64,000 nucleotides of DNA, taken from the NCBI GenBank assembly GCA_000091205.1, contig AP006494.2. One strand, given 5' to 3'. The position numbers and the translations under genes were made by a program. A model generated the notes under the pieces. That model was given only the letters and a program-made list of their open reading frames with translations, did not search any database and was not told the origin of the DNA. Source of the stretch: Cyanidioschyzon merolae. Taxonomy: Eukaryota. Positions 1 through 64,000 of the stretch are shown here, one piece after another. Position 1 is the first letter of the stretch. Every line of letters begins with the position of its first letter.

Positions 1-2
1 CA

Positions 3-1877
3 GAGGAGGTCGCTTCTTCAGATATCTATTGGGATGAGGTACTCTACCGCACTGCCGCTCTCGCGGAAGAGACCATTCATGGCCAGTCATGTAGATGTCG
101 AGCGTCACCGCAGCAACTGAACGCGCACTCGCCAAAAACGGCACATTTAGGCTCACCTGCTCATGCGAGCGTCCAGCATCGTGGAGGCGGCACCCAGTCG
201 GCAAGTCCCCAGACGTACGCCCAGCATTGCCCCGGTTACCCCGGTGAGGCGGTGACTCCAGGGGCGCCACCGTCCTTCCTGGACGACAACGGTAGCCTGA
301 ACTCGGTCGGAGCACCAGCTCGGATACCTACCAAGCGACAACGCGCTCACCTACGGCGAGCACAGGCGAGCGATACGGGAACACCGGTGCAGTCGCCGAG
401 CGGCGGCAGCCAGTGTGTCTGTACCCGTTCGAGTGCACGCTCGCACCGCGTTGCTGCGTTAGAGCACTCTCCGGCTATTTTGACGCCATTCTTGCACCAC
501 CGCGCCGCAAGAAGGCCACGGCTGGTCCGAATCAGCGACGCTGCCAGTCAGGTTGCACAGGGCACTGCTCTGAGCGACGCGCTGCCTAGCGGTAGCGCCA
601 GTCGCTGTCTTGAGGTTGCGGAGGCGTCGCCACGAATATCCGCGAGGCTCGGCTCGGTTGCGCAGCGTCCACGCGCGGCTGGTACCCGAAGCGCACCCAA
701 CAAAAGGATCCGACGCAAGCGTCGGCGTGAACTCGTAGCCGCTTTCATCGACGATCAAGCGGAGGTCTCCAGTTCCGAAGGCAATGCCTCCGTTGATCCA
801 GACGTTGCCGAAGCGCTTCGCGGCACCGACGGCGACTCCACTAGTCCTGATACCGATACGCCGGGCTCCCTGCGAGCATTCCTCACGAGCCAGGCGACGA
901 GCCAGTCCACCGGTGAACAACGTCGACAGCGGGCGATGTACTGGCGCTCGTTGCGCTCGCCACAGCTCCACTCACCATTATCAGCACAAGTGGAGCACAG
1001 TTTGACGACAACGACAACGGATCATCGTGCCTCTATCGTCCAGAGTGGAGCCTCTTCAGAAACCACATCACGACACGGTATGCTGGCCGGTCTGAATGAG
1101 CCCAGCGAAGGCACTGCAACGGAGCCGGTTGCATCGTCTCCAGACACACCGTGTTATCGCTGTGGGCGGAGTCAGGACCCGGAGCGTACGCTCCTGTGTG
1201 ACCGCTGCGACATCGAGTGCCATACGTATTGCTGTGATCCACCGTATGCATCTGTTCCCAGTGGATCCTGGTACTGTCCCCGGTGTGAGGCGTATCAGCG
1301 GAATGTACGCATCCTGGTACATTCGCGCAACCTGAACCATCCCCTACTGACCGCAGTTCGGGAGCAACTCGCGCGCTCGTATCCATTGTCGGGTCTGGTA
1401 CCGTGTGCGGGCCTCGAAGCAGACTATGTCGTGTCGCCGCGAGTTGCAGTGTTCTTTCTCGGACCCGAAAGTGGTCGCACACCGAATAGAGAACAGTGGT
1501 TCGAGCGACTCGAACGAGCAGCTTCCCGTTACACGCGCATCTTCGTGTGTTGGGTATGGACGAGTCCAATTCAGTTGAGTCCACGAGGTCTCCCGGCCGT
1601 GCTCAACACAAATGCAACGCTCCTTCGCTGCAGCGGAATCGCTCAGGCAGCGGAACGCATCACTGACCTTGCGCTTCTCGAGCACAGAAGCGGTTACGGA
1701 CTCGCCTGGGTTCCTTTGTCGTGGCCGGATCGCTTTCAAATGGCCTTAGGATTTCTTCAAAAAGCCGCCGATATGTCCTTCCTACATGCTATGCTGCTTC
1801 TGCTTCGCCACGGCAACGGGATGGACGCTCTACGGGACTGGTATCGCCACGAGGGCGCAGCAATGGCGACAACGTGA
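3..1877 (+). CDS. PHD-finger protein, 5' partial (frame is open from the window start; the listed GTG at 252 is not a real start)
   Basis: C4HC3 PHD signature CYRCGRSQDPERTLLCDRCDIECHTYCCDPPYASVPSGSWYCPRC near aa 300. There are no in-frame stops between position 3 and 252 and no ATG before aa ~228. The gene probably starts upstream of the window. Confidence 0.5.
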   Translation, partial: EEVASSDIYWDEVLYRTAALAEETIHGQSCRCRASPQQLNAHSPKTAHLGSPAHASVQHRGGGTQSASPQTYAQHCPGYPGEAVTPGAPPSFLDDNGSLNSVGAPARIPTKRQRAHLRRAQASDTGTPVQSPSGGSQCVCTRSSARSHRVAALEHSPAILTPFLHHRAARRPRLVRISDAASQVAQGTALSDALPSGSASRCLEVAEASPRISARLGSVAQRPRAAGTRSAPNKRIRRKRRRELVAAFIDDQAEVSSSEGNASVDPDVAEALRGTDGDSTSPDTDTPGSLRAFLTSQATSQSTGEQRRQRAMYWRSLRSPQLHSPLSAQVEHSLTTTTTDHRASIVQSGASSETTSRHGMLAGLNEPSEGTATEPVASSPDTPCYRCGRSQDPERTLLCDRCDIECHTYCCDPPYASVPSGSWYCPRCEAYQRNVRILVHSRNLNHPLLTAVREQLARSYPLSGLVPCAGLEADYVVSPRVAVFFLGPESGRTPNREQWFERLERAASRYTRIFVCWVWTSPIQLSPRGLPAVLNTNATLLRCSGIAQAAERITDLALLEHRSGYGLAWVPLSWPDRFQMALGFLQKAADMSFLHAMLLLLRHGNGMDALRDWYRHEGAAMATT

Positions 1878-2097
1878 GCCTTTAGCGCAGCCGCTGCGAA
1901 TGCTTGGCTGTCGAGTGCCAGCACCGTGGCGAAATCGTCGACACGAACCTGATCTAAAAGCGATAGGAAACGCCGTCTATCAACAGCATTCTTTCGAAAC
2001 AGCGCCTCGCTATAGACGACCGGTGATCACGACCTGGCAGGTAAGACCAAGCGCATGAGTGACCCCTGGGGACGCGTGAATGCACGTGTTCTTCAGT

Positions 2098-3231
2098 TTA
2101 GCGGGCGTTCGCGCGCAAATTCCGAATATGCAAAAGTGAATCTACAGGTGAACGACAGATGGGGCAACGATCGCTACGCACGCGCAACAACTGTGCACAG
2201 TCTACACAGAGACACAGGTGGCGACACGGCAGCACCGTGGTATCCCGCGGGTCCGTCATGCAAATGATACAGAGATCATCGTGTTCTGCTTCAGCGGCTG
2301 CAGCGTCGGAATCGTCTGCAGAGGCCATGCGCTCCTCGATGCCGTAGATCTCCTGCAACTCGTAAATGGTGCCGTCTACCAGGATTTTCTGTTGGACGAC
2401 CTTGACCGGGATCTCGTCAGCGAGCTCGAGTCCTTTCGGTGGCATGCACAGCGTCACGTATGTGGCCTGGAAACGCACGAGGCTGCCTCCATTGGGGTCT
2501 GTGTCCGTCGAGCGCCCCGCAGACTGTTGTACCTGCCTGTGGCCGCTCTTGGCGAGATCTTCGGCGCTCTCAAGGCGCTGCAGCAGAATCACAATCGGGT
2601 ATCGATGCTTGGCGAGTTTGGCCGGGTTCTGTTCGAAAAGAAACGACTCGCGATATCGACTGGGCACGAAACCGCGGTGGCTATTCTGGCGGTACCGCTG
2701 GCCCATACCGGCCTCGAATGGGGTAGGTACTGGGGGCACCGGCTCCAGCGGCTCGACATGGAACTGCTCAACGCGCGTTGTGCGGTTCGTGAGGTCCTTC
2801 GCCATGAAGAAGACTGTGCAGAGGCCCGAGCACGTTGCGTCAAAAACAAACTCCAACAAAAACTGCTGTGGATTTTCGGGATCTCTAACAAGGCGTACAC
2901 TCTTCTTCCGAACATTCAAGTCGTTCTTTATGGTGTACGCGTGAACCATGGTCGGAACCGGCTGTGTGGAACGCTCCGCACCACCCTGCAGCCAGCGGAG
3001 TCCGGAACTCGAGCCCTGATTCACATCGCCGCCAGGTCGTTGCCAGGAAACCGTGCCGGTCGGAGGCAACCCGTCAACGGCACCGGGCTGGGGCACGAGG
3101 TTGCCGGGGCTCGTTTCCACAGCTGGTACCGGACGAGGCCCCAGCACCCGTGCCTCCGGTGCATCGTTTCCCGGTCCGTCTCCGAATCGCTGTGCAACGT
3201 GTACATCAGCCTGCGAGTTCACGTTTCCCAT
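2098..3231 (-). CDS. MGRN1/LOG2-like RING E3 ubiquitin ligase (DAR2 domain plus C-terminal C3HC4 RING), with an N-terminal MGNVNSQ myristoylation-type motif
   Basis: ATG start confirmed at 3229-3231. C-terminal CIICMTDPRDTTVLPCRHLCLCVDCAQLLRVRSDRCPICRSPV matches the MGRN1 RING. Upstream LQEIYGIE and LEFVFDA blocks match MGRN1/LOG2. Confidence 0.85.
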   Translation of the reverse strand: MGNVNSQADVHVAQRFGDGPGNDAPEARVLGPRPVPAVETSPGNLVPQPGAVDGLPPTGTVSWQRPGGDVNQGSSSGLRWLQGGAERSTQPVPTMVHAYTIKNDLNVRKKSVRLVRDPENPQQFLLEFVFDATCSGLCTVFFMAKDLTNRTTRVEQFHVEPLEPVPPVPTPFEAGMGQRYRQNSHRGFVPSRYRESFLFEQNPAKLAKHRYPIVILLQRLESAEDLAKSGHRQVQQSAGRSTDTDPNGGSLVRFQATYVTLCMPPKGLELADEIPVKVVQQKILVDGTIYELQEIYGIEERMASADDSDAAAAEAEHDDLCIICMTDPRDTTVLPCRHLCLCVDCAQLLRVRSDRCPICRSPVDSLLHIRNLRANAR

Positions 3232-3306
3232 GAAATGAGCAACGAGTCGGGTGTGCTTCGAGGGCCCGTCTGTACACGGCTTTTATAGCGAACGCGCTGC
3301 GTAACT

Positions 3307-3518
3307 GCTAGGTCGCTAGGTCGCTAGGTTGCTAGGTCGCTAGGTCGCTAGGTCGCTAGGTCGCTAGGTCGCTAGGTCGCTAGGTCGCTAGATCGCTTGG
3401 TCGTTAGGTCGCTAGGTCGCTAGGTCGCTAGGTCGCTAGGTCGCTAGGTCGCTAGGTCGCTAGGTCGCTAGGTCGCTAGGTCGCTAGGTCGCTAGGTCGC
3501 TAGGTCGCTAGGTCGCTA
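3307..3518. repeat. Minisatellite (GCTAGGTC)n, about 26 units with a few point variants
   Basis: Direct reading: gctaggtcgctaggtc... with variants gctaggtt, gctagatc, gcttggtc, gttaggtc. Confidence 0.95.
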
Positions 3519-4762
3519 CCGTTTCTCCGACCTGAGACGTTACCAGAGGCCTGCGGCACGGGCCCGGCGCAGGCAGGCCCTTGCGCTGCGATGATCGAGC
3601 GCGCTGCGCACTGGATACCTCATGAGCAGCTAGCGTTCACGGTTGCATGGAGCGCGGGCTGCTTGGTATCGTGTCCGGTTTTGCCAAAGGCAAGACGGGT
3701 TTGAATCTCGAGGAATGTGGTCGTGCTTTTCGAGTGAGGTATGGTGGTCTGTTTTCTGAAAGTTTAGAGCACGTACGCTTTCAGTGGAGTCTAGATCGAT
3801 GCACCTAACGCACCAGGTAGAAGGAAGGCCTGCTTGCGTTGCTTCTCGTGAGGATCGGAAGCGCTTTGCGCACGTGTTTCAGCACTTGCAGGTATGCATG
3901 GGGAACGGTTCGTGGGAACGCGAAACTATTGAAGCCGCGAAAGACTGTGCACACTTTAGTTGTAGCGGTCGATGGTCAGGTGCGGAAACCTTGGGGTGCG
4001 TAGAAGGCGAGCGTTGCGCTCGCCGTTCTGCAGCGCAGAGGCTCGATCAGAAACGATCCGGTATCATAGTTGGGCACGTGCTTGCAGGGACATTGCTTAC
4101 CCAGACACGCTTTTCTAAAAATACGGTCTTGTCGTTACGTTTCCTGGTTCGAGCGGGCGCGTCACCAGGTGAGGTCCACAAAGCACCTCGCTAGCGCGCG
4201 CGTTGCGGACGAATCCCAGAGAAATCACAGCGGCAGTCCAGGACTTGTACGACGAATGCAGTATAAGGGCATCATTACGTGCGGGTTGGAAGCAGTTTAC
4301 GGAGGGATTTGTTGACTTTCGTCGGATCGGCGTTTGTGCCGGCCTTTGTGCCTCCCAATGAATCTTGCATATGGATTCGCTCTGGGTAGCGGCGAGGCGC
4401 CATTTTGCGCGTCAGCAGCTCTCTCTGTTGCGCTGATGTCGAGTCCGGTCTGGTGACTTTATTTGCTGGCGCATCAGGCATGGCGCTCGAGGCATCAGCG
4501 CATCGTTACGGGCATTGGCATCCACGCGTACGCTTCCCAGCGCTTGGGTGACAGATTCGATCGCGTGCGCTTCCACTAGTCAAGCACGTAAACGGTTCCC
4601 GCCTTCAAGCGATGAGACGACGGCATACAAAGCAGAGCCTGGAACGCCTACAACGCAGATCGCGGTGCTGCTTCGGATGCCGACGCTCGCTGCAGCGCGC
4701 ACGATGGATCGTCGAACGCAGCCGACGTTGCCGCCGGTGAAGTAGAACTGGATGCGTGTGTG

Positions 4763-4786
4763 GATGCATGCATGCATGCATGCATA
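4763..4786. repeat. (TGCA)n microsatellite
   Basis: gatgcatgcatgcatgcatgcatacg. Confidence 0.8.
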
Positions 4787-4886
4787 CGTGCGTCCCTGTT
4801 GATATGCGTGTCTAGATCGAAGCGCTCAGCGACAGCATCAGCTGCGATCGCGTGTTGCTCGAAGCGGCACTTTGGCTGGCAACGTG

Positions 4887-4923
4887 TCGCAGACACGCAG
4901 ACACGCAGACACGCAGACACGCA
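4887..4923. repeat. (CAGACACG)n x4 tandem repeat
   Basis: cgcagacacgcagacacgcagacacgcagacacgcatgg. Confidence 0.8.
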
Positions 4924-5057
4924 TGGATTGCAATGATGGCCCATGTCGCAACGGTGCGCAGTACGGATGCGGCAGCGTCGGCGGCCTGTAACGATCACGA
5001 ATGAGGCATCGGCATCCGCACAGCAGCAGGCGATGCCTCGATCCCGCTGCGCTGGGG

Positions 5058-5816
5058 TCATAGCGGAGGCTCGCTGGCTGCTGCTGTCGCCGATGCCGAT
5101 GTTGATGCCGATGCCTCATTCGAACCCAAGGCACAGTTGGTAGTCGCGGGCACCGACGCGCTATCCTGTCTGGCACCCGAGTTGCAGATCATCGCGTCCA
5201 GCTCCAGTAAGACGCCGTCCGCGTCATACACCTGGAACGGGCGATTGAAGGTGAAGCTGCAGCGATCTGAACCTGGTTCGTCTCCGTCGATATCGACTGC
5301 TGCATCCGGATCGGTGGCGATCAGCAGGAACGGCAGCCGAACAGCCGAATCGCCTTGTAGCGACGCGGAGCGCGGGCGCCCGCTGCTCGCCACCGCCGCA
5401 CCGCGCATATTGCGTTGGACAAGGCGCTCGAGCGCTCGTACAATTGTGCGGTATCGCTGGATCCGGCCGTCCTTGTCCCGCACACTCGAACTCAGACGGC
5501 TCAGTTCGTTCTCGAGGAGAGACTGCTCTCGTACGCTGGCGCGAGGTAGACCATGCCAGCGGACAGCGCGACGATCTTTGTGCACCACGCCGATAGCACA
5601 CAGCACATTCAGCGCATCGTAGACTCGACGGCGCACATTCTTCTCTTCACTCGCCGGATCACGCAACGCTACGCCATTGTTTCCCTGCAGCAGTTCGGCG
5701 ACCAGCTCATCCGCGACCTCATTGTAGGTGGTCTCGCCTTTCTGCTCGACTTTGTGGCAAATACGAACGGCAAAGTGACGGAGGCCTTTTTCCTCACGGG
5801 GCCGCCCGGACCTCAT
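5058..5816 (-). CDS. DP: Transcription factor DP (E2F dimerisation partner), DNA-binding winged-helix plus dimerisation region
   Basis: GLRHFAVRICHKVEQKGETTYNEVADELVAELL...KNVRRRVYDALNVLCAIGVVHKDRRAVRWHGLP aligns closely with the human TFDP1 DNA-binding domain. The listed ORF start at 6068 is GTG. The first in-frame ATG is at 5814-5816, checked as cat on the plus strand. Confidence 0.8.
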   Translation of the reverse strand: MRSGRPREEKGLRHFAVRICHKVEQKGETTYNEVADELVAELLQGNNGVALRDPASEEKNVRRRVYDALNVLCAIGVVHKDRRAVRWHGLPRASVREQSLLENELSRLSSSVRDKDGRIQRYRTIVRALERLVQRNMRGAAVASSGRPRSASLQGDSAVRLPFLLIATDPDAAVDIDGDEPGSDRCSFTFNRPFQVYDADGVLLELDAMICNSGARQDSASVPATTNCALGSNEASASTSASATAAASEPPL

Positions 5817-7142
5817 CCAAGAGCTGAACTCGGGAGCGCAGTATTCAGCGCGCCCGGAAAAAAATTGGTCGACACACAGACCACGAACGCTGCCTTGACA
5901 CCGGGAGCGTTGTGCACTCGTTTGTCGTCCCGTCACCCGCGTGATGTGCGGGTTCACGTTCGCTAGTGTCGACTCAAAGACCCGAGCTGGATACTGGATC
6001 CTGAAGTCTGGACAGCGTGTTGCGTCTGGTGCGGGGTCCTCGGTAGGTGCAACCTTGCGCGAGGTCACCGGTGACCACGTGCGCTGTCCTCGTCAGTTGC
6101 AGCAGGCCGATAGTCCTCGACTCTCCAGGTCCAGCTGGAATGGCGCAAACTACCGATGCTGGGAACTACGGAGTTCTCGTTCCACAAACTTGATGCCGAG
6201 TGTCTGCAAATTCCGGTACGTTGTCAGGCGGTACTCGAAGTCGTGCTCACTTCCGTGACGAGACTGCTGCACACAGGCGGCGTCACCAAGGTGCACGCCT
6301 GATGGAATTGTCTCGCGCGCTGCAGCACACTCACCTCAATAAACGTCTTGTTCCCCGTTCTGTGCTCAGCAGTTGATCAACGGAACGCCAGGTGTCGCCG
6401 ACCCTTCCCTTGCCCGTAGATGGAAACACCCGCTACAAGCGCCATCACAGGCGCGTGTTCGCAGATATTCCCTGATCATCGCTGAGAGCGCGCATCGGCA
6501 CGCGACGCCTCGGACTGGATTGCGCTTCCCGCGCAGTCGTCGAAAGCGGCGGCGGATGAGACGTGTGCCCGAATGGGTGCCGCGTGTGCCCGGCACCAGG
6601 GATGCGCAACGCGCGCCTGCACGGACTGGATCAGAGGCGGCTGGGGCACGGACGTGGACATCGGCCCTAACTGTACATTGTGGATCAAAAAGGTCAGCGT
6701 GCGTGCATGAGCATGGTGCGCGCTGTCCGAAAAGCGAGTCGCCCACAGGCGGATCAGAGAAGCGACAATGGCATCAAAGATCCAAACCGAACATAACTGT
6801 ATGTTGTAGGGCGAAACAGTCAGAGACCCTGATCGCTGTAGACACGACGATCTCACAGCAGCGATGGACGTCACGCGGCTGGTGCCAAGCGCCCGGACTG
6901 CCGATGCAGATGCGATCGCAGTCCGTCACGTGACAAACGCCCCGCATTCGGCCGCGCGTCGACGCTGACCCTTCTGGCATCGCTACACCTCAGAAGGGAC
7001 AGGTATTCCGCTCGAGTGCCGCTGTACGCTAGGTCCGAGTGTATTGCGAAGCGGATATCCGTTGAGCTTTAGGCGACCTGCACCACGACTCGCGTAACGA
7101 TTGCGTGACGTCCTGACCCAGTAAAGAGCAGGCGCGCTCGTC

Positions 7143-7889
7143 ATGACAGAGAAAGCGTCGAAGAGGCAGAGCATCGCCGAAGCGCTGTTCGAACGGCGCC
7201 CGAAAAACTTTGGGATTGGTCAGAGTATCCAACCAAAGCGCGATCTTTCACGTTTTGTGCGCTGGCCGCGTTATGTTCGCCTCCAGCGACAGCGGAAAAT
7301 CCTTCTTCAGAGGCTGAAGGTACCGCCGGCGATTGCCCAGTTCCAGAAAACTGCGGACAAGAACTTGACGGACTCGCTGTTCCGTCTACTAGAACGTTAC
7401 CGGCCTGAGGAGAAAGTCGCCAAGCGACAACGCTTACAACAAGCCGCGGAGCGTGGTGAGACGAAACCTGACACCCCCAAGCCTATTTTCGTGAAGCACG
7501 GCGTCAACCATGTAACCGACTTGATCGAACAGAAAAAAGCCAAGCTCGTGATCATCGCGCACGACGTCGATCCAATCGAATTGGTCATGTGGATGCCAGC
7601 ACTCTGCCGCAAACTCGACATCCCCTACGTCATCGTGAAGGGCAAGGCGCGTCTGGGCGCACTGGTGCACTTGAAAACGGCGACGTGTCTGGCCGTCACC
7701 GGTGTCCACGACAGAGACCGCGCGGAGCTCTCGAAAATCATCGAAGTGTGCAAAATGCGCTTTAATGACCGATACGAAGAGATTCGAAGGCAATGGGGTG
7801 GTGGTGTGCTCGGAATCAAAAGTACCCACAAGTTAGAGAAACGACGGCGGGCGCTAGCCATCGAGGAAGCGAAACGCGCCCAGGCGTGA
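7143..7889 (+). CDS. RPL7A: 60S ribosomal protein L7a (eL8)
   Basis: Full-length colinear match to eL8: FERRPKNFGIGQSIQPKRDLSRFVRWPRYVRLQRQR...LVIIAHDVDPIELVMWMPALCRKLDIPYVIVKGKARLG...NDRYEEIRRQWGG. ATG start, no interruption. Confidence 0.95.
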   Translation: MTEKASKRQSIAEALFERRPKNFGIGQSIQPKRDLSRFVRWPRYVRLQRQRKILLQRLKVPPAIAQFQKTADKNLTDSLFRLLERYRPEEKVAKRQRLQQAAERGETKPDTPKPIFVKHGVNHVTDLIEQKKAKLVIIAHDVDPIELVMWMPALCRKLDIPYVIVKGKARLGALVHLKTATCLAVTGVHDRDRAELSKIIEVCKMRFNDRYEEIRRQWGGGVLGIKSTHKLEKRRRALAIEEAKRAQA

Positions 7890-7893
7890 ACGC

Positions 7894-10800
7894 TTAGGAG
7901 GTCAGCGTTCCCGCGTGAACTCGATCGAAAAAGGATCCCAGATCCTCTGCCTGAATGCCGTCCGCATACAACACCAAATCCATGGTTAGTGAAGATGCTA
8001 TCGACGCTGGTGCGTGCGACTCTATGCGCATATAAACACCATCCAGTGTAAGGAGGAGGGGGCTAGGCGCATTAGCGGGACGCATGATGCCGACAGCGTA
8101 AAGCGTTTCTGTGAAAGGTTCTAAAGCCCGCAAAAGATCCATGAAAGCTGCCACATCGATTGGCATTGTTCGCTGGAGGTGGAGGCGGCGGAATAGCCTG
8201 CCTCTGTTCGCAGCCGCTGGACGGTGTGCATCGCCAGCAGGTGCAGCGTCCTGCATCGCCTGTGCGGTGAGGCGCGGCAGTACACGCGAATCGGCATCAT
8301 GAGTGGGAGCTGTTGTTGTTGTTGTTGTCGTCGTCGTCGTCGCTTCTGCTTCACGCAGCCAAGGTCGATTGCGCCTGCGTACCCAGATTGCTGCAGGCTG
8401 CAGCCGGCCGTAGGGTGCACATATCACCCTGGCGTGCGGATTCCATCCACAGACGTGTTCCAGGATTTGCTGCAAACGCTCCGCAGGTACAACGTCCGAC
8501 TTGGTAAATACGACTGTGTCCGCACTGGCGACAAGCTGCTGCTGGATATGGTCTTGCGACCGGAAACGGAGGCAATCCACCGCACACACAACAGCATCGA
8601 CGCCGTCAAGCGGCTCGTCCGTCTCTAGGGCTAAGCGGAACGGACGCGGGTGCGATTCGAGACGGCTAGCGAGCGCTGCCTCGCTGACAGCTTCCAGCCG
8701 CTGGCGTTGCAGCAGAGTGCTCGGGCCTGGTGGCTCAAGTCGCCACGCCAGCAGGTCCTCGTGGGCGTTCAGCGCTCCAACCAGCGAGGTTTTGCCCGCC
8801 CCTGGCAAGCCGCAGACTGCCAGAATACCCTCATTCGCGGGTAGTGGTTCAACATCTCCCGGAACAAGTATACGCTCGTTCTGTTCGCTGTTTGCTTCTG
8901 AACGCTTTGCTTCACCCGTGATGAGTATCCACGGCGGTGCGACTCGCGATGAAAGGCGCTCGACAAAAGAGGGCGGTTGAGCGGCTGGCGGGGTCTTTCC
9001 GCCGGCCCGTGTGCTGTCCGTGTTCGGTACTAGCGACTCGAAGGGGTCTTCAAACTCGCTCCAGGCTTCCGTAAAGACGAGCTCTTCGTCGCGTAGGAGA
9101 CATTCATCCAACACTATCTGAATCCGCATCGCATCCAGATCTTCCCCGAGAAACACGATTTCACTGCAGCGATCGCCAAAGCGCTCATCCCATTGCAGCG
9201 GTCGCATTCTATCTTGCGAGTTCGGGGCGCTTGGCCACTGTTCCAGCGGTAGGGTAACGAGAAATCTTTGCCCACGTTTCAGGGTTATATTGTTTCCGAC
9301 CTGGCTCCATTCGAGAAAACTGTCCATCCGATTTGCTAACCATAGTTTTCCGACAGAGCGCAAGACACCGTGGAAGGTGCTAATGTCACTGATCTTGTCA
9401 AATAGGCGACGCGGATGAAAAGGACGGTTCGCTCTGTAAAGAAAACTCGTCTCGGGTCGCACGGTTTCCGTGCTGAAGCCTCGCTCCCATGGTCGCGTTC
9501 CACTGTACAGCGTCGCGAGGAATTGCTCGTTGCTGAACCGCGAGTCCCAAATAGGTCGCGCGGTACCTGCTGCTGACGACACCGCAGGAGCAGCGGGGTG
9601 CGTGGCACTGCCTCCGGTCGCTGCTCCGGGGCCCTTGGGTGCCGCTGCCTTTCCCGGATCATAACCTGCATCGGGTGCGGAGGCAGCGCCCCAGGATGCG
9701 GTGGCAGCTGTCGTCTCCTGTGACGCTGACGCCGCTGACGTCTCGGGTACCGTCGCTCTGGTGGCTGGCGTTGCAGCCGCTGTTGACGTGCCTACAGATG
9801 GTCCAGCCTTTGCTGAACTTTTTCCCGTACTCTGTGCTCTGTTCTCTGGCAATGCGGAACCGTATTTCTGGGAAGTTTTCGTCAGTTCCGTCGCAGCGAA
9901 AGAAGCAAGAACCCGGCGCCAGGTCGGCATCCAGAGCATCCGCTCCGGATCAAACGGTCGCTCGAGAATGCGCTCCAGGAGTGTTTGTGGCCATTCAGTA
10001 TTCGCGTGCATGAGAATCACCTGAGCCTCGCAGTTCAAGAGTCGAAGATAACGAAGTAGGTTCTGGAAAGAGGGCGTCGGGGCTGTACGGACCTCGGGAT
10101 CAGGACTTGCGTCCTGCGACTTGCGCATCGGCCGCACGTCCGCATCTGTCTCCCGACCAGGCATTTGTTGTTGGTTGTACACGACGACAAGGTTCGCATA
10201 CTCTATTTGATCCACCAGGAGCTGCACCAAATTATCAGCCTGTGCGTTACTTGCTGATCCCCGTTCCCGCTCCATAGCGGGTGGCCGTCGTGCTGACGCT
10301 CCATCGTTGTCGCCTGCACCTACATCTCCAGCTTCCACGCGCGATGCAGTTTTCTTCTCGTGCAGCAGCGTACCTCGGGATGGACTTGAGCCGTCCCGCG
10401 AAGTCTCCACGGTATCGCTCGTCGCGAGCGCTTGGTCAGCGTCGTTGTGGCTGATTTCCAGTCCAGTCCCGCCAGTTATACCCGTCGCTGTCGTTGGGAT
10501 GCGTTCCGAAGCCGGCGACGTCTGCGCTGTATTCTCAGGGCTATACGCGACAGACGCCGTTTCTTGTTGTCGCAGCGTCGGTGCGAATACCTCCGCAGCC
10601 GCCGCTGCATCGATGACGCTCACGAGCGCAAGAAGCTGCAGCGGCCACTCAACATGCGCAAGACTGTCGGCGATGGCATATGGCTCCTCTTTTTCAGGGC
10701 TGCAGACGATGAGGTAGTCCACACCGTACGCTGCCTGGACCTGAAACAGATTCACAGGGCTGGGTGCAGCTTCCACTGTTTGATCCGCAGCGCTCTGTAC

Positions 10801-11811
10801 CGCGGACCCGCTTTGCGCCTGACTAGCTCTTGGCGTGCGAGCTCGTCGTCTCATCAACTGGTCAATTTTGGGTCCGAGCTCATCCTGGTTCACACAGTTG
10901 TCGAGAACTTCAAAGTAGATATGGGTACCGATTAACGCGGAGCACAACGATGAAGGCAGAGATTCCGTGCACAGCGATGCATTAACCAGCCAGCCAGCTT
11001 CATCCTCATCCCAGACGAGTCCCAGCCGAGTTGCGAGTGTTGCCGGCAAAAGCACGCCCACGCGCGGCGGGCGCTCCTCCGGCTGCGGCGATCGTTGCAG
11101 CAACTGCTCCAGCAACGTTCCTAAAAGTCGCAAACGCGCGATATCATCTAGCCCGCTGAGCACCACGGTGGGCACCGGTGTACTTCGCAGCGTTCTCCGC
11201 TGTGTATCACTCTCCGCGGCCTGTGTGGGCTGACTTGTCTGTTGTGGTGGCCGTTGAGCAGCGCCCATGGCAGCTGCCTCTGCGCTCGCGTCTGGCGGGT
11301 CCGAACCCCCGCCGTCTGTAACATCAGCGCTCCACTGGAATGCAGGCAAAACGACCGCGAAGATCGTGCTAGTATTCCTCTGTAGAGCAACGTGGTGCAG
11401 AGAGCGACGCAGTGAGCGCTGGTTGAAAGCTACTGGTGCCGCTGCGAAAGAAGAGCGTGTTAGTGGGCGATGCTGAATGGGCCGCACCTCCCAGGCACGC
11501 CCTCGAGCATGCCTTGGGGTAAGCGTCCTCGGAACGCGACTGCTCCACTGCAATACCGTTCTTTTCTGTACTATCCTTTCCTGTGGGAATAGATATCCCG
11601 CATAAATGACTTGCCCCTGTAAAACAGGGGCGAACATGGGCAACATCAATGTACTCTTAGGGTCCTCTTCGTTTGCTGCGAACCGGCGAGCGCTGGTGAA
11701 GCCAACCTTCATGCGCGCTCCGCGAAGCGCACTGCCGCGCACCGGTCGACGCGATCCGATGCTTTGTGTAACCGCAGGTGCTTCGAGGTGCTTTCTTACG
11801 AGGTGCTCCAT
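7894..11811 (-). CDS. Large CobW/ZNG1-family (G3E P-loop GTPase) protein with an apparent tandem architecture: a degenerate CobW-like unit, a CobW_C-like domain, an intact P-loop unit (GLPGAGKTSL...ADTVVFTKSDVV) and a C-terminal CobW_C-like domain. Contains a poly-Thr tract. The start codon is uncertain.
   Basis: Walker A ILAVCGLPGAGKTSLVGAL followed by TKSD (an NKxD-like motif). CobW_C-like segments SFLYRANRPFHPRRLFDKI...EIVFLGEDLDAMRIQIVLDECLL. The annotated ATG at 11809-11811 lies inside the 127-bp tandem repeat, so the true start is probably downstream. Confidence 0.6.
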   Translation of the reverse strand: MEHLVRKHLEAPAVTQSIGSRRPVRGSALRGARMKVGFTSARRFAANEEDPKSTLMLPMFAPVLQGQVIYAGYLFPQERIVQKRTVLQWSSRVPRTLTPRHARGRAWEVRPIQHRPLTRSSFAAAPVAFNQRSLRRSLHHVALQRNTSTIFAVVLPAFQWSADVTDGGGSDPPDASAEAAAMGAAQRPPQQTSQPTQAAESDTQRRTLRSTPVPTVVLSGLDDIARLRLLGTLLEQLLQRSPQPEERPPRVGVLLPATLATRLGLVWDEDEAGWLVNASLCTESLPSSLCSALIGTHIYFEVLDNCVNQDELGPKIDQLMRRRARTPRASQAQSGSAVQSAADQTVEAAPSPVNLFQVQAAYGVDYLIVCSPEKEEPYAIADSLAHVEWPLQLLALVSVIDAAAAAEVFAPTLRQQETASVAYSPENTAQTSPASERIPTTATGITGGTGLEISHNDADQALATSDTVETSRDGSSPSRGTLLHEKKTASRVEAGDVGAGDNDGASARRPPAMERERGSASNAQADNLVQLLVDQIEYANLVVVYNQQQMPGRETDADVRPMRKSQDASPDPEVRTAPTPSFQNLLRYLRLLNCEAQVILMHANTEWPQTLLERILERPFDPERMLWMPTWRRVLASFAATELTKTSQKYGSALPENRAQSTGKSSAKAGPSVGTSTAAATPATRATVPETSAASASQETTAATASWGAASAPDAGYDPGKAAAPKGPGAATGGSATHPAAPAVSSAAGTARPIWDSRFSNEQFLATLYSGTRPWERGFSTETVRPETSFLYRANRPFHPRRLFDKISDISTFHGVLRSVGKLWLANRMDSFLEWSQVGNNITLKRGQRFLVTLPLEQWPSAPNSQDRMRPLQWDERFGDRCSEIVFLGEDLDAMRIQIVLDECLLRDEELVFTEAWSEFEDPFESLVPNTDSTRAGGKTPPAAQPPSFVERLSSRVAPPWILITGEAKRSEANSEQNERILVPGDVEPLPANEGILAVCGLPGAGKTSLVGALNAHEDLLAWRLEPPGPSTLLQRQRLEAVSEAALASRLESHPRPFRLALETDEPLDGVDAVVCAVDCLRFRSQDHIQQQLVASADTVVFTKSDVVPAERLQQILEHVCGWNPHARVICAPYGRLQPAAIWVRRRNRPWLREAEATTTTTTTTTTAPTHDADSRVLPRLTAQAMQDAAPAGDAHRPAAANRGRLFRRLHLQRTMPIDVAAFMDLLRALEPFTETLYAVGIMRPANAPSPLLLTLDGVYMRIESHAPASIASSLTMDLVLYADGIQAEDLGSFFDRVHAGTLTS

Positions 11812-12390
11812 TTGCTAGAGCACATGTGATGCGGTGTATTTCCTTCATACGGTATGGAGGAAGCGGGTATTGAAAATGTTGTTGCGAAATGATTGCAACC
11901 GCAGGTGCTTCGAGGTGCTTTCTTACGAGGTGCTCCATTTGCTAGAGCACATGTGATGCGGTGTATTTCCTTCATACGGTACGGAGGAAGCGGGTACTGA
12001 AAATGTTGTTGCGAAATGATTGCAACCGCAGGTGCTTCGAGGTGCTTTCTTACGAGTTGCTCCATTTGCTAGAGCACATGTGATGCGGTGTATTTCCTTC
12101 ATACGGTACGGAGGAAGCGGGTACTGAAAATGTTGTTGCGAAATGATTGCAACCGCAGGTGCTTCGAGGTGCTTTCTTACGAGTTGCTCCATTTGCTAGA
12201 GCACATGTGATGCGGTGTATTTCCTTCATACGGTACGGAGGAAGCGGGTACTGAAAATGTTGTTGCGAAATGATTGCAACCGCAGGTGCTTCGAGGTGCT
12301 TTCTTACGAGTTGCTCCATTTGCTAGAGCACGTGTGATGCGGTGTATTTCCTTCATAGGATATGGAGGGAGCAGGTATTGAAAATACTGT
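11771..12390. repeat. Tandem array of a 127-bp unit, about 4.9 copies, the last one diverged
   Basis: Unit accgcaggtgcttcgaggtgctttcttacgag(g/t)tgctccatttgctagagcacatgtgatgcggtgtatttccttcatacggta(t/c)ggaggaagcgggta(t/c)tgaaaatgttgttgcgaaatgattgca recurs at 11771, 11898, 12025, 12152 and 12279. Each unit carries an ATG-led ORF, MEQLVRKHLEAPAV... Confidence 0.9.
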
Positions 12391-14113
12391 TTCTAAATAA
12401 ATAACATTTCGATCGCTCTTGGGTTCACGGAGACATCCTTGGACAGGGATACTTTTCGCGATTGATCGCAGTGTTTACAGACGTCTTTCAAAATACATGA
12501 CTTCCAATATCGACCGACTATCGCGTCAGCCACAAAGCACCGGAAAGTGTCACTGTGTGCATGTAGTGCATGGACCCCACGTCTCGCGTTAAGGACCCTG
12601 CTTATCCACTGGGCATTGAGTCGAGCACTCGCCCATTCGGAGGCCCAGTATACGCAGAGCAATGGCACATTCACTGCGAACGCCGATGTTCGTAGCGCTC
12701 TGAGCACAGTGTCGGAGGCCCTTTCTGCCGATGCTCGGTGCCTCGACGACCTCCACAAGCACACAGGGCAATTGTGGAATCCCGCCTCGTCGGTGGAATA
12801 TACGAGTCATTGCCATCTACAATCTGTTGCTGCATTCGCGAGCATATGAGAAGCCTATGCAAGCGGCATCTGTCTACGAGCAGAGGGCACTGGGCCCTGG
12901 ACACTCGCTGGTGCAAGTTCTTCGACACGATGGCAACTTGTGCTTCGATGCGTCGTCTCCGGATCTCAGAACGCGCTCGCTGCGGACGCTTCGGGCAGCA
13001 CTCCACACGTACTTAGCTGAGAATACGGCTTCAATGGTATGCGGGGTCGCTATATCGCCTTCATAGAACTCCGGGCTTCAAGTCACCGTGTTTATAAGCC
13101 CTAAAGAAATTGCTACAATGTTTTCGTTCGCACACCTCAGAGTATGCCAGTCTTTGCGGTGCGTCGTGTCCCGCACTGAGCGACGAATAGACCAACAACA
13201 TGGAGATCTTGTACTCGTGTGTGTATGTACTTGGTACGTGCTTCTGAGGATCTAGTCCGAGTCACTGGCAGGAACGATATCGATAGAAGGCCAACACCAT
13301 TTCGACTAAGCCAAGTAGAGTGTCACGAAAGAGAATCCTTCTGAACTGGAGACTCCTAGCCTGGCTACAGCCAATGTTGGGCGTTTCGTTCTTGGACGCA
13401 GCGCGCCTTATATGCCGGTAACGCATTCCCAACTGCATTACCGACTCTGAACCCGGAGCGTTTTATACTCCATAATGCAAAACGCAAACGACAGCGCCAC
13501 TCCAAACGGATGCAGCTCCGAAAAAGCGTGAGTTCCACGTACCGATTCTCATCTGGTATACAGCGACGCGCTCTGAACATCTCGCGGCGTACCCGAGTGG
13601 GTCCTTCGAATGACGATGACGATGCACTAGTCTTTAGACAGTCACAGGGACCTGTAGTAGAGCATCGCGCAAAACAGGAAGCGCTTTCCGAGCAGCACAA
13701 GAGTCGGCGATCCAGCCTGATCGAACGGGCCTCGGTAGCAAACGCCGGTTATGTCGATGACGATAGCCATCGCACCCGTAATCATGGAAATCGTGGAAAT
13801 CTCCTCTTCCGGACACTGTTTGCATTGCTCCATCAAAGCGAAACACCAGCTGATATGAATTGCTCTCGTGATGCGTGACGTGAACGCTCCTCTCGAGAGG
13901 CAGCACACATCCGGTGCAACCTCGAAAGCGTTCCGGCCGCTCTCAAGGCGGTGTTGTTAAGCAACCACCCGATCGTTGCGATAGCGCGTATCCGCATACC
14001 GGTGTGCTTCTGTGGCCCGTCGAGAATCAATTCATGTGGACTGACGGTAGCTTCGGCGCGCAAGCTGTCGGGAAATCGGACGCAAAGTTCGCGTTACCAA
14101 ATCGATCACCGCT

Positions 14114-16201
14114 CTACGCAATAGAGTTCGACTTGTAGGCTGCTCGCAACGTCTCAAAAACACGTTCCCGCAAGAGTCGCTCGGCAGGGCGGCGGATGTC
14201 GTTCGCCGCCCCGCGGTCGGGGTGTGTCAAGAGCAGCGCTCGCCGATACGCGACCTTCACTTGCTGTTCATCCAGCAAAGCCTGCACAGTGAGACGCTCC
14301 CAGCCAGAGTCCTCACCTAGAATCTCGTGCAAAGTGCTCAGAAGCGCTCGAATGTTATGTGCTCGCGATCCGTTTCGCGTCCATTCACTGATGCGTTGCT
14401 CGACGACAAAGATGACTTCTGGGGTAGCGGTGCCATCTTGCGGCTCCAAAGTTTCCCGTGTCCCAGAGGTGACCTCACGGTAACCAGTGGAGGTTTCTGT
14501 TTCGATCGTGACCGAACTACTGTCCGCCGTGTATCGTTCACGAGCTTCATGTGCAGTGGGGGTCGAGCGTATCGCATGCTTACGCCGCTCAGCGGTTGTG
14601 CTGCTGCTGCTGCTGCTGCCTGTACTGTTGCCGTTGCTCCTGCGAGTCGCCTGGAGAAATTGTTCGGGTGTGGCAGCATTGGAAGCCCGGACACGCTGTG
14701 GATCGTCGACGACTTCATTAACCTCATCCCAGGGGCTTGCCTCCTGTGCACCGCTATCCATCGCGGTAGCAGCCGCTACTGACACAGCGTTTGAGCTGGA
14801 GGCAGGATGCAGCGCAGGTGCTTCCGCTGGTGTTCCAGCCGGGGCGTGATGCGCCGTTGCCTGAGCAGGGGCGCTTTGTGACACGTCTTCAGACTCTTCC
14901 TCAATATCCACAAGCTGATCTTCGAGTGGTCCCTTGGGAGCGTTAGGCCTTGCTGTGCACGTCTGATCCTCTGCGCAATGGCCAGCAGGCCAAGTCGATG
15001 TCGACGGCGGCGACGATAATGACCCTGCCCGGGCGTTTCCTCGAGAGCTCACGACGTCAGCCACTGGTGCGGCGGCTGTGCTTGCTCCAGCGTCCGTCAT
15101 TACGGCCAGTCCTCGTTCAAAAGCAGTATCCAAGGAACTTGCATCCAATTCGGATGCGCCAGTTGTCGGCGTAGGGCGCCATTTCTCGTGTAATGTTTGC
15201 CATAACGTTTCCGGCTTGGTCGCCGTGGATCGTTCCATCTGCTTCCGAGTCGAAAGGCGCTGCAGAGCAGACCGACCGAGAGCGGCCTCATTGGATGGAG
15301 CGCCCCCGTCAGCTCCAGTCCCAGCTCCAGTTCCAGCACCAGCGGGATTCCCGCACGAATCAAGCCTCCTGTTCGGCCTGTTCCGCGTCGCAGCCTTCTT
15401 CGAAGAATCATCGCCATGAAGGCGGTGCTGCTCCGTCACCACAAAAGAGGCCGCTGCATAAAATTGTCGTTGAATTTCGAGCAGCTCTGTGAGGCAACTC
15501 GGTAGTAGCTCCGAGCGGGCCAGAATCCACGCTTCGAGGTGCACACAGGTTTCCTCGCACTTGCCCAAGAGAGGTCCCATCACACTATTATAGACTTCTT
15601 CCACAGAACCAACGTACCCATATGCACCACTCTGCATACTTAGCTGCCGCAAACTTGCCTGTGCTTGTTGAATCTCTTCGACCAAGCCAAGGACGCCCTC
15701 GAGGAGCGCCTGACCTTCATTGAGTGCCATCGCTAGCGGCTGCTGAACCCGCAGCCGGAGACGTTTCTCAGTCACGCGCAGCACTCGTTCTTCAAGGTCC
15801 AGCTGACACTCGTTCCATTGCGCCCAGAGCGCCCGTCGTGTAGCGTCCGGTTCCATGTTCGATGCGCTGGTACCGGGCTCTGTGACAAACGGCGATGAGG
15901 GTACTGCGTCGCGCCAGTTTGCCATAAACTCCTGCATGCTCCTCAAAATACGCTCTATCGACGTTTCGAATCCAACCCAATCATGCAACATCTGGTATAG
16001 CGTGGCTCCAGCAAAGCTAAGTCGCTGAAAGCGCTCACCGAATGTAGCTAGCCGTTGCCCGACGTGCTCCCACCGGCTCAGTACGTTCCGAACGTTCACC
16101 GGGCCGGTGCTATTCGCTTTGGCCTCAGAAACACTCCATTGTGCTGCACGCTTCGCCTCCTGCCCCAGTTCCCGCAGTCTATTCCGCCAGGAGCGGAACA
16201 T
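14114..16201 (-). CDS. Protein with a C-terminal auxilin-like J domain (HPD motif) and a long, mostly low-complexity N-terminal region
   Basis: C-terminal VKVAYRRALLLTHPDRGAANDIRRPAERLLRERVFETLRAAY resembles the auxilin/GAK J domain (KKVYRKAVLVVHPDK). The listed start at 16282 is TTG; the first ATG is at 16199-16201. Internal poly-Ser comes from a (GCT)n tract. Confidence 0.5.
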   Translation of the reverse strand: MFRSWRNRLRELGQEAKRAAQWSVSEAKANSTGPVNVRNVLSRWEHVGQRLATFGERFQRLSFAGATLYQMLHDWVGFETSIERILRSMQEFMANWRDAVPSSPFVTEPGTSASNMEPDATRRALWAQWNECQLDLEERVLRVTEKRLRLRVQQPLAMALNEGQALLEGVLGLVEEIQQAQASLRQLSMQSGAYGYVGSVEEVYNSVMGPLLGKCEETCVHLEAWILARSELLPSCLTELLEIQRQFYAAASFVVTEQHRLHGDDSSKKAATRNRPNRRLDSCGNPAGAGTGAGTGADGGAPSNEAALGRSALQRLSTRKQMERSTATKPETLWQTLHEKWRPTPTTGASELDASSLDTAFERGLAVMTDAGASTAAAPVADVVSSRGNARAGSLSSPPSTSTWPAGHCAEDQTCTARPNAPKGPLEDQLVDIEEESEDVSQSAPAQATAHHAPAGTPAEAPALHPASSSNAVSVAAATAMDSGAQEASPWDEVNEVVDDPQRVRASNAATPEQFLQATRRSNGNSTGSSSSSSTTAERRKHAIRSTPTAHEARERYTADSSSVTIETETSTGYREVTSGTRETLEPQDGTATPEVIFVVEQRISEWTRNGSRAHNIRALLSTLHEILGEDSGWERLTVQALLDEQQVKVAYRRALLLTHPDRGAANDIRRPAERLLRERVFETLRAAYKSNSIA

Positions 16202-16582
16202 GACCGCGTCACCAACCCAGTCTGAGAACTGAGCGCTCTCGAGAAAAAGTCGCGTAGCGCCGCGCCGAGGGCGCTGGTGCAAGGCGCGCTTCGTTCTCGG
16301 ACTGGGTAGGCACAGGTGCGGTGTTCCCTAGACGCGTTGCCAGGTTAGAGAGCGTTTGACCTTTCGATCTGTGAACGTTCAGAGTATTCGTGTTTCTGCA
16401 ACGTCCTGGTTGTGTATCAAGAGAGCATTAAGTTCGACGGTTTTCTTTCCGAGGGCTTGTGAATGCAGCGGAAGCGCCCCGAGCGCTGTCAACGCTGTGG
16501 GAAGCGCTTGCATCAAGAGCATGTGTGTGCAGCCAAGGTTTGTAGTTGGATCCGATGCTTCTCTGCTACGAAGTTTCTTCTT

Positions 16583-17278
16583 ATGTGCTTACTATTACTG
16601 CTCTTCGTCCTGCCGGTACACGCAAAGCGAACCAAAGCAGAAACAACGACTCCAGCGTTTGAGCCCGGCTTTGAATACATAACGTACGCCTCAGTGGTGA
16701 AGCTGGAGCACCCGCTGACGGGCCTTCGACTGCACTCCCAGGAGGTTGCGTACGGGACAGGTTCGAAGCAGCAAACCGTAACTGCAGTCGAACGACACCT
16801 CGATGATGATCGTGCGCTATGGTTGATCAAAGCTCCCCAGCAAAGCGGCGGGCGTTTTTTCGCGGAGTCGAAAGGCATGCGGCGTGTTCGTTGTGGTGAC
16901 CTCATTCGACTGGAGCATGTGGTAACGCGGACGCATTTACACAGCCATCGTTTGGCATCACCGTTGACTGGCTCCCAGGAGGTCAGCGCATTTTCGCTGT
17001 CCGCTGAGGGCAGTGGTGACTCGGGGGATCACTGGCAAGTTGAATGTATCTCGAAAGGGGCGGTCTTCTGGGCTCGCAACGAGACCGTTTACCTACGTCA
17101 TGTTGATACAGAGACCATGTATCTTTCGGTTCTGGGGGAGCAGCGTTATCATGATCCTCTAGAGAATCACGCTGAAGTGGTTTGTTTAGAGCGCAAATCC
17201 ATTCGACAACCTGAGCTGCGAGCACAGTGGGTAGCATCGGAGGGTTTCTTCCACGCGTCTGCCGCAGTTGAATCATGA
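16583..17278 (+). CDS. SDF2-like secreted protein with MIR domains and a predicted N-terminal signal peptide
   Basis: MCLLLLLFVLPVHA signal-like start at 16583. The rest is colinear with SDF2: YASVVKLEHPLTGLRLHSQEVAYGTGSKQQTVTAV...CGDLIRLEHVVTRTHLHSHRLASPLTGSQEVSAF...DHWQVEC... Confidence 0.75.
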   Translation: MCLLLLLFVLPVHAKRTKAETTTPAFEPGFEYITYASVVKLEHPLTGLRLHSQEVAYGTGSKQQTVTAVERHLDDDRALWLIKAPQQSGGRFFAESKGMRRVRCGDLIRLEHVVTRTHLHSHRLASPLTGSQEVSAFSLSAEGSGDSGDHWQVECISKGAVFWARNETVYLRHVDTETMYLSVLGEQRYHDPLENHAEVVCLERKSIRQPELRAQWVASEGFFHASAAVES

Positions 17279-17744
17279 CGAGACTGCTATGGCTGAGCGC
17301 ACTCGGTGGTAAACCGCGAGCGCTGCGACAGTACTGACACAGCGATCATAGTGCCCCGCAGTTGCGGAACATGAGAGGCGTGTCGCTGTAGACCCGTCGA
17401 AAACTTTTGTTGCCTTGCAGCTCACGCGGTTAGCGCGGGTCGCAGCTTGCGAGCACATTCCCTTGGCAGGAGGTGCACGGCGAACGAAGTGCATCCCTGT
17501 AGCGAGGCGACGAGGCGTCCCAGGAGCCACACGCGGGCATCTCTTGCACACGCTGCGGCTGGTCTAGGCAGCCTTCATCGAACCTAAAGAGTCGCTATAT
17601 ATAGCGCCCGTGCAAACGTTTCGACGCGAGTCAGCGTCACAGTTCGAGGAGTGCAACCGCGCCCGCCTCCGGAAGCCTTGGCTACTGTTGCGAGCGTAAG
17701 GCAACGCCTGCAGGAGAGCGAGGTACCGCCTGGACCGCGGTGTC

Positions 17745-18380
17745 TCGCAAGGACACTTCAACGCTGACCATATTCTACGCCGTCGACTTTTGCAGCGCTT
17801 CACGATGACTGGTGTATCCTAGTGCACGAGCAAGACTCTGGCTTTGCTCTAGGTCGCCCAACGTAACAGAGCTGCAACTGTGTTTCAACGCTGACCATAT
17901 TCTACGCCGTCGAGTCTTGCAGCGCTTCACGTTGACTGGTTTATCCTAGTGTACGAACAAGACTCTGGCTTTGCTCTAGGTCGCCCAACGTAACAGAGCT
18001 GCAACTGTGTTTCAACGCTGACCATATTCTACGCCGTCGAGTCTTGCAGCGCTTCACGTTGACTGGTTTATCCTAGTGTACGAACAAGACTCTGGCTTTG
18101 CTCTAGGTCGCCCAACGTAACAGAGCTGCAACTGTGTTTCAACGCTGACCATATTCTACGCCGTCGAGTCTTGCAGCGCTTCACGTTGACTGGTTTATCC
18201 TAGTGTACGAACAAGACTCTGGCTTTGCTCTAGGTCGCCCAACGTAACAGAGCTGCAACTGTGTTTCAACGCTGACCATATTCTACGCCGTCGAGTCTTG
18301 CAGCGCTTCACGTTGACTGGTTTATCCTAGTGTACGAACAAGACTCTGGCTTTGCTCTAGGTCGCCCAACGTAACAGAGC
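17745..18380. repeat. Tandem array of a second, unrelated 127-bp unit, about 5 copies
   Basis: tcaacgctgaccatattctacgccgtcga... recurs at 17758, 17885, 18012, 18139 and 18266. There is no similarity to the 11771 array. Confidence 0.9.
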
Positions 18381-18791
18381 TGCAACTGTCCTCCTGCGCG
18401 CACGCCTCCAATGCCAGTACCAGTGCCGGGAAGAGCAAGTCCTTGAGTAAACGCGAAACGCTGTTCGTTCTCCTCGATAGACGGTGTTCATCCAGGCCTG
18501 GCTCTCGGAACAACCCGATTTCTCCTGCGGGCAAACAGAACGTGCCCTGGGGTGCGTTATTCTCAACGTATCCCGCACGAAATCGAACGCAAAAGCACCA
18601 GGGAAACGAAGCAGAAACGGTGTTTTCGTGGTGGCGGTCGCCTGGCGTTTCAAGAGACAGTGACATCGTTTCTGTCACTTGGGTGCCAGTTACAGACCAG
18701 GAAACGTATTCGTTTCCGTCACCGCCACTGTGGTACGCACCAGAGCTGTTCCTGGTGTGCGTTGAGTGCCACTTTCAGCTACAGTCTCACA

Positions 18792-19427
18792 ATGAACGGG
18801 ACCCGGGGAACGCTTATTGCGTTCGAAGGCGGCGATCGAGCTGGAAAGAGCACACAGGCGAAGCAAGCTCTTCAATGGATACGAGAAACTCTTCGTGAAC
18901 CAGCAGTGCTGTGGCACTTTCCGAACCGGCACTCAGCCACGGGTCGGCTGCTCGACACCTACCTAAGCGGCAGTACAGAGCTCACTGGCCAAGTAGCACA
19001 CCTGTTGTTCGCAGCAAACCGCTGGGAGCGCGTTGAGGAACTCTGGCAGCTCCTAGATAGCGGATCCCATGTCATTCTCGATCGTTATGCGTACTCTGGA
19101 GTAGCATTCTCCGTAGCAGCACGGGGACTCGATCCCGAATGGTGCCTGGCAGCGGATCGCGGCCTACCGTCACCAGACTTGGTCTTGTTTCTGGACCTGG
19201 ACCCGCAGCTCGCTTCGAAGCGCGGGAACTTTGGTGAAGAACGCTACGAGCAACTTGTGATTCAACAGCGAGTTCGCCAGTTCTTTCTGGACCGTCTATT
19301 TCAAAGCGAGAACTGGGTGCGCATCTCTGCGGAGCAACCTCCGGATCAAGTGCAACTACAGTGCCGACGCGCCATTACGGAGATGCTGCCTCGAGTGCGA
19401 AGCCTTCCGCTCAAACTCCTTTGGTAA
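18792..19427 (+). CDS. TMPK: Thymidylate kinase (dTMP kinase)
   Basis: LIAFEGGDRAGKSTQ P-loop, LLFAANRWE, DRYAYSGVAF and LPSPDLVLFLDL are colinear with human DTYMK. The listed ORF start 18552 is upstream; the likely start is the ATG at 18792 (MNGTRGTLIAFEG). Confidence 0.9.
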   Translation: MNGTRGTLIAFEGGDRAGKSTQAKQALQWIRETLREPAVLWHFPNRHSATGRLLDTYLSGSTELTGQVAHLLFAANRWERVEELWQLLDSGSHVILDRYAYSGVAFSVAARGLDPEWCLAADRGLPSPDLVLFLDLDPQLASKRGNFGEERYEQLVIQQRVRQFFLDRLFQSENWVRISAEQPPDQVQLQCRRAITEMLPRVRSLPLKLLW

Positions 19428-20153
19428 ACGATTGTTCATGGAGTTGTCTAGCGCGCTGGTAAAGCGACGTTCGCGGCATGCCAAGTCGAGCGCGTTGCGA
19501 CCTGCTACCGATGCGATGGACGGGTGTATCCGGGTTGGAAGGCGTCGCCAGCGAAGCACATGCGCATGCATATGATCCCTGCACTTTTATCGAACAAGTG
19601 CATTTTCTTGGAACAAATCATTGTCTCAGAGAAGGCGTTCGGCGTTTATCAGTTTCCTCATTGGATCGGACGATCCTAGACACCAGGGGCACGGAAGCGC
19701 TTGGCACGGGTTGTCATTACTGGCACCGCCAGACGCAGCATCTCAAACGATTGTGTGTCCAGCGAGTGTCCGTAATGTGGAGCGTCTACATGAGCGCTGC
19801 ACACCAAAGCCTCTTCATGTGAAAATGACGGTACGGATTCACAGTCGATATCTCCGTTGATCGATAGTTCAAGTGCTACCAAGCCGTTTTCGAGGGCGTT
19901 TCCACGTAATGCCTAGCACATGCGGGTGTACTCGTGACTTGAGACGCCCTTACAGCTTGTTCCGTGCGCTGACTTGGTACAGTCGGCGCATGCCGACGCA
20001 TGGTGGCGTCTGGGCTCGAGAGCCTATTTCAGCGCTCGCACCAGCTCGGTACCAAGCGGTGAAACGGACTCGCGAAACGACCACCGTGGATGTTGCCTGA
20101 AGTTGCACCGATCACATTCGGTGAAACGCATGCTGAAGTTGCTCTTTGCTGTT

Positions 20154-21578
20154 CTAGAGCGCTTTGATTGTCGTGCGCAGAATCTCCAAACATCGCATGA
20201 GCTCTGCTTCCTCAATAACAAGTGGAGGCGCGAATCGAATACGATCTCCATGGGTCGGCTTGCACAACATCCCGTTTTCCATCAGATGCAGACAGAGCTT
20301 GGTTGCGTTCAAACCGGGTCGCCAGTTCTCAGCTATGCTGAGTGCGCAAAGAAGACCACGGCCCCGCACGTTCGTGATCAAACCCGCGGACTCCTGTTTG
20401 ATCTCCGAAAGTCCGCGCAGGAACATGTTTCCCAAATGAGCCGCCCGCTCGATCAGACCTTCATTGTGCAGCACCTCCAGTGCTGTCATAGCCACCCGAC
20501 ACCCCAGTGGATTACCTCCATACGTCGATCCATGCTGTCCAGGTTTGATCGTGAGCATGATTTCGGAGCTCGCCAAAACTGCGGATACCGGATACATGCC
20601 ACCCGAGAGCGCCTTGCCGAGAACGAGAATATCCGGACGGATGCCGTCGTGGTCGCAGCACAGCAACTTGCCGGTACGCCCGAGGCCCGTCTGCACCTCG
20701 TCGGCAATCAGCAGCACACCGTACTGGTCGCAGAGTTCACGCACTCGACGCATATATCCCGGGCGGGGAACGATGACGCCAGCCTCTCCCTGGATGGGCT
20801 CCACCATAAACGCCGCGATATTTTGATCCCTATCAAGAAGCTGTTCGAGCGCTTCAGGGTTGTCGTATGGGATGATTTCGAAACCCGGCATGAAAGGTCC
20901 GTAGCCACCGCGCGATTCGGGGTCCGTCGAGGACGAAACTGCAGCTAAAGTGCGACCCCAAAAGTTATTCTCTGCAAAAACAACTTTTGCTCCATAGCGA
21001 GGGATGCCTTTGACGTCGTAGGCCCAACGCCGCGCGAGCTTCACCGCAGTCTCGCCGGCCTCGACGCCGGTATTCATCGGTAGAACGCGTTCATAGCCAA
21101 AATATTCGCATATGAAGCGTTCGAACTCGCCCAGGACGTTGTTGTAGAAGGCCCTCGACGTCAGCGTGAGCGTTGCGGCTTGCTCCACCAGTGTTGCCAC
21201 CAGCCGCGGGTGGCAGTGGCCCTGGTTCAGCGCAGAGTACGCGGCTAAACAGTCTATGTATGATTTTCCATCAACGTCCCAGACACGTGCACCCTTGCCG
21301 CGAGCGATCACCACTGGCAGTGGTGCATAGTTCGTTGCACCGTAACGGGCCTCTAGGTCTAGGAGGCGCTGCGCCGCCGCAGACGGCACCCGCTCCGACG
21401 GTGCCGTCGCTGCAGCGCGCCCGCTGTAGCCTCGAGTCCACGGGACGCTCGACGTTGCCGGGATCAGTCGACATGGAGCAGTTCTCAAAAGGAAGCGCAG
21501 AAGCGTACGCGTTGTGGCTCCAGGCTTTGGCATGCGCACACACTGACCGCAAAATCTCGCAGTACGTCTAGCGGGCAT
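20154..21578 (-). CDS. OAT: Ornithine aminotransferase (class III PLP aminotransferase), with an N-terminal extension that may be a mitochondrial presequence
   Basis: [61 protein letters not shown], and the PLP lysine block [15 protein letters not shown] confirmed at 21576-21578. Confidence 0.9.
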
Positions 21579-22184
21579 TGGTGTCGCAGCTCAACATCTG
21601 CACTGGCAGATGCATCCATCCAACTTCTGAACAAAATGGTATATTGAGGAGATTTAGTGAAAAGCCTGTACCGTTTAGATATAGATCAAACGAGCCGCGC
21701 GTCGCTTCGTCCGCGTCGAGCGGTACCCCCCAGCGGTGCGCAGTGCTCGAAACGCCCACCAGGAGGCTGCATCAACGCCTCGAAAATGGCGCATAGAAAC
21801 TTTGCGGAACGCTACGATCACATGGAAATACGCACAAACGATGCAGATTGGGTTGCGCTCGGCAACTTGCGTGCGTGGTCTGGAACGGTGCCGCGATCCG
21901 CTCCGTTGCCTGGCTTCGCGAGAAATCTGACCGAATGCAACGTAGTCGTGAAGGGCACTTCAAGGCCGCGCCGACGCGCCTCTGCTACCATTCGAGCTCG
22001 CGCCCTGTAAAGCGCGCATTCAAGTCGAGCGTCTTGCGATCGCTGCCGACCCGTCGACAAGGCAGGCATCCGGCGGCATAGAGTATGAACTTGTATATAC
22101 TTGTATCTTTATGAACCTAGCGCCGGTGGCATCAGCAATCGTATCGATCGACGAGCGCCCAGCGCGCGCAGATTGTATGTTCTC

Positions 22185-22185
<1 letters not shown>

Positions 22186-22278
<93 letters not shown>
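22186..22278. repeat. (GCGT)n microsatellite, about 23 units
   Basis: tgcgtgcgtgcgtgcg... lying in the OAT/ULP1 intergenic region. Confidence 0.9.
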
Positions 22279-22280
<2 letters not shown>

Positions 22281-22336
22281 AGCTGCCTCAACTGTAGGGC
22301 GCTTACCGCGCTCGGTACTTGAGCGGAACGTGTCGA

Positions 22337-24223
22337 ATGCCCTGGACTTTATGGTCAGCCATTTCCAGAGTGCTAGGTGATTGGGTATGGCGCCCTGAGG
22401 AGGCGCAGGCGTGCAACGCCACGACTCTGGGGACGGCAGAAACGAGCGCTAACACCCGCGACGTGCAACCGGCACGCCGAGAGGCGGCTGTGTTCCCGCA
22501 GCTCCGTGTTCGTGAAGCGCCAGCGTCGACTTGTGTGGTTGAAAACGCCTGGCGGTCACTAGACACAGAGTACGTACCAAACACGTGTCTATTTGGAGCG
22601 TTGAGCGCAAGTGGTGCCGAAGATGCGCGGTTTTCGGCGGTCGGACGGTCAGAGGCCGCAGCGCTATTATGTACAGGTTCGGCATATGGGGATAATCGAG
22701 TGCTCAAGCCAGATGAAACGAAAGATTCAATAGAGGGCGATAATCATGAGAGTTCGAAAAGGTTTGCAGTGCCTGCGCGGATCCCGGTCTCTAGCGTGTT
22801 CGCTGTGCACTCTCGGCGGCCAGGTCTTGGTGCAAATTCGACGGACGACGTTGGCTATCGAGATATGAGCGCCGAAACTCTTGTTCATGAGAACTTGTCC
22901 CGATCGAGGCGGAGAGAGTCTGCGGCAGAGCGCGAGCGCTTGTTGCGACGACTTGCAAGACTTGAGTCCAGCGTGCCGCCCGCCGTGTCGTATGCTCGTG
23001 AACCGGCGTTCCGGACCGAAACTACTACCGCGGCATCCAGGACGAGCTCGCCAGCGGTGCTCCGACAAGAATACCCCGATGCTCGTTCCCGAGACGTAGA
23101 CAGAGTCTCTCCAGACACTAGCCTCGTTCGACTGCGCGCTAGTGCAGCGCTGCTCAGTTCCTACCTGGACTACACCAGGCGCCTGGGGACGCAAAAGCAT
23201 GATGAGCGGAGCCGAAGCGAGGCGCAGGCGCACACGCAGTCACCGGAGAGCGAGGCGCAAGTGGTGGAAATTATCGACATCTCCGACGATGAATCCACGG
23301 TTGATGAACGTGATCTCGCTGCTGCTGCTGCTACTGCTGCTGCTGCGCATGAGCGCTGGAATACCTCAGCGGATCCGTCGCGACGAATGCACGTTATGAT
23401 TCCTGATAAGGGCAACAAAGCGCTCCATCGAACTGAATCCGAAAATCTCATAGCAGGGCCAGTTCGTGCGGAAATCATCTCCACCTTGCAAAAGTGCTCG
23501 AGTTTGACGAGCCCGGTAACTGACGTGGCCCATCGGGTTCTGGAGATCGCCTGGAACTCGGGGCTCGATGTGCGCGAGCCTCTTGTGTCTCATGAGGGCT
23601 TCAAACTGACTCGAAGTGATCTCCTCCGCTTACGCCCTGGAGGATGGCTGAACGACGCGATTCTGAACGCATATTGTCAGGGTTTGCTCATGGAGCGCCA
23701 GACCCGAGAAGGCACGCGTCGCCAGTGGCCTCGCTGTGCCATATTCTCGACTTTCTTCTACACTCGTCTGTGCAACAGCGATCGCCTCGGCGATGCATAT
23801 GATTACAATGGCGTTCGTCGGTGGACTCGAAGTGTGAACGTTTTCGAACTTGATCGCGTTTTGGTGCCGATTAACTTGAGCAATACACATTGGACACTCG
23901 CGCTCATTGAGCCACATAGCCGCAAGCTGACCTACTATGACAGCATGGGCGGTACCGGTAAGGGTGTCCTACAGACGCTTCGCCGGTGGCTCTGCGACGA
24001 GGCCATGGACAAGCTGCAGCTACGCATTGACGAGCAGGCTTGGACGCTCACTGTGCCTAAATCGGTGCCGTTGCAGACGAATGGAAATGACTGTGGCGTA
24101 TTCGTGGCTGCATTTGCAGAACATCTAACGCGCACTGCACCAGTGGCTTTCTCGGCGTCAATGATCCCCCATTTCCGCATGCGGATGTGCGTTGAGATTT
24201 TATGTGGTTACGTACCACCATAG
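22337..24223 (+). CDS. Ulp1/SENP-family SUMO protease (peptidase C48) with a long disordered N-terminus
   Basis: The C-terminal catalytic domain has WLNDAILNAY, the His block HWTLALIEP, and the Cys block NGNDCGVFV. The listed start 22319 is TTG; the first ATG is 22337. Confidence 0.8.
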   Translation: MPWTLWSAISRVLGDWVWRPEEAQACNATTLGTAETSANTRDVQPARREAAVFPQLRVREAPASTCVVENAWRSLDTEYVPNTCLFGALSASGAEDARFSAVGRSEAAALLCTGSAYGDNRVLKPDETKDSIEGDNHESSKRFAVPARIPVSSVFAVHSRRPGLGANSTDDVGYRDMSAETLVHENLSRSRRRESAAERERLLRRLARLESSVPPAVSYAREPAFRTETTTAASRTSSPAVLRQEYPDARSRDVDRVSPDTSLVRLRASAALLSSYLDYTRRLGTQKHDERSRSEAQAHTQSPESEAQVVEIIDISDDESTVDERDLAAAAATAAAAHERWNTSADPSRRMHVMIPDKGNKALHRTESENLIAGPVRAEIISTLQKCSSLTSPVTDVAHRVLEIAWNSGLDVREPLVSHEGFKLTRSDLLRLRPGGWLNDAILNAYCQGLLMERQTREGTRRQWPRCAIFSTFFYTRLCNSDRLGDAYDYNGVRRWTRSVNVFELDRVLVPINLSNTHWTLALIEPHSRKLTYYDSMGGTGKGVLQTLRRWLCDEAMDKLQLRIDEQAWTLTVPKSVPLQTNGNDCGVFVAAFAEHLTRTAPVAFSASMIPHFRMRMCVEILCGYVPP

Positions 24224-24649
24224 GACACTGGCACGCGACACGGTCACGATTCCGAACGGCAGTATGCTCCCGTACGAGGCCTCGTATCCGTATACGAGCG
24301 CATTGCTCTGGACGCAGCTCGATGTTATTGCCGCGAGATGGTCCAGCAAAGCGGACCGCATCGACTACCCTGCAAGCCGTGCGAGTCTGCCAGGCATTCT
24401 GATTCTGGATGACGCTTCCATGGCCCAGCAAAGTTTTTCAGATCCGATCCGAGCATGGATCGCGTTTGCAAGCGAGTCTTCTGTTCCACCATGACGACGC
24501 AATCGTCTGCCCTACATCCACATGATAACGGGTAGGCTGCGCTCCGACTGGCACGCGAGGCAGGCCTGACACGCGAGGCACCTGTGTATAACCATTCTTC
24601 TGGATTCCGAGCAGCATCGCTGCGCTGCAGCTGCGATAGCTTTTGTTTT

Positions 24650-25285
24650 TCAGGCAACTGAGTCAGAAGCGGCATCAGTATCGTTCATTTGAAGCATATT
24701 CGGATGAAATCGTCGAAGGAAAGTGCGCAGCGCAGTGACGCCCTCAGCAGTTAGCAGCGGAAACCTAAATACCACCAAAAACACGACGCCGTCCTCGCGC
24801 TTCCCAACACCGAACCCTTCCCCTTGAATGGCAGTGCCACGCCGCCCATAGACAAGGGCAATGCGCGGCTCCTGCCGGTCGCTCGTCATCGGGTACCAAC
24901 AGTGAACGTCGTAGTGGCGAGCGCCGAGCCCTAGGCCGGCGCGCATAGCACTCTCTCTCGACCGGAATAGTGTCTGGTACGATTCACAAACCGTTTTTAT
25001 CCACTCGCTCTCAAAGTTGTGCTGTAGTAAAACGCTTCCATCCGCGGCTGTAAGCAGCAGTCGGTGCCACTCGTAGCGGCGCGCCAGAGACGCTGCCAGC
25101 GGGGTGCTCGCACCGGCTAGCGTGCCCGTTTCACTCGTAGCCGTTGAGAGCGAAGGCGAACGTTCCGACCACGCCCAACTTGGTCTTGAGCTGCTCACGT
25201 CCTCGAAATATTCATCCCAGGTTGATTCCGAAGATATACTGGGGTTTCGGTGACCAATCACCACGAACTCTGGACCCGTGGCCAT
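24650..25285 (-). CDS. Hypothetical protein (211 aa), no family recognised
   Basis: ATG-initiated ORF confirmed at 25283-25285. It lies between ULP1 and an AT-rich zone. There is no motif support. Confidence 0.3.
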   Translation of the reverse strand: MATGPEFVVIGHRNPSISSESTWDEYFEDVSSSRPSWAWSERSPSLSTATSETGTLAGASTPLAASLARRYEWHRLLLTAADGSVLLQHNFESEWIKTVCESYQTLFRSRESAMRAGLGLGARHYDVHCWYPMTSDRQEPRIALVYGRRGTAIQGEGFGVGKREDGVVFLVVFRFPLLTAEGVTALRTFLRRFHPNMLQMNDTDAASDSVA

Positions 25286-25380
25286 ACCAGGAATATACGG
25301 CTAGCAGGGGAATCGTGATGGAGCGTGTTTCGCGTGACCAGTGCGGATCTGGTTCCTGTTCAAAAGGCATGTTGGACAAA

Positions 25381-25500
25381 ATTGATCCTATATATCTATC
25401 TTCGTGCAAAATGGGCGATTTTAACTAGATATTTTATATATGTACATTTTCATGCTAAACGGGCGATTGCAACTAGATATTCCATATATGTTCGTGTTCG
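25381..25500. repeat. AT-rich island with two diverged direct repeats of about 50 bp
   Basis: tcgtgcaaaatgggcgattttaactagatattttatatatgtacattt / tcatgctaaacgggcgattgcaactagatattccatatatgttcgtgtt. Confidence 0.6.
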
Positions 25501-25865
25501 CGCAGCACTGCTGTTCCGGTGACGCAACCGCGCAATCCATGCATCTGCGGTATCGTGCAGGAGCCTCCTGCAACTCCACCGCGTCGCCATGCGTTCCTGT
25601 GCACACGGGTGCCGTACAAGACGGATATCGCAAAGAGCGATCTTCGCGTGGACGTCATGAAAACGGCGATTGATCTGTGCGCTTAAATCTGTGTCCAGAT
25701 GAACTGGAAATCGTCTCCATAACGAACATAGGTATCCACACCACAGCCTCTGGGTATGTTCCCGGTATGATCAACACTCGACTTGGCCGGCGTTTTATGC
25801 TACTACTTCCTTTTTCTCTCACTTGTTTTGGGGACCATGCAAGTTTGTCTCTCCTTTTCCTTCGG

Positions 25866-26123
25866 CTATGCTTTCGGCATGCGAAGCGTGTTCATGGCAG
25901 CGTCCAAGTCACGATTTCGTCGCTTGCGGCTAGTTTCAGCACGATGCATGCCCGGTCGCAAGTTATGAACTACGCATCGAATGCAATATACATCTCGTTT
26001 GTATACAGAGCCAATGCGAACTGCGCAGCGGTGACACTTGTTCGTGTTCAGGTGTTCGCATACGCCCAACGCATTGCATCCCCTTTCGAGCGCTACCCCA
26101 CGGCACGTGACTGCTTGCTTCAA
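25866..26123 (-). pseudogene. C-terminal fragment of a TnpB/Fanzor-type RuvC nuclease: zinc ribbon CxxC-x15-CxxC followed by the RuvC-III motif
   Basis: Translated by hand from the minus strand: ...NTNKCHRCAVRIGSVYKRDVYCIRCVVHNLRPGMHRAETSRKRRNRDLDAAMNTLRMPKA*. The C-x2-C...C-x2-C then RDxDAAxN order is the TnpB/Cas12 C-terminal arrangement. The upstream part is absent or decayed. Confidence 0.55.
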
Positions 26124-27115
26124 TGCCTAATACACGCCCTCGATTGGTACACGGGACTCGCCTCGATGCCCTCATCCGTTGGCGCCTTCGCTGCCGCTCA
26201 CGACCATCAGATCCTTCTTCCCCGCGATTTTCTCGCTGAGTTCTCGATCTGGTGCACACGCTTGCGCATGCTGTCTCATTCGATGGAGGATTTGGAGAAC
26301 ACTTTGTCGTCCGTGATGAAACAAGTACCAGAAAGGAATTCGAGTCAAGTTATCTCGATCTGTCTACGCTTACCTCGTACAAAGCTGTGACGCACACTCC
26401 ACAGCGAGCAATCGTTTTTATGACCAATGTCCGAATCCAAGACCCTTTTCCATGCTAACAGAAACAACGCGAGCCTTTGAATGCATCGCACTTGAAGGAT
26501 ATCATGCCGCCGCCGAATGCCATCTAATCGATACCCGCAAGTACATGGCGATATACATTTCGTTTGGAATCGATTTTTCGACATTTTCAGTGAACACTCC
26601 AAATGAGATTGAGAAAAAGACGTCTAGCGACGTCTTCTCGTATTACCCGTCCATACAGTGAAACGAAATGCTCTGCCAAGGTGCTTTTCCAATCGAATCC
26701 TCGACGAATGCGCGACTTGCGCTTGCTACAATTAAAGAAAAGAGAGACATGAAGGCTTGAGCTTATGAATAGGGCCATGATATCGGTTGTTTTACGAACT
26801 CTTGTTCTAGAGCATCGATAACCACCTTGATGCCAATGCTGGAACCAAGTCCGGCTGCAAATGGAATAAAGAGCCACTCCGGAAACATGACATGGGATCC
26901 TTTACCCATCTACGAATCCGTATGCCCCTAGTGCAACATTTCAAACGTCCATGCTGTATATCTGAAAACCTCTCGGGGAATAACTCTCAGGACAGGAAAA
27001 CGGCATGCACTTCAGTATCCCATTTGCATCCGGCAAGAACGTAGCGGCAACAGGGAGTTTAGAAGAAGCTCAAGGCGGCGACCGACGCTGCCGGCGCCTT
27101 TATCGCTCGGGTATC

Positions 27116-28819
27116 CTAGACGCGAACGGCTCGCCCGGGTCGTTCGCCAATAAGAAACAATGCCTTTACCGGTGGGGGAAAGGCTCCGCGCTCCGCCGTC
27201 CAACTCGTTCCATTTGGGTCCGACGCCAGCTCGCCACCAAGCTCGACAGCAGCAGCGTTGCGACAGAGTGCGTCCAAAATCACAACGTTTGCCTGCTCGT
27301 CTCGCAGCTGCAAACGAAGCGTACCACGCGCACCGTCTCTTACCACAAACTGCATGCCGTGACGGGTCGGACCCAGTACATACGCCCCTGGTTCAGCGGT
27401 CTCAGCGGAGACCTTTACGCTATAGCGCGTGCCGTGCGCTTCCATCTGCCAGTTGCCCCACTGGACACTCCAGGATATGCGGCGGCAGTTCCAAGCAGCG
27501 AACTCCCACAAATATCCCTTCCAGTGGAACGCGATGATACCAATGGTTTCCCGAGCTACAACCTTATTCGGTCGCTGGGGCCAGCAGAGCTCTCGACGCG
27601 CTCCCACACAGGTCAAAGTCAACGGTGCATCGATGTCTGCGGACGACAGCTCCAGCGATGATGCGTCCTCTCGGAGCACGTCAAAGACGTGACACTGCAG
27701 CCAGAACCATCGCGATGGGAACGCACTGCCCCAGTTCTTCTCGATATACGTGGGTGCACGCTCGAAGCGAAAAACGCGACCATGCCAGTCCCGAAATATA
27801 CCAGTGGATCGAGCGAAAGCAGAGAGTATCTGCCAGCCTGGTTCAAAGACTTGAAAACGCGTGAGCCAGGTTCCAGTCGAGCGCGCACCATCCGAACCCC
27901 ACGATAAGAGCGGCTCGATTCGCATATCGAAAGCGCAACTTATGTCTGGGCTCAGGTGCGCTACCATGGAACGCTCTCGATCCACATCGTCTGCTTGGAT
28001 CGAGCCCTGATGCCACTGAGCAGAGAGCTGATATCCCGTATGCACGTGTTCTCGGAAAAGACTAGGGGCCAGGGAGCGCGCGTGCTCTGCTCGTTCGTCG
28101 CTGAGGAGGTCACTCGTTCGACCCCACTGACCAATGCGTAACGTCGACGTTGGCAGGTGCCGCAGCGCCGGAAAAAAGCCATCCATCATTTCTCGCGAAA
28201 CAAGCAGCTCGTCCTGCACTCCAGAGCTCAAAACCTGTATTCGACCCCTGCGACCGTCTTCCAAGCTGTACATGAACGCCAGCGAAGTCGCCTCTGTGGG
28301 CAGCACGATTCGGACGTACCAGCCCTCGAAGAATCCACGATCTACGCTCGGCATATGAACACCGGCGTGGGGAAGTTCCAGGGGATCTGCGGTCTCCTTG
28401 GTCGCCTCATGATGACAACAACGTTCGTCTCTGCGTCGCCTCGCACCTGAGACCCGCTTCAGGGTACGCAGACTGCCACGAGAACCCCCAGATAGCACAT
28501 GCTGTCGAACGGGGCTCGCATCCAGCGACGAAGCGCTCCGCCGGCGTCCCGTGAGAACTGCACGCGGCCCCGTTCCTGGGTGATCGTTGTACCAGCTTGA
28601 AACGAGCAGCGACCGAGCCCGGTGCCTATGCTTTCTCCATGGTGGCTCTGGGAGTGCCCTGCAACGACCAGCGTGCTCCTGGTACGCGTACACAACAACA
28701 GAGGACAGCGGAGACGACGGCGACACCCACGCTGCCGCTGCGTTTACGGCAACCTTGCCGCTTCGGAGCTCCCGTTGGACCTCGAACCCCGAACCTCTAC
28801 ACTGGAGCTTTTCTCGCAT
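27116..28819 (-). CDS. VTE1: Tocopherol cyclase (VTE1/SXD1 family) with an N-terminal extension of about 150 aa that could be a targeting sequence
   Basis: FFEGWYVRIVLP, FEPGWQILSAFARSTGIFRDWHGRVFRFERAPTYIEKNWGSAFPSRWFWLQCHVF are colinear with plant and cyanobacterial tocopherol cyclase blocks, recalled from memory. ATG confirmed at 28817-28819. Confidence 0.65.
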   Translation of the reverse strand: MREKLQCRGSGFEVQRELRSGKVAVNAAAAWVSPSSPLSSVVVYAYQEHAGRCRALPEPPWRKHRHRARSLLVSSWYNDHPGTGPRAVLTGRRRSASSLDASPVRQHVLSGGSRGSLRTLKRVSGARRRRDERCCHHEATKETADPLELPHAGVHMPSVDRGFFEGWYVRIVLPTEATSLAFMYSLEDGRRGRIQVLSSGVQDELLVSREMMDGFFPALRHLPTSTLRIGQWGRTSDLLSDERAEHARSLAPSLFREHVHTGYQLSAQWHQGSIQADDVDRERSMVAHLSPDISCAFDMRIEPLLSWGSDGARSTGTWLTRFQVFEPGWQILSAFARSTGIFRDWHGRVFRFERAPTYIEKNWGSAFPSRWFWLQCHVFDVLREDASSLELSSADIDAPLTLTCVGARRELCWPQRPNKVVARETIGIIAFHWKGYLWEFAAWNCRRISWSVQWGNWQMEAHGTRYSVKVSAETAEPGAYVLGPTRHGMQFVVRDGARGTLRLQLRDEQANVVILDALCRNAAAVELGGELASDPNGTSWTAERGAFPPPVKALFLIGERPGRAVRV

Positions 28820-28986
28820 ATTCTCAAACTCGTGCCCGACCTAAAAATACCCCCGAATATTCCGTACTAGCATAAGTATCGGATCGATCCGGTCGATAGC
28901 GCCCTGTACTGGCAGCCGCTGGTGTACTGGGACGGCTCTCCAGGTGCCCAGCTATAACGACAACACCAACAACAACAACAACAACA

Positions 28987-29024
<38 letters not shown>

Positions 29025-29443
29025 GCCAGACCGTTAGGCCCACCTCGCTCGGACAATAGACCAGCCCTTGATGCGTACTGGACTTGCCAGCGTCAAGGTA
29101 GTGCGGAAATCGACTCGTTCAAGCGTGTCTAGCGATACCTCGGAACAGGCTGCTGACGTTGCATACACAGTGAGCGGCCAGCAGAAGCCACCTGTCGCGT
29201 GGAGATTGTTCGTGGCGCGTTTATCTTCTGGAAAACGAAGCTCCTCGAAGCCCGAAGCGTTTATCGTCTGGAAAGCGAAGTTCAACAAGGATTGAATCGT
29301 GTATCTTCTGCATAGAAGGTCCTAAAAGCAGAAATCATTCGTTTGGTGGGAAACGAAGATCCCCCAAACTTCATCCGTATACCTTCTAGTCTACGAATAC
29401 TCGTACGCGCCAAGGAAACGGACACGCTCGCTTCCCAGCCGTC

Positions 29444-31060
29444 ATGACCTTTAGCAAGTACACGTCGCTACTTACTTGTTTGAGCCCGTTGCTGGTGGGA
29501 GCGCTGGTGTCGCTACGGCCCTGTGTCGGTTCACTGCTGCACCTGTTGTTGTCGTGGCTATGGATGCCTGGACAAGTTCGGGGACGTTCTCGGGCTATTC
29601 GACGCCTTCATAGTTTCGCCACGAGTCTCAGCTTAGGATATGCCTTGGTGTGGATTCTGGTATATTTGGGGCTGCGGTTCAGTGGACTTACTCGAATGGA
29701 CAACGTGTGGACACTCGATCGGAGCCAGACTCATGCGACGCGCGTAACAGCGTCTGCACTGGGCATTCCGCCTTGGTCACCCGCTTCGGATGTGTTTCTT
29801 CATCTATTGTGTGGAATCCTTGCCTGGTTTGCGTACCGCTATGGTGAAGACGAGGCCGTCTCTGCAACACTAGAGCGCGGGAGGCTGCTCTGGAGTCAGG
29901 TGGCCAAGGTTTCCTGGCTTGTACTCGTCGCTTCGCTGCCGCCAAGCATCCCATCGGCGCTGCTCTACACGCTGCTGGTGCTTGCCACACTACTTTCAGA
30001 CTCTGGACAGCGTCGCCCGATAGCCAGTCGTGGAGGCGCAACGAAAGAGACCTCGGGACGCGTGCCGCGTGGTGTCGCTAGGCGTCGCCTGCAGGCTGTG
30101 GTGCTCACAACAGCCCTTGTTCTTTGTGCGCTCCATACGGTGGCGAGTTTCGTGTTTCAGTGGGCGTGGATTCGGAGCACACCGGCGTCCGAGTCAGTAT
30201 GCGGCCAGCTTTTTGGTCTGCAGGTCCTACAACGTGAGCGCTTCGTAACCGCTCGCGGTGCGGCGCTGGTGCTGCTCGCTTCGTGGCGCCTGCTCAGTCT
30301 GAGGGAACCCATGCTGGTGACCTGGAAAGCATCAGGAATGGGTACTCCTCGCGCTGCTGCAGTGCTTTCATTCATGGTTACAATGATGCTGTGCTCGCAT
30401 TGGCCAGGAATTTTCGCCTTGGTGTTAGCAGGTCTGGCTGAACTCGCGGTGCTGCTGACCGGGGTCTCGGTTTGGCAGACAGTGATGCGCATTCTTGCTG
30501 CGGTTGCCACGATCCTTATCGGACTTGTCGCTTTCATTTTGGGAATCATTGCGACGGTGGCAAAGCGTACTGTGCCGACGTTCTGGGGGTTGCCTCTCGT
30601 GGGCCGGTCCCTCTTGTGGAATGCCTGGCTCGTGTTGTGTCCGCTCCTGTGGACACAGCAGCGGCTGCCCACGGAGCAGAAATCGAATCCACTGGGACGC
30701 CTGCTACCCAGCGAGTACGTGCCCCAGTACGTTGCTTGGTTGCTTCTGGTTGGCGCACTTGCAGCCTTGGTGCAAGACTGGCTGCTCGGTGTGCTGGTGG
30801 CAGTACTCGCCATCGGCGTACGAACTGGAAAGGTAAGGCACCTGGAGGCATGGGTGTGGCTGCCGCTGCACGGCTGGGCTGCTCTGATTTGGAGCCTGCG
30901 TTGCGGACTTTGCGGTTTCCAGTCCGGTATCCTCGCCGAGTCGTGTATCCGGTCACCCCAGCAGTGTTATGTATGGGTTGCGCTTGCGGCAACAACTGCC
31001 GCTGGATGGGTGTTCCGCGTGCAGCCGCAGGTCTCGGCGGATCCCGAAAGAAACGATTAA
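29444..31060 (+). CDS. Hypothetical polytopic membrane protein (about 10-12 predicted TM helices), family unknown
   Basis: A 538-aa ATG-initiated ORF with repeated hydrophobic segments of 20-25 aa. The antisense ORFs in the same region are judged spurious because of the GC-rich codon bias. Confidence 0.45.
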   Translation: MTFSKYTSLLTCLSPLLVGALVSLRPCVGSLLHLLLSWLWMPGQVRGRSRAIRRLHSFATSLSLGYALVWILVYLGLRFSGLTRMDNVWTLDRSQTHATRVTASALGIPPWSPASDVFLHLLCGILAWFAYRYGEDEAVSATLERGRLLWSQVAKVSWLVLVASLPPSIPSALLYTLLVLATLLSDSGQRRPIASRGGATKETSGRVPRGVARRRLQAVVLTTALVLCALHTVASFVFQWAWIRSTPASESVCGQLFGLQVLQRERFVTARGAALVLLASWRLLSLREPMLVTWKASGMGTPRAAAVLSFMVTMMLCSHWPGIFALVLAGLAELAVLLTGVSVWQTVMRILAAVATILIGLVAFILGIIATVAKRTVPTFWGLPLVGRSLLWNAWLVLCPLLWTQQRLPTEQKSNPLGRLLPSEYVPQYVAWLLLVGALAALVQDWLLGVLVAVLAIGVRTGKVRHLEAWVWLPLHGWAALIWSLRCGLCGFQSGILAESCIRSPQQCYVWVALAATTAAGWVFRVQPQVSADPERND

Positions 31061-32913
31061 TCGCCGTCTAGAGCGGACCCTGCCAGCTGGTACATCCGGG
31101 GATGGAGCAAGATAACAGCACGCCTTTTCCGTATCAGCCGGTTCTGTATAAGCAGCGTTGCGAGCTATGTTCCCGTACGTCCTGAAGCGAAAGGCGGCAG
31201 ACGCTGTACATGCCGCGTTTTCGTTGATTCCATATGACGTTGTCTGCACGAGAGCGGCTTCATCCAGGAATCGATTGATTCTTGCGATGCGGTTGCAGGG
31301 GAGCTGGGGCGCGGGCATCGCGCCCCAGCGATATCGACCTGATGCTGGCGCCTGCCTCGGCTCTATGGTTAGCTTCAGCGTCCCGCGCTGGTCTCTTCAC
31401 GGATAACGTTACCGCTACCCGAGCCGGATCGGTTCGACGGATTCAGGCGCTAATCAGAGCAGCGGCTACATTGAAGAGCGCAGCAGCAGAAGCTGCCTGC
31501 CGCAGATGAGAACTGCACACCGGCCGCTGTACGGTTCCGGTCAGGTACGCTTTCCGCTCGAAGGAGACCGAAAACTGGCCTAGCCGGCCAGTCGCGCCGC
31601 TTGTTGCGTTTACTTGCTTCAGCGTGCTTCTTTTCATCAAAGTCTGGATTCGCACCAGGCGCTGAGACGTCTCTGCTTTCGTGCAGTATTGCAAAACGGC
31701 GACACAAGCTGAGATACCTTCCGCTTCTTGCTCGTATTTCATAAGGAAATGCTTGGAATACGACCCGCTCTCGAGTGTATGTGCGCGAAACGAGCACCCG
31801 CTGCGTCCGGGCATTGTTGTTGCATATCTGCAGCTTCGGTTGCAAGGAAAACGAAAGCAACGGATGCGGACGCTGTTTGTGCTTACTACGATGCGGATCC
31901 TGCACCAGCTTGTGCTCAAGCTTTGGACTGGACGCATCCATTTGCTCTGCGAGAACGCGCTGAAGGTTTTGCTGCACGTGAGCGTTCATTCGCAGGTGGA
32001 AGCTCGGGCTTCTGATCGGTATCAGGAACGCAGTCTCAGGGAGACACGGCTCACACGTTGACATTGGACTGTACGTGGCGTTCCGCGTACCGCCAGACAG
32101 ATGCGTTATCATGTAGTAGCGGGTGTGTGTGTGTATGTGTGCGTCCAACAAAAACGATCACCGAGTCAAGCGTCGTGGTATTCACGTGTCGAAGCCGTGT
32201 TACGGCCGCTTCTAGTCAGCCGGATGCATGGCAAGCATCACGTTACAGGCTTGCTATATACAGCATTCTGAGCCGATTCAGTTTGAACCTTTCATATCGA
32301 AACGATCGAATTTGTGTCGGGATATAAGACACAACGGTCATGAAAAATCATATGTGTTTCCGCTTCAGCACCTCGCTTGAAAGTAAAAAATCAGTGTCCA
32401 TAAAATCCTGCGATCGTCTCGATGATGATACTGAGGATGGTGTCACAGCGACCGCAACGCAGTCGGAGACAATGCAACTAGACGACTGTGCTGGGAGCAT
32501 GCCAGCTGCAGTTTCGAGATGCGCACATGCAGTCGTCAGTTTCGCTTATGCTTGTATCAAACGAGTCTTTCTGCAAAAATGACGATGCATACACTCGTGT
32601 GACCAGAAATGCATCTATTGCCGAGCGTGGCTTCAAGAATCATCCTGTGTGCAGGCGTTGCTCGGCATTCGAGGCAAGTCATCGATGCAGAATCCGCTGG
32701 TAGTTTGCGGAGTCAGTTAGACTAGGACGTCCCTCTTACAGAGCACTGATTTTCGTGCTTGCAATGGAGTGAATAGTGTGCTGTTCCATCCAAGTGTGTG
32801 GTACAGTAGAGCACTGAATCCGAGAAAAGCTCACGAAGAACTTTCTTGGACTCGCCGACACCTCCCCGAGTGCGTCTCTCAAACGCCAAGTGGTCGTGTT
32901 TCTACCTGCTTCT

Positions 32914-32947
32914 CTGTGTGTGTGTGTATGTGTGTGTGCGTTCGTGC
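32914..32947. repeat. (TG)n microsatellite; a similar (TG)n tract lies at 32123-32150
   Basis: ctctgtgtgtgtgtgtatgtgtgtgtgcg. Confidence 0.8.
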
Positions 32948-33443
32948 GTGACTGCTGACTCTTGTACCTACACCACGACTTGTTGAGCTCCGTGCTTCCT
33001 GAACTACGTTCTCTTCTGGATCAGATTGCGGTGACTGTGGGAAAATAGGTGTCAGGAACTGGAACTAGGACCTATTCTTTTCCAGCGTTATTCTTTAGTG
33101 CCAGTCTCTAACGACGGGATTGTTCGGCGACCTGGAATTCTCTCTAATGGGTCACTTTGGACATAAGTAGGTCCCTGTTTAGCTTTGCTGCGTACTAGAC
33201 GTCACAGGGTGTGAAAGACGCTCGCAATCACTGAATCCAAGGGAGTTGTCTCTCATATAACAACGAACAAATCGCAAACGACTTGGGGTGCGTTACCCAG
33301 ACCCGGAATCCACCGGTCAGCGACCTGAAGAACACACACACACACCTACGTCACCTGATCACCAGAGCCCTGCGCTGACCTTTCGGCTTGACGGACACGA
33401 CTCGCAGTCACCGTTTCCTCTGTCCGTCATCGGGGCTAGCGGG

Positions 33444-34877
33444 ATGTCGCACGAACTTGTCCACGCTGGACGCCGGGTTGTCGTGACCGGTATCGGCATG
33501 GTGTCGCCATTGGGCCTGTGTACCCGCATGTGCTGGGACGCACTTTTCCGCGGCCAAAGTGGCGTCCAACGGATCAGTGTTTTTGACCCCACCGGGCTGC
33601 CGGTGCAAATCGCAGCCCAAGTCGATCGTGCCGGCGTACTCGAACGACTTGAGTCGCAGGTATTCGCATCGAAAACAACGAGCACAGCGATAGCAACTGG
33701 TCTGCATGAGCGCAAACTGACCCCCGCGGATATTTTACGAGCACCGCTCAGTATCCAGTACGCCGTTCTCGCAGCACATGAGGCGATCCAAGATGCTGCG
33801 CTTTCGCCAGCGACGCTGAACGCAACCGACTCGGGCGTCGTTATCGGTGCAGGTATGGTATCCCTGAGCGATCTGGTTGAGAGCGTGAACCGTCACCAGT
33901 CGGGTCGACACCTGTCACCGCATTTCGTGCCTCGCATCCTGCTGAACGCAGCCGCCGGTTACGTGGCGTTATGGTTTGGTCTGAAGGGTCCCAGTCTATC
34001 ACCGAGCACTGCTTGTGCTGCGGGTGCACATGCTATCGGTGACGCGTACCGACTCATTCAACGAGGCGATGCGACAGTGTGTATCGCCGGCGGAACAGAG
34101 GCATGTATTCACGAGTTGGCATTGTTGGGGTTTTCCAGGGCCCGGGCACTTACCACCCAGTTTGCAGATGAGCCCGAGCAGTCCAGTCGTCCATTTGATC
34201 GTCGACGTTCGGGTTTCGTGCTCGGCGAAGGCGCCTGTGTACTTGTTCTGGAGGATCTGGAACACGCTCGTACACGAAGACAAGCCCAGCCGCACACGAC
34301 CTATGGCGAACTCGTTGGATACGGCCTGAGCAGCGACGCGTACCATGTGACAGCACCTCATCCGGAAGGCATTGGCGCCCAGCGATGTATGGAAATGGCC
34401 CTCCGGGGTATTCCTCGGTCAGCCGTCGGGTACGTGAACGCGCATGCAACGTCGACGCCGTTGGGTGACGCCGTCGAAGCCAAAGCGATTGGGCGAGTTT
34501 TCGGCGCAGAGGAGCCGGCTCCAGTCGTGACGTCGACAAAAGGCGCCACTGGGCATTTACTCGGAGCAGCGGGCGCTCTCGAGGCTGCCTTCACGTTACT
34601 GGCGGTGCATCACCAGTGCGTACCCGGAACGTTGAACCTGCACGACATTGACGTGGGCCTGGAGATGTCGGCCACCACGGACACCACCACCGCTGGCTTG
34701 CGCTTCATTGGGCATCATGCGCATTATTACTGGCCCGAGAGCAGTCCGCTTCGAATCGCACTAAGCAACTCGTTCGGATTCTACGGGACAAATACCTGCC
34801 TCGCCTTTCAGCGGTTGCCGTCCGATGAGTCGAGATCGGGAAATGGATCATTCCAGGGGGATGGCGTATCGACCTAG
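33444..34877 (+). CDS. 3-oxoacyl-[acyl-carrier-protein] synthase II (KAS II/FabF-type, mitochondrial OXSM-like)
   Basis: VVVTGIGMVSPLG, the active-site Cys block PSTACAAGAHAIGDAYRLI, and the His blocks NAHATSTPLGD and TKGATGHLLGAAG. The listed start 33288 is GTG; the first ATG is 33444 (MSHELVHAGRRVVVTG). Confidence 0.85.
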   Translation: MSHELVHAGRRVVVTGIGMVSPLGLCTRMCWDALFRGQSGVQRISVFDPTGLPVQIAAQVDRAGVLERLESQVFASKTTSTAIATGLHERKLTPADILRAPLSIQYAVLAAHEAIQDAALSPATLNATDSGVVIGAGMVSLSDLVESVNRHQSGRHLSPHFVPRILLNAAAGYVALWFGLKGPSLSPSTACAAGAHAIGDAYRLIQRGDATVCIAGGTEACIHELALLGFSRARALTTQFADEPEQSSRPFDRRRSGFVLGEGACVLVLEDLEHARTRRQAQPHTTYGELVGYGLSSDAYHVTAPHPEGIGAQRCMEMALRGIPRSAVGYVNAHATSTPLGDAVEAKAIGRVFGAEEPAPVVTSTKGATGHLLGAAGALEAAFTLLAVHHQCVPGTLNLHDIDVGLEMSATTDTTTAGLRFIGHHAHYYWPESSPLRIALSNSFGFYGTNTCLAFQRLPSDESRSGNGSFQGDGVST

Positions 34878-34885
34878 TGCGCAGA

Positions 34886-34940
34886 TACACAAACACACAC
34901 ACACACATACATACACAGTAAGAGAGAGAGAGATAGAGCG
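34886..34940. repeat. (CA)n/(GA)n compound microsatellite just 3' of the KAS stop
   Basis: acacaaacacacacacacacatacatacacagtaagagagagagagatagag. Confidence 0.8.
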
Positions 34941-35657
34941 AGACGATATGAACATGGCGACATCGCGGTCCACGGGGTTCGTCCACGAGACCCAGTGCGT
35001 CCACGGGCACCTCGAGCAGGTGTTTCACGCTCACTTGCAGGCAGCGAGTCGTCAGACGATATCGTGTTTGTCTAGCGCATGGCGACGCTGGTCACCTGGT
35101 GCTTGCACCATTTTCACAGCATGTGTAGGCACGTGCCCGGCACGTGATTGACGACCTTCCCATCAGGCAGCACGCCGCGGATAGGACAAGGTCGGGATCG
35201 CCGGCGATGCCCAGTGCCCAAGTACTTCTTGATGATGGCGCCTGCTGGACCTCTGGGCCGCAAACGACACACCGTATGGAATCCATGGTCCATTTAGTTG
35301 TTTGTTCGTATGATCCGTTGCCGAGACGTCTTTAGCCAACTGCCGCTCGAGCGCAAACAGCTTCGAATCTCTGCAGCGCCTTTCCATGAACCAGCTCTGA
35401 ATGGACGCAAAAAGCGATGCCGAGTGACGTTGCGGTGCCCGTTGCCACCGGGAAGACGCACTCGCCCCAGATAAACGCTAGCGCTGGTGAGCGTGCTTCC
35501 ACCGCACCAGGCTCTGATCCAGGCGCTTCATCTCGCAGAAAACTCGTGGCAGCGGCTTGGCTAGCGCACGCGTGCACGTGAGTCAGCCGCAGTACCCGAA
35601 TGCGGGCGTGGAAAGACGTCCGAGCAGACGCGAGCGCATCGACAAGCGGGCATATCG

Positions 35658-38600
35658 CTAGCTCTCAGCGCTGTGCTCGCTCACATGCGACCTGTCAGCA
35701 CCGGAGCTGGCCTTGTCGTTTGCGAGCATACTCCTGACGGTTCGTTCAAGTTCGGCGAGCTCCGCCTGCCATACACTGCGTGGCGTTGCCGCGCGCGACG
35801 CCTCCCAACGCGCTCGCCAGTGACGTGTCTCGTCGCGTGTCCGCTGGGCCTCCTCTCGAGTCAGGAGGCGGACTGGTGTGGCGAGAAGCGCCTCCAGAGA
35901 GCCCGTAGCCTCGTCGGGTGATATGCCCAACGAGATCATATCTCGCTGGACTTGGTTTAGCGAGCGGCCAAACAGCTCCAGCTTGCCGCTCACCACCAGT
36001 TCCACGAATGCGAGCCTTTTCTGTGCACTGGCGAATTTTCGCTCCAGTTCCTGGCATTCGCGTTCGAGTCTCTTCTGGTATAAACGCTCTCGCTCTATCA
36101 TGAAATCTTCCAAGATTGACAGTGGGGTTTCATACTTACGAATGCGGCCTCTGGCATCAAACAGATGCATATTGGTGCAGGATATGGTGCTCTCGAGGCG
36201 CAAGTGTCGCCAGAGACCCTCACCGCGTTCTTCGAGGCGCTGGGCGTTCGCACGCGTCATGACCAACTCGAAACATATGTTCTCGTCGGTGTGGTACTCG
36301 CGGAATCCTTTGAGAACACCCGCTTCCGTGAGTTCATGGAGAAACGCCTTGTACGATTCAGTCCAGCGTCCTATTGGGAGCTCACGAACACGGAAGGTCG
36401 TGCTGGACAAACGTTCGACGCACCCACGGCTCACGAATACGAGCTCACTCTGGGCAATGATTTGGCCACGGAAACGTCGATACCACGGTTTCAGCGGCTT
36501 TGGTGATCTCCCTTGCAGCAGACACCGAACATTGTGGATGATATCCAGCGGGTGAAAGGGGGGTAGCGTCGTCGACCAGCCGGTACCGACCCCGTCGATG
36601 CCGTTCACGAGTGCCATTGGAATGATTGGCACAAAGTACTCGGGCTCGATCTGCTGGCCGTCGTCTTCGCAGTATGTCAAGAGCGGATCGTCCGAAGCGG
36701 GAAAAATCTTGCGTGTCACTGGCGACAAGCAAGTGTAGATATATCGGGCGGAGGCGGCATCCTTGCCACCGAGCAGACGAGTGCCAAACTGCCCGAGCGG
36801 CTGCAGCAGGGGAAGGTTGTTCGCTCCGCAGAAATCCTGAGCCATACGCACAATGGTGCTGTGCAGCGACTCTTCACCATGGTGGTAGGCAGTCTGCTCG
36901 GCTACGTAGCCCGCAAGTTGGGCAACTTTCATGTCACGCACGAGGCCCCTTTTCAAGCACGCGTAGAGTACCTTGCGCTGCGCCGGCTTCAAGCCATCGA
37001 TCGCTGACGGAATGCTACGCACGTTATTGGCATAGGAATAGAGCGCCAGTTCCCGGTTGACAAAAGTCGCCAGCGATACGCCTGCGTCTGATGATGCGTT
37101 CGTCTCAAGGGGTGCGTCTCCAGCGTCACGTGGCGTTGCCGTGTCGAGCTCGGCAAGCCAGCGCTTGCGTTCTTCCGCCCGTGATCGGTTGAATGCCAAG
37201 TCGAGTTGATGGCGGTCACCGGGAGCAACTGGAGCGAAGCGGATGCGATGACGCTCGAGATCCCGGAAATAGGCCTTGCCCTCGGCACTGGTCGACGTGC
37301 CCAAACCCTTGTAGTATTTGATCAGCCAATGGTGATGCCGTTGCGAGGCGGGAAGCTGCTCCCACCACTCACGAAATGCGGTGATCGTGAAAAAACTCTG
37401 GACTGCGCCACCGTGTTTGGCAGCGGCCTTGACGATCGGTGTCATGAATGCCTCTAAAAAATCGCCGCCTTCGAGTAGACTGGGCCAAAAAAAGTCGAAC
37501 AAGTTCATAATGAGACCCTTGATATGGCTTCCGTCGTGGTCTTGGTCGGTCATGAGCATCACGTGTCCGTAGCGTAGGGCCTTGCGGGATTCAGGGGTCG
37601 AGTAGTCTCGATCAAACTCCAATCCTAGAATGATGCGCAAGTTATTAACTTCCTCATTTTGAGCTAGTTGTCTCGGATGACAGTCCCGCACATTCAGGAG
37701 CTTACCCCTCAACGGGAAGACACCATAGTAGTCTCGTCCAACGACGCTGAGACCGGCCATAGCGAGCGCCTTCGCCGAGTCGCCTTCCGTAAGGATCAGG
37801 GTACAGCGTGAGGAGTCGGGACCACCCGCGGCGTTCGCGTCTTCCAGTTTCGGAATGGCAAGGCGACGGAGTGCTCCGGTGCCTCGTGATGCCGAAGCAA
37901 CCAGTGCTGATACTGGGCGGGAGCCACGTACCTCTGCAGCTAGCCGTTCCTCAGCAGCGGCGAGGATGCGCTCCATAAGTTTCGTCTGTTCAAGCGCGTC
38001 GTTCAATTCGTTTTCCGTTGGAAACTGCTCCGGCAGTGTGGCAAGTAGGTCTCGTTGGCGGCTCGTGAGCATTTCCTTACTTTGCGATTCAAAAGCTGGT
38101 CGGTTCACGAGGCAGTTCACGAAGAGCAAGAGCTGGGATCGAACCAGAGACGGAGTCAGCACACAGCGAAGCGACTTGTAACGAGCAGCTATCCGGTCTG
38201 CGATGCGACGGCAGAGCAGCTCCTGAATACACTGCACGTGACTGCCGCCTTGGAACGTGGCGATTCCGTTCACGAAGGACACCATCGGTGCTGCCTGCTC
38301 CGCCTGAGTGAGTGCCCGCAGACCGATTTCCCAGTGAGCGTTTGGTTGGAGAATGATCGACGGCTCTGCATCCGTCCCGTGCCGCTGTACGTACTCAGCG
38401 AATCCATTCAGGGCAAGTGGAGTACCATTCAAGCGAACCCGAACGTTAGGCAGGATGCCAGCAGCATCGAAGGCCCGTCTCGCCATGAGCATGAGCGTGT
38501 CTCGATCGCCACAGCGGTCGAGACCGAAGCGTTCCAGGTCGGGTTCGAACTCGATCTCAGTATACGGATGCTGGGCAATCGCTGGTGAAACAGCTTCGAT

Positions 38601-39260
38601 TTCTGGTGCGGAACACGTGCTCATATTGTTTTGCCAAACCTGGCGGTATCGCAGACACCGCTGCTCGTCGATGGTCTCTACAGCGAATCGCTTGGACATG
38701 ATGTTGGTCAGCTTGGCTCCGTAGCCGTGACGACCTCCCGTCAGACGCACCGAAGCATCCGTGTCATCAAAGTTCGAGCCGGTGAGCAGGTGTCCAAAGA
38801 TCAGCTCTGGTACGTACAAGTGTTCCCGTGGGTGCATGGCAACCGGAATACCTCGTCCCGTATTCCGGATACGCAGTGTTCGCTTCGAAGTCGATGCGGA
38901 GTCTTCTAGAGGCAGCCAAATATCGATGGCATCGGTGTGGGGATCACGGCGGGCGTTGTCTATGGCGTTCACAAGAATCTCGTCGAAGATTTTGTACAGT
39001 GCAGGCGAATAATGCACTTGGCGGAGGGTGATGCGTCCTTCATGGATGACTTGCTCGACAGTTGCAGAAGTTGCAGGAATGCTCCACAGGCGGCGCTCGA
39101 TTCTCTCGACCGGTCCAAGGTAGACCTCTGGCCGTTTAAGCACATGCTCACGCGGGGTTAAGCGTTGGTATGTTGCTTCGATGAGTGTAGAAAAGCGCTG
39201 CTTTCGCAGATGCGGCTGCACAAGGCGCTCTACGAGCCGAATATCGCCTAGTGAGCGCAT
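35658..39260 (-). CDS. TOP2: DNA topoisomerase II
   Basis: GHKL ATPase block IFDEILVNAIDN, TOPRIM block LILTEGDSAKALA, and the WHD with the active-site region YHHGEESLHSTIVRMAQDFCGANNLPLLQPLGQFGTRLLGGKDAASARYIYT. The listed start 39584 is TTG; the first ATG is at 39258-39260 (MRSLGDIRLV...YQRLTPREHVLKRPEVYLG). Confidence 0.9.
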   Translation of the reverse strand: MRSLGDIRLVERLVQPHLRKQRFSTLIEATYQRLTPREHVLKRPEVYLGPVERIERRLWSIPATSATVEQVIHEGRITLRQVHYSPALYKIFDEILVNAIDNARRDPHTDAIDIWLPLEDSASTSKRTLRIRNTGRGIPVAMHPREHLYVPELIFGHLLTGSNFDDTDASVRLTGGRHGYGAKLTNIMSKRFAVETIDEQRCLRYRQVWQNNMSTCSAPEIEAVSPAIAQHPYTEIEFEPDLERFGLDRCGDRDTLMLMARRAFDAAGILPNVRVRLNGTPLALNGFAEYVQRHGTDAEPSIILQPNAHWEIGLRALTQAEQAAPMVSFVNGIATFQGGSHVQCIQELLCRRIADRIAARYKSLRCVLTPSLVRSQLLLFVNCLVNRPAFESQSKEMLTSRQRDLLATLPEQFPTENELNDALEQTKLMERILAAAEERLAAEVRGSRPVSALVASASRGTGALRRLAIPKLEDANAAGGPDSSRCTLILTEGDSAKALAMAGLSVVGRDYYGVFPLRGKLLNVRDCHPRQLAQNEEVNNLRIILGLEFDRDYSTPESRKALRYGHVMLMTDQDHDGSHIKGLIMNLFDFFWPSLLEGGDFLEAFMTPIVKAAAKHGGAVQSFFTITAFREWWEQLPASQRHHHWLIKYYKGLGTSTSAEGKAYFRDLERHRIRFAPVAPGDRHQLDLAFNRSRAEERKRWLAELDTATPRDAGDAPLETNASSDAGVSLATFVNRELALYSYANNVRSIPSAIDGLKPAQRKVLYACLKRGLVRDMKVAQLAGYVAEQTAYHHGEESLHSTIVRMAQDFCGANNLPLLQPLGQFGTRLLGGKDAASARYIYTCLSPVTRKIFPASDDPLLTYCEDDGQQIEPEYFVPIIPMALVNGIDGVGTGWSTTLPPFHPLDIIHNVRCLLQGRSPKPLKPWYRRFRGQIIAQSELVFVSRGCVERLSSTTFRVRELPIGRWTESYKAFLHELTEAGVLKGFREYHTDENICFELVMTRANAQRLEERGEGLWRHLRLESTISCTNMHLFDARGRIRKYETPLSILEDFMIERERLYQKRLERECQELERKFASAQKRLAFVELVVSGKLELFGRSLNQVQRDMISLGISPDEATGSLEALLATPVRLLTREEAQRTRDETRHWRARWEASRAATPRSVWQAELAELERTVRSMLANDKASSGADRSHVSEHSAES

Positions 39261-39977
39261 AGCGTTCGCTGAGGTACCCACAGCAGCGCGTGGATGTTCG
39301 CGCTGAGCTGCAACACTTGTGTCGAACGAGCTGCAAACCAGGTTCAGTGAGCTCTGCTTGTAGATTGGTCTTAGAGCGCAACCCCAGTTGTACGTGTAAT
39401 GCACCAGATGGAAACAGGGTGCAGTTGTGTAAAGAGCTTGTCCGCAAAGCCTCAAATAAACGAAAGAGATCAACTGAATGAACTGCAAGAAAGGCACGTG
39501 GAGAGCGTCCAAGGTACTAGGAGCGTAGATCGCGCGAGTGAGCTCCAGCTGCTCTCTTAGCACTGCCCCAAGTCCGATGGCCAAAGTAGATCAACTAAAT
39601 AAACAACTAGAAGGGCACACGGGAAGCGTCCAAGGTACTCGGATCGTAGATCTTATGAGCGAGCTCCAGCTGCTTCCGCGGACAACCATGCGTTGCGGAG
39701 GGCCCCACAGCCAAGACGGATCACCTAAAATAGCAGATACCACCTACTCTACGTCACGTGTGGCTTTTCGAGGGTCACTCCAGCTACGGCTTTTCGACAG
39801 CGAGCTTACTAAACGGACCAAGTAAAAAACCCATTTGAGGAGCTACATGGTTCCGCATGAGCGACTGCATTCGCGACCGGGGCCCTTGCTGGTTATGTGC
39901 TCCATCTGCATAGACCGGCGTTCTGCTTAGGCGCCGTTCAACTAGTAGAAAGCGCTACAGGGCGTGTATGGCTTCCA

Positions 39978-40280
39978 AAACGAACGCTTGTTTGCGTCGC
40001 GGAAGCCGTGTAACTCACCCCGGTTTGTTTTTCGTGAGCATCAGGTGGCGGCCTGGTGCCTAGCAAGCAGCGTTGGTACCACGAACGCTTGTTTGCGTCG
40101 CGGAAGCCGTGTAACTCACCCCGGTTTGTTTTTCGTGAGCATCAGGTGGCGGCCTGGTGCCTAGCAAGCAGCGTTGGTACCACGAACGCTTGTTTGCGTC
40201 ACGGAAGCCGTGTAACTCACCCCGGTTTGTTTTTCGTGAGCATCAGGTGGCGGCCTGGTGCCTAGCAAGCAGCGTTGGTA
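39978..40280. repeat. Tandem array, 101-bp unit x3, upstream of TOP2; two further diverged direct repeats of about 100 bp lie at 39470-39690
   Basis: cgaacgcttgtttgcgtcgcggaagccgtgtaactcaccccggtttgtttttcgtgagcatcaggtggcggcctggtgcctagcaagcagcgttggtacca recurs at 39981, 40082 and 40183. Confidence 0.85.
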
Positions 40281-42668
40281 CCGACGATGCATATCGTAGC
40301 GCGTTTTACACGTGCTGTGCTCTGATAGCACTCGCGAAAACATGCTGTCGACGAGAACTCGGCAAACCAAGGCCTCCCGGTGGATACCGCGTGCGTCACA
40401 GAAACATGTCGCAAAAGAATATGTGCTACAGAGGCATCGTCGGAGCAAGCTAACATCCATTCGTGGACACGACGTTGTGATGTCCTCAAAGACAATGGAT
40501 ACTTCGATCAGGGAGTACCTGGAGGCGCTACGATGCGGTATATACCTCGCTGCATGCGTCACTGGGGGGCGCCTTGGAACGTCACAGCACTGCTGGCGAC
40601 TGGTGCAAACACGACCGCCTCCTGTGTGCGTGTTTGTTTGTGGTGGCTTCCATATCATCTAGCTTCGTTTCGTGCTTGAGCCGGAGAGCCCAGACGAAAG
40701 CGTTTGCTCCTGGATGTGGCCCCAGACTAAGAGGCAGACGCGAATCTCGGCAGACGCTGGCCCCTGCATCTCCATTTGGAGCGCCTGCTGGTACCAGCGT
40801 AGGAGCAAGTCCTTGCACCATGTTGCGGGCACAATTGCTCAACGTCGGTATCGGAGCATGCCGCACAGCTACCTCGTGCCGATACCTTTCAGGTCAATAA
40901 AGCGAAGCCTTCCACCTCGGTGGGGCAGCTGAGGAAGCCAGTCGGAGGTCGTCGCAAGCGGCGATGACGACGACAACTGTGCCGCCAGTCACTTGGCATC
41001 CACCTTGCTACTGAATTCAGCATCTATTCCCTCCAGGACGTTGACTCTGGGACTCCCTGAAATATAGCAGTATCGATGGGAGAACGATGGCCTGTTCGCT
41101 GCATACACGCAGCAATGACGAACGCGGAAGTATCGGATTAATGAGAAGGATCTCCAGTCATGGAGGAATAGACACGGCGGGAATCGTACGACGCTCGGAA
41201 GCAGGCTTATGAGCCGCTGTGGGTCCAGAGCGTCGCTACCCTCTTGAGAACGTAAAATGGAGCACTGAATCGTTTGCTATGTACCTGAATGTCGAATGCT
41301 TTCCGAGCTCGTTTTATATATACGGCCTCGACACTTGATACGCAGGAGGAAGAAGCGCTTACGCATTCAAACACAGATATAGGATCTTCTTCCGTGTTTT
41401 CGTGGTGACTCCATTGACTCGTGGACGCTGGGATTCCTTAAGTTACTGGAATCAAGATCATGCATGACGCAATAGAGCAACGACACATAGAGTAAACGAT
41501 GTCATTATCCAATTTATACTTTGAATCCTTTAGGCTTCAATCTTTCGTCACGAACAGCATGTTCAAATCACGCATAATGCAACTGCTCTATTTTTTGGTT
41601 CAAGATAAGTTGTGAGCGCGGCAATCCGCTTCGGTGGACTGATGAGAAAAAAGCACGACGTTGTCGCTTTCCTAGATGTTTACAAGCTCGCTCCAATAGC
41701 TCACTGAAATCTTTACGCCCAACGATAACCCATGGCGTTCCAAAGACCAATCCTCCGCTTTTTGTTGCCATCGAAGAAACAGCATTCGGTAGCGGCATGG
41801 TGCCGCTTACGGCATATGCCTCCAGAGGCTCCCATCGCTTCTATAGGCATTGAAAAACTGTCTTGGTTATGGGCTCACCCTTTTACTCACCAAAGTGGTT
41901 GCTTGCATTTGAGTCGACGTCGCCGCTTTGCACGGAGCATTCGTAGACGGATCTGGACTTTTCGATTTGTACCGCAGACTGGATTATCCTCTTGATACTT
42001 GCTACATCAAGGACAGCCTCTTTTCCACACACACTTTACTAAATAAAAAGCCTTTCCTTGCGCGTGCAGCAGACAGCGTCTTCGCCTAGTTCATCGTTCA
42101 GAAGAAAAACCCCGGATCGTGGGGTACTGCACCAAGCGTGGAAACGGAGAAGGGTATCCAACGGAGCCGTCTGTCCGGCCAAGGGCATATACAGCGAAGT
42201 GAAATAAGCATTCAGGCGCTTTAGGGCGTCTCTCGGAGAACGGCTGGTGATGGATCTATATGGTTACCCCTTACCAGCGTCAAGTTTCACCGCTTCACAG
42301 CGCACACGCGGGCTGTTTATAAAGAAGATGAAAAGCGAAGTGAAATGCGTCGATCACTGTAGTCGCCTGTGCACAAAACACTTGAACAACAACAGCAGGC
42401 AGCGAGATCGGCTCTTGAACGCTGTTATCAGCATCCTTCGTCTGCTAACACAAGAATAGACCAGAAAACAGAGATCGACCTATGGATAGCCAGAGATATG
42501 AGAGAAGCAACCCCCAGCAATCTCGTAAAAGCACGCAAAGACTCACTTCGGTAAAATCAGCAAAAGACACAAGCCTTGTCCTCTGAACATCAGCGTTCAT
42601 TTGCTGCACCAGGTGCAGCCGCTACCCAAGTAGCTCATGAACATTACCATCATCATGATCATCACCAT

Positions 42669-43046
<378 letters not shown>

Positions 43047-43195
43047 CCGCCGTAGAGCGCGCCTGGCGATCGACCGCCGCGCTGTTCGCGCGCCGCCAGC
43101 CACGTCGTGCGGCGTACATAAGCCGCTCAACAGCTGCTGGTCTGGAAGCGCGCTACACGCCTGAAGTTGCAGCGCTCGTGGGCACATTCGCCACC

Positions 43196-44206
43196 ATGTC
43201 GTTAGCACACGTGGAACCCATGAGTGAAGTTGTTACTTCTAAAGAGCCAGGACCTATTGGCCTTGTCCCGAGCTCGGAGGCGAGTCACACATACGATTTG
43301 GACGCTTGGATATCGCAGTTGCTTTCGGAGAACTCGCGGCCCCTGAGTGAGGAACAAGTCAAGTGGTTGTGCGACCGAGCGCGAGAGATTTTTGTCGAAG
43401 AATCGAATGTTCAGCTGGTAACCTGCCCAGTCACTGTTTGTGGGGATATTCATGGACAGTTTCACGACCTGCTGGAGCTGTTCAAAATCGGGGGCAAGTG
43501 CCCCGACACCAACTACTTGTTCATGGGCGACTACGTTGACCGCGGCTATTACTCAGTCGAGACCGTAACAGCGCTCATATGTCTCAAATTGCGGTACCCG
43601 CAGAGGGTGACTATACTGCGCGGAAACCATGAGTCGCGACAGATCACGCAGGTTTACGGCTTCTACGACGAGTGTCTGCGAAAGTACGGGAACGCAAACG
43701 TCTGGAAATACTTCACGGACTTGTTCGATTACATGCCGCTCACCGCTATTATTGAAAATCAAATATTCTGCTTGCATGGTGGTCTATCGCCGTCGATTGA
43801 CACACTCGATCAGATTCGGAGTCTCGATCGTATGCAGGAGGTTCCGCACGAGGGCCCCATGTGTGACCTGTTGTGGTCGGATCCCGACGATCGCTGTGGT
43901 TGGGGCATCAGCCCCCGCGGCGCCGGTTATACCTTTGGCCAAGATATTTCCGAGCAATTTAACAGAACGAATGGGTTGAGCCTCATTGCGCGGGCGCACC
44001 AGCTGGTCATGGAAGGCTACAACTGGTGCCACGATCGCAATGTCGTCACGATATTTAGTGCACCCAACTACTGCTATCGGTGCGGAAATCAGGCCGCCAT
44101 CATGGAGCTTGACGAAAATGAGAAGTATACGTTCTTGCAATTCGATCCAGCACCGCGACGTGGCGAGCCGCACGTAACCCGGCGTACTCCCGACTACTTT
44201 CTGTGA
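43196..44206 (+). CDS. Serine/threonine protein phosphatase 2A catalytic subunit
   Basis: [27 protein letters not shown], and the C-terminal RRTPDYFL with the TPDYFL tail diagnostic of PP2Ac. The listed start 43178 is GTG; the first ATG is 43196. Confidence 0.95.
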
Positions 44207-47200
44207 GCGTCTCTGTGTGTGGTGATCTGTGCTCCTCTTGTTCTAGGCAGCTCTACTTGGCATGTATGTCGGATCCGCTCTCGTCGTTGAGTGAAGAGGG
44301 TTTTGCATTTGCTTTCGGATGCTAACAGTGATTTTTGTAGAGAGACAGAGCATTCGTTTCGAATGCGCATAACAAGACCCAAGCCCTTTTTCCACAATGA
44401 TTCGTTCCGGTACGCTGGTGAAGACGAAGACAATGCCTCATTGTGGCGCGCGGCTACGCCGTATCGCTGCCGGTATGTGGATTCTCTTCTCGTCAATGGC
44501 TGCTCCCGCATCTGTCCAAGACACCAGGTCATGCTGCGGGATTCCTCTGCTGTTCTGACGGATTCATTTCAAGCGGCAAATGGAATCAGCTCGGAAAGGA
44601 AATTTATGCCTGGTGTATATGGTGCAAAATTGTACTCATGACGACACTGAACGTCGCTGGTCACGACAGGTGCCGAGGTGATCAATCCAAATTGTAGAGG
44701 CTTATGCTTGCGTTCTAAAACTGCCTCGTCAGGGCGGCACCCGAAGGAATCTGGTGCCTTGCGAGACAGCCACCGCGACTGGTGCTGTTCCCTGCCATCA
44801 CCACAGCCGCTGGGTGCTGGATAATGTTCGAGCGATGCATGTTGCTGCGCACTTGTGTCTGCATACCTACGTGCGTCAAAGCTCACGTGCTTTGGTGTAT
44901 AGATGCATTCGTACGTGCATACCTGTACACTTGCTCGCTTTGGGCGAAAAGGTAGCGCGCGTCATCCTCGACACGATTCCATGGTGAATTGTCGTGTACA
45001 TGCATGTTGTTTTCATGTACAGCGACAGCATGACGAGTGAGACCACCCGGGTATCTGGACAGGAAGGCAAGCCCGATACGACCCTGATCGCTGTCGAGCA
45101 GGATCAGTGATTACAGACGCTTCTAGCTTTACTGGAGTCATTCCATGGCATCGCATCGTCAGGCACAAAGCGACGGGCAACTTTATGGTGAAGTACTGGA
45201 GCACATACTCCAACGTTGTATACGGTCTGCGTACATATAGCACGGGTAGCACGCACGGCACTCGTCTTCATCACAGAGCGCTCCTAGAGCGAATATCGAT
45301 ATGGATTTGCGATCAGAAGCTTCGCATGCGGCATTCGTCCATTCGCATCGATGATGCAGCGTCGAAATCATGGATGCATAGGCTTGGGCGTATCGTACCG
45401 TGTGCTGTCGAAGGTACCACTTTGAAGCGAATGAAGAGGGAGAACCGCTGTTCCGTAAAAGAGGCTCTTACCACCCATGTGTCAGCCTATTGGTTTGATG
45501 GAGTTAGATCGATGCATCTAACTAGACTCTTTCGGTTAGGAGAAGCTGCCTGTTACCGGGGGAATAAACTTCACTGCTTTTGCGAATGTGTCGTCTATGA
45601 ACTGGACAGGAAAATTGCACTGCGCGCTTATGCAGCAACAAAAAAACTTCCATGTGTATGAATCTCTACCACTTTCTACGTTTACGCCGCGTTGTTGCCT
45701 CAACAGTATATTGGAGCGCTTCCAGGAGGCCAGTTCGCGCTTCGGCAACCTGGCGAGTGCAGTACTTGGGGCCATATATGCGCCGGTGCAATCACATCGT
45801 GCGGTTTCGCATGGCCGACGAAGAGCACCCGTCAAAGAATCTCCAGTGGTACGCGCGGACAGCGTCACCGGGGCGCGTTTTCAATAGAGCAGTCGTCTCT
45901 GCATTTCCCAGGAGGCGATTCGGAACTTGAGCGTCTTTCGAGACAGGCTCCGAGAGATAGAACGTGGAGCACATGGCTTTTGTTCCTGATGCCCCGAATA
46001 TTCCGGGATTTGTGGTATGTACGGAACCTATGCTGGTTGTGTCTGTGCTAAATCTACGCCGTGTAGCACAGGGTATGTTGCGATCACACGCTGCTGGACA
46101 ACACCTCTGTAGTCCGCTTCTCTTGGAAGAACGCAAGAGCTGCACTTCTGGAGATTGTCGCCAGCGTTTCTCGCGAACCCGTTGTTCTTTCAGGCCATGG
46201 ATCGTTACACAAGCACACACATGCTCGTAACCTTCCTTAGAGTCACAATGCGGTGCGTCGCCGACAACCTCGAACCGCCAATACCGAATCCATAGCAAGA
46301 GCTAGTCCAAGCGTATGCAGGGATTGTTGCAACAGAAGCGAGTTACAGGCAGAGGCCCTGAATCTATAAACGTAATCGTCCAGGAATCGCGTACAGATTC
46401 GATGAGCCGACAATGCCTCGGCTCACACTCGCACGAATCATAGCGTTCTGACTCGCAGACAAAGAGCGGGCGATAGTGCAAAACACCAGAGGTTCCATAA
46501 AGCTCGCCATTACTCGGAGGTTGTGCCAAAGCTGGGCAGTTTCCAGTGACTTCGAGAACCGGTTCGTTGCGCCCGTGCAGCAACTGGTTTCTATCTGCTA
46601 AGCTATGAGGCAGCTCCAGTCCAGGGTTGAAGAAGCTCCGCCGCCGTGGTCACGTCGAAAGCTGAATGCAACAGGTATTCGGTAGGATGACGGCAAATAC
46701 GCTCCTTCCGATGCGGTCAGGTCGCTGGTCACTGGCCTGTCGTATAGTCATAAACTAGAGGAAAGCCTTGCTCATGAAAGGTGAAGCAAGGCAGCAACAC
46801 GCAAACCAGCACCCACTTTCACCAATGCGAGCGTGTTATCGTCTTAGGAAGAACTACTAGTTAGGAGTCCACTGTCAAAGCCGCGCCCCCAGAATCCACG
46901 ACAAGGTAGCTGCGTTCCGGCGGACGCAGAGTCAACTACACACACCACCGTCATAGGACTGGGCCAAAAACGGACACCCCCGCTACCCTTTCTGCTTCCG
47001 ATGCTGAACACCGAGAGGCTACTCCCTCCAGGAGGCAGTGCGGGTTCTCGTTATGGTGTCATGCGGGACGCCTTGAACGTCTGACCCCAGCGGCTCTCGA
47101 TGGGCATCAAAACGTTGTGCGCTTCGCTGAACTGCTCTGGGTTACTGAACGGGAGTGTGTGCTGTAGCACTTTTACTGTGCAAAGTAATTGGTGCTGTTT

Positions 47201-47328
47201 TTCGGTATTTTCATCCCTTAATGATTCAACAGCAGCAACAACAGTACTACCTTAAGCTGTAGGTTTTGCAGGGTGTATAACGAGTGCCGGGCGCTACCGC
47301 TACGCACCCTTAGCAGCGCACACTTCCC

Positions 47329-48264
47329 ATGGGCACTGGCGGTGGGAACTGGTCAAAAAGTCTCCGTCACTTGGCCACAGGTGAAAGCGAGCTAGCGCGA
47401 ATTTGCAGTCGAGAGGATCATTCTGCAGCAATGAGCGTTCAGGTCTACCGTTGTCTGCAGAACTCCAAAGAAGCATCGGATGCGTGGCAGCGCTTTAAGA
47501 CGGAGCTTGCCGGAGGGCCTCCTATGGACTTGGGCGCCTGGGCGCGAATCCTCCTGGCAGCAAAAAAGGTACCCACTCGCTACCGTAACTGGCGGAGGGT
47601 TCAAGAGAACCTCAGGCTGAGTTTAGAGGACTTGTATCAGTGGGAGCGTGCCAAGCAAATCGTTCACGAGCGGGTGAACACCAGCTTTCAGAGCGCAGAT
47701 AAAAGTCATCAGGAGCTGCTGCAGAAGCTGCGGCAACTGGTCGAACCCATGCTCCCAGCCGGAGCAAGGGCACCGAACCGCGACTGGCGGTATGTCGGTT
47801 TCCAGGGTGATGATCCAGGCACAGACTTTCGCGGAATGGGCATCTTCGCGCTTCATCAACTTATATACTTTGCAGAAACCCGACCCCGCACTGTCCAGCG
47901 TATCCTCAGTGAGGCAAACGAGGAACGCTGGAGTGATGTTTCGGAGCACACAACCAGCACAGGATCATCGATGCCGCAACTAAAGCGCTACTACCCGTTC
48001 GCGGTCACTGGGATTCACGTCAGTGCCTTTGTAGCTCGACTTGTGCAACACGGTGCGCTCATGACAGCGTGGATTGGTGAAAGCTCAGATACTATCCTCC
48101 GTAAGATTAATGACCTGTACTGTGACACTTTCATTTTGTTTCATGAGCTTTGGCGCAAAGGGCCTGAACGTAGCATCATGGAGTTTCAGCAGGTATTCCG
48201 CGAATGCTGTGCTCAAGTCGAGCGACAGATCCAGCTTGGCGTGTTTCTTCCGCATGCACCATAG
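47329..48264 (+). CDS. ELMO-domain-containing protein (ELMOD-like)
   Basis: NRDWRYVGFQGDDPGTDFRGMGIFALHQLIYF matches the ELMO-domain core (W..GFQG..P.TDFRG.G). ATG confirmed at 47329. Confidence 0.7.
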   Translation: MGTGGGNWSKSLRHLATGESELARICSREDHSAAMSVQVYRCLQNSKEASDAWQRFKTELAGGPPMDLGAWARILLAAKKVPTRYRNWRRVQENLRLSLEDLYQWERAKQIVHERVNTSFQSADKSHQELLQKLRQLVEPMLPAGARAPNRDWRYVGFQGDDPGTDFRGMGIFALHQLIYFAETRPRTVQRILSEANEERWSDVSEHTTSTGSSMPQLKRYYPFAVTGIHVSAFVARLVQHGALMTAWIGESSDTILRKINDLYCDTFILFHELWRKGPERSIMEFQQVFRECCAQVERQIQLGVFLPHAP

Positions 48265-49179
48265 CGGACCAGCGTTCAAAGTTTCGGGTGCACTTTGGAT
48301 CGAAGATGTCACGGTCGCCTTTGTTGATTGCGCCGGAGGCACAGAGTTGAAGCCGCTCCAGCAACGCCAAGACGAGTCCGCAGCACATGCAGCCCGCGGT
48401 GAGCACCTGGTACGATAGTACGACAAGGCAGTAAAACCACAGAGCCAGCAAGAGGCTGGACGCGAGGAGCACTACCAGAGCGTCTCGACACGTGCAGAGG
48501 TCCCAGTGTCGACTGGGCTGTAGTAGTGAACGGCTGAGGCCTTGGCACAAGTGTCGCCAACGCGCCCATAGGAAAGCAAAGCGTTTCCGCAGCGTTGCGC
48601 TGCGACGCTCGGGGGCTTCCGCTGCTTCCTCATCACGCTGCATGCCGTCCGCAAGGTCAACTGTTTCCAACTGTTTCCACACTACAAACGTTGTCCTGGT
48701 TGAACAGTCCGCACCTGATACTGCCCGTGCACCGTCTGCGGCGAGTGCGACGGGAGCGCACGCGCTGAGCCTTCCAGAGGCGACTCGTGCGTCTTTATAC
48801 TAGTAAAGTCTTGAAGTCCACAAGAGGAGAACGGCCGCAGTGGCTGTTTCTGCGGCCTTGCTTTCCTGTCCGGTTCGTCGTGGCGAACGCACCAAACGTC
48901 CGCAGAGCGGATAGCAGAGTGCTGGCAAATGAGCGACGTAGTGGCTAACCTGCGAAGATGTGTCGTTTTGGCTAGCGCCTGGTTGCCACGCGGGATATCC
49001 ATCCATGACAGAATCGGGTGCAACAGGTCCACATGACGAAGACGAGCGTATAAGCTCAGGTTTGGACCTTTTCCTATTGTCGTGGACACTGGCATTTGCG
49101 GGTTTTTTACGGCTGCTTCCTTTACCTCCCTCTTATCACCTGCTATCCGTACTCTGGTCTATCCTGTCTACTCCATACT

Positions 49180-49806
49180 GTAGTCAGCAGTTGAAGGATG
49201 TAGATGGCAGCATTGAAGTCTCGATTTCACTGTTTCCTGTTATTGTCGATGGTTTCCTCGTAAAAACGGTCGTTGAAAAATATACATCGAATGCAACTTT
49301 CATCTTCTTGATAGACAGACTCAGTGCACACTGCGCAGCGGTGACACCTGACTGTTTTGCGGTGTTCATGGCTGTCCAGGACGCCAAATCCTCCGAGTGC
49401 CGCGTTGAAGTCTCTGACTGTTTGCTTCATCGATGGGTGCATATGCCGTGAGGGAACCATAAGCCCAGCCTCAAGGCTCTCCTCCGTTTTCGCCCCAGGA
49501 GCGGTACTCAGCGATCACGAGCTTGCTCTGGGTGATGCCGTCTGCGAGTACGCGGTACACTGCAAGCGCAAGCGCATGCTGTTCCATTCGAACGAGGGTT
49601 TGTCGAGCAAGAAGTTTTCTATGATGCATGAAGTATCGGAAGGAAGACCCGGACTGGAGAACAGGTCGGGAAATTTCGATCCGTCTACGCGTCCTTGTGC
49701 AAAGCGGTGACGCACACTGCAGCGGAGATAATCGCAGCGATGACTCCGGTCCGAGTCCGAGACGCTTTACCACAGAAACAGAAGAGACGGAATTCTTTTG
49801 GAGCAT
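49180..49806 (-). pseudogene. C-terminal half of a TnpB/Fanzor-type RuvC nuclease, inactivated by an in-frame TGA and a frameshift. Contains a RuvC-II-like block, a zinc ribbon and the RuvC-III motif.
   Basis: Minus-strand translation: ...ITQSKLVIAEYRSW (RuvC-II-like, Glu retained), a frameshift, then ...FNAALGGFGVLDSHEHRKTVRCHRCAVCTESVYQEDESCIRCIFFNDRFYEETIDNNRKQ*NRDFNAAIYILQLL. The C-x2-C-x15-C-x2-C ribbon and the NRDFNAAI motif are separated by a TGA. It shares DNA-level homology with the 25.9-kb fragment, for example catcgaatgcaa...actgcgcagcggtgacac. Confidence 0.5.
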
Positions 49807-50831
49807 ATCCCGTGGGAGACATCATAGGGCTGTCGAATACGGGTCAGTTGGTACTCATATAGAGGGAATGATTTGACTTTCGGACGGAGTCGATTATTTG
49901 ACAAGTTCAGTGAACTTTTGGCATGAGCTCGTGATGAAATCGTGTAAGTCGGATTCTGCGTGGTCAGCGCTGTTCCGCGAATTGCTCCGCTCACGACTTG
50001 TTTCGAAACAGCGAGCTCGATATGCTAAAGAATGCGCGATTTCAAGATCTATACGTGAGGTGTGGGGATGCACACAGGCTCGCACCTGAAAATGGATCAA
50101 GATATCGGTTACGCTGCGGACACATGAGCGAAGGCATCGCAAATGATCGTGATTTCGATGACGTAACAAATTCAAGCGGCAAAGTGTCGAACCTGCGACT
50201 CCGAAAAGACGTGCCAGCGCCTGGAAACTACGTACGAGCCCGTCATCGTCTCGTGCTGGACCTCGGGTGCCGGCGCTGGGTATCCACTGAACATTCTGGA
50301 AAATGTCTAGACAGGAACAGAGCGAGTGGTACAGGGTTCCCTTGTCATGTTTGACGGGTGTGGCGCGATACGAATAATGATGCCTATTGTGCGTTCTAGA
50401 TTTTCCAATAGATTCTTTTTTGCCCTTGCAGGGATCGCAAACCCACCTGGCCCCAGGCGATCACTCGACGAGGTATGCTTGCCAGCGCCCAAGTTCCGAA
50501 CAGGCACTCCGGACTCCAAGAGAAATCCAAAACGACTCGTCAAAATAGCAAGAAACGCTGGTGAGTTACGTGGGCCTCGGCATATCCTTTGCGCAGCAGC
50601 CCAGGTGTAGACATCTGCGTACCAGAAGAACCATGCGGTTGAGGGATCCAGTGCTCTCCATCCGCCGAGGTCGCTTTCCGCTGTTCCATTCCGATGAATT
50701 GCATCATACGAGAGTGCACAAACTGCATTCGAGATGCGAGGCCTCGATTCAGCATTAGACGCAGTGATGCAGACTCGACAGAAACTCTCTGCTTCGTGAC
50801 CCAGCCCGTTTAAAATTTGAGGCATCCCCTG

Positions 50832-52490
50832 TCACAGACGCAGTCTCTTTAGGGGTTCCGCGCGCTTCCGCGGTCCACTGCGGAAATTCCTGGCGATACG
50901 CTTCCGCTTGGGACGCTTTTCGACTGGCTTATTCAACTCTTCTGGACCTGCTGGTCTCAGGTCATCCGTCGCGGACTGAGCATTCGCCATTTCGGGAGCC
51001 AGCACCTGCCATAATCCATCATCTTTCAGCATATAATCGGGAATGTGCCCCAGATGTGCCGCCAGCCGCTTCCGCACCAGCGGACGATCATGGCTGAGCA
51101 CTTCCAAATCCACCCGATCGCCTTGGCGGGCAGCCAGCAGAGCATCCCGGAAAGCCCGCGAGCGAAGCATCTCATCGCGAAGAGCCTGGACGCGTGCTTC
51201 CCGTACAGCCAGGTCTGTGCAGGCACAGAGTGCATCTTCGACTCGGTAACGAAATGTTTCCATCGTTTCCTTTCGAACTGCCAAAAGGCGGGGCTGCCCT
51301 TGCATCGACAACCGGGCATGCTCCGTAAAAAATCGTTCTATTCGCTGAGATTCATCGTCGTTGGTTACGAGCGTGACCACTTTGCCCGCACGGCCCGCTC
51401 TTCCGGTTCGTCCAGAGCGATGCAAGAAAACTTCGATATTCTTGGGCGCGGTAAAGTGGATCACCACATCCACCGATCGAAAATCAAGACCACGCGACGC
51501 TGAGTAGCCAGTCGATTTCAACGTTGTCGCTTCATCCGATGTTACGAGAATGTCGAATATACCAGCGTCGAACTGCTGAAGGCAATGCTGGCGCGACGTG
51601 ACCGGCAAGTCTGCATTCAGCACCGCGCATCGGATCCCAAAGCGATCCAGAAAGAGCTTCACGCGATAGGCCTCAAGCACGCTGTCTACGAACACGAGAA
51701 TGCGATCCCGCAGAATGCGTAATCGAAGAACCACGTAGAGCCATGCGAAGCGTTCATCCAGACCAGATAATCGACTGACCCAGTACTGTACATTGCTTTT
51801 GTTGCCAGAGGGGTCTGCATCCCAGCTGGCCTCTATGCGACAGGCTTCTGGTTGATGCAGTGCCAAAGCACGCAGCGCTTCTACCTCCTCGTCCAGTGTG
51901 GCGCTTAGCAACACACCTTGAGCATTTGTCGGTATTTTTCTTACAACGTCGTGGACTTGAGTGGCGCTCGACGCAAACGACAAGACGAGGTCAGCTTCAT
52001 CGATTACCAGCAGCACGACATTCCTTGCCCGCTCTGTGGTTAGGGATTGCGCAAGTCCAGCTGGCGTTCCTACGCAGACACTCGCATCCGTCCAGGTATC
52101 GATTAGGGCCTTGTTGCTGAAGGCTCCGGTTACCACACAGCAGTGCAGCGGCAGGTTTTCCGTTAGTGACACAAAAGTTCGACCAAGTTGCAGCGCCAGA
52201 TCTTGGCTGGGCACCAGCACGATCGCGCGAGTGCTTTCGCACCAGGCGCCTCTCGCGTTCTCCTCGTCGTAGATCTGCAACAGTAGGTGAACCAATGGCA
52301 GTGCATAGGCCCCAGTTTTACCCGATCCAGTGGGAGCATTCACTAGAACGTCTTTCCCGGAAAGCACGGCGGGAATCACGGCTTCCTGTACGGGTGCTGG
52401 TGTACGCCAGCGCAGTTTGCGTAGAACGGCTTCCACCACACGCGCGTCGAGCCCCAGCTGTGGGAACGTGCGGGTCCGGGAACAACCCAT
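50832..52490 (-). CDS. DEAD-box ATP-dependent RNA helicase (DDX56/Dbp9-like)
   Basis: Motif Q and motif I (APTGSGKT), VIDEADLV (DEAD), SAT, and HRSGRTGRAGRAG (motif VI). The listed start 52502 is GTG; the first ATG is 52488-52490. Confidence 0.9.
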   Translation of the reverse strand: MGCSRTRTFPQLGLDARVVEAVLRKLRWRTPAPVQEAVIPAVLSGKDVLVNAPTGSGKTGAYALPLVHLLLQIYDEENARGAWCESTRAIVLVPSQDLALQLGRTFVSLTENLPLHCCVVTGAFSNKALIDTWTDASVCVGTPAGLAQSLTTERARNVVLLVIDEADLVLSFASSATQVHDVVRKIPTNAQGVLLSATLDEEVEALRALALHQPEACRIEASWDADPSGNKSNVQYWVSRLSGLDERFAWLYVVLRLRILRDRILVFVDSVLEAYRVKLFLDRFGIRCAVLNADLPVTSRQHCLQQFDAGIFDILVTSDEATTLKSTGYSASRGLDFRSVDVVIHFTAPKNIEVFLHRSGRTGRAGRAGKVVTLVTNDDESQRIERFFTEHARLSMQGQPRLLAVRKETMETFRYRVEDALCACTDLAVREARVQALRDEMLRSRAFRDALLAARQGDRVDLEVLSHDRPLVRKRLAAHLGHIPDYMLKDDGLWQVLAPEMANAQSATDDLRPAGPEELNKPVEKRPKRKRIARNFRSGPRKRAEPLKRLRL

Positions 52491-52501
52491 AATCGCCGAC
52501 A

Positions 52502-55000
52502 CCGAACACTTTCCAAAAGTCGAACGACGCCAGCGGTGTACAGTAGTGGCGAGAAGCCCGCTCTGGACAAGAAGTCTTCAGCTGAGGTGCAGACGCCTCC
52601 CCGTCTTTACGGACCGGCCACCCACCACTGATTCCAATGTTTTCTCATATAGTTCCATTTTGAGTGATTGTCCAATAAAGTTCACTCTTGTCTACTCTGG
52701 AGGTCTCGTCTCCAGCACCGCACATTTCCTTATATTGATAGCGGCATTAAAGTCTCTGTTCACAAACTCCATATGTTTCGTGCCATCACTGGTTGTACTC
52801 ACTAGTGCAAGTAGCCATCGAACTTTCGCTCTCCCTTCCATTTGCTCTTCCGTCAGCGCTCCGTACTTTTGTATATCTTCAGGACTCGTCTGGCACTTTT
52901 CCATCTCCAGTCTCTCTGAAGTGTACAACCCAGTTCATGGTGTGTATAGGACGTTCGAAACTCATCTGTCGGTATCGTAACAAAACGCCTTGCGCACGCC
53001 TTGTACGTTCTTGTCGTTGGAGCTGGCGTAGTCCCTTTTTAGGTCATCCATCGCCCTGGTCCGTACGCTACTACGAGCCTCTGACCCTCATCCCTATTCG
53101 CGGCGCTCAGCTGATTGAAAAAATTGGCGAATGCACGCTGCTTCCCACAACAAAGATTCATTCGCAAATGAGCCCACCGAGGCTTTGTATACTCCTCCCA
53201 CGGCGCATTCCAATGGGCAACACGAACTTCCATGAATTTCCGAAAAGCTTCAAAGTCGGCTCCTCGGCTGGTCACCTCGCTCAAAGCCCCAAGGTGATCC
53301 TTCATTCCTGAATTCCAAGACTCGATTTTCTTCCTCGCATTCATTATACAGGACTCTCGATAGTGTCTCGCTCCCGAGAGCCTCAACAGACGCATGTCTT
53401 TCTGACGCAAGTTACCATCAGTACCATTTTCCGCACGCTTCGGTGCTGCGATGGTAATGATATTCGTATTCCCAGGGTCCGCGCCAACGACAAAGTCGTT
53501 ATCCTGCACTTTCTGCATCGCAGGATCCGCCTCCTTCTTTTCTTCCTTTTTCACCGCGTCAAAGACAAGGTCGTCATCCTGCACTTTCTGTGTGGCAGGA
53601 TCCGCCACCTTGTTTTCTTCATGCTTCGCCGAGGGCAATATCGAAGACGGACCAGGACAATCTGTCTTCAACCGCCAGTAGTGTACACACTTGGATACCC
53701 CATCGGTTTTGATCAACCCAGTGGATATCTTTTGTTTGCTCACTTTGAGACGTTTGAAATCGAAGACGTTCTTCCAGTACGTCTCCCGCTTGTCACCGGT
53801 GAACTCTGTCTTCCATACATCAAACTCCGGACAGATCTCCTTCAAGATGCCGTAAAGGACGCCGGAATCGATGCTCACAAAATGTGACCGGATGTTGCAG
53901 ATTGGAACCACGTTGAAGCGCTTCCCCATTAGGACAGCCTTCCGACTCTCCCATTCATCACTTTTTCCTCACTCGGCTATATCTCCGCTTTGCATTCGAG
54001 TTCTCGGTCCAGGAACACGAAATAGCGCAGAATGAGGCGGTAGTGTCTTTCCTTACCTTTTTCAACTCTGATACCTTGTCTATTGGATTCGCCAGCCCCA
54101 AGACTGCAAGATGCTCTTTAATAGCCGCACGGATGACGGAATCCTCATTTGTGCTCCTGCGTGACGCCTTCTTGTCGACAAAGTCGATCTCATCTTCATG
54201 CTTGCGATCGTTCGTGATGCCATTGAAAATCGCCCATATCCCTTTGCCAGAGATACCAGGGTGAGTGCAAACACGGGGCGTATCATGAAACGTTCACGGT
54301 TCATAGTCGAATGGTTCTTCGGATTTGTGAGGCATTTCATGGCCCCATAGAAGCAAATACCCCAGTCACCCATGTATCGAGTACCGTCAAAGCGGAATTC
54401 GCGTAATTCCAGTGGAGGGCGTTCATGTGCTCATTTCTCCTTGACTTCTCCCCTGCGCCCAGCACCAGGTGGCGGATAAAGCTCCTGTTGAAAAACTCGT
54501 CCGCGACCTCGACTGTTTTGATGTCCGTCACGTCGCGATACATCTCTCTCGCTGAATGCATCAATCCTGACGACGACTTGACAATAATCTTGGAGTACGA
54601 GCCAACACGTTTTTGATAGCGTCTCGCAACTTTTCCCCGTAGGGATCCTTGATATGTCCAAGAAGGAAGGTTTTCACCACCATCTCGTTGTACAGGCGTC
54701 TTTCTTGCCGCCTTCGACGTAGGGCCTCCCCCTTTCGGTTCTTCTTCTCTTCCTTTTCTTCTGGACTCGGCACTGTTTTTTGTTTTTTTCTAGCAGCCGG
54801 CGACAGTGGGCCTCCAGGATCGTCGACTTGTTTTTTCATAACTTTTCTTTTATTAGTTTTTTCGAAAAAGAACGCTCTTTGAACGCTTCTGTTATATACT
54901 GCGAACAAACACATGAATACACTTGTTTGAGGTTTAAAAACACAAATGAACTGAGTAACTGTACTTTGCTACGACCCGAACGGAAATCCAACCTTTATAG
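52502..55000 (-). mobile_element. Copy 1 of an element of about 2.4 kb encoding a TnpB/Fanzor-like RuvC nuclease. The left boundary is approximate. The right, 3' end abuts the helicase start codon.
   Basis: It is homologous along its whole length to the copy at 60681-63100, at roughly 65-90% identity by eye. The 3' 190 bp after the nuclease stop, and the RuvC-III coding block, are the most conserved parts. Confidence 0.6.
52692..54839 (-). pseudogene. Fanzor/TnpB-like (OrfB_IS605 superfamily) RNA-guided-nuclease homologue. N-terminal basic NLS-like tract, Ruv[12 protein letters not shown], a degenerate RuvC-II/zinc-ribbon region, and RuvC-III NRDFNAAINI. Disrupted by at least 2 frameshifts and 1 in-frame stop.
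   Basis: N-terminus MKKQVDDPGGPLSPAARKKQKTVPSPEEKEEKKNRKGEALRRRRQERR, with the ATG at 54837-54839. Segment [19 protein letters not shown] matches the TnpB RuvC-I pattern VGIDLGITN. RTYKACARRFVTIPTDEFRTSYTH matches the YKA...V.P..TSQ.C linker, with the Cys residues lost. The C-terminus reads KHMEFVNRDFNAAINIRKCAV*. The consecutive ORF segments 54561-54839, 54337-54564, 54080-54373, 53039-53929 and 52692-52928 lie in shifting frames. Confidence 0.65.
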
Positions 55001-55170
55001 CTAAACAGCACGCTATTCATCAGGATCACGTTTCGCTTCAACAAAGGCACCGAGCGCGCCGTGACCCATGCCTGGCAGACCTCCCCGGTTCGCTCACCGA
55101 GCACGACGCGCTTTTGAGGCCTGGAGTGTGCTGGTGGCTACTGCCTGGCACTCCCGCTTTTGCACATTGG

Positions 55171-56547
55171 ATGAATGATGCGGAAGGACGCGTATATGGT
55201 GCCGATGCAACGCGGTTACCGTTCGTCAAGTCGCGGAGGACGTGCGACGTACTCGGCGGCTGCAGCCAAACGAGGCTACCAGTTACTTTCTCCTTTCCAT
55301 CAACAGGATGTCTACATTCGGGTACGTACTCTGGGGGAAAGACGATTACGCGCTCAAAATGTGGTATAAAGTTTCTAGAGTGCCCTAGTGAACTCCATTT
55401 GGGAGCCTACCACGTGGGGATGTTTGTTCGCGGGCAACGCTCTTGGAAAGTGCACGCTCCGCAACAGCAACGGGAGCAGAGCGTTATAGCTGCTTTCGTG
55501 CAGGGTGCCAGAACGTCGGCTGAGCATGCTTCCTCTGCAGAAAGCACATGTTTGCGTGTCCGACAAGGAAGACGGCTCGCGCACAGCGTCGAGAGGAGCA
55601 GCGATAGCGTCGACAGCAGGCTAGTCGTAGACCAGTCGCCGCTGTGGCGTGCAAGTGAGCTCCAGAGCGGCTCTAAGCCGCCGCCGCGACGGCCCGGCAG
55701 CTGCTGGACCTGCCTGGCTGAGCCTCCACCAGAGCCGGACTTCGGAGGTTGGGGGCATTTATCGCGCAGTCTAGCCCAAGTGCGCGTTTATGTCAGCGGA
55801 CTAGAGTCACTACGCGCTCTCGTGAGCAGAGCCGACCCATCAGGTCTCCCGCTGAGAGCACGACGCAATGCTCTGAGGCGCTCTCAATACCCTGGTCGAC
55901 CGTATCGTCTGCACGAACATCCGAAGGTTACCGACTGGCTCGCTGCAATCACGATTCTGTCCTTTCTTCTGCAGCTGTGGGCCGGTCCCGCATATGTCAT
56001 GGCTGGCGCCAAAGTGAATGCTGCGATTCGCACCGGAGAATGGTATCGCCTCTTTACACCACTCTTTCTGCACGGAAACACCTTGCACCTCATCGTGAAC
56101 CTGTCTTCACTCAAAAGTCTCGGACCGCAAATCGAGGCAACTTATGGGCACAGACGTTATGCAGCGCTGTACTTGCTCAGCGGGCTCACAGGCAACTTGT
56201 TCTCGTTTTTCTTCAACACAGCACCATCTGTTGGCGCAAGCAGTGCCATATTCGGCTTAATAGGTGCGATGGCAGCCTTCTATGTATCGAATACGGACTG
56301 GTTTGGACGAGAGCACAGCCATCGCGTCCTGCGCAACATTGCGTGGGTGACATTGTTGAACCTTGGACAGGGCCTTGCTCCAGCGAGTCGTATCGACAAT
56401 TTTGGTCACCTGGGGGGCCTTCTCGGCGGAGCAGTCTTTGGCGTGCTCTTTGGACCTCGACTCTATCTGGATCCGAAGGGACGGCTTGTCGATATTCCCC
56501 TCGCGCAAGGATGGTTGCAGCGATTGCGCCGCAGGCGTTATCGATAA
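55171..56547 (+). CDS. Rhomboid-family intramembrane serine protease. The catalytic core is in the C-terminal ~210 aa; the N-terminal extension and the start are uncertain.
   Basis: WYRLFTPLFLHGNTLHLIVNLSSL, GxSx motif GASSAIFGLIGAM, and catalytic-His region FGHLGGLLGG. The listed start 55114 is TTG; the first ATG is 55171. Confidence 0.7.
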   Translation: MNDAEGRVYGADATRLPFVKSRRTCDVLGGCSQTRLPVTFSFPSTGCLHSGTYSGGKTITRSKCGIKFLECPSELHLGAYHVGMFVRGQRSWKVHAPQQQREQSVIAAFVQGARTSAEHASSAESTCLRVRQGRRLAHSVERSSDSVDSRLVVDQSPLWRASELQSGSKPPPRRPGSCWTCLAEPPPEPDFGGWGHLSRSLAQVRVYVSGLESLRALVSRADPSGLPLRARRNALRRSQYPGRPYRLHEHPKVTDWLAAITILSFLLQLWAGPAYVMAGAKVNAAIRTGEWYRLFTPLFLHGNTLHLIVNLSSLKSLGPQIEATYGHRRYAALYLLSGLTGNLFSFFFNTAPSVGASSAIFGLIGAMAAFYVSNTDWFGREHSHRVLRNIAWVTLLNLGQGLAPASRIDNFGHLGGLLGGAVFGVLFGPRLYLDPKGRLVDIPLAQGWLQRLRRRRYR

Positions 56548-58864
56548 AGAGCTTAAAAGGGCCACCGCCAAGAATTCTGCTGAGAGCTGTGTCCATCACA
56601 GTATACGAGAGCGCGACAGCGGATTCCGGTTTGATGTATCGCCAATTAGGTCCATTGAGACTGAATTTCTGGTAGTCAGATGCTGGTGCCAGTGGTGTCA
56701 GAAGGAGCAAACACACGCTGCAGCGTCGCAGATGATCTCTCTGTGTACGATGCTGGGGCCGTGCGGTAGCGCACCTCGGCGAAGAGGCGGTCTTCATTGC
56801 CAGGAGAAGTTGGCAAGCCTGGACCAAAACATGCCGCTAGATTCCAGAGCTCTTTGCTGATGAGCAAGGATCTCTGCATGGTGGGCAAGGATTCTGAGCT
56901 CCAGCGCGCTTGTGCACCACGGAATGGGGTAGGCTGCCATCCATGCGGACGCACGAGGCCGTGCACATTACTCAATGGTATCGTGTGGAGTGCATAGGTC
57001 GATCGTCGTTCTGTAGAATCGTAGATACCGGCTTATCGCTGATTGGCATGGAGGAAATGCGTACGCTACCTGGTATGTGAAGCCCGAACGAAGGCTAGGG
57101 CGACGCCGTGTACATAGGGAACCAGGCAACTGGATTAAACCGCACCTCATTACCGGTACTACGTAGTTCGCGCGCTCGAGGTTCACCCGCTCTTCCCGTT
57201 CGGAAGTCGCGATCCGGGCTCTCTTAAACGAGAGCTTCTTTATGGAATGTTCGTGTTACCCTAGAAACGTACAGAAAACACTGAAACGCTATCGCCGGCA
57301 TTCCAGATTTTGACTTTTCACAGGATACGCTCTGTAAGCGAAAGCAGGAAGCATCTCCGAGCCAGAAAAGTTTTGCATGAAAATGGATTATCGAACGGGT
57401 TGCTATGTGCGTACTTTGCTATTTTCCGATCTTTCTTGGATGCGTAGCCTTGGCACTCGAAGTGCTGCAACAAGTACTTTAGCGGCCAGCCGTGCATTTA
57501 GGATTCTTGCTCGTCGATTCGGAGTTGCTCCATTAGCTCGATACTGCTCGAATTCGTTCCCTCACAAAATCCAGATGATTTGCGACACCTTCGAAATATG
57601 GCTCGGAAAATCACCGGTATCATTCTTTTATTCAGAAGTGCATTCCTCCATGCCTCTCCTTTTCGCATCTGCAACATACTGCTGTTATACGTCCTTCAAT
57701 TTTTCAATCTTTCTCTTCAAAGGAGATTTCTGGGCGCAGCAATACGCGCCGGTGGATGGACGACGAATAGTGCCTCATGATGGACCTTGCCGATTTCCCT
57801 ACGAGCTCACACTGAAGATCATTGAAACTGTCATGTCAAAAAAAGATTTCGGTTGAAAGACCAATCCTGCTCTTTTTAATGATATCGATTAAAACGGCAC
57901 TCATCAGTGGCTGCAAGTTGCCTCTCGCAGAGTTCTCCCCGAGAGACTCCAGTATCTTCAGGCTGTATGGGAAAGAGTCGTCGGTCCTGCGGTGAGTTAA
58001 TGTAGCTATCGCATACAATGGAGCGATCACCACTTTGGCACACCAAGGGAGCGTACAAAATCGAAACATATCGACTTGTTCACAAGCACGTGTTCTCCTT
58101 CCGGTACTTGTTTCATCGCGGCCAATATCGCGTCCCATGAATTCTCTGTGTAATGGGACCGCGAGCTTTTTTTGTGCATCGGACAGCGTACAAGCGAATG
58201 GGATCATTCAAAAGAAGACCACGATCGTAGGATGCAGCACCGGCCGCGGAAACAAAATTCCTTTTGGAGCACCGATTTCTGTACCTGTCAATAGTATGTA
58301 CTGAGCGATAAAGTGAGCATTCACGCGCGAAAGGGCGTCGCTTGGAAGAGCAGTAGGAGAAGGAAGTTTTGGAAGATGTATAAAAAACCTGACTACAGTC
58401 AAGAGCTACCGCTACGAACGGCACATAGAGGCTGTACACAACAAGAATAAAAGTTGTATTCAGTGCCTTGATTTAAACCTCGGTATGTGTGTGAAATAGC
58501 GGGGAAAAAGCCGGGTGCCGCCAAATCGAGACTTGAGCATTGCCATCAACATCCACTGACCGCTTCCAACAGAGTCACAGTGATGCGCGTGGCCGGCATA
58601 CGTAAAGCCAGGAATAAGAGCGAGGAAAGAGAACAAGCCAAATAACACACCCGCAATGGCTGGCTTCGATGACAAGTGCGAAGGCAGTCAAAAATGAGCG
58701 TGTGAGCTCTAGTTGAAAAATTTGCTCCAATTTATGTTGGCATGAGTATAGTTAGCATCCCATACGGTCCAGTCATTCAGTGCGAACGTACGTTTGCATC
58801 CCAGAGACCGTTTTCACGATAGCGTGCCCAGAGAACATCGAGTCCCATGTATGCATCCACCGCG

Positions 58865-60508
58865 CTAGGCTACAGCGAAGCCTTCGTACCCACCAGCTGC
58901 AACTTCTGCACATTTCTGGCGATACTTTCCGACACCACCTGTGTAGGAGAGCATTCGACGAGGCTTGCCTTCAACGTTGGTGCCGGTGTACCACGAGTTC
59001 GTCTTCGAGAAGAGCGTGCTGTTTGCCAGGTCATCGTGGTGCCGCACCCAGGCCTCCTGGAATGAGGCTGTCGGCTCAATAACGTTATGCCCCTTCGCCT
59101 GTATATACTGGATACAGTCAGTGATCCACTCGACCTGCTGCTGTAAACACGTTGTCATGTTGCACAAAGCTGCCGAAGGCGAGAGCGGCGCTCCTGTTAG
59201 GAACATGTTCGGATAGCCGTGCACCATCAAACCAAGCGCACTGCAGATATCCCGACTCCATTCCTCCTTGAGGCTGCGGCCGTCTCGTCCGCGAATATCG
59301 ATGCGTATAAAGGCTCCGGAGCTCGCATCGAAACCAGTTGCGAGAATGATGATATCGAGTTCATGTACGGTTCCATCAGCGAGGCGGATCCCTTCAGGAA
59401 CAACCTCCACAATCGGATTGTTTCGCACACAGATCGCTTCGACGTTGTCGCGGTGATAGACCTCGAGGTAACCAGATTCCAGAGGGACTCGGCGCGACCC
59501 GAACCCGTAATCTGTTGGCACCAAAATCTCGATAAGTTTTGGGTCCTTAAGTCTTGCACGCATCTTTTCGCGTACAAACTCCGACACCTCTTCACTGATC
59601 TGCGGGTCCGTGAAAATCTCGTCGAAACCACCGAGCCACGCACGTAGTGAACCGTCGTTGTAGGTCTCCTCGAGCACCGCAAGTCGCTGCTCGGGTGTCA
59701 GATCCGCCCAGCGATGCTTGATCACGTATTCGAATCCACTGGCTGTCGTTGGCAAGAGTTCGCGCAGCTCCTCGAAGCGTTTCTTGTACGAATTGACGTC
59801 ATCAGGATTGTACTTGGGATTCTTCATCGGCACAACGTACTGCGGCGTTCTCACAAAAACCTTCAGCTGACCGACCTTGTCTGCAATAGTCTGGATAACT
59901 TGGATTCCAGTCGCACCGACACCGACAACGCCAACGCGTTTGCCATTGAGGTCAATTGGCTCACGGGGCCAACGAGCGGTGTGGAAGATGCGTCCACGGA
60001 ATCGTTCCTGACCAGGGAATCGGTTCTCTAACGGGGCCGATAGCATACCACAACAGCCAATTAAGAACCGTGCATCGTAGGTTTGTCCTCGATCCGTCTT
60101 GATGATCCATCGCCCACGCTTTTCATCGTATTCGGCCGCAGTGACTGTCGTGCAGAAGCGCAAGTAGGGTCGCAGCCCTAGGCGGTCGGTAACGTAGTGC
60201 AGCCAACGCTCAATTTCGGGCTGGCCCGGGAAACGCTCACTCCAGGACCAGTCTTTGTACAATTTCTCATCAAACAAGTATTGATATACATAGCATTCAG
60301 AATCAAACTTGGCGCCGGGGTAGCAGTTCCAGTACCAGGTACCCCCAACGTCTTCCGCAGTGTCCACAGCAAGCGCATTCAATCCAGCCGACCGAAGCTT
60401 GTGTAGCTGGTACAGGCCTGCGACACCAGCGCCAATAATCAGTGCGTCGAGTTCAACAACGCTTTTGTTTTGAACGTGGTTGGTGAATTGGTTGAGCTCC
60501 GCTCCCAT
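58865..60508 (-). CDS. Type I Baeyer-Villiger monooxygenase (FAD/NADPH-dependent, cyclohexanone/phenylacetone monooxygenase-like)
   Basis: N-terminal Rossmann motif IIGAGVAGL, BVMO fingerprint FRGRIFHTARWP (FxGxxxHxxxWP), and a second dinucleotide motif GKRVGVVGVGATG. ATG confirmed at 60506-60508. Confidence 0.85.
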   Translation of the reverse strand: MGAELNQFTNHVQNKSVVELDALIIGAGVAGLYQLHKLRSAGLNALAVDTAEDVGGTWYWNCYPGAKFDSECYVYQYLFDEKLYKDWSWSERFPGQPEIERWLHYVTDRLGLRPYLRFCTTVTAAEYDEKRGRWIIKTDRGQTYDARFLIGCCGMLSAPLENRFPGQERFRGRIFHTARWPREPIDLNGKRVGVVGVGATGIQVIQTIADKVGQLKVFVRTPQYVVPMKNPKYNPDDVNSYKKRFEELRELLPTTASGFEYVIKHRWADLTPEQRLAVLEETYNDGSLRAWLGGFDEIFTDPQISEEVSEFVREKMRARLKDPKLIEILVPTDYGFGSRRVPLESGYLEVYHRDNVEAICVRNNPIVEVVPEGIRLADGTVHELDIIILATGFDASSGAFIRIDIRGRDGRSLKEEWSRDICSALGLMVHGYPNMFLTGAPLSPSAALCNMTTCLQQQVEWITDCIQYIQAKGHNVIEPTASFQEAWVRHHDDLANSTLFSKTNSWYTGTNVEGKPRRMLSYTGGVGKYRQKCAEVAAGGYEGFAVA

Positions 60509-60680
60509 AACCGGTCAAAATCAACACGCTTGTCCTTGAATTCACGAGCAAGTTGCAAACTTGAATTCACAATAACAGCTGCACGCAACTTTAAAGACAA
60601 AACAGAAACGCTAAGCACCAAGGAGATTATCCTGAACGCTCCAAAAAATATCGTGAGCTCGAGTCCCACGGTGCGATTTT

Positions 60681-63100
60681 CCGAACACCTTAAAAGTTAA
60701 ACGAGGCTGCAGTCGGCAGTACAGAAGTGGCTAAAGCCACCGAAACAAATTGTTCGCTGGCGAGGTGCAGACACCTCCCGGTCTTTTTTGGCCAGCGACC
60801 CACTCTAGCTTCCAATTTCGTTCCATATATGCTAGCCTTGACTCATTATGGGAAAAAAATCCTTCTTGTCCACTCTGCATTTCTGTTCTCCAGCACCGCA
60901 CATCTCCTTATATTGATAGCGGCGTAAAATCTCTGTTCACAAACTCCATCCGTTTCTTGTCATCATTCATTGAACAAACTAATGCAAGTAGGCCTCGGAC
61001 TTTCGCCCTCTTTTCCATTTGCTCTTCCGTCAGCGGTCCATACTTTGCTATATCTTCCGGAATCCGCAGGCAGTGTCCTATCTCGACCCGCAGGAGTCGA
61101 GATGGAAAACTCGTGGGGTGTATGGACCTTCGAGACACACGTAAAGGTATCGTCACGAAACGCCGTGCACACTCATTGTACGTTCTTGTCGTTGGGGCTG
61201 GCGTAGTCCCTTTTTTTTTCGGAACCCATCTCCATGCTCCGTATGCTACTACGGGCCTCTGACAGTCGTTCTTCTTCTAGGTGCTGAACTCTTCGAGAAA
61301 ATTCGTGAACGCCCACTGCCTACCACAGTACAGCCTCACACGCAAACGAGCCCACCGGGGATTTGGATACATTTCCACAGTTCCACCTAATGAGCAACGC
61401 GAACATACCATAAATTTCCGAATAGCTTCAAACCCGGCTCTGCGGCTCGTCACCTCGATCGTAGCTTTCCGATGCTATTTCATCCTGCACTCCATGTCTC
61501 GAATTCATCATCGTATTCAAGATTCCCGCTTCTCCGTAGTATCTCGCTTTCGAGAACGTAAAAAGATGCATGCCTTTCTGACGTAAGTTGCCGTCAGTGT
61601 CAACATCCCCATGCTTGGGTACTACGATGGTTATGATATTCGTGTTCCAGGCATTAAGGCCGACGAAAAAGTCGTTTTCGTGGATATTATAAGTCCCATG
61701 GCCCGCCTTCTCCTTCTCGTGCTTCGACAAGGGGATACCGAAAACGGGATAGGACGACCTGCCTGCAAACGCGGATGGTGTACACATATGTCGCCATCAT
61801 TGTAACCGATTGTCCAAGTGAGAACCATGTTTTGGCCAGTTTGAGACGCTTAAAATCGAAGATATTCTTCCATTAGGTGTCCCGGTCGTCGTCGGTGACA
61901 TCTTTGTTGCTTACATCGAGCTCTGGCGAGATCTCTTTCATGAAGGCGTTAAGGACTCTGGAGTCGATACTCACAAAATATGACTTGAACTCGCATCACC
62001 AAACGGCAATAAAGCGCATCAAGAGAAGCAATTCAACGTCGTTTCTCCGACGGTCATTTTTTCCTCAGCTCCATTTCGGCCATGCCTTCGAGTTCTCTGC
62101 GCAAAATCATGAAGTAGTGCAGAATGGGGTGATAAAATCTCTCTTCGTTTTCTCTGACATCTGAGAATTTTTCACTTGGGTTGACGAGCCCCAAGCGTTA
62201 GCGATGCTTCTGAATAGTCGCGCGGAATACTGAAGCCTCATCATATCTGCAGCGTGATTTCGTCTTTTCTACAAATCTGATCTGCTGTTCATGCTGGCGA
62301 CATTTCTAGTCCGCATAGATGATTGCCGAAATCCCTTCAGGAAACAGGCCCGGGTACAGCGCAAAGACGGCCCGTATTACACAACATCCGAGGTATGCGT
62401 TCTTATGGTTCCTCGGATTCGGGAGGCACCTCATGGCCCTGTATTCGTAAATATTAGCGTCATCCCTGTGTCCAGCACCATTGGTGCGGTATTTGACGTA
62501 ATTATTGAGAAAGGCATGCATTCGGTCATTTCTCCTCGATGTTTCCCATCGCAAACAATCAGGTGGTAAATGAAAGTCGTTTTGAAAAATTCATCAAGGA
62601 AACATCATTTTTGCCATGTGCGTTACGCCGCGATGCAGCTCGTTCTCAAAAGGCGTCGGTCCTAAAGAAAAGTAGCAAACATACGTGGCGCACGAATCGA
62701 CACTGTTTCTGTTAGCGCCACGCAACATTCAGTCGTACGGACCATTGATATGTTGGAAAAGAGGGGATTCCGCCACCATCCCGTCGTACACACGCCATTC
62801 GTGCAGCCATCGACGAAAGGCCTCCCCGATTAGCTTGTACTTCTTTTCTTGATCGTCTTCGCTAGGCACTGTTTGTTGTTTTCTTCCAACAATTGGCAGC
62901 ACCGTTAATCCTCAACCCTTTATTTCCACATGAAAATGTCTACTTTTTTTTTGGGGAAACCACATTGAACGCCTCTGCGTTGAGCGGCGAACATCAGTTG
63001 AATACCCCTACTTGAGGTTTGAATCACGACAGAAGCCAAAACTATACATTGCGACGATTTGATTGCAAGTATAGCTGGCCCCGATAGAGCAATAGCTCCA
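60681..63100 (-). mobile_element. Copy 2 of the Fanzor/TnpB-like element, more degenerate than copy 1. The RuvC-I Asp is replaced (FVGLNAWNTNIITIV) and there is a 1-nt deletion in RuvC-III (MEFVNRDFTPLSI*).
   Basis: ORF fragments at 60908-61156, 61428-61787 and 62306-62554 are homologous to copy-1 segments. AMRCLPNPRNHKNAYLG matches copy-1 AMKCLTNPKNHSTMN. The N-terminal region and the 3' non-coding region are also conserved with copy 1. It lies about 170 bp upstream of the BVMO ATG, in the same orientation. Confidence 0.55.
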
Positions 63101-64000
63101 GAAGAAGTCATTATGGCGTTTCCCTTCACCGCCAAGATGCACGTCGAGTTACGTGACAGCTAGCTTCTGCAATGCGTTACCGGTGCGCACGATACAAAAG
63201 AAAACAAAATAACAAAAAAATATCGGATAGCAAGTTTTTCCCCATCTACTGTGAACGTTAAAATGAGGAAGCTTTTGCGTATGGTCCGACATTTATATTT
63301 TAGGAGCGAGGCATGCAAGTAGCGAGAATCCTACGGCTTAATCTCCGTAGGACGCTGCAGTTGCGGATGATGTGACGCACATGAGCACCTCGTCGGAAAC
63401 GCATTTGATTCTGTGACTATGACAGCGTATTCCGCGTCTGGGCGTCACCTGGGCCGTGGTGGGCTCCTAGTATACCGCTCCCCGCTACCGCAGGCGGAAG
63501 GTCAGCCGTTCAGAATTTGACGATCCCAGAAATATAATAGCTCCGATTCCGTATCGCATAAACAAAGCGCCTTCCGACACGCTCAAATGTAGACAACACC
63601 AGGCCTAACTCACAGTGCATCCGCAACAGAGGTAGAGACACAACCGCGGGTGCACACGGCAGGAAGCGGAATACAGCAGGGATTAGAGAACAACGTGAAC
63701 AGCGGAAAATAAGCAAAAGCGATGAAACGAACCGAACTTGTCAAGCATGATGGACGCTTTCTTGAAAGACAATACAGATCAGGGAATCAAGAATACATTG
63801 TCAGCGACAAGTCCAGCCGAACAAAAAAAAGCAAGAAGGGATATGCCTAACGGCTCTGGTATGCTGCATGTCACTATGACAGGTGGGTATGGGCCCAGAT
63901 CGTTCCGCCGCAAAGGATTCCCTAATGACAATGAAAAGCGCGACGTCGCTATAAAAGATGCAAATCCACTGAGATCATCCCACGCAAAGGAGATGGGGGG

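What the first reader, a model, noticed from the sequence alone, without database searches (positions are those of the whole stretch)
7894..11811. Unusually large tandem CobW/ZNG1-type GTPase with a degenerate first P-loop and a coding poly-Thr microsatellite
A CobW-like module with a degraded P-loop (PTVVLSGLDDIARLRLLGTLL in place of GFLGAGKTTLL) and the switch-like VSVIDAAAAAEVF...LVVVYNQQQM is followed by a CobW_C-like domain. A second module follows with an intact Walker A (GLPGAGKTSL), the TKSD motif, and another CobW_C-like tail. CobW/ZNG1 proteins are normally ~350-450 aa single modules. A pseudo-GTPase plus GTPase fusion would be an unusual metallochaperone architecture. A (GTT/GTC)n tract at 8313-8345 encodes ten consecutive Thr residues, TTTTTTTTTT.
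Basis: inference. Interest (0 to 1): 0.5.

Follow-up and report, generated by a model that had tools for sequence, protein, structure and literature searches.

The report
Red-algal double CobW protein, mostly degenerate
This gene of the red alga Cyanidioschyzon merolae encodes two CobW/ZNG-type metal-chaperone GTPase modules fused head to tail. The first is an ancient dead GTPase, and the second has lost its metal-binding site in this lineage, so the protein is a real, red-alga-wide fusion that apparently has not been described and probably no longer works as a classical metal chaperone here.

Summary
Window 7894-11811 (-) is one uninterrupted 1305-codon ORF, identical to an annotated C. merolae 10D "hypothetical protein, conserved".

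The layout is presequence, pseudo-G domain, CobW_C, G domain, degenerate CobW_C. Profile-profile comparison shows that module 1 is a full COG0523 G domain (99.8 %, E 5e-30) lacking Walker A, ExxG and NKxD.

The same tandem layout occurs in Cyanidiococcus-like metagenome contigs, where the convergent RPL7a neighbour is also conserved. It also occurs in Galdieria, Compsopogon and Porphyridium. The fusion is therefore real and old, not an annotation artefact.

In those other red algae module 2 is canonical (GCICC, ETTG, SKTD, His-rich linker, RAKG). In the Cyanidioschyzon clade it keeps only the P-loop and TKSD. It has lost about 45 residues including switch I and CxCC, the G3 glycine, the His-rich linker (now poly-Thr) and the CTD arginine finger.

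The true start is probably Met56, which gives an F-type plastid transit peptide. The annotated start lies inside a 127-bp tandem repeat.

Best reading: a plastid-targeted nucleotide-binding scaffold or adaptor derived from a ZNG-like chaperone. This is a new variant of a known kind, of moderate interest.

The parts
7894..11811 (-). Annotated ORF, 1305 aa (stop codon at 7894-7896)
   Evidence: It is identical to the C. merolae 10D protein P0001.
11644..11646 (-). Probable true start codon (Met56), giving a 1250-aa protein
   Evidence: MLPMFAPV aligns residue for residue with the first Met of the orthologues, MISSFIPV (P0002) and MIPTFIPA (P0004). In L001 a stop codon lies two codons upstream of that Met. 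This is an inference.
11362..11646 (-). Poorly conserved presequence (aa 56-150) with an N-terminal M-x-x-x-F-x-P motif; putative red-algal plastid transit peptide
   Evidence: The F-based motif is described in PMC7038456. Localisation was not tested.
11320..11361 (-). Conserved motif FAVVLPAFQWSADV (aa 151-164) ahead of module 1
   Evidence: It is conserved in P0002 and P0004.
9877..11181 (-). Module 1 pseudo-G domain (aa 211-645), with three low-complexity insertions (about aa 331-355, 413-522, 551-580)
   Evidence: hhalign against canonical COG0523 G domains gives 99.8 % probability, E 4.9e-30. AlphaFold pLDDT is 75-89 in the core blocks and below 50 in the insertions.
11131..11154 (-). Walker A position of module 1: GLDDIARL instead of GxxGxGKT
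   Evidence: It is degenerate in all orthologues.
10168..10179 (-). G4 position of module 1: YNQQ instead of NKxD
9022..9456 (-). CTD1, a ZNG/ZigA-type CobW_C domain (aa 786-930) and the best conserved part of the protein
   Evidence: Pfam CobW_C scores 55.7 bits. hhalign gives 100 % probability, E 1e-52. Identity is 85 % to P0002 and 68 % to P0003.
9349..9360 (-). RSVG (aa 818-821) on beta2 of CTD1: the RxKG arginine-finger motif with Arg kept and Lys replaced by Val
   Evidence: R, S and G are invariant in the seven aligned tandem proteins and match in every family member carrying CTD1 in the motif scan. The role of the motif is described in PMC13001444.
8371..8841 (-). Module 2 reduced G domain (aa 991-1147)
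   Evidence: Pfam cobW scores 32.7 bits. hhalign gives 99.3 % probability but over only 79 columns. The P-loop-to-G4 distance is 102 aa, against 146-154 aa in the canonical orthologues.
8788..8811 (-). Intact Walker A of module 2, GLPGAGKT (aa 1001-1008)
8494..8505 (-). G4 motif of module 2, TKSD (aa 1103-1106)
8311..8340 (-). Poly-Thr tract (aa 1158-1167), encoded (ACG)4(ACA)6, in the disordered linker between G2 and CTD2
   Evidence: The same position holds a poly-Gln run in P0002 and a His/Asp-rich stretch in Compsopogon and P0008. pLDDT is below 50.
7912..8205 (-). CTD2, a degenerate CobW_C-fold tail (aa 1203-1300); YAVG (aa 1238-1241) on beta2 replaces RxKG
11767..12401 (.). 127-bp tandem repeat, about 5 copies, immediately upstream; its last partial copy holds the annotated ATG
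7143..7889 (+). Convergent 60S ribosomal protein L7a gene, whose stop lies 4 bp from the stop of this gene (conserved neighbour)
   Evidence: The same tail-to-tail pair occurs in L001/L002 and L003.

Best explanation
**What it is (shown).** This is the C. merolae orthologue of a red-alga-wide two-module COG0523 (CobW/ZNG-type G3E) protein. The order of parts is presequence, pseudo-G domain, ZNG-type CobW_C (CTD1), linker, G domain, linker, CobW_C (CTD2).

- Module 1 lost every nucleotide-binding motif before the red-algal classes diverged. Its CTD1 remains the most constrained part of the protein.
- Module 2 is a canonical metal-binding GTPase in Galdieria, Compsopogon and Porphyridium.
- In the Cyanidioschyzon/Cyanidiococcus clade module 2 keeps only the P-loop, the Walker B Glu and the guanine-specificity motif TKSD. 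It has lost switch I, the CxCC metal site, the G3 glycine, the His-rich linker (now poly-Thr) and the CTD arginine finger.

**How it most likely works (inferred).**
- The protein is imported into the plastid through an F-type transit peptide that starts at Met56.
- In C. merolae it no longer transfers metal by the classical GTP-hydrolysis-coupled CxCC mechanism.
- Module 2 probably still binds a guanine nucleotide between G2 and CTD2 as a structural or sensing ligand. Shulin/DNAAF9, whose YjiA-like C1-C2 pair is held together by GTP, is the precedent.
- The conserved pseudo-module, CTD1 above all, probably provides the partner-binding or adaptor surface. Nucleotide-blind COG0523-like proteins such as mycobacterial Mrf are the precedent.
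For: - **Architecture and orthology.**
  - The exhaustive phmmer search finds full-length collinear relatives, which name as red-algal.
  - Alignments A1 and A4 show the motif states.
  - Pfam on the orthologues gives a full cobW plus two CobW_C stretches.
  - The Pfam hits precomputed for the Galdieria gene read cobW, CobW_C, cobW, CobW_C.
  - Synteny with the convergent RPL7a gene is conserved.
- **Module 1 is a G-domain homologue.** hhalign gives 99.8 % probability, E 4.9e-30.
- **Module 2 is reduced.** The P-loop-to-G4 spacing is 102 aa against 146-154 aa. AlphaFold confidence between the P-loop helix and the Walker B strand is 35-51, against 84-96 in the rest of the core.
- **The tail has the CobW_C fold.**
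- **Constraint.** G2 and CTD2 are 50-52 % identical to P0002 without gaps, against 24-40 % in the linkers. CTD1 is 85 % identical.
- **Precedents.** Shulin binds a structural nucleotide between YjiA-like domains. Mrf acts as a zinc-responsive ribosome-binding adaptor. A Walker-A-less COG0523-like protein was noted in M. tuberculosis.
- **Plastid targeting.** The N-terminal M-x-x-x-F-x-P motif is shared with the orthologues and fits F-based targeting in rhodophytes.
Against: - There is no experimental evidence of any kind: no expression, localisation, nucleotide-binding or metal-binding data.
- An intact P-loop, Walker B Glu and TKSD would also fit a slow but real GTPase.
- Loss of switch I could instead abolish Mg-GTP binding altogether.
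- The AlphaFold models rest on shallow alignments (15 and 51 sequences). No coordinates or PAE were available, so inter-domain geometry could not be examined.
- The transit-peptide reading rests on a short motif, and codon-usage analysis could not settle the start codon.
Confidence: 0.5

Rival explanations
1. It is a working metallochaperone. Module 2 hydrolyses GTP and delivers Zn (or another metal) to a client, using ligands other than CxCC, and module 1 acts as a regulatory pseudo-GTPase.
For: - The P-loop, Walker B Glu and TKSD are retained.
- The orthologues in other red algae have a fully canonical module 2, with GCICC and a His-rich linker.
- The whole COG0523 family is tied to metal homeostasis.
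Against: - Neither module has a CxCC motif.
- The His-rich linker is replaced by poly-Thr.
- Switch I is deleted and the G3 Gly is Glu.
- The Arg and Lys shown to be essential for GTPase activity in ZigA and MigC are absent from CTD2.
- No alternative Cys/His cluster stood out on reading the Cm, P0002 and P0003 module 2 sequences. Only the single Cys of VDC(L/A)RF is shared by all three.
Confidence: 0.2
2. It is an intramolecular pseudo-dimer with domain-swapped self-GAP. The dead G1 pairs with G2 in the way G3E GTPases dimerise. The conserved Arg818 of CTD1, which lies just upstream of G2, serves as the arginine finger for G2 and replaces the finger lost from CTD2.
For: - The Arg of R-S-x-G in CTD1 is invariant in the aligned orthologues, although G1 cannot bind nucleotide.
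- CTD2 of the Cyanidioschyzon clade lacks the Arg.
- A COG0523 CTD added in trans can rescue GTPase activity in ZigA and MigC.
Against: - The catalytic Lys of RxKG is not conserved in CTD1 (V, I, K, T, R, Q).
- The Arg is also kept in stand-alone bacterial-looking P-loop-less homologues. It has a proposed structural salt bridge in the open state, so its conservation does not require GAP function.
- G2 lacks switch I and the G3 Gly.
Confidence: 0.15
3. It is a decaying relic. After the Cyanidioschyzon lineage acquired or retained another canonical COG0523 (CML113C), module 2, or the whole gene, drifted towards loss of function.
For: - Module 2 has lost most of its functional motifs only in this clade.
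- C. merolae has a canonical COG0523, CML113C.
- A CobW orthologue is listed as an HGT candidate in the Cyanidioschyzon lineage.
- There are large low-complexity insertions.
Against: - A 1305-codon ORF stays open in C. merolae, and equivalent ORFs stay open in P0002 and P0003.
- G2 and CTD2 align without gaps at about 50 % identity, against 24-40 % in the linkers.
- CTD1 is 85 % identical.
- The P-loop and TKSD/SKSD/AKTD are kept in all three divergent clade members.
Confidence: 0.1
4. It is an annotation or assembly artefact: two neighbouring genes read as one because of a missed stop or intron.
For: Pfam on the C. merolae sequence alone shows CobW_C before a partial cobW, which looks out of order.
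Against: - The reading frame is uninterrupted.
- The same collinear four-domain protein occurs in independent genomes, metagenomes and a transcriptome.
- The linker regions align between Cm and P0002.
Confidence: 0.02

Closest known systems
COG0523 / CobW-ZNG family of G3E P-loop GTPase metallochaperones (YjiA, ZigA, ZNG1, CobW)
   Same: Both modules descend from this family. The G-domain fold and CobW_C fold are present. hhalign probabilities are 99.3-100 %. YjiA is the top Foldseek hit in the PDB. CTD1 carries the family's RPFHP, R-x-x-G, FGDR and DPF signatures.
   Different: Members described so far are single modules of about 320-450 aa. Here two modules are fused. Module 1 has no Walker A, ExxG, NKxD or CxCC. 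Module 2 of C. merolae has no switch I, CxCC or G3 Gly, and its CTD has no RxKG. All NCBIfam equivalog scores are far below cutoff (126 against 600 for ZigA; none for module 2 alone).
ZNG2 / pTAC17, the plastid-localised COG0523 of Archaeplastida (PMC10642216)
   Same: Both show plastid targeting (inferred here) and a presence in Archaeplastida. Module 2 of Compsopogon and P0008 has a long His/Asp/Glu-rich stretch between the G domain and the CTD, as described for AtZNG2A1 and AtZNG2A2.
   Different: ZNG2 proteins are single modules with conserved GTPase and CxCC motifs. The paper mentions no tandem form. The C. merolae protein lacks the His stretch and CxCC. The phylogenetic placement of module 2 relative to ZNG2 was not tested.
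Walker-A-less COG0523-like proteins (the M. tuberculosis outgroup of Haas 2009; mycobacterial Mrf, NCBIfam NF047431)
   Same: Module 1, like these, has a COG0523 fold without Walker A or a canonical CxCC and keeps a conserved CTD. Mrf acts as a zinc-responsive ribosome-binding adaptor rather than a demonstrated GTPase. Many similar stand-alone proteins appear among the 150 best hits.
   Different: Those are stand-alone, bacterial-looking proteins of about 375-430 aa. Module 1 is no closer to them than to canonical G domains (hhalign E 4.6e-24 against 4.9e-30). The NF047431 score is 95-115 bits against a cutoff of 375.
Shulin / DNAAF9 C1-C2 domains (PDB 6zyw_Y)
   Different: Sequence identity is only 11 %. 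Shulin has Spt16-like N-terminal domains and a dynein-binding role in ciliated eukaryotes. No such domains are detected here. The resemblance may reflect the closed conformation of the model.

Membership tests
COG0523 (CobW/ZNG-type G3E GTPase), module 1 | Walker A / G1 motif GxxGxGK[TS] | tested here: not met
   GLDDIARL occupies the aligned position. The motif is degenerate in every orthologue.
COG0523, module 1 | CxCC metal-binding motif, Walker B ExxG and G4 NKxD | tested here: not met
   A single Cys is left at the CxCC position. The Walker B position reads DYLIVCSPEKEEP and the G4 position reads YNQQ.
COG0523, module 1 | Homology of the whole G domain and presence of a CobW_C domain | tested here: met
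   hhalign gives 99.8 % probability, E 4.9e-30 over 241 columns. Pfam CobW_C scores 55.7 bits against a cutoff of 22.
COG0523, module 1 | Invariant RxKG on beta2 of the CTD (PMC13001444) | tested here: inconclusive
   The motif reads RSVG: Arg and Gly are kept and Lys is replaced by Val. Lys is variable across the orthologues.
COG0523, module 2 | Walker A and G4 [NTS]KxD | tested here: met
   GLPGAGKT at aa 1001-1008 and TKSD at aa 1103-1106. Pfam cobW scores 32.7 bits against a cutoff of 20.7.
COG0523, module 2 | Switch I / G2 segment and CxCC motif between Walker A and Walker B | tested here: not met
   About 45 residues are missing relative to the Galdieria, Compsopogon and Porphyridium orthologues. 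No C.CC pattern occurs in the protein.
COG0523, module 2 | Walker B / G3 ExxG | tested here: not met
   The motif reads ETDE in C. merolae, ETDW in P0002 and ESCH in P0003. Glu is kept and Gly is lost.
COG0523, module 2 | CobW_C domain with RxKG | tested here: inconclusive
ZNG1 | Canonical GTPase plus CxCC motifs; cytosolic; N-terminal extension binding MAP1 | tested here: not met
   The motifs are absent (see the COG0523 rows). The MAP1-binding extension was not examined. The N-terminus looks like a plastid presequence.
ZNG2 / pTAC17 | Single-module plastid COG0523 with conserved GTPase and CxCC motifs and a His-rich G-CTD linker; membership of a monophyletic clade | tested here: not met
   The motifs and the His-rich linker are absent from the C. 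merolae protein. They are present in module 2 of the other red-algal orthologues. Clade membership and localisation were not tested.
Mrf (NCBIfam NF047431) | Score at or above the curated cutoff of 375 bits | tested here: not met
   The score is 95 bits for C. merolae and 115 bits for Compsopogon module 1.
Shulin / DNAAF9 | Spt16-like N-terminal and PH-like middle domains preceding the YjiA-like C1-C2 pair | tested here: not met
   Pfam finds no such domains in aa 1-990. Only the structural similarity of module 2 is found.

The most novel reading that the evidence does not exclude
The red-algal tandem protein is a covalently linked G3E pseudo-dimer. A permanently nucleotide-free COG0523 module regulates the live module, and its conserved CTD1 arginine (Arg818 here) supplies the finger in trans to G2. 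In the Cyanidioschyzon clade this swapped arrangement became obligatory, after CTD2 lost its own finger and G2 lost its metal site. That would turn a metal chaperone into a pure nucleotide-gated plastid switch or adaptor.
Probability: 0.15. Interest if true: 0.65.

Novelty: new variant of a known kind. Interest (0 to 1): 0.45.

Why it matters
COG0523 proteins are the least understood nucleotide-dependent metallochaperones. Only in 2026 was their C-terminal domain shown to act as a built-in GAP through an RxKG arginine finger.

A lineage-wide natural fusion offers a set of natural mutants for asking what each part contributes. It combines three states:
- a dead G domain with a highly conserved CTD;
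- a live module in most red algae;
- a clade (Cyanidioschyzon and Cyanidiococcus) in which the live module has shed the metal site, switch I and its own finger.

C. merolae is well suited to the experiments. From general knowledge, it is genetically tractable by homologous recombination and has very few paralogues.

The finding also points to a plastid-directed COG0523 function in red algae, distinct from the single-module ZNG2 of green plants. It corrects the annotated start codon. It shows as well that 'CobW domain protein' annotation does not imply metal-chaperone activity.

Tried and rejected
- **Word-indexed homology search with the full protein.** It returned only the protein itself, apparently because low-complexity words filled the 8000-candidate limit.
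- **The same search with module 2 alone.** It returned nothing.
- **The same search with a trimmed module 1 alignment.** It returned only five proteins. The exhaustive representative search was what found the family.
- **phmmer against PDB sequences.** The full protein and CTD1 gave nothing. Module 2 gave only a marginal YjiA hit (E 0.09).
- **BLASTP of module 1 against module 2.** There was no significant similarity, so a recent internal duplication is rejected.
- **Origin of module 1.** I asked whether it derives from the bacterial Walker-A-less COG0523-like proteins. It is no closer to them than to canonical G domains, so the origin is left open.
- **Codon-usage log-odds along the ORF, to locate the start.** The signal in this genome is too weak, so the result is inconclusive.
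- **Search for a second COG0523 gene in the window.** None was found.
- **dN/dS within the P0002 cluster.** The members differ by one residue, so they are uninformative. Cm against P0002 would be saturated, so per-region identity was used instead.
- **AFDB fold search.** The library was unavailable.
- **Model coordinates and PAE.** They are not exposed, so G1-G2 and CTD1-G2 contacts could not be measured.

Full report
**1. The observation.** Window 7894-11811 on the minus strand is a single open reading frame of 1305 codons. It is 100 % identical over its full length to a protein of Cyanidioschyzon merolae strain 10D annotated 'hypothetical protein, conserved'. From general knowledge, this red alga has very few introns, so a single-exon gene of this size is ordinary here.

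- the degenerate P-loop region PTVVLSGLDDIARLRLLGTLL (aa 214-234);
- VSVIDAAAAAEVF (aa 397-409);
- LVVVYNQQQM (aa 541-550);
- GLPGAGKT (aa 1001-1008);
- TKSD (aa 1103-1106);
- ten consecutive Thr (aa 1158-1167), encoded (ACG)4(ACA)6 at window 8311-8340.

**2. Domain content in C. merolae alone.** Pfam on the whole protein reports only CobW_C at aa 789-905 (55.7 bits) and the C-terminal third of a cobW G domain at aa 1070-1130. NCBIfam gives ZigA and MRF hits far below their cutoffs.

Piecewise scans add the following:
- Module 1 with its low-complexity insertions removed scores 18.1 bits on cobW, just under the gathering threshold.
- The module 2 G region scores 32.7 bits.
- The C-terminal 138 residues and the N-terminal 210 residues match nothing.

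The two modules are not detectably similar to each other, so this is not a recent internal duplication.

**3. Orthologues.** An exhaustive phmmer search with aa 200-1305 found 1621 relatives. At the top is a set of long proteins with the same collinear layout. Source names identify them as follows:
- P0002/P0151/P0152: 1230 aa, from JGI and Logan metagenomes.
- P0003: 955 aa, from an ENA metagenome.
- P0004: Cyanidiococcus yangmingshanensis F1559_003833, N-terminal part only.
- P0005/P0153: Galdieria sulphuraria Gasu_41680 and GJD12509.
- P0007: Compsopogon caeruleus, transcriptome-derived.
- P0013: Porphyridium purpureum KAA8498306.
- P0155: a partial MMETSP transcript.

P0002 and P0003 sit tail to tail with a ribosomal protein L7a gene, exactly as in the window. 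The gaps between the stop codons are 4 bp, 4 bp and 18 bp.

The Pfam hits precomputed in the contig index for the Galdieria gene read cobW, CobW_C, cobW, CobW_C. In Porphyridium a paralogue containing only the pseudo-G domain and CTD (P0010) lies immediately upstream of the tandem gene. The fusion is therefore real, old, and at least as wide as Cyanidiophyceae, Compsopogonophyceae and Porphyridiophyceae. None of the other long proteins I inspected among the best 150 hits had the tandem form.

**4. Module 1 is an ancient pseudo-GTPase.** A profile of ten module 1 G regions matches a profile of 26 canonical COG0523 G domains at 99.8 % probability (E 4.9e-30), over 241 columns spanning the whole domain.

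In that alignment the motif positions read as follows, in every orthologue:
- Walker A GFLGAGKT is GLDDIARL.
- NGCICC is reduced to one Cys.
- The Walker B strand DYLvvEstG is DYLIVCSPE.
- NKxD is YNQQ.

AlphaFold folds the core blocks confidently (pLDDT 75-89) and leaves three insertions disordered.

CTD1 that follows is a standard ZNG/ZigA-type CobW_C (hhalign E 1e-52). It is the most constrained part of the protein, at 85 % identity to P0002 and 68 % to P0003.

A 2026 preprint showed that the only invariant CTD motif, RxKG on beta2, acts as an arginine finger that activates the tethered G domain. CTD1 keeps Arg and Gly (RSVG, aa 818-821), but the Lys is variable across the family.

**5. Module 2 is canonical in most red algae but reduced in the Cyanidioschyzon clade.** In Galdieria, Compsopogon, P0008 and Porphyridium, module 2 has GFLGxGKT, the IAVxVNEFGE switch I block, NGCICC, VETTG, SKTD, a His/Asp-rich linker and RAKG in CTD2. 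Pfam cobW scores are 179-206 bits.

In C. merolae, P0002 and P0003 the state is different:
- The P-loop (GxPGAGK[TS]) and G4 (TKSD, SKSD, AKTD) remain.
- The P-loop-to-G4 distance is 102-103 aa in C. merolae and P0002, against 146-154 aa in the canonical orthologues.
- The switch I and CxCC segment is gone.
- ETTG has become ETDE, ETDW or ESCH.
- The His-rich linker is replaced by poly-Thr (Cm), by poly-Gln (P0002), or is absent (P0003).
- beta2 of the tail reads YAVG, YATG or YAKG instead of RAKG.

The AlphaFold model of aa 960-1305 is confident for the G core (pLDDT 84-96) but not for the segment replacing switch I and CxCC (35-51). It gives the tail the beta1-alpha1-beta2-beta3-beta4-beta5-alpha2 order described for CobW_C.

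By sequence, the C. merolae tail is not recognisable as CobW_C. The orthologous P0003 tail passes the Pfam threshold (23.9 bits). Together these support a degenerate CobW_C.

G2 and the tail are about 50 % identical to P0002 without gaps, against 24-40 % for the linkers. They are therefore still constrained, though less than CTD1.

**6. N-terminus.** The annotated ATG (11811) lies in the last partial copy of a 127-bp tandem repeat of about five copies at 11767-12401. The repeat occurs nowhere else in the window.

From Met56, the sequence MLPMFAPV aligns residue for residue with the first Met of the orthologues, MISSFIPV and MIPTFIPA. The distance to the conserved VVLPAFQWSAD motif is the same within a few residues (98, 95 and 99 aa). 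In the P0002 contig a stop codon lies two codons upstream of that Met.

An N-terminal Phe-based motif is the hallmark of plastid targeting sequences in rhodophytes. I therefore infer that translation starts at ATG 11644-11646 and that the product is imported into the plastid. Codon-usage scoring could not confirm or refute this.

**7. Mechanism.**

Shown:
- The architecture.
- The loss of all nucleotide motifs in module 1.
- The lineage-specific loss of the metal site, switch I, the G3 Gly, the His-rich linker and the CTD finger in module 2.
- The retention of the P-loop, the Walker B Glu and G4.

Inferred:
- In C. merolae the protein cannot run the classical COG0523 cycle, in which GTP hydrolysis, activated by the CTD finger, is coupled to metal handling at CxCC.
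- The retained P-loop and guanine-specificity motif suggest that nucleotide is still bound, most plausibly as a structural or sensing ligand between G2 and CTD2. Shulin is the precedent.
- The strongly conserved pseudo-module, CTD1 above all, is the likely partner-binding surface.
- Nucleotide-blind COG0523-like proteins are not unprecedented. Haas et al. noted one in M. tuberculosis. Mycobacterial Mrf works as a zinc-responsive ribosome-binding adaptor. Many stand-alone P-loop-less relatives turned up among the top hits.
- In the other red algae the same protein probably is a plastid metal chaperone (module 2) with a built-in regulatory or adaptor pseudo-module. Module 2 there resembles plant ZNG2 in its His-rich linker and in its inferred location. 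Clade membership was not tested.

**8. Rivals.**
- A working chaperone that uses non-CxCC ligands is possible, but no conserved Cys/His cluster stood out when I read the alignment.
- A trans-acting CTD1 arginine finger with a G1-G2 pseudo-dimer is attractive, given trans-rescue by CTDs. It is weakened by the variable Lys and by retention of the Arg in stand-alone pseudo-GTPases.
- Gene decay is argued against by the open frame in three divergent clade members and by domain-over-linker conservation. Relaxation may still relate to the canonical COG0523 CML113C in C. merolae and to a CobW orthologue listed as an HGT candidate in this lineage.
- A merged-gene artefact is excluded (see section 3).

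**9. Novelty and verdict.** Full-text searches for tandem or pseudo-GTPase COG0523 proteins, and for CobW in Cyanidioschyzon, found no description of this architecture. The ZNG1/ZNG2 survey mentions only 'some red algal genomes'; the only C. merolae entry found in its supplements, one of which is truncated as stored, is the canonical CML113C.

The components are all known kinds, and domain scans already display the four-domain layout for Galdieria. This is therefore a new variant of a known kind, not a new category. Its interpretation is right about the pseudo-GTPase plus GTPase fusion but too generous about module 2 and about metallochaperone function in this species. Interest is moderate (0.45).

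Noticed in passing
window 11767-12401: A 127-bp tandem repeat of about 5 copies (93-100 % identical) lies directly upstream of the gene and occurs nowhere else in the window. Each copy contains an ATG opening a short ORF (MEQLVRKHLEAPAV...), and the annotated start codon of the gene lies in the last partial copy. It could be a promoter or 5'-UTR element; its function is unknown.
   Followed up: partly
window 11644-11811: The annotated N-terminus (aa 1-55) is probably not translated. Met56 (MLPMFAPV) aligns exactly with the first Met of the orthologues and gives an F-type red-algal plastid presequence.
   Followed up: yes
window 7143-7896; L001 9693-9698; L003 3543-3562: The 60S ribosomal protein L7a gene converges on this gene with only 4 bp between the two stop codons, so the 3' UTRs must overlap. 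The same tail-to-tail pair, with 4 bp and 18 bp gaps, is conserved in two related Cyanidiales contigs.
   Followed up: partly
L004 5179-7473 and 8001-11600: In Porphyridium purpureum a 764-aa paralogue with only the pseudo-G domain and CobW_C (KAA8498307) lies immediately upstream, on the same strand, of the 1199-aa tandem gene (KAA8498306). This is a local duplication of the pseudo-module.
   Followed up: partly
proteins P0029, P0032, P0036, P0058, P0061, P0088, P0105, P0120, P0134, P0149; P0044, P0045, P0054: Many full-length, bacterial-looking COG0523-like proteins among the best 150 hits have neither a P-loop nor CxCC but keep R-x-[KR]-G in the CTD. Three of them add a His-rich stretch and a C-terminal extension of about 250-300 aa. 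Loss of the P-loop seems recurrent in this family.
   Followed up: partly
outside the window (C. merolae CML113C, UniProt M1V8L0): C. merolae also has a canonical single-module COG0523, listed in the supplement of PMC10642216. An eLife 2019 paper lists a CobW orthologue as an HGT candidate in the Cyanidioschyzon lineage. It might have made module 2 of the tandem protein dispensable. I did not check whether the two reports concern the same gene.
   Followed up: no
window 8311-8340 and the equivalent linker in the orthologues: The G2-CTD2 linker is a hotspot for homopolymer turnover. It holds poly-Thr in C. merolae, poly-Gln in P0002, and His/Asp/Glu-rich runs in Compsopogon and P0008. P0003 instead ends in a poly-Gln run.
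   Followed up: yes

Follow-up and report, generated by a model that had tools for sequence, protein, structure and literature searches.

A decayed copy of an old Fanzor1-derived repeat family between two Cyanidioschyzon merolae genes, beside an AT-rich repeat that is probably unrelated to it

Fanzor1 proteins are TnpB-like nucleases that combine a RuvC domain with a zinc finger and are guided by an RNA from the 3′ end of their own element; the guide RNAs of Fanzor and TnpB alike are encoded at the element's 3′ end. Fanzor1 is known to be associated with giant viruses. Cyanidioschyzon merolae is usually described as nearly transposon-free and is credited with a single Fanzor1 family. The one family listed for the species, CMe-1A, is present in ~150 copies that are ~80% identical to a consensus of 3169 bp, encodes a 734-aa protein, and shows neither terminal inverted repeats nor determinable target-site duplications (Bao & Jurka, 2013; PMC3627910). 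The same study defines the Fanzor1/TnpB superfamily by the motif D-X(125,275)-[TS]-[TS]-X-X-[C4 zinc finger]-X(5,50)-RD, and in the literature searched it alone was found to treat Fanzor in C. merolae (PMC3627910).

Six Fanzor1 relics lie in the 64-kb window analysed here, that is, the whole stretch of 64,000 nucleotides. Two are CMe-1A copies, located by sensitive blastn of the consensus from the PMC3627910 supplement; the other four, A to D, form a family of their own.
52511–55105, minus strand: CMe-1A copy, 82% identical to the consensus, 5′-truncated at consensus position 648, with a 296-aa open fragment at 53039–53929
60692–63803, minus strand: CMe-1A copy, 71% identical to the consensus and nearly full length (consensus 21–3161)
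~25705–27040, minus strand: relic A, one entire ~1.35-kb unit from an old repeat family derived from Fanzor1, intergenic, 48.7% GC
49020–50355, minus strand: sister copy B, the best preserved, with ~290 codons in one frame and three stops
41245–42615, plus strand: sister copy C, the most decayed, delimited by window blastn and shared boundaries
57372–58730, plus strand: sister copy D, delimited in the same way
The original prediction had counted four relics, all on the minus strand; there are six, copies C and D are on the plus strand, and the two CMe-1A copies are presumably the prediction's other two minus-strand relics. GC content is 47–51% in every one of the six, against 55% for the window. 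The dips in the GC composition profile mark the relic positions quite well. Sensitive blastn of the CMe-1A consensus against copies A–D found no DNA match, and the similarity between the CMe-1 protein and the A–D consensus is limited to NRDFNAAINI (E 0.036). Since A–D are without DNA similarity to CMe-1A, they look like an older, separate and apparently undescribed Fanzor1 family. The best explanation of the locus, to which we give a probability of about 0.9, is that relic A, once a copy of a Fanzor1-bearing mobile element in the C. merolae nuclear genome, is now dead and decays neutrally, and that the AT-rich repeat beside it is unrelated intergenic DNA.

The recognisable Fanzor portion of relic A amounts to ~725 nt and is interrupted by two stops in frame and one or more frameshifts. 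The features on which its identification rests are as follows.
25806–26530, minus strand: recognisably Fanzor1 part of relic A, from the family HMM, hhalign and frameshift-tolerant alignment
25866–26123, minus strand: 85-codon ORF that begins with TTG and lacks an ATG, the longest open stretch left in the relic A pseudogene
25974–26036, minus strand: C4 zinc finger CHRC-x13-CIRC (equivalent of TNB / OrfB_Zn_ribbon), read from the sequence
25890–25916, minus strand: RuvC-III motif NRDLDAAMN (family consensus RDRDxNAAxNI; four-copy consensus NRDLNAAINI)
26127–26129, minus strand: in-frame TAG stop (GVY*ALKQ), two codons upstream of the ORF's TTG
26172–26174, minus strand: in-frame TGA stop (ANG*GHRG), inside a stretch that reads GGGHRGEASVPVK in the four-copy consensus and in an intact relative, P0002
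26345–26602, minus strand: second surviving ORF fragment of the same pseudogene, 85 aa, in another frame, separated from the C-terminal part by a frameshift at ~26345
Between them, the 725 nt span the helical region after RuvC-I, the RuvC-II/linker region, the zinc finger and RuvC-III. The ORF at 25866–26123 on the minus strand translates as MKQAVTCRGVALERGCNALGVCEHLNTNKCHRCAVRIGSVYKRDVYCIRCVVHNLRPGMHRAETSRKRRNRDLDAAMNTLRMPKA, as the original prediction wrote it, and holds E23 (26055–26057), the counterpart of a family-invariant Glu, together with the C4 finger and RuvC-III. The finger cysteines are C30/C33 (26025–26036) and C47/C50 (25974–25985), with 13 residues between the CxxC pairs; the predicted finger, with x13 and not the x15 first given, and the NRDLDAAMN after it are both present. 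In the family alignment all four cysteines fall in Cys columns that are invariant or nearly so, and NRDLDAAMN aligns with the invariant D335 and N341 columns. Before the first Cys, relic A reads N-T-N-K-C, the four-copy consensus N-T-V-K-C and P0002 T-T-Q-K-C. At the [TS]-[TS]-x-x positions relic A fits at the second only, and the family-invariant Glu three residues ahead is present.

An ORF this short, with a TTG start and no significant Pfam match, might have arisen by chance, or belong as an exon to an ordinary zinc-finger gene of the host. Pfam searches of the raw ORF and of stitched translations gave nothing significant, PF07282 (Cas12f1-like TNB) reaching E 5.5 with the ORF and 0.15 with the consensus; against a PF07282 gathering threshold of 26.3 bits, the ORF (7.7 bits), the consensus (12.7) and P0002 (15.5) all fall below. 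Against chance or a host exon stand a match of the Fanzor1-family HMM, run over six frames of the window, to relic A at 25803–26291 on the minus strand (E 2.7e-15, 51 bits), a far higher score for the four-copy consensus (131 bits), three sister copies with mostly copy-specific stops, and a locus-tag series with no number free at the relic. C. merolae genes are, moreover, almost entirely without introns. The intron-containing host zinc-finger gene that the original prediction had named as its own alternative is contradicted by the family HMM, the sister copies and the consensus score, and we regard this whole reading as effectively refuted.

The assignment to Fanzor1 came from intact relatives. 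A search of the four-copy consensus protein against 5.8 billion proteins returned two. P0001 (E 3.3e-27), a decayed ORF, is on a contig assembled from a sequencing run (Logan) and is 66% identical in DNA to copy B over 326 nt; P0002 (E 1.8e-22), from a JGI metagenome, is an open ORF of 387 aa. Common to P0002 and the consensus are GGGHRGEASVPVK.MY, an E..T..KC lead-in to the finger, RNRD.NA.INIL and an RPAY tail. An exhaustive HMMER search with P0002 gathered 349 relatives at E<=1e-3, many of them 680–880 aa long, and an 833-aa member sits inside P0002's own 90% cluster. Across an alignment of 37 relatives (P0002 numbering), D78, E253, C260, C319 and D335 are invariant, and C263 and C322 near-invariant. 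The profile built from these 37 matches the PDB structures 9cf0 (4.9e-18), 8gkh (2.8e-15) and 9cer (8e-9) and, more weakly, the mimivirus TnpB-like protein L79 (1.6e-4) and Cas12f (0.42). It was the profile that was needed here, as phmmer of the consensus and of P0002 against PDB sequences gave noise only. PF07282 is matched by 31 of the 37 intact relatives at E<=0.01, the best at 1.7e-8. Because the family profile matches the window copies, the consensus scores 131 bits and the profile matches Fanzor1 structures, the assignment of A–D to Fanzor1 is secure. The TnpB/Fanzor-type relic of the original prediction is accordingly a decayed gene, and specifically a Fanzor1 one.

Relic A has company in the window. 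Sensitive blastn of 25000–27400 against it found three further copies of 1.1–1.35 kb at 56–59% identity. The strongest A–B segment pairs 25975–26057 with 49285–49367 (76%, E 8e-11), and a longer match joins 25774–26885 to 49086–50207 at 59%, which bears out the nucleotide homology with a relic at 49.2 kb that had been noticed earlier. Six-frame matches of the family HMM mark the sisters as well: B at 49149–49460 on the minus strand (E 1.5e-12), D at 58209–58637 on the plus strand (E 4.8e-7) and C at 42346–42474 on the plus strand (E 0.09). Aligned four ways, the copies show a background pairwise identity of ~0.25 until column ~145, ~0.5–0.6 from there to ~1540, and then a fall. Both boundaries are common to all four copies, and the flanks are without homology. 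Shared boundaries within unrelated flanks point to the dispersal of a discrete ~1.35-kb unit rather than to segmental duplications. The family is also dispersed beyond the window, since a decayed copy on a Logan contig (L002; SRR29605857_41679, 181–976), with DNA 66% identical to copy B over 326 nt, sits in a different genomic context, beside a TENA/THI-4-like gene; that contig possibly comes from a related alga. Longer homologues of the 85-codon ORF thus exist, both as sister copies of up to ~1.35 kb and as intact relatives. The C-terminal module of relic A, once called isolated, is not so, because family DNA homology continues ~900 nt further upstream, to ~27040.

The manner in which the four copies differ is informative about their history. 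Stops and frameshifts occur in every frame of every copy, and yet a majority consensus of the four reopens ~285 codons with a single stop. By profile score the consensus reaches 131 bits (E 3e-42), against 51, 42, 24 and 6 bits for the single copies. Since the consensus both restores the coding frame and outscores each copy, the disabling mutations must be mostly private to each. Within the C-terminal region, inter-copy identity at the three codon positions is 0.54, 0.55 and 0.555, without periodicity, which argues for neutral decay after insertion and not for the divergence of working genes. Compared with the family majority by leave-one-out, A–D are 63–68% identical to it. One lesion is shared: the codon after '..MY' is a stop both in copy A (26127–26129, TAG) and in copy D (~58300, TGA), where the intact relative P0002 has Lys. 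This stop may have been inherited rather than acquired in two independent hits, in which case the source element could already have been defective.

How much of a gene the unit once contained was approached from the C-terminal side. Extending upstream from the HMM match, hhalign of the upstream peptides pushes homology to the equivalent of P0002 residues 118–235 (probability 96.6%, E 5.6e-10), and a frameshift-tolerant alignment of relic A (A-oriented 621–1345, ~26530–25806) covers residues 449–681 of the 682-aa relative P0008. Overall, the Fanzor homology of relic A corresponds to P0002 residues ~118–369. To the 5′ ~500 nt of the unit (26530–27040) no homology could be assigned. The RuvC-I Asp was not recovered: the HMM and hhalign matches end at the ~118 equivalent, downstream of the GIDPGR of P0002 (76–81), and two RuvC-I candidates in the consensus, 'WTDE..' and 'ELIPKV', from relaxed tblastn and frameshift-tolerant alignment, have conflicting and non-significant placements. 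A 'GID*' motif in another frame was also considered and dropped, since that position is occupied by a different stop codon in each of three copies. A frame +1 match, 'W..MRL..QR.A', was rejected; it overlaps the far stronger frame-0 match 'LYRMEQHALARAADR'. Two other features of the unit are taken as chance. One is an antisense ORF over relic A (25677–26390, plus strand, 237 codons, GTG start), which stop codons interrupt in the corresponding frame of copy B; the other is an 18-nt inverted repeat near A's 5′ end (26851–26868 / 27016–27033), whose arms do not seem complementary in copy B. The ~1.35-kb unit could represent either a complete compact Fanzor gene or a 5′-deleted, non-autonomous derivative of a 2–2.5-kb gene. 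An uninterrupted ORF with a start codon is absent from relic A, given the two stops, the ~26345 frameshift and a TTG as the only start of the last fragment. With no ATG, in-frame stops just upstream and a RuvC-I Asp that could not be recovered, we infer that relic A makes no functional nuclease, and it shows no indication of present function.

Seven ORFs of the window match annotated proteins of C. merolae strain 10D exactly, and the setting of relic A in the window, which we take to be C. merolae 10D chromosome 12, is intergenic.
24650–25285, minus strand: CML325C, a hypothetical protein named profilin by UniRef (exact protein match; ATG at 25285)
25388–25489, no strand: AT-rich tandem repeat of 48 bp × 2.2 at 77–78% identity, adjacent to relic A and not part of it
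27116–28819, minus strand: tocopherol-cyclase-like ORF, the upstream neighbour of relic A, between CML325C and CML327C
29444–31060, plus strand: CML327C (exact protein match)
Relic A lies within the unannotated 1.8-kb spacer that separates CML325C from the tocopherol-cyclase-like gene, both on the same strand. The locus tags CML325C and CML327C leave one number between them, for the ORF at 27116–28819, and none for relic A. An exact-sequence look-up of the neighbouring 567-aa ORF returned no record. A metagenome contig (L003; JGI 3300053675, Ga0556031_002196; 1–102) encodes a CML325C protein identical to the window's. No other contig has an identical CML325C; this one gives out 102 nt upstream of the gene, right at the border of the 48-bp repeat, where the assembly was probably interrupted by the repeat. 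Ending there, it is uninformative on relic A and on the AT-rich island.

Relic A occupies all of the 1.8 kb between its two neighbours, which are read from the same strand, so that the transcript of the upstream gene must end inside it and the CML325C promoter must lie at the relic's 3′ side. This arrangement, together with TATA-like motifs in the island 100–215 nt from the ATG, would suit an exapted remnant: the host would have kept relic A, alone or with the AT-rich repeat, for use as a promoter, a terminator or a non-coding RNA. The divergence of the copies nonetheless looks neutral. The 3′ region shared by A–D (the last ~80 nt of the ORF and ~160 nt of flank) folds with RNAalifold at −1.6 kcal/mol into 9 pairs, none backed by a compensatory change, at an identity of ~55% that would hide a lost structure, and Rfam at gathering thresholds returned no matches anywhere in the window. 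The island, moreover, is outside the element, and the other three copies sit in unrelated contexts. Retention of the relic for a host function is on this evidence quite improbable, and neutral decay remains the favoured account.

The island itself matches the original prediction in its description: ~370 bp 3′ of the stop, two ~50-bp direct repeats were foreseen, and 48-bp units are found 377 nt beyond the stop codon, at 31–34% GC against 55% for the window. It was further suggested to be a degenerate element end or a guide-RNA region. In favour of this, Fanzor/TnpB guide RNAs are located 3′, the island is 3′ of the stop, and copy C also has an array with a period of about 50 bp (52 bp × 4.3, 42651–42876) just past its 3′ boundary. 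Yet the four-copy homology stops at ~25705, some 215 nt short of the island, with GC-rich DNA between (~200–215 nt at 60–64% GC). When the element ends are compared across A–D, the repeats are not terminal, and the 48-bp motif is not found beside B, C or D. A 20-nt degenerate repeat core, allowing <=3 mismatches, has two matches in the whole window, both in the island (0.01 expected by chance); no comparable array stands beside copies B and D; and the copy C unit seems, by reading, dissimilar. Folding of the island is no better than that of shuffled sequences (z +1.1). Six loci in the 64-kb window carry long-period tandem arrays, so a chance co-occurrence of array and relic is plausible. Lying outside the shared boundary, unique in the window and without a folding signal, the repeat is very improbable as part of the Fanzor element, even more so than the exaptation of the relic.

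Some details of the other arrays may be recorded here. The copy C array lies 36 nt beyond that copy's 3′ boundary and merges with long tracts of (CAT)n and (CAG)n (42651–43046 in all); its 52-bp unit was compared with the 48-bp repeat of A by reading only and is not apparently similar. Other intergenic tandem arrays are at 11770–12385, 17757–18389, 39980–40287, 3307–3518 and 22186–22280, and comprise two unrelated 127-bp × 5 arrays (no mutual blastn match), a 101-bp × 3 array, an 8-bp × 26 array and (TGCG)24.

With the island set apart from the element, its position becomes suggestive in another way. It lies 100–215 nt upstream of the CML325C ATG and has a TATATA-type motif in each unit. Closeness to the ATG, the TATATA-type motifs and the commonness of long-period arrays in intergenic DNA make it more likely a promoter-region minisatellite of CML325C.

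Taken together, these observations fit a simple history. An active ancestor would have encoded a TnpB-like RNA-guided nuclease, judging from the family to which its remains belong. A ~1.35-kb form would then have spread, in a manner suggested by the shared boundaries, and reached four or more sites within these 64 kb, after which each copy gathered its own stops, frameshifts and substitutions. Copy A is by now reduced to a string of open fragments, the last of which (25866–26123) still spells the zinc finger and RuvC-III. The AT-rich 48-bp repeat, from its position and TATA-like motifs, would most likely belong to the promoter region of CML325C. C. merolae is thereby shown to carry the remains of at least one older Fanzor1 lineage, unrelated to CMe-1A. 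For the locus itself, the result tidies the annotation of one intergenic region and implies no new mechanism. More broadly, the reconstructed consensus and its intact metagenomic relatives offer a handle on Fanzor1 history in the Cyanidiophyceae and their viruses.

That viruses enter the picture follows from where the relatives are found. The closest open relatives of the A–D consensus, at 34–45% identity over 150–265 residues, are on short metagenome contigs. One of them (P0223; L004–L006) adjoins an Rpb2 of 1341 aa, whose score against Pol II Rpb2 structures, just 578 bits, is far under that expected of a cellular Rpb2 orthologue. Another (P0003; L007) occurs together with PTP-SAK, RNA ligase, 2H-SAK and Peptidase_S74 genes, and a fragment with 57% identity comes from GVMAG-S-3300000576-28 (L010), a giant-virus MAG contig in IMG/VR with a GC content of 27%. 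From their gene content alone, the contigs carrying the relatives would appear to be viral in context. Such relatives fit the association between Fanzor1 and giant viruses, and the direction of any transfer is not indicated by them. A bolder formulation would have A–D as fossils of a second, older, uncatalogued Cyanidioschyzon Fanzor1 lineage whose nearest living relatives are apparently in environmental giant viruses. We consider this formulation as a whole rather unlikely, if considerably more credible than any of the rival readings of the locus discussed above. Were it true, giant viruses and an extremophilic red alga would long ago have exchanged an element encoding an RNA-guided nuclease, and the relics would be the record of that exchange. 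The 5′ and 3′ boundaries common to the copies would likewise delimit a compact element, and with the help of these ends its guide RNA could be recovered from copies that have decayed less.

Compared with the described systems, A–D resemble CMe-1A in host and in superfamily, in that the copies are old and mostly decayed, and in showing no evidence of terminal inverted repeats. They differ from it in several respects. The unit is under half the length of CMe-1A; the first CxxC pair, present in relic A, is absent from CMe-1; and A–D are more diverged, at 63–68% to their own majority against 71–82% to the consensus for the window's CMe-1A copies. With the Fanzor1 proteins of Parasitella parasitica (9cf0), Spizellomyces punctatus (8gkh) and Guillardia theta (9cer), A–D share the order of C-terminal elements: a Gly-rich 'IGYG..G..GE.SVP' linker, E-x-x-T-x-K-C, the C4 finger, RDxNAAxNI and an 'RPxY' tail. 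Relic A, unlike these, is a pseudogene with stops and frameshifts from which the RuvC-I Asp, the N-terminal domains and the guide RNA are not recoverable, and its unit measures 1.35 kb where the nearest full-length relatives have 680–830 aa (~2–2.5 kb of coding sequence). The arrangement of a zinc ribbon plus RuvC-III is also that of prokaryotic TnpB (IS200/IS605, IS607) and of Cas12f, whereas the nearest relatives of relic A are eukaryote- or virus-type Fanzor1 proteins and not bacterial TnpB. The Fanzor1 genes on giant-virus (GVMAG) and virus-like metagenome contigs, finally, include the closest intact relatives of the A–D consensus; unlike those genes, the A–D relics sit singly between ordinary algal genes and not in an integrated viral block.

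Follow-up and report, generated by a model that had tools for sequence, protein, structure and literature searches.

How did a type I Baeyer-Villiger monooxygenase (BVMO) come to lie in the nuclear genome of a red alga, and does it mean anything that a tocopherol cyclase (VTE1) is encoded nearby? The two genes share a 64-kb stretch of DNA (the window, here always at its full length). An initial annotation made from the letters alone recognized both enzymes, took their joint presence as the mark of an algal nuclear genome and raised the possibility that the monooxygenase is of horizontal origin. Here we follow up these proposals. We report observations on the families of the two proteins, the organism, the branching of the trees, composition and conservation.

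The explanation that best accounts for all of them has four parts: the window belongs to chromosome 12 of Cyanidioschyzon merolae, VTE1 was inherited vertically, the BVMO came by an old transfer from an alphaproteobacterial-like source, and the two genes are neighbours by synteny only. We hold this joint reading with high confidence. Much of it is already known. Publications already cover both genes, as well as the BVMO's horizontal origin: the C. merolae 10D reference annotates the pair, VTE1 is on record as part of the vitamin E pathway, and CmBVMO is a biocatalyst that has already been expressed and characterised. The locus has value for calibration, in that raw sequence alone sufficed to recognise correctly both enzyme families, the lineage and a probable horizontal transfer. 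To the published picture we add that the transfer appears to be older than the divergence of Cyanidioschyzon, Cyanidiococcus and Cyanidium, and that the donors look like alphaproteobacteria with BVMO-esterase-AraC clusters.

Two enzymes on chromosome 12

The two open reading frames are exactly as first delimited (Table 1), and both proteins are identical over their full length to proteins of C. merolae 10D. The 567 residues of VTE1 are those of BAM80894.1 / XP_005536930.1 / M1V8S8 (locus CML326C); the BVMO agrees at 547 of 547 positions with BAM80902.1 / XP_005536938.1 / M1VDM5, named "steroid monooxygenase". The two accessions, eight numbers apart, come from one record of 859,119 bp. The DNA of the window comes from nuclear chromosome 12 of this hot-spring red alga. 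The thermoacidophilic red alga that had been named as an example of a BVMO carrier turns out to be the source organism itself, and the features that had been cited in favour of an alga are present: an E2F/DP gene lies at 5058-6068, and the intron-poor, GC-rich organisation is borne out by long intron-free open reading frames and a window GC content of 55%. Along with E2F/DP, the eukaryotic context includes a fused topoisomerase II as well as Ulp1, ELMO, PP1, PHD and RING domains. A scan of the 64-kb window with ARAGORN gave no tRNA genes. Two 127-bp tandem arrays were considered as a single family, a grouping that we rejected because the arrays are unrelated.

Table 1. Positions of the two enzyme genes, their motifs and the transposon-like copies in the window
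Feature	Position	Strand	Description	Basis
VTE1 coding sequence	27116..28819	-	567 aa + stop	Pfam full-profile match, exact-sequence look-up
VTE1 catalytic domain	27119..28375	-	aa 149-567, from conserved PH[AS]GxH	alignment
VTE1 N-terminal extension, presumed plastid-targeting	28376..28819	-	aa 1-148	alignment, composition
Fanzor1/TnpB-like copy 1	52502..54790	-	between DEAD-box helicase and rhomboid genes	self-BLAST
Type I BVMO coding sequence	58865..60508	-	547 aa + stop	identity, PDB matches, motifs
NADPH-binding Rossmann motif	59906..59923	-	GVGATG, aa 196-201	
BVMO fingerprint FxGxxxHxxxWP	59966..60001	-	FRGRIFHTARWP, aa 170-181	regex on translation
Second BVMO motif [A/G]GxWxxxx[F/Y]P[G/M]xxxD	60302..60346	-	GGTWYWNCYPGAKFD, aa 55-69	
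FAD-binding Rossmann motif	60416..60433	-	GAGVAG, aa 26-31	
Fanzor1/TnpB-like copy 2, decayed	60681..62886	-	directly upstream of BVMO, same strand	

Residues 161-529 of VTE1 match the Pfam profile PF14249 (Tocopherol_cycl) over its entire length, positions 1-335 of 335, with an E-value of 8.9e-83 and 278.6 bits (cut-off 26.6). Judged by this match, the assignment to the tocopherol cyclase family is correct. When five cyanidiophycean and four cyanobacterial sequences are aligned, about 80 columns from P150 on are invariant, and these take in PHxGxH, FEGWY, FMYS, FEPGxQ, EKNWG and WFW. We know of no structural definition of the catalytic residues in the PF14249 family. Even with the limit relaxed to E ≤ 1, a PDB search gave nothing related to VTE1, the tocopherol cyclase family having no solved structure, and no NCBIfam model matched it. 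Our assignment adds to the NCBI record BAM80894.1, where the protein is still labelled 'hypothetical protein, conserved', although CML326C is called VTE1 by name elsewhere (PMC12649381).

The enzyme would close the chromanol ring, converting dimethyl-phytyl-benzoquinol to gamma-tocopherol in the step that precedes the last methylation to alpha-tocopherol. Tocopherol analysis has been reported for C. merolae, and its genome also encodes HPPD, VTE2.1, VTE2.2, VTE3, VTE4, VTE5 and VTE6 (PMC12649381); the genes for HPPD and VTE2-6 all lie outside the 64-kb window. C. merolae VTE1 shares 41% identity with Arabidopsis VTE1, At4g32770 (figure from PMC12649381), and about 35% with the cyanobacterial tocopherol cyclases, from which the cyanidiophycean proteins differ by insertions of their own and by about 25 residues that form a tail at the C-terminus.

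What is the function of the long N-terminal extension? Plant chloroplastic VTE1 is extended too, by about 89 residues rather than 148. A length of 148 residues is long for a transit peptide. The extension carries a net charge of +15, aspartate and glutamate make up 9% of it, and the first internal methionine does not occur before residue 156. Between orthologues it varies in length and is not conserved in sequence, and in 14 environmental variants it stays in frame while varying per site about 2.7 times as much as the domain. We presume that this basic, acid-poor extension targets the plastid, most likely as a transit peptide.

In a neighbour-joining tree on Kimura-corrected distances the cyanidiophycean VTE1 proteins form a clade with 100% bootstrap support inside a larger clade with 98%. 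One member of the larger clade (P0229) is encoded among eukaryotic genes (GRAM/VASt, SKA2, XAP5 and cyclin), and wherever relatives beyond the cyanidiophyceans carry names, these are of cyanobacteria, green algae, plants or haptophytes. VTE1 thus looks vertically inherited. It would have been passed down within plastid-bearing eukaryotes, its ultimate source being the cyanobacterial ancestor of the plastid.

The BVMO aligns end to end (residues 15-546) with PAMO of Thermobifida fusca (1w4x), at 43% identity, 490.9 bits and an E-value of 5e-146; the PDB search also matched it to the structures of CHMO, STMO and OTEMO. The fingerprint FRGRIFHTARWP lies between the two Rossmann motifs, and the last residue of GGTWYWNCYPGAKFD is the aspartate equivalent to PAMO D66. 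All of the motifs are common to both enzymes, and D69, R220, R340 and W506 align to D66, R217, R337 and W501 of PAMO, of which D66 and R337 are catalytic. By these features the coding sequence is that of a complete type I BVMO, as first proposed. Relative to PAMO it has no N-terminal extension or presequence, and the protein is probably cytosolic. The retention of the motifs and key residues implies the same FAD/NADPH peroxyflavin mechanism, in which the FAD- and NADPH-dependent enzyme would use a flavin-peroxide to insert oxygen beside a ketone carbonyl, yielding an ester or lactone. The two proteins are not of one subgroup: PAMO is actinobacterial, whereas the C. merolae enzyme belongs to another group (JGI label 'acetone/cyclohexanone monooxygenase', 73% identity). 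In the active site, I67, H220 and S444 of PAMO are replaced by S, Q and C.

Beneventi et al. 2013 reportedly characterised CmBVMO, the C. merolae enzyme, with which we equate BAM80902.1 on the match of organism and name. The BVMO of the window is thus very probably the CmBVMO of the literature. In two later sources, CmBVMO appears as a characterised, moderately thermostable eukaryotic BVMO with a Tm of 56 °C (bioRxiv 10.1101/2024.04.05.588253; PMC4498894).

Origin of the monooxygenase

Where did the BVMO gene come from? We compared it with its best 120 matches. Orthologues in Cyanidiococcus and Cyanidium are 78-79% identical to it, and the best non-algal matches, alphaproteobacterial enzymes, are 73% identical. 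Every named non-algal protein among the 120 is bacterial, and no other eukaryotes were seen among them. From these matches we built a midpoint-rooted tree by neighbour-joining with Kimura-corrected distances (not maximum likelihood); its scope leaves the distant BVMOs of other eukaryotes (fungal, moss) outside. The three algal proteins form one clade in 100 of 100 bootstraps. This trio is nested in a clade of 42 sequences (98/100), within which every named sequence is alphaproteobacterial (Zavarzinia, Rhodovulum, Paenirhodobacter, Paracoccus, Amaricoccus and Kiloniellales). The group placed directly beside the algal proteins has a support of only 48%.

About a quarter of the matches are named, most of the sequences being metagenome proteins. 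We take these unnamed relatives to be bacterial from the named subset together with three sampled gene contexts. The clusters in which P0004, P0007 and P0083 occur are bacterial and include AraC regulators, a beta-lactamase-fold or alpha/beta hydrolase, an SDR and PutA; those around the nearest non-algal relatives are of a BVMO/esterase/AraC type. The tree, the identity levels and these contexts all support the horizontal origin that the initial annotation had raised as a possibility, with phylogeny as the proposed check.

We read the history as a single acquisition by an ancestor of Cyanidioschyzon, Cyanidiococcus and Cyanidium. The donor group was probably alphaproteobacterium-like, and its BVMO would have stood beside an esterase and an AraC regulator in a cluster for ketone catabolism. 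The monooxygenase alone would have been retained after transfer, taking on the composition of its host since then.

A comparison of GC3 and codon usage had been suggested as another way to detect a foreign gene, and here no foreign signal was found (z = 0.07). The GC3 of the BVMO is 0.60, against 0.60 +/- 0.03 in 19 neighbouring genes, and by likelihood against the same 19 genes its synonymous codon choice is typical of the host. We read the host-like composition as the sign of an old, ameliorated transfer and not as an argument against transfer; since the transfer is old, this test cannot detect it.

Rossoni et al. 2019 (eLife 8:e45017) reached the same conclusion of bacterial origin. In that paper, orthogroup OG0006252, a cyclohexanone monooxygenase, is listed as a candidate for horizontal transfer and as exclusive to the Cyanidioschyzon lineage, being absent from 11 Galdieria genomes; it is counted among the roughly 1% of cyanidialean genes that are of bacterial origin. 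We equate OG0006252 with the BVMO of the window because annotation and lineage match. Enzyme class, lineage and conclusion are the same in both studies, our neighbour-joining tree being independent. They differ in sampling: OG0006252, as described there, comes from two Cyanidioschyzon genomes only, whereas we find orthologues in Cyanidiococcus yangmingshanensis and Cyanidium caldarium as well. These place the acquisition before those genera split.

Could the gene instead be an ancient eukaryotic one that was passed down vertically and disappeared from almost every other eukaryotic lineage? Mascotti et al. 2015 (PMC4498894) favour ancestral origin and differential loss over horizontal transfer as the cause of the patchy distribution of BVMOs, both in metazoans and across the whole family, and the fully native composition of the C. 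merolae gene and its presence in three cyanidiophycean genera fit such a history. The sequence relationships do not. Identity to the alphaproteobacterial enzymes nearly reaches the level seen between the algal orthologues themselves, and the algal clade lies inside the strongly supported alphaproteobacterial one. The only clearly eukaryotic BVMO among solved structures, a fungal enzyme (5j7x), is distant, reaching 365 bits where the alphaproteobacterial matches reach about 950. The limited range of OG0006252, as the 2019 paper gives it, also speaks against differential loss. We consider this history very unlikely.

The alphaproteobacterial affinity invites a second vertical account, in which the gene came from the mitochondrial ancestor by endosymbiotic transfer. 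Indeed, the clade around the algal proteins has no named member from outside the Alphaproteobacteria. Such an origin needs loss in essentially every other eukaryote, and 73% identity would have had to persist for over 1.5 billion years, even though the algal orthologues by themselves are already down to 78-79%. The related bacteria, of Rhodobacterales, Kiloniellales and Zavarzinia type, are free-living and carry the gene in a catabolic operon, and the algal protein lacks an N-terminal presequence. Endosymbiotic transfer is accordingly even less likely than differential loss, and horizontal acquisition remains the preferred reading.

Neighbouring genes and transposon copies

Does the proximity of VTE1 and BVMO reflect a shared function, for example in quinone or prenyl-lipid metabolism, with the monooxygenase acting on a ketone derived from tocopherol or phytol? 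The spacing of the two genes is preserved: in Cyanidiococcus they are CCYA16G4247 and CCYA16G4255, exactly eight gene models apart as in C. merolae. The 30 kb between them is filled with unrelated housekeeping genes (KAS, topoisomerase II, PP1, ELMO and a DEAD helicase), and in Cyanidium caldarium VTE1 and BVMO lie on separate chromosomes (CDCA08 and CDCA15). Bacterial relatives of the BVMO are found in clusters for ketone and ester catabolism that have no link to prenylquinones. A functional neighbourhood is most improbable. The proximity reflects conserved synteny rather than a functional link.

The BVMO also has transposon-like neighbours. Two copies of 2.2-2.3 kb share 66-73% DNA identity with each other by self-BLAST. 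In the minus-strand reading frames of copy 1 we read by eye the RuvC-like motifs GADPGNTN and NRDFNAAINI; these frames carry a RuvC-I-like stretch and the RuvC-III-like NRDFNAAINIRK and are split into pieces of 117, 296 and 78 residues. Copy 2 has broken reading frames only, and its RuvC motifs are degraded (GLNAWNTN, NRDFTPLSI). Its position beside the BVMO was correctly noted at the outset: it ends 173 bp upstream of the start codon. At E<0.01, Pfam gave no match for the Fanzor-like reading frames or for the other small ones around the BVMO.

The Fanzor label of both copies derives from the motifs read by eye and from the literature. The C. merolae genome is reported to contain about 150 copies of the Fanzor1 element CMe-1A, which is about 3 kb long, and the identity of each copy to its consensus is given as about 80% (Bao & Jurka 2013, Mob DNA 4:12). 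The copies in the window share its host and have RuvC motifs of TnpB type, a likeness by description; their frames are interrupted. On their motifs, the flanking Fanzor1-like copies appear to be real and to belong to a known family. We considered whether they were tied to the acquisition of the BVMO and rejected the idea, as they are absent from the BVMO loci of Cyanidiococcus and Cyanidium. They would be later, lineage-specific insertions.

Bacterial contamination or an assembly artefact, which the high identity of the BVMO to bacterial proteins might suggest, is effectively refuted: the gene is bordered by eukaryotic genes and by transposon copies specific to the host, in a record of chromosome scale, the same arrangement occurs at 99% DNA identity in independent metagenome contigs from three samples, the orthologues in Cyanidiococcus and Cyanidium also lie in contigs among eukaryotic genes, and GC3 and codon use are those of the host.

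Conservation and possible role

Comparison with an environmental strain shows how closely the BVMO has been kept. Its coding sequence has a single difference in 1644 nt, whereas intergenic DNA differs by 0.8-1.0%, and no other feature in the 15 kb compared is conserved as strongly. In the same comparison the decayed Fanzor-like copy 2 diverges by 3.1%, against about 1% for intergenic DNA. We propose that the BVMO is under strong purifying selection. The constraint appears unusual given this single change and the retention of the gene in three genera even though the esterase and regulator of the donor were dropped.

What might the enzyme do? It may serve a specific endogenous job and not general xenobiotic oxidation, a suggestion that we regard as unlikely. 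A conceivable role of this kind is the turnover of ketones derived from lipids or isoprenoids under hot, acidic and oxidising conditions. More probable than the endogenous role is that the transfer is older, and has been inherited more widely, than the 'Cyanidioschyzon-lineage' label of 2019 conveys.

The tocopherol cyclase and monooxygenase genes

The open reading frames (ORFs) for tocopherol cyclase (VTE1) and a type I Baeyer-Villiger monooxygenase (BVMO) lie exactly where the initial annotation placed them, and both family assignments are confirmed (PF14249 for VTE1; solved structures and motifs for BVMO).

Coding sequences and repeats in the window
Feature	Position	Strand	Basis or description
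VTE1 CDS, 567 aa	27116-28819	minus	Pfam PF14249 full-profile match; exact-sequence look-up
BVMO CDS, 547 aa	58865-60508	minus	PDB alignments, motifs, sequence identity
Fanzor1/TnpB-like copy 1	52502-54790	minus	self-comparison repeat; TnpB-type motifs
Fanzor1/TnpB-like copy 2	60681-62886	minus	repeat match to copy 1; motifs degraded
Second low-copy dispersed repeat	25975-26463 and 49285-49783		74-76% identical, two short blocks
Two tandem arrays	11640-12401 and 17630-18518		period 127 bp, ~5-6 copies each, 93-98% identity
Tandem repeat	39980-40282		101-bp unit, 3 copies, 99-100% identity; just upstream of topoisomerase II ORF
Tandem repeat	42651-43065		52-bp unit, 4 copies, then a long run of CAT/CAG trinucleotides; upstream of PP1
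Microsatellite	3259-3570		8-bp unit, ~300 bp

Over its whole length BVMO aligns with type I enzymes of solved structure, scoring 490.9 bits against phenylacetone monooxygenase (PAMO, 1w4x); cyclohexanone, steroid and OTEMO monooxygenases are the next-best matches. All of the class-defining motifs are present: GAGVAG for FAD, GVGATG for NADPH, GGTWYWNCYPGAKFD and FRGRIFHTARWP. Equivalents of PAMO D66, R217, R337 and W501 are conserved. Its N terminus is not extended compared with PAMO, so the enzyme is probably cytosolic. The protein is identical at 547/547 residues to the C. merolae 10D 'steroid monooxygenase' (BAM80902.1 / XP_005536938.1 / M1VDM5). On matching annotation, it is very probably CmBVMO, a C. 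merolae enzyme that has been expressed and characterised; the primary paper is Beneventi et al. 2013. Two later sources cite CmBVMO with a Tm of 56 C (bioRxiv 10.1101/2024.04.05.588253) and name it as a characterised rhodophyte BVMO (Mascotti et al. 2015, PMC4498894).

VTE1 residues 161-529 match the whole Tocopherol_cycl profile (PF14249, positions 1-335 of 335) with 278.6 bits (E 8.9e-83; curated cut-off, 26.6 bits), and an exact-sequence look-up identifies the full protein as C. merolae 10D BAM80894.1 / XP_005536930.1 / M1V8S8. It is called 'hypothetical protein, conserved' at NCBI and tocopherol cyclase at UniProt and JGI; the missing name is a gap in annotation, not a biological finding. 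It is entered as CML326C, 'CML' denoting chromosome 12, in a 2025 study of vitamin E genes (PMC12649381), which also includes a tocopherol analysis of C. merolae and lists the remaining genes of the pathway at other places in the genome. The VTE1 and BVMO accessions lie eight numbers apart on one 859,119-bp record, and the window is 10D chromosome 12.

The earlier inference of an algal nuclear genome is borne out by these exact identities and by eukaryotic nuclear proteins from other long ORFs (E2F/DP, a fused type II topoisomerase, Ulp1 protease, ELMO, PP1, PHD and RING fingers), all of them uninterrupted, in DNA of 55% GC. The thermoacidophilic red alga first offered as an example of a BVMO carrier is the source organism itself.

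Descent of the two genes

How did the monooxygenase reach the alga? A search returned 7,925 significant hits. Three lead the list: the C. merolae cluster itself, then Cyanidiococcus yangmingshanensis at 79% and Cyanidium caldarium at 78% identity. Directly below them come bacterial proteins with 66-73% identity, and beyond the three algae the minority of hits that carry names are all bacterial, mostly alphaproteobacterial. Trees for both genes are neighbor-joining (NJ) distance trees of top-ranking hits without distant eukaryotic outgroups. Among the best 120 of the BVMO hits, the algal proteins are monophyletic in 100/100 bootstraps and nest in a clade of 42 sequences (98/100). Members of this clade that carry names are Zavarzinia, Rhodovulum, Paenirhodobacter, Paracoccus, Amaricoccus and Kiloniellales.

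As to gene context, the orthologues of the other algae sit among eukaryotic genes, and the three nearest non-algal relatives looked up are all in bacterial gene clusters. There (L006, L007 and L008) the neighbors are AraC-type regulators and a beta-lactamase-fold or alpha/beta hydrolase, sometimes with an SDR, and PutA also occurs. The hydrolase would be an esterase cleaving the BVMO product; this conserved neighborhood indicates a ketone-to-ester-to-alcohol/acid catabolic module from which the algae kept the monooxygenase only. The one clearly eukaryotic solved structure, from Aspergillus flavus, scores 365 bits, versus ~950 for alphaproteobacterial hits.

The compositional comparison proposed at the outset revealed no foreign signal: GC3 is 0.60 in BVMO versus 0.60 +/- 0.03 in 19 neighboring genes, and synonymous codon choice is likewise indistinguishable. 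Against an environmental strain the coding sequence shows 1 difference in 1644 nt; intergenic DNA of that strain differs by 0.8-1.0%. Taken together, identities, tree nesting, gene contexts, structure scores, composition and low coding divergence indicate that the gene was transferred once, long ago, from a donor resembling an alphaproteobacterium, that it has become fully domesticated and that it is still under strong purifying selection. On this evidence the transfer predates the divergence of Cyanidioschyzon, Cyanidiococcus and Cyanidium. The suggestion of horizontal origin is thus supported.

For the BVMO family as a whole, Mascotti et al. (2015, PMC4498894) prefer differential loss to horizontal transfer. 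Two things count against differential loss for this gene: the nesting of the algal proteins in the tree, and its 73% identity to certain bacterial enzymes. Its transfer is already known: Rossoni et al. (2019, eLife 8:e45017) list OG0006252, 'a cyclohexanone monooxygenase', as a horizontally acquired orthogroup of the Cyanidioschyzon lineage, and on matching annotation this orthogroup probably contains the BVMO. Our sole increment is that the Cyanidiococcus and Cyanidium orthologues date the acquisition earlier than the two-genome sampling of 2019 implied.

VTE1 belongs to a small family (418 clusters at 50% identity, from 1.8 billion representatives). Its named relatives beyond the cyanidiophyceans are all from cyanobacteria, green algae, plants or haptophytes, in agreement with the proposed restriction to photosynthetic or plastid-bearing lineages. 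In the bootstrapped NJ tree the five cyanidiophycean proteins form one clade (100%) within a larger clade (98%) whose members are longer proteins; one of these neighbors eukaryotic genes (GRAM/VASt, SKA2, XAP5, a cyclin). Sequences from greens, plants and haptophytes group apart, in a clade that also has 98% support. The tree gives no indication of recent transfer and is the usual pattern for a plastid-derived gene. The best relative beyond the cyanidiophyceans, an 882-aa Pyramimonas parkeae transcriptome protein (P0223), carries its cyclase domain at residues 472-840 after ~470 additional N-terminal residues, and may be either a fused protein or an artefact of chimeric transcript assembly.

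In alignments, the catalytic domain of VTE1 begins at P150 (PH[AS]GxH) and shares ~80 invariant columns with cyanobacterial enzymes. Residues 1-148 have no cyanobacterial counterpart and are unconserved even between close orthologues. This extension carries a net charge of +15 with 9% acidic residues, contains no alternative start codon and stays in frame across 14 environmental variants, with per-site variation ~2.7x that of the domain. Judged from sequence, it fits a plastid transit peptide.

Gene order and repeats

VTE1 and BVMO are eight gene models apart in C. merolae and Cyanidiococcus alike, with unrelated housekeeping genes between them, and occupy different chromosomes in Cyanidium. 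Their proximity reflects conserved synteny and does not mark a metabolic cluster. In three samples, metagenome contigs match the BVMO region with 99.0% identity at the DNA level; close relatives of 10D therefore exist in nature.

Two Fanzor-like copies of a ~2.3-kb repeat, in the same orientation and 66-73% identical, bracket the rhomboid-BVMO segment. As first described, BVMO lies directly downstream of copy 2, which ends 173 bp upstream of its start codon on the same strand. The ORFs, which gave no Pfam hit, carry TnpB-type motifs in copy 1; in copy 2 the RuvC-I Asp is lost, and reading frames are interrupted in both. The Fanzor1 element CMe-1A (~3 kb) has ~150 copies in the C. merolae genome (Bao and Jurka 2013). 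The Fanzor-like element is absent from the Cyanidiococcus and Cyanidium BVMO loci, ruling out a tie to the arrival of BVMO; it was inserted later. Divergence from the 99%-identical environmental strain is 3.1% in copy 2, 0.35% in copy 1 and ~1% in intergenic DNA, which suggests either that copy 2 is decaying freely as a pseudogene or that the region is misaligned locally or rich in indels.

Relative to the Cyanidiococcus locus (L002, 1-10293), positions 48000-60508 show an inversion: ELMO - rhomboid - DEAD helicase - BVMO there, and ELMO - DEAD helicase - (copy 1) - rhomboid - BVMO in C. merolae. BLAST coordinates put one breakpoint at 56548-58864, a 2.3-kb interval that holds no genes, and the second one near 48.5-50.8 kb. 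One copy of the second dispersed repeat lies near the latter putative breakpoint; the other overlaps an unannotated 237-aa ORF (25677-26390), without a Pfam match, just downstream of VTE1. This repeat may represent a further transposon family, for example TE-N2_CMe.

The two 127-bp arrays are not one family, their unit sequences being unrelated; the first overlaps the 5' end of a 1305-aa CobW-domain ORF. Sizeable ORFs beside VTE1 (29444-31060, plus; 24650-25285 and 31450-32151, minus) have no Pfam match. One of them, of 538 aa, looks hydrophobic and multi-pass by eye.

Follow-up and report, generated by a model that had tools for sequence, protein, structure and literature searches.

The locus and its neighbours

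The DNA analysed here, a stretch of 64 kb that we call the window, is nuclear DNA of Cyanidioschyzon merolae 10D, and five annotated proteins of this strain are encoded in it residue for residue. These five exact matches also identify the host of the relic described below as a eukaryote, in keeping with the restriction of Fanzors to eukaryotes and eukaryotic viruses. The accessions of the five genes are consecutive, so no gene is annotated in strain 10D at the relic, which lies between the genes for the ELMO protein and the helicase. The genes and the relics are as follows.

BAM80898: PP2A
47329-48264, BAM80899: ELMO protein
50832-52490, BAM80900: DDX56-like helicase
BAM80901: rhomboid protein
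BAM80902: monooxygenase
49059-50304, minus strand: the full relic studied here, third of the Fanzor-type relics as counted in the original prediction (family HMM; tblastx with the paralogues, reaching 50304; nhmmer)
25688-27097, minus strand: paralogous relic with many stops, known from the original prediction as the 25.9-kb fragment (family HMM, 58.9 bits; nhmmer)
41150-42636, plus strand: paralogous relic, the most decayed of the four (family HMM; nhmmer)
57359-58748, plus strand: paralogous relic (family HMM, 37.3 bits; nhmmer)
52692-54000 and 60873-62016, minus strand: copies 1 and 2 of the original prediction, both decayed CMe-1A Fanzor1 elements (match to the CMe-1 protein, Bao & Jurka 2013 supplement)

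A contig from a JGI metagenome (sample 3300005573), here called L001, represents a second haplotype or strain and is 99.05% identical to positions 43040-63926 of the window. The divergence between the two is very uneven: each kilobase of 50-54 kb, non-coding DNA included, has 1-4 differences, and 62-63 kb alone has 61.

The relic had been placed at 49180-49806. It is indeed found there, and all amino acid strings quoted for it occur on the minus strand at the positions given, but its homology with the paralogues is much wider, from about 49059 to about 50304. Matches to the family HMM cover 49059-49457 (48.1 bits) and 49486-49635, and an nhmmer match extends over 49001-50380. Protein sequence can be recognised in the C-terminal half (49059-49641), whereas in the 0.65 kb upstream the only sign of the relic is homology to the three paralogous relics. 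Upstream of 49641, neither the region of the RuvC-I Asp, nor IETDGV, nor any other N-terminal homology gave a profile match in any of the four copies; intact relatives carry the RuvC-I motif GxDPGRxN. Transposon termini and target-site duplications could not be defined because the copies are decayed and the identity profile of the four-copy DNA alignment is too flat.

The relic does lie downstream of the helicase gene, as had been noted, but about 0.5-1 kb beyond the helicase stop codon at 50832 rather than immediately 3′ of it. The helicase gene has Fanzor relics on both sides, as predicted, and the two belong to different families. This arrangement can be explained by the high local density of relics (six in 64 kb); it is dense local debris and indicates no functional link with the helicase.

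Between the helicase gene and the relic there is an ORF of 172 amino acids (50307-50825), on the same strand as the relic and unannotated in strain 10D. We considered it as the N-terminus of the element and rejected it: it resembles neither the members of the Fanzor families nor the other relic copies, and comparison with everything else in the window gave no similarity.

Family identity and motifs of the relic

Taken alone, the relic had no relevant match in Pfam, among PDB sequences (phmmer) or in a word-indexed protein search; the Pfam scan returned just a sub-threshold match to DUF6671. In an exhaustive search of 1.84 billion proteins, a profile (A4) made from exact fragments of the four window copies detected 80 of them at E<=1e-3, the best at E 9e-14. 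Decayed copies should yield short ORF fragments, and most of the matches were of this kind; one was instead an intact protein of 376 amino acids, P0184, which has full-length relatives (P0201-P0207) of up to 551 amino acids. The repaired translation of the relic aligned with P0184 across the frameshift (BLASTP, 68.6 bits, E 4e-18, 35% identity over 153 aa). An HMM of P0184 and its relatives gave 71.8 bits over 160 residues of the repaired relic, again collinear across the frameshift. In a raw six-frame search, the same HMM scored 48.1 bits on the relic (E 2.7e-16), 58.9 bits on the 25.9-kb paralogue, 37.3 on that at 58 kb and 15.1 on that at 42 kb. More distant full-length relatives (P0208 and P0210; 24-26% identity) are hypothetical proteins of the green alga Trebouxia sp., which points to a wider algal distribution of this lineage.

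P0184 in turn scored 34.9 bits against PF07282 in Pfam (Cas12f1-like TNB, formerly OrfB_Zn_ribbon), above its cutoff of 26.3. Similarity to the superfamily thus runs in two steps, from the relic to the P0184 family and from this family to PF07282. Read from sequence, the family assignment is a chain of two links through metagenomic relatives. An AlphaFold model of P0184 (pLDDT 75.6, pTM 0.69) had as its best solved structures those of the Spizellomyces punctatus Fanzor, at E 1.4e-11 to 2.2e-10 over about 360 aligned columns. These were followed by Cas12o, the Parasitella Fanzor (PpFz), Cas12f and the ISFba1 TnpB, with E 1e-4 to 1e-6 for TnpB and Cas12f. The fold of a RuvC domain with a TNB was seen on the model of this intact relative alone.

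The proposal that the relic is of the TnpB/Fanzor type was supported by the collinear 71.8-bit profile match, the PF07282 match and the Fanzor-like model of P0184. The profile alignment placed the motifs consistently and did not assign them to an unrelated zinc-ribbon protein. This consistent placement, together with the Fanzor match of P0184, identifies the relic as Fanzor1-type. From its N-terminal to its C-terminal side, the relic contains the following on the minus strand.

49504-49524: KLVIAEY, a beta-strand at the canonical RuvC-II position (family alignments), in the frame of the ORF 49806-49474
49461-49473: frameshift zone; the upstream frame runs through GENGGEP to a TGA (49473-49471), and the alignment restarts in the next frame at MVPSRHMH
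49365-49367: Glu of SHEH, aligned to E274 of P0184, the nearly invariant alternative RuvC-II Glu of the family
49335-49358: K-T-V-R-C-H-R-C, a degenerate [TS][TS]-x-x-C followed by the first knuckle CHRC (49346-49335) (alignments with paralogues and relatives)
49284-49295: CIRC, the second knuckle of the original prediction, in a variable linker
49251-49262: YEET, the degenerated second zinc knuckle (the HMM alignment pairs RvCekC with RFYEET)
49227-49229: TGA in frame, a nonsense mutation that replaces the codon for a conserved Arg, the first R of R-N-R-D (paralogue DNA, relatives)
49197-49226: NRDFNAAIYI, RuvC-III with the catalytic Asp kept, aligned to RnRDfnAainiL of the family profile
49143-49160: RPEYG and a TAG, at which the ancestral ORF ends; RPEYG corresponds to RPxYL, a C-terminal motif conserved in the family (family alignments)

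The ORF 49806-49474 ends with ADGITQSKLVIAEYRSWGENGGEP, followed by a TGA. The next frame reads GLMVPSRHMHPSMKQTVRDFNAALGGFGVLDSHEHRKTVRCHRCAVCTESVYQEDESCIRCIFFNDRFYEETIDNNRKQ and carries FNAALGGFGV, CHRC, CIRC and NRKQ. Past the TGA at 49229-49227 the relic continues as NRDFNAAIYILQLLTTVWSRQDRPEYG and closes at the TAG at 49145-49143. The coding sequence is therefore interrupted twice, by a single in-frame TGA and by a single frameshift that lies within 49473-49461, as the original prediction had it. Both the frameshift lesion and the TGA are also present in L001. The C-terminal RD motif characteristic of the superfamily (RDxNAAxNI) is represented by NRDFNAAIYI at 49226-49197. Another 'RDFNAA' further upstream (RDFNAALGGFGV) was considered as a RuvC-III-like motif and rejected as fortuitous; it aligns to AFKRHRxEGGvLDV of the family.

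KLVIAEY had been read as a RuvC-II block. Its position agreed with this reading and its Glu did not: in the family alignment (A6) and the HMM alignment, intact relatives have (P)V-I-I-G-Y-G at this position, with the Glu aligned to the Tyr of G-Y-G, and the three paralogues have IVGYCT, IVGCST and LMVVSGS, all missing a Glu. These alignments mark the Glu of KLVIAEY as a private substitution and not an ancestral residue. In Fanzors with a rearranged catalytic site, the canonical RuvC-II Glu is replaced by Gly or Pro, and an alternative conserved Glu lies about 45 residues away (Jiang et al. 2023, PMC10530073). The same arrangement was found here. The Glu of SHEH in the relic (with VIAEY) lies 45 residues past the canonical RuvC-II position, and E274 in P0184 (with the V-I-I-G-Y-G of its family) lies 44 residues past it.

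Bao & Jurka described the signature D-X(125,275)-[TS][TS]-X-X-[C4 Zn finger]-X(5,50)-RD (PMC3627910). The relic has K-T-V-R-C for [TS][TS]-x-x-C, with one of the two [TS] positions kept, and its paralogues and relatives have TTVKC, TSVK or TTQKCHRC. A C4 zinc finger between [TS][TS] and RD is lacking in the relic and was present ancestrally, as judged from the CHRC...CxxC of intact relatives. The relic had been described as retaining the zinc ribbon, a description that does not hold: only the first CxxC (CHRC) is left. All intact relatives have the second knuckle as a CxxC about 8 residues before R-N-R-D, where the relic has YEET, and two paralogues have C-T-K-H and C-V-K-stop with the first Cys kept. 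CIRC lies in the linker, and only its final Cys has a semi-conserved counterpart in close relatives, the Cys of KRCVD. In these alignments the zinc ribbon of the relic is half lost.

Decay of the relic and alternative explanations

In the core of the relic, 11 differences from L001 were found in 661 bp (1.66%), and 8 of the 11 were non-synonymous in the conceptual frames. The five neighbouring genes had 13 differences in 6657 bp (0.20%), and non-genic DNA 1.30%. The relic diverges at a neutral rate. An intact ORF and signs of activity, as in a working Fanzor gene, were not seen; in their place are the TGA, the frameshift, the loss of a knuckle, the decay of the N-terminal half and neutral divergence.

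We consider it very probable that the locus is a long-dead Fanzor1-type pseudogene, left in intergenic DNA by an extinct family of transposable elements. Fanzors, which are the homologues of TnpB in eukaryotes, are omega-RNA-guided RuvC endonucleases of mobile elements (PMC10432273, PMC10530073). By analogy with the family, the ancestor of the relic would have been an active RNA-guided nuclease that travelled with a transposon. The canonical RuvC-II strand of the ancestral protein was of a glycine type without Glu, with the catalytic Glu relocated about 45 residues downstream. Its C-terminus ran from [TS][TS]-x-x-C through a C4 zinc ribbon to R-N-R-D-x-N-A-A-I-N-I. Since then this copy has undergone a nonsense mutation, CGA>TGA, and a frameshift; its second zinc knuckle has been lost and its N-terminal half has decayed. 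What is present now evolves neutrally and, on this reading, has no function. Deamination of CpG was considered as the cause of CGA>TGA and dropped, as the ratio of observed to expected CpG is about 1.1 everywhere.

The alternative that survives best, an improbable one nonetheless, is that the coding sequence is dead and the DNA has been co-opted, either as a regulatory or terminator region of the helicase or ELMO gene or as a non-coding RNA derived from an omega-RNA. The relic does lie between two convergent or tandem genes of a very compact genome, and four copies have been kept within 64 kb. These copies are, however, only about 52-57% identical in global DNA alignment, and the haplotype divergence of the relic is no lower than the non-genic average. 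A scan of 48-51 kb with Rfam gave no match, and no omega-RNA could be defined.

Slightly less probable still is that the relic is another, more decayed copy of CMe-1A. Bao & Jurka give one Fanzor family for C. merolae (PMC3627910), and its CMe-1A has about 150 copies that are about 80% identical to their consensus, some of them intact (Bao & Jurka 2013, PMC3627910). Copies 1 and 2 belong to this high-copy family, with members about 70-80% identical, and match the CMe-1 protein; the relic has no close similarity to that protein or to the CMe-1A consensus. Among PDB sequences, a HMMER search with the CMe-1A family profile gave no Fanzor match. The relic and CMe-1A have the NRDFNAAI motif in common and their families are distantly homologous: P0204 aligns with a CMe-1A copy, and the P0184-family HMM scores 33 bits on 52982-53560. 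However, the profile-profile alignment of the two families covers only 12 residues, the NRDFNAAI block. CMe-1-type proteins, moreover, have no zinc-knuckle cysteines (DEFRTSYTHHELG...; VDEFRTSYTHHELG...), in contrast to the CHRC...CxxC of the relic family, and the DNA of the relic matches only the other three old copies. DNA and profile comparisons thus agree with the earlier view of the relic, as a homologue of the 25.9-kb fragment from a subfamily other than that of copies 1 and 2.

Among the CMe-1-like proteins, P0001-P0120, P0211 and P0213 carry the precomputed Pfam accession PF26935.1, and P0001, P0005, P0009 and P0014 had no match in a copy of Pfam without PF26935.1. The CMe-1A copy at 52692-54000 keeps an ORF of 296 amino acids and diverges from L001 by only 0.32%, far less than the 1.30% average of non-genic DNA.

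That the relic is still functional, through read-through of the TGA, selenocysteine or reassignment of the stop codon combined with a programmed frameshift, is hardly credible. What might suggest it is that the TGA is in frame and directly precedes the motif conserved best, and that neither the alternative Glu nor the RuvC-III Asp has been lost. Nevertheless, the TGA codon aligns to a CGA (Arg) in the DNA of the 25.9-kb paralogue, and the residue is Arg in P0184 and in P0201-P0207, a conserved Arg of the family. TGA is also the genuine stop codon of the neighbouring PP2A and helicase ORFs, the products of which match the annotated proteins exactly. The locus is unannotated in strain 10D, its second zinc knuckle is lost, its N-terminal half is unrecognisable, and it diverges at a neutral rate, non-synonymous changes accounting for 8 of the 11. 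The suggestion to look for recoding of TGA in this organism thus found no basis.

It is just as implausible that the motifs match by chance or that the relic derives from an unrelated zinc-ribbon protein. Either might be suspected from the lack of a direct Pfam or PDB sequence match and from the fortuitous upstream 'RDFNAA' (aligned to AFKRHR). However, the 71.8-bit match over 160 residues includes the non-motif segments RM..R..Q.ALA.A and VP.K.MY, and among 1.84 billion proteins the profile of the window copies detects the family with E values as low as 9e-14.

The pseudogene is one of a group of four. All three paralogues carry stops and frameshifts, and the shared homology spans about 1.2-1.4 kb. 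The four copies together make up about 8% of the window, and no intact copy of the family was found among them. Their repaired translations are only 28-38% identical, which indicates that the zinc-ribbon family is old.

Significance and relation to known systems

The relic is unremarkable as a pseudogene, being of a known kind, and at most it documents a second, extinct Fanzor1 family of C. merolae. It explains some anonymous intergenic DNA of this alga, and its overall importance is small. There is a caution in it for motif reading: the apparent RuvC-II Glu and the apparent second CxxC were both lineage-specific accidents. An in-frame TGA beside a conserved motif did not call for a hypothesis of recoding.

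The extinct zinc-ribbon family may account for much of the anonymous intergenic DNA of C. merolae. The genome of this alga is famously compact. A wider reading, which we put forward tentatively and regard as rather doubtful, is that the four copies represent an undescribed, fully extinct second Fanzor1 lineage of C. merolae, one with a zinc ribbon, and that its nearest intact relatives, found among giant viruses of algae or on virus-like contigs (Tetraselmis virus 1; L002), reflect an ancient virus-mediated invasion. If this were true and the density in the window (about 8%) were typical, such remains would contribute substantially, and so far unnoticed, to the intergenic DNA.

The contig L002 (JGI 3300035702, Ga0399894_004485; 1-7757) is compact, has 55.7% GC and encodes P0203, an intact relative of the relic family with 551 amino acids. 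Its neighbours there are an RNA ligase, a 2H-SAK protein and a protein with a Peptidase_S74 domain. From its gene content, L002 may be a giant-virus or phage-like context. A scan of viral contigs with P0203 found no relative. A viral route of this Fanzor lineage into algae is possible but speculative; a possible tie of the relic family to the Fanzors of algal giant viruses is of modest evolutionary interest.

Among known systems, the relic family resembles Fanzor1 (SpuFz1, PDB 8GKH/9CEZ) in its RuvC-II strand without Glu, the Glu about 45 aa further on, [TS][TS]xxC, the zinc ribbon and RDxNAAxNI. Like Fanzor1, it is tied to repeated, transposon-like DNA, and its intact relative P0184 folds most like SpuFz. 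In contrast to Fanzor1, the relic is a pseudogene: a stop and a frameshift interrupt it, its second knuckle is lost and its RuvC-I is unrecognisable. Even its intact relatives are just 18-20% identical to SpuFz in sequence.

CMe-1A/CMe-1 (PMC3627910) comes from the same host and superfamily and also consists of scattered decayed copies, two of them in the window. It differs in having no knuckle cysteines, whereas the family of the relic was ancestrally zinc-ribbon-bearing and is much older.

The 'transposase' of Tetraselmis virus 1 (A0A2P0VNN9), a giant virus, is the nearest named relative of P0184 and its best viral match (37% identity; Foldseek E 1e-28, 355 aligned columns). This protein is viral and intact, with 693 aa, unlike the red-algal relics, and its tie to them is indirect, through P0184.

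Bacterial TnpB (IS200/IS605, IS607) and Cas12f have the same core of RuvC and zinc ribbon (TNB), and P0184 passes the PF07282 threshold. TnpB, however, has a Glu in the RuvC-II strand, where the relic family has Gly/Tyr with the Glu relocated, and the relic lies on a eukaryotic chromosome.

Follow-up and report, generated by a model that had tools for sequence, protein, structure and literature searches.

Results and Discussion

Two decayed copies of one element in Cyanidioschyzon merolae

The window, the whole stretch of 64,000 nt that was analyzed, belongs to a nuclear contig of the red alga Cyanidioschyzon merolae 10D, the host of both copies described here. The flanking proteins are identical to C. 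merolae 10D BAM80900.1 (helicase) and BAM80902.1 (monooxygenase), and the one accession between these two is presumably the rhomboid gene. Copy A, the core of a Fanzor1 element reduced to a pseudogene, lies on the minus strand at 52494–55103, with its 5′ limit taken from a multi-copy alignment and its 3′ limit from the end of a hairpin. The preliminary description had located this copy correctly, but the limits it gave (52502–55000) were too narrow. The DDX56/DBP9-like helicase gene (ATG at 52490) is co-oriented with copy A and begins just downstream of its 3′ end, and the rhomboid gene has its ATG at 55171, 68 nt from the start of copy A. The divergent intergenic space between these two genes is entirely occupied by copy A. 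Copy B (minus strand, 60681–63042) is the same element, far more decayed, with approximately 70% identity to the reference and a 5′ end that is diverged or truncated. The monooxygenase gene (ATG at 60508) is co-oriented with copy B and starts approximately 170 nt downstream of its 3′ remnants. A tblastn search of the 64,000-nt window returned these two copies only. The earlier claim of two diverged, co-oriented copies on the minus strand was confirmed by blastn, which gave 66–73% nucleotide identity in two blocks: 72.7% over 1064 nt (53548–52502 against 61724–60681) and 66.3% over 1185 nt (54790–53619 against 62886–61717). The 10D annotation has no gene called at either copy.

The start codon of copy A (ATG at 54839, reading MKKQ) and the basic N-terminal stretch KKQKTVPSPEEKEEKKNRKGEALRRRRQERR occupy 54696–54839. 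The basic stretch KKQKTV...RRRRQERR is found downstream of this ATG, at 54696–54788, and the clusters of the N-terminus are KKQK, KKNRK, and RRRRQERR. Because of these basic clusters, and because published Fanzor N-termini function as nuclear localization signals (NLSs; PMC10530073), we regard the stretch as a candidate NLS. Immediately upstream of RuvC-I, a 75-bp tandem repeat in 1.9 copies (53479–53620; identified by TRF and self-blast) encodes an acidic/basic linker. The copy number of this repeat differs among family members. The equivalent region of P0001 (residues 374–470), a family member with 66% identity to the stitched protein of copy A, is disordered in the model (pLDDT < 50).

The RuvC-I motif (53447–53497) keeps its catalytic Asp and aligns to the DPG motif of solved Fanzor1 structures. 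At the canonical RuvC-II position, LVVAYGPGRW (53048–53077) has a Gly in place of the usual Glu. The rearranged RuvC site takes its alternative catalytic Glu from TDEFRTS (52949–52969), and this Glu aligns in the profile search with DEFRTS/DEYKTS of PpFz and SpuFz. The YKA...TS block had previously been called a linker; the block is present, and it carries this alternative Glu, which is typical of Fanzors. The RuvC-III motif MEFVNRDFNAAINIRKC (52722–52772), with its catalytic Asp kept, is followed by ETRPPE and a stop codon at approximately 52692. All catalytic codons are preserved in copy A. These features are all on the minus strand, and the peptide blocks quoted in the preliminary description were found there at the positions it had given.

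As reference for scoring the lesions of both copies, we took the ORF of the best-preserved relative. Copy A is approximately 83% identical to this relative; positions 5700–8408 of locus L001 align with 55079–52516 of the window at 79–84% identity. Copy A has six frameshifts, each a 1–2-nt change (approximately 54614, 54403, 54262, 54062, 53965, and 52911), and two premature stops (approximately 53977 and 53039). Copy B has approximately 16–20 frameshifting indels and approximately 8–12 stops. Two of its lesions had been reported before, and both are real. The RuvC-I remnant FFVGLNAWNTNIITIV (61623–61670, minus strand) reads FFVGLNAWNTN, with the catalytic Asp changed to Asn. In the RuvC-III remnant (60888–60949, minus strand), a 1-nt deletion at approximately 60929 separates NRDF from AAINI and leaves MEFVNRDF and AAINIRRCAVLE in separate frames. 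With the RuvC-I Asp lost, the remaining motifs of copy B are frame-disrupted. Remnants of the 3′ anchor (GCCACTTCTGTACTGCC) and of the terminal hairpin are still present at 60688–60731 on the same strand. Both copies are pseudogenes, as had been proposed, with frameshifts and stops in each.

Copy A still has its three catalytic motifs as well as 296 aa of open frame (53039–53929), which would fit a reading where at least one copy is a working gene and what look like frameshifts reflect introns or sequencing errors. We consider this highly improbable. The frame changes and stops of copy A are separate events, in copy B the frame changes exceed 16 and the stops exceed 8, and the absence of any annotated gene at either copy also argues against it. 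Introns are very scarce in C. merolae (PMC11050394). Environmental contigs resembling C. merolae carry copy B at the orthologous position (approximately 99% identity), and its lesions recur in these independent assemblies; thus, they are not sequencing errors. Neither copy in the window is able to make the protein.

Homology, fold, and active site

A family profile was built from 83 full-length relatives. When compared with the PDB, it matched Fanzor1 chains only: PpFz (9cf0, E = 7.2e-22), SpuFz (8gkh, E = 2.4e-15), and GtFz (9cer, E = 3.7e-10). The AF2 model of the best relative has a pLDDT of 82.4 and a pTM of 0.80. Fanzor structures fill the top seven Foldseek places for this model (E = 1.3e-16 to 1.2e-13, target TM approximately 0.7), and Cas12 and TnpB structures rank after them (E approximately 1e-2). 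An HMM search and a structure prediction had been suggested as checks in the preliminary description; both were positive, the former with the 83-sequence profile, and its assignment of the copies to the TnpB/Fanzor family holds. Single sequences were far less informative. The stitched copy A and its close relatives, searched singly, gave nothing significant in Pfam (best match Cas12f1-like_TNB, E = 0.19), and the PDB yielded no match to single sequences or to a narrow seven-sequence profile.

The catalytic columns were then compared across the 83 relatives. The RuvC-I Asp, the Gly at the RuvC-II position, and the alternative Glu are each present in 83/83, and the RD pair in 82/83 (D484, G623, E656, and R724–D725 in the numbering of the relatives). 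The active site matches the rearranged RuvC site described for Fanzors (PMC10530073). The non-significant single-sequence searches of Pfam and the PDB would be expected if the motifs came from an unrelated protein family and resembled RuvC by chance. The probability of this is close to negligible: the profile and fold searches yield Fanzor1 exclusively (E = 1e-10 to 1e-22) and refute it, and the catalytic columns are invariant.

The C4 zinc ribbon expected between [TS][TS] and RD was absent, with four cysteines in 0/83 relatives (range 0–3), and the Pfam PF07282 match covers 11 residues only (E = 0.19–0.23). The preliminary description was right that the cysteines are missing, but it attributed their loss to pseudogene decay. 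Since they are absent across the whole clade, the loss is ancestral to the clade and not a lesion of copies A and B. The family is a zinc-ribbon-less subclade, and its membership in Fanzor1 follows from homology and fold. The Fanzor motif as defined in 2013 includes the C4 zinc ribbon, and the C. merolae element was nonetheless listed there as Fanzor1 (PMC3627910). A large Fanzor1 clade without the zinc ribbon (2365 representative clusters match the family at E ≤ 1e-3) is informative on the need for the TNB/zinc ribbon.

The solved Fanzor1 structures, SpuFz1 (8GKH, 9CEU–9CEZ), PpFz (9CF0–3), and GtFz (9CER–T), are the closest characterized proteins, with a target-normalized TM of up to 0.71 and 13–16% identity in the structural alignment. 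They share with the family the GxDPG Asp, the DE[FY][RK]TS Glu, the RD Asp, a helical N-terminal half, and a eukaryotic host. Unlike the C. merolae clade, they have kept the CxxC...C...C zinc ribbon that separates RuvC-III from the alternative Glu, and the variable, disordered tandem-repeat linker before RuvC-I is particular to the C. merolae family. The solved proteins have been characterized biochemically, whereas the C. merolae family is known from sequence and model. The RuvC fold is also recognizable in the TnpB of IS200/IS605 elements (ISDra2 TnpB, 8H1J; Foldseek probability 1.00 over 272 columns, E = 0.011). These elements are similar in having the gene on the 3′ side, a conserved non-coding tail, hairpins near the ends, and no terminal inverted repeats (TIRs). 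In contrast, the family has a eukaryotic nuclear host, a protein approximately twice as long, a rearranged catalytic Glu, and neither a zinc ribbon nor a TnpA partner. Membership in prokaryotic TnpB (IS200/IS605, IS607) was rejected on the Gly at the canonical Glu position, the missing zinc ribbon, and the eukaryotic host. TnpB is a distant relative with presumably the same mode of working and not a member of the family.

The 3′ tail and terminal hairpin

A non-coding tail that can be aligned in all copies starts at the stop codon and runs up to the anchor CGCCACTACTGTACAC (tail 52536–52694, anchor 52536–52551, minus strand). It is followed by an imperfect 3′-terminal hairpin (52494–52535, minus strand), whose end is 3 nt short of the helicase ATG. 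The tail of approximately 200 nt and the terminal hairpin are conserved family-wide. Published Fanzor guide RNAs come from the same position relative to the gene (PMC10530073), and we consider the tail a candidate omega-RNA scaffold. No local structure is more stable than the hairpin or more strongly biased to the sense strand (−19.6 versus −13.6 kcal mol−1). The fold of the copy A tail was no better than that of shuffled sequences (z = −1.09), RNAalifold on 30 tails found 10 weak pairs only, with 1 compensatory pair and weak covariation, and an Rfam scan of the element matched no family. In the conservation profile, the tail is not better conserved than the coding part, so conservation provides no evidence for a functional RNA. 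The hairpin is not a host target or a free-standing repeat: 35/38 of its hits adjoin the element anchor, and the other three adjoin diverged anchors. The defined anchor and hairpin may serve as a guide to reconstruction of the omega-RNA.

Since 2023, Fanzors, the eukaryotic TnpB-like proteins, have been recognized as RNA-guided nucleases. An intact element would encode a single protein of approximately 700–750 amino acids with a basic N-terminus (probably an NLS), a helical guide/target-recognition half, the disordered repeat linker, and a RuvC nuclease domain without zinc ribbon. Its predicted RuvC site, rearranged as in other Fanzors, would combine the Asp of GxDPG, a Gly where Glu is canonical, the DEFRTS Glu as the alternative, and the Asp of NRD. 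By homology with characterized Fanzor1 proteins, the RNA partner of this protein would be a transcript of the 3′ end of the element, in which the conserved tail of approximately 200 nt and the terminal hairpin are joined to a guide copied from the flanking DNA. Protein and RNA together would cleave matching double-stranded DNA, which would favor the persistence of the element. We infer RNA guidance, nuclease activity, and nuclear import for the intact protein.

Family relatives and decay

We recovered 41 close relatives of the element, and hot-spring metagenomes contained 293 coding stretches of the family. There were no NCBI or UniRef proteins among the relatives. Conservation is even along the whole element (approximately 0.86–0.93), with a majority-base fraction of approximately 0.9, as would be expected if copies of a master element had decayed neutrally. 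The best-preserved relative (L001/L006) has no in-frame ATG ahead of the basic N-terminus; thus, no unambiguously intact copy was seen among the 80 loci examined.

We conclude, with a probability of roughly 0.94, that both loci are dead insertions of one old Fanzor1 mobile family in the C. merolae 10D nuclear genome and that they decayed independently. The data directly show what the element is, its homology and fold, its catalytic residues, its decay, its multi-copy nature, and its ends.

The family is not a new discovery; in all likelihood it is the Fanzor1 family CMe-1A of C. merolae, already described (PMC3627910). [quoted passage not shown] Matched by descriptions and not by sequence, our family is almost certainly Repbase CMe-1A. 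The host species is the same and CMe-1A is the sole Fanzor1 family reported there, the 83% identity of copy A to its best relative compares with the approximately 80% to consensus, and the core of 2.6–2.8 kb, with other repeats abutting its 5′ end, compares with approximately 3 kb. In both, TIRs are absent, no target-site duplication can be made out, and most copies are degenerate. CMe-1A was said to include some intact copies, whereas 0/80 loci were unambiguously intact here. The presence, high copy number, and decay of Fanzor1 in C. merolae have been in the literature since 2013, and our finding adds little to them. The terminal hairpin and the position relative to host start codons are absent from the description of CMe-1A (PMC3627910).

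Placement before host start codons

The positional bias at host start codons is the part that deserves attention. Among metagenome loci made non-redundant, the first ORF past the 3′ end runs in the direction of the element in 25/35 cases. Its start is at most 100 nt from the element end at 13/37 loci, against 3.6% expected for random intergenic positions (p = 4e-11 when copy A is counted in). The 5′ side of the element shows no such bias (orientation 12 versus 10; at most 100 nt in 2/29). The genes behind the 3′ ends, often essential, include those for a helicase, FtsZ, eIF5B, and NOP2.

It is possible, and we suggest it only tentatively, that copy A and many of its sisters were exapted as promoter and 5′ leader of the co-oriented downstream gene, which would be compatible with the main explanation. 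The sequence would then be retained for a regulatory role and not as a gene for a nuclease. This would account for the one-sided bias and for a copy A that fills its intergenic space up to both neighboring start codons, and the ORFs that follow are ordinary genes of the host, unrelated to one another. However, the 3′ part does not exceed the rest of the element in conservation, a preference for certain insertion sites could give the same pattern, and a stable hairpin beside the ATG is expected to impede scanning ribosomes. It appears unlikely that the family seeks out the 5′ margin of coding sequences by targeting or homing and that its guide covers the first host codons as well. If it did, a cell whose empty site had been cut would die after error-prone repair and survive only by copying in the element, which is the logic of homing endonucleases and engineered gene drives. 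The 10D genome is very compact and genetically tractable, with homologous recombination in routine use, and with a strong start-codon association specific to the 3′ end, site choice and promoter retention are testable.

Element ends and mode of spread

The ends are common to copies whose flanks are unrelated. Copy A has no TIRs, and no target-site duplications were evident around copies with unique flanks. The sequence upstream is not a part of the element carrying a transposase; it consists of repeats of three or more unrelated kinds, of which one is LINE-like. A shared transposon gene downstream was likewise rejected, with downstream ORFs that have no mutual similarity.

The lack of TIRs, the variable 5′ ends, and a constant 3′ end with a sense-strand-biased stem-loop and a TG-rich tail could suggest that the family spread as a SINE or HAL1 does, by retrotransposition with the help of a LINE partner, rather than as a DNA transposon. 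One class of copies lies directly after the A-rich 3′ end of the LINE-like repeat, which has a zinc-knuckle ORF. Retrotransposition nevertheless seems rather improbable to us, as neither poly-A nor target-site duplications are seen, and the 5′ differences are explicable by later deletions or adjacent repeats. The LINE-like repeat and the Fanzor element have no common 3′ tail (mean alignment z = 0.3). As regards a TAM, the one observation is a weak AT(C)G-like motif immediately 5′ of the left end of the element.

Results and Discussion

[quoted passage not shown] The stretch 55865–63505 is 98.7–99.0% identical to environmental hot-spring contigs. Another old dispersed repeat lies at 49470–49933, in the spacer that separates the helicase gene from an ORF ending at 48264. 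It shows 64–67% identity to the flanks in the hot-spring metagenome loci L001, L049, L058 and L071, and a 46-nt match at 91% in L015.

The window carries two minus-strand copies of one element, called copy A and copy B here. The preliminary description had read them as Fanzor/TnpB-like RuvC nucleases. With a single sequence, the Pfam result was limited to 11 residues matching Cas12f1-like_TNB (E=0.19), and a PDB sequence search gave no match; a narrow 7-sequence profile gave no significant match. The 41 close relatives retrieved with the stitched translation of copy A all come from JGI metagenomes. The closest, P0001 (752 aa), shows 66% identity at 97% coverage. The precomputed Pfam annotation of P0001 reads DUF8286 with a weak mark; Pfam also assigns close members of the clade to DUF8286. 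A profile search of 1.84 billion representatives yielded 2365 clusters at E≤1e-3. The profile of 83 full-length members matched exactly three PDB sequences, all of them Fanzor1, from Parasitella parasitica (E=7.2e-22), Spizellomyces punctatus (E=2.4e-15) and Guillardia theta (E=3.7e-10). The AlphaFold2 model of P0001, built with the same alignment, has a pLDDT of 82.4 and a pTM of 0.80, with disorder only in a repeat linker (residues 374–470). When the model was searched against the PDB with Foldseek, Fanzor structures took the first seven places (E=1.3e-16 to 1.2e-13, target TM up to 0.71), and Cas12i, TnpB and other Cas12 proteins rank after them at E of approximately 1e-2. Family profile and fold search thus both identify the protein as a Fanzor.

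The peptide blocks quoted in the preliminary description were all found on the minus strand by six-frame translation. In copy A, the MKKQ start is at 54839, the basic stretch at 54696–54788, the RuvC-I motif at 53447–53497, LVVAYGPGRW (the canonical RuvC-II position) at 53048–53077, TDEFRTS at 52949–52969, and the RuvC-III motif MEFVNRDFNAAINIRKC at 52722–52772, with the stop codon at approximately 52692. Three positions do not vary across the 83 members: the RuvC-I Asp, the Glu of DEFRTS and a Gly at the canonical RuvC-II position. The RuvC-III RD is present in 82. Such a rearranged catalytic site has been reported for Fanzors (PMC10530073). The preliminary description had listed the zinc-ribbon cysteines of the two copies as lost. 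This is a misattribution, the only one in an otherwise correct observation and interpretation: the stretch from the alternative Glu to RD contains fewer than four cysteines in every one of the 83 members, so the missing ribbon is a trait of the whole subclade and no sign of decay in these copies. The clade, sampled here by 83 representatives of 2365 clusters, forms a large Fanzor1 subgroup without a C4 zinc ribbon. Its consensus is DEFRTSK...VRGLLWCxST...KFVNRDLNAAxNI, with at most one conserved Cys.

Copy A had been placed at 52502–55000; the location holds, and its extent reaches slightly further, to approximately 52494–55103. Homology to the second, co-oriented copy spans its length, as described (blastn, 72.7% over 1064 nt and 66.3% over 1185 nt), and tblastn found no third copy in the window. 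Alignment to the best-preserved relative, in its reading frame, shows both copies to be pseudogenes with frameshifts and stops. Copy A (83% identity) has six frameshifts (approximately 54614, 54403, 54262, 54062, 53965 and 52911), two premature stops (approximately 53977 and 53039) and, within a tandem repeat of 75 bp identified by TRF, an in-frame difference of 150 nt. In copy B (70% identity), there are approximately 16–20 frameshifting indels and approximately 8–12 stops; its lesions include the previously noted D-to-N change in RuvC-I (61623–61670) and 1-nt deletion in RuvC-III (approximately 60929). Neither copy can make the protein. The 75-bp repeat (53479–53620) encodes the disordered linker just before RuvC-I that corresponds to P0001 residues 374–470; there is about one unit in copy B, two in copy A and five in P0001.

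The best-preserved metagenome copies (L001, 5800–8259; L006, 2423–4756) retain one unbroken ORF of approximately 780–820 codons that includes every catalytic motif. This ORF is not in the frame of the consensus MKKQ start: the frame changes ahead of the basic N-terminus, and no in-frame ATG precedes that stretch. Thus, none of the 80 metagenome loci is clearly intact. In the populations sampled, the family looks to be extinct or close to it.

This mobile, multi-copy element almost certainly belongs to an already known family. Rhodophytes have been named among Fanzor hosts (Jiang et al. 2023), and a single Fanzor1 family, CMe-1A, has been listed for C. merolae (Bao & Jurka 2013, PMC3627910); its approximately 150 copies match a consensus of roughly 3 kb at about 80% identity each. 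It has no TIRs, its TSDs were not determinable, and its 5' part is common to another repeat, TE-N2_CMe (PMC3627910). Our element fits the published description of CMe-1A. No TIRs were found in copy A, the core measures 2.6–2.8 kb, the majority-base fraction is approximately 0.86–0.93, uniform along the element, and other repeats adjoin the 5' boundary.

The anatomy of the ends was derived from the 80 metagenome loci. All copies share a 5' boundary approximately 65 nt upstream of TGAAGGGAAACG, and small hairpins, CGCTCGGTGAGCG among them, form the start of the element. Sequence ahead of this boundary comes from at least three mutually unrelated repeats, approximately 100–1000 nt upstream of the core (for example, in L024, L025, L038 and L066). 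In one case, it is a LINE-like element, whose ORF encodes a zinc knuckle (HCPCCG..ET..LQCPRW), that contributes its A-rich 3' end. One class of these repeats starts with the palindrome GGACACGTGTCC. A LINE partner sharing the 3' tail of the element was rejected on test, and copies with unique flanks showed no target-site duplications. A second element-encoded gene was also rejected, upstream because the repeats are unrelated to each other and downstream because the ORFs are unrelated host genes.

The stop codon is followed by approximately 160 nt of family-conserved sequence ending in an anchor motif, CGCCACTACTGTACAC, and then by an imperfect hairpin of 40–50 nt and a short tail rich in TG. 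Two registers of the hairpin exist, CGTCGTTCGA/TCGAACGGCG and AACGTTTTTC/GAAAGACGTT, which differ at many positions and both pair, each with a stem of approximately 10 bp and a G-U-rich outer stem. In copy A it spans 52494–52535, and it has the same position in about 35 loci (for example, L008, L014 and L077). No other 62-nt window of the element is as stable. The sense strand folds at −19.6 kcal/mol versus −13.6 kcal/mol for the antisense strand (background asymmetry approximately 2), which points to G-U pairs, that is, to RNA or a single strand. A free-standing repeat was rejected, since the hairpin is present only beside the anchor. A candidate Fanzor guide RNA would end here. Over the whole tail, the copy A sequence folded no better than its shuffled versions (z=−1.09), RNAalifold on 30 tails gave 10 weak pairs and one compensatory pair, and an Rfam scan of the element returned no hit. 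By homology with SpuFz, PpFz and GtFz and from published biochemistry, an intact protein would enter the nucleus via its basic N-terminus, bind an RNA made of the 3' tail, the hairpin and a flanking guide, and cut matching DNA at the RuvC site. A near reverse complement of the anchor (52536–52551), GTGTACACTACTGGCG, lies at approximately 53660–53675 with 14/16 pairing. It is inside the coding region, approximately 1.2 kb upstream of the anchor, at the same place in many copies; about 0.02 per element are expected by chance.

With the element itself almost certainly already known, the one item worth following up is the association of its 3' end with host start codons, for which we found no report in the searchable literature. 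In copy A, 3 nt separate the end of the hairpin (52494) from the annotated start codon of the helicase (52490). On the other side, the 5' end of the copy (55103) and the ATG of the divergent rhomboid gene (55171) are 68 nt apart. Copy A fills essentially the whole intergenic space (52491–55170); typical spacers in the window measure 0.5–3.6 kb. Since only 3 nt and 68 nt are left over, at least the promoter and leader of the helicase gene must be within the relic. Copy B ends approximately 170 nt before the ATG of the co-oriented monooxygenase (60508; 60508–60731).

Among non-redundant metagenome loci, 25 of 35 have their nearest downstream ORF (minimum length 150 aa) in the same orientation as the element; counting the two window copies as well gives 27 of 37 (p=0.008). 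The first ATG is within 100 nt of the element end in 13 of 37, six of these within 7 nt. Including copy A, 14 of 39 copies have a start within 100 nt, against 3.6% expected from random intergenic positions in the window (p=4e-11). On the 5' side, there is no orientation bias (12 versus 10), and only 2 of 29 lie within 100 nt. The association could come from an insertion preference for 5' leaders or from survival only of insertions that bring a promoter; a third possibility is a homing logic, with the guide spanning the opening codons of the host gene. The metagenome loci showing the association are L008, L016, L022, L024, L028, L042, L049, L053, L056, L059, L064, L066 and L067. The downstream ORFs are mutually unrelated, ordinary host genes, among them FtsZ, glycerol-3-phosphate dehydrogenase, eIF5B, ProA, a NOP2-like methyltransferase and an anion exchanger.
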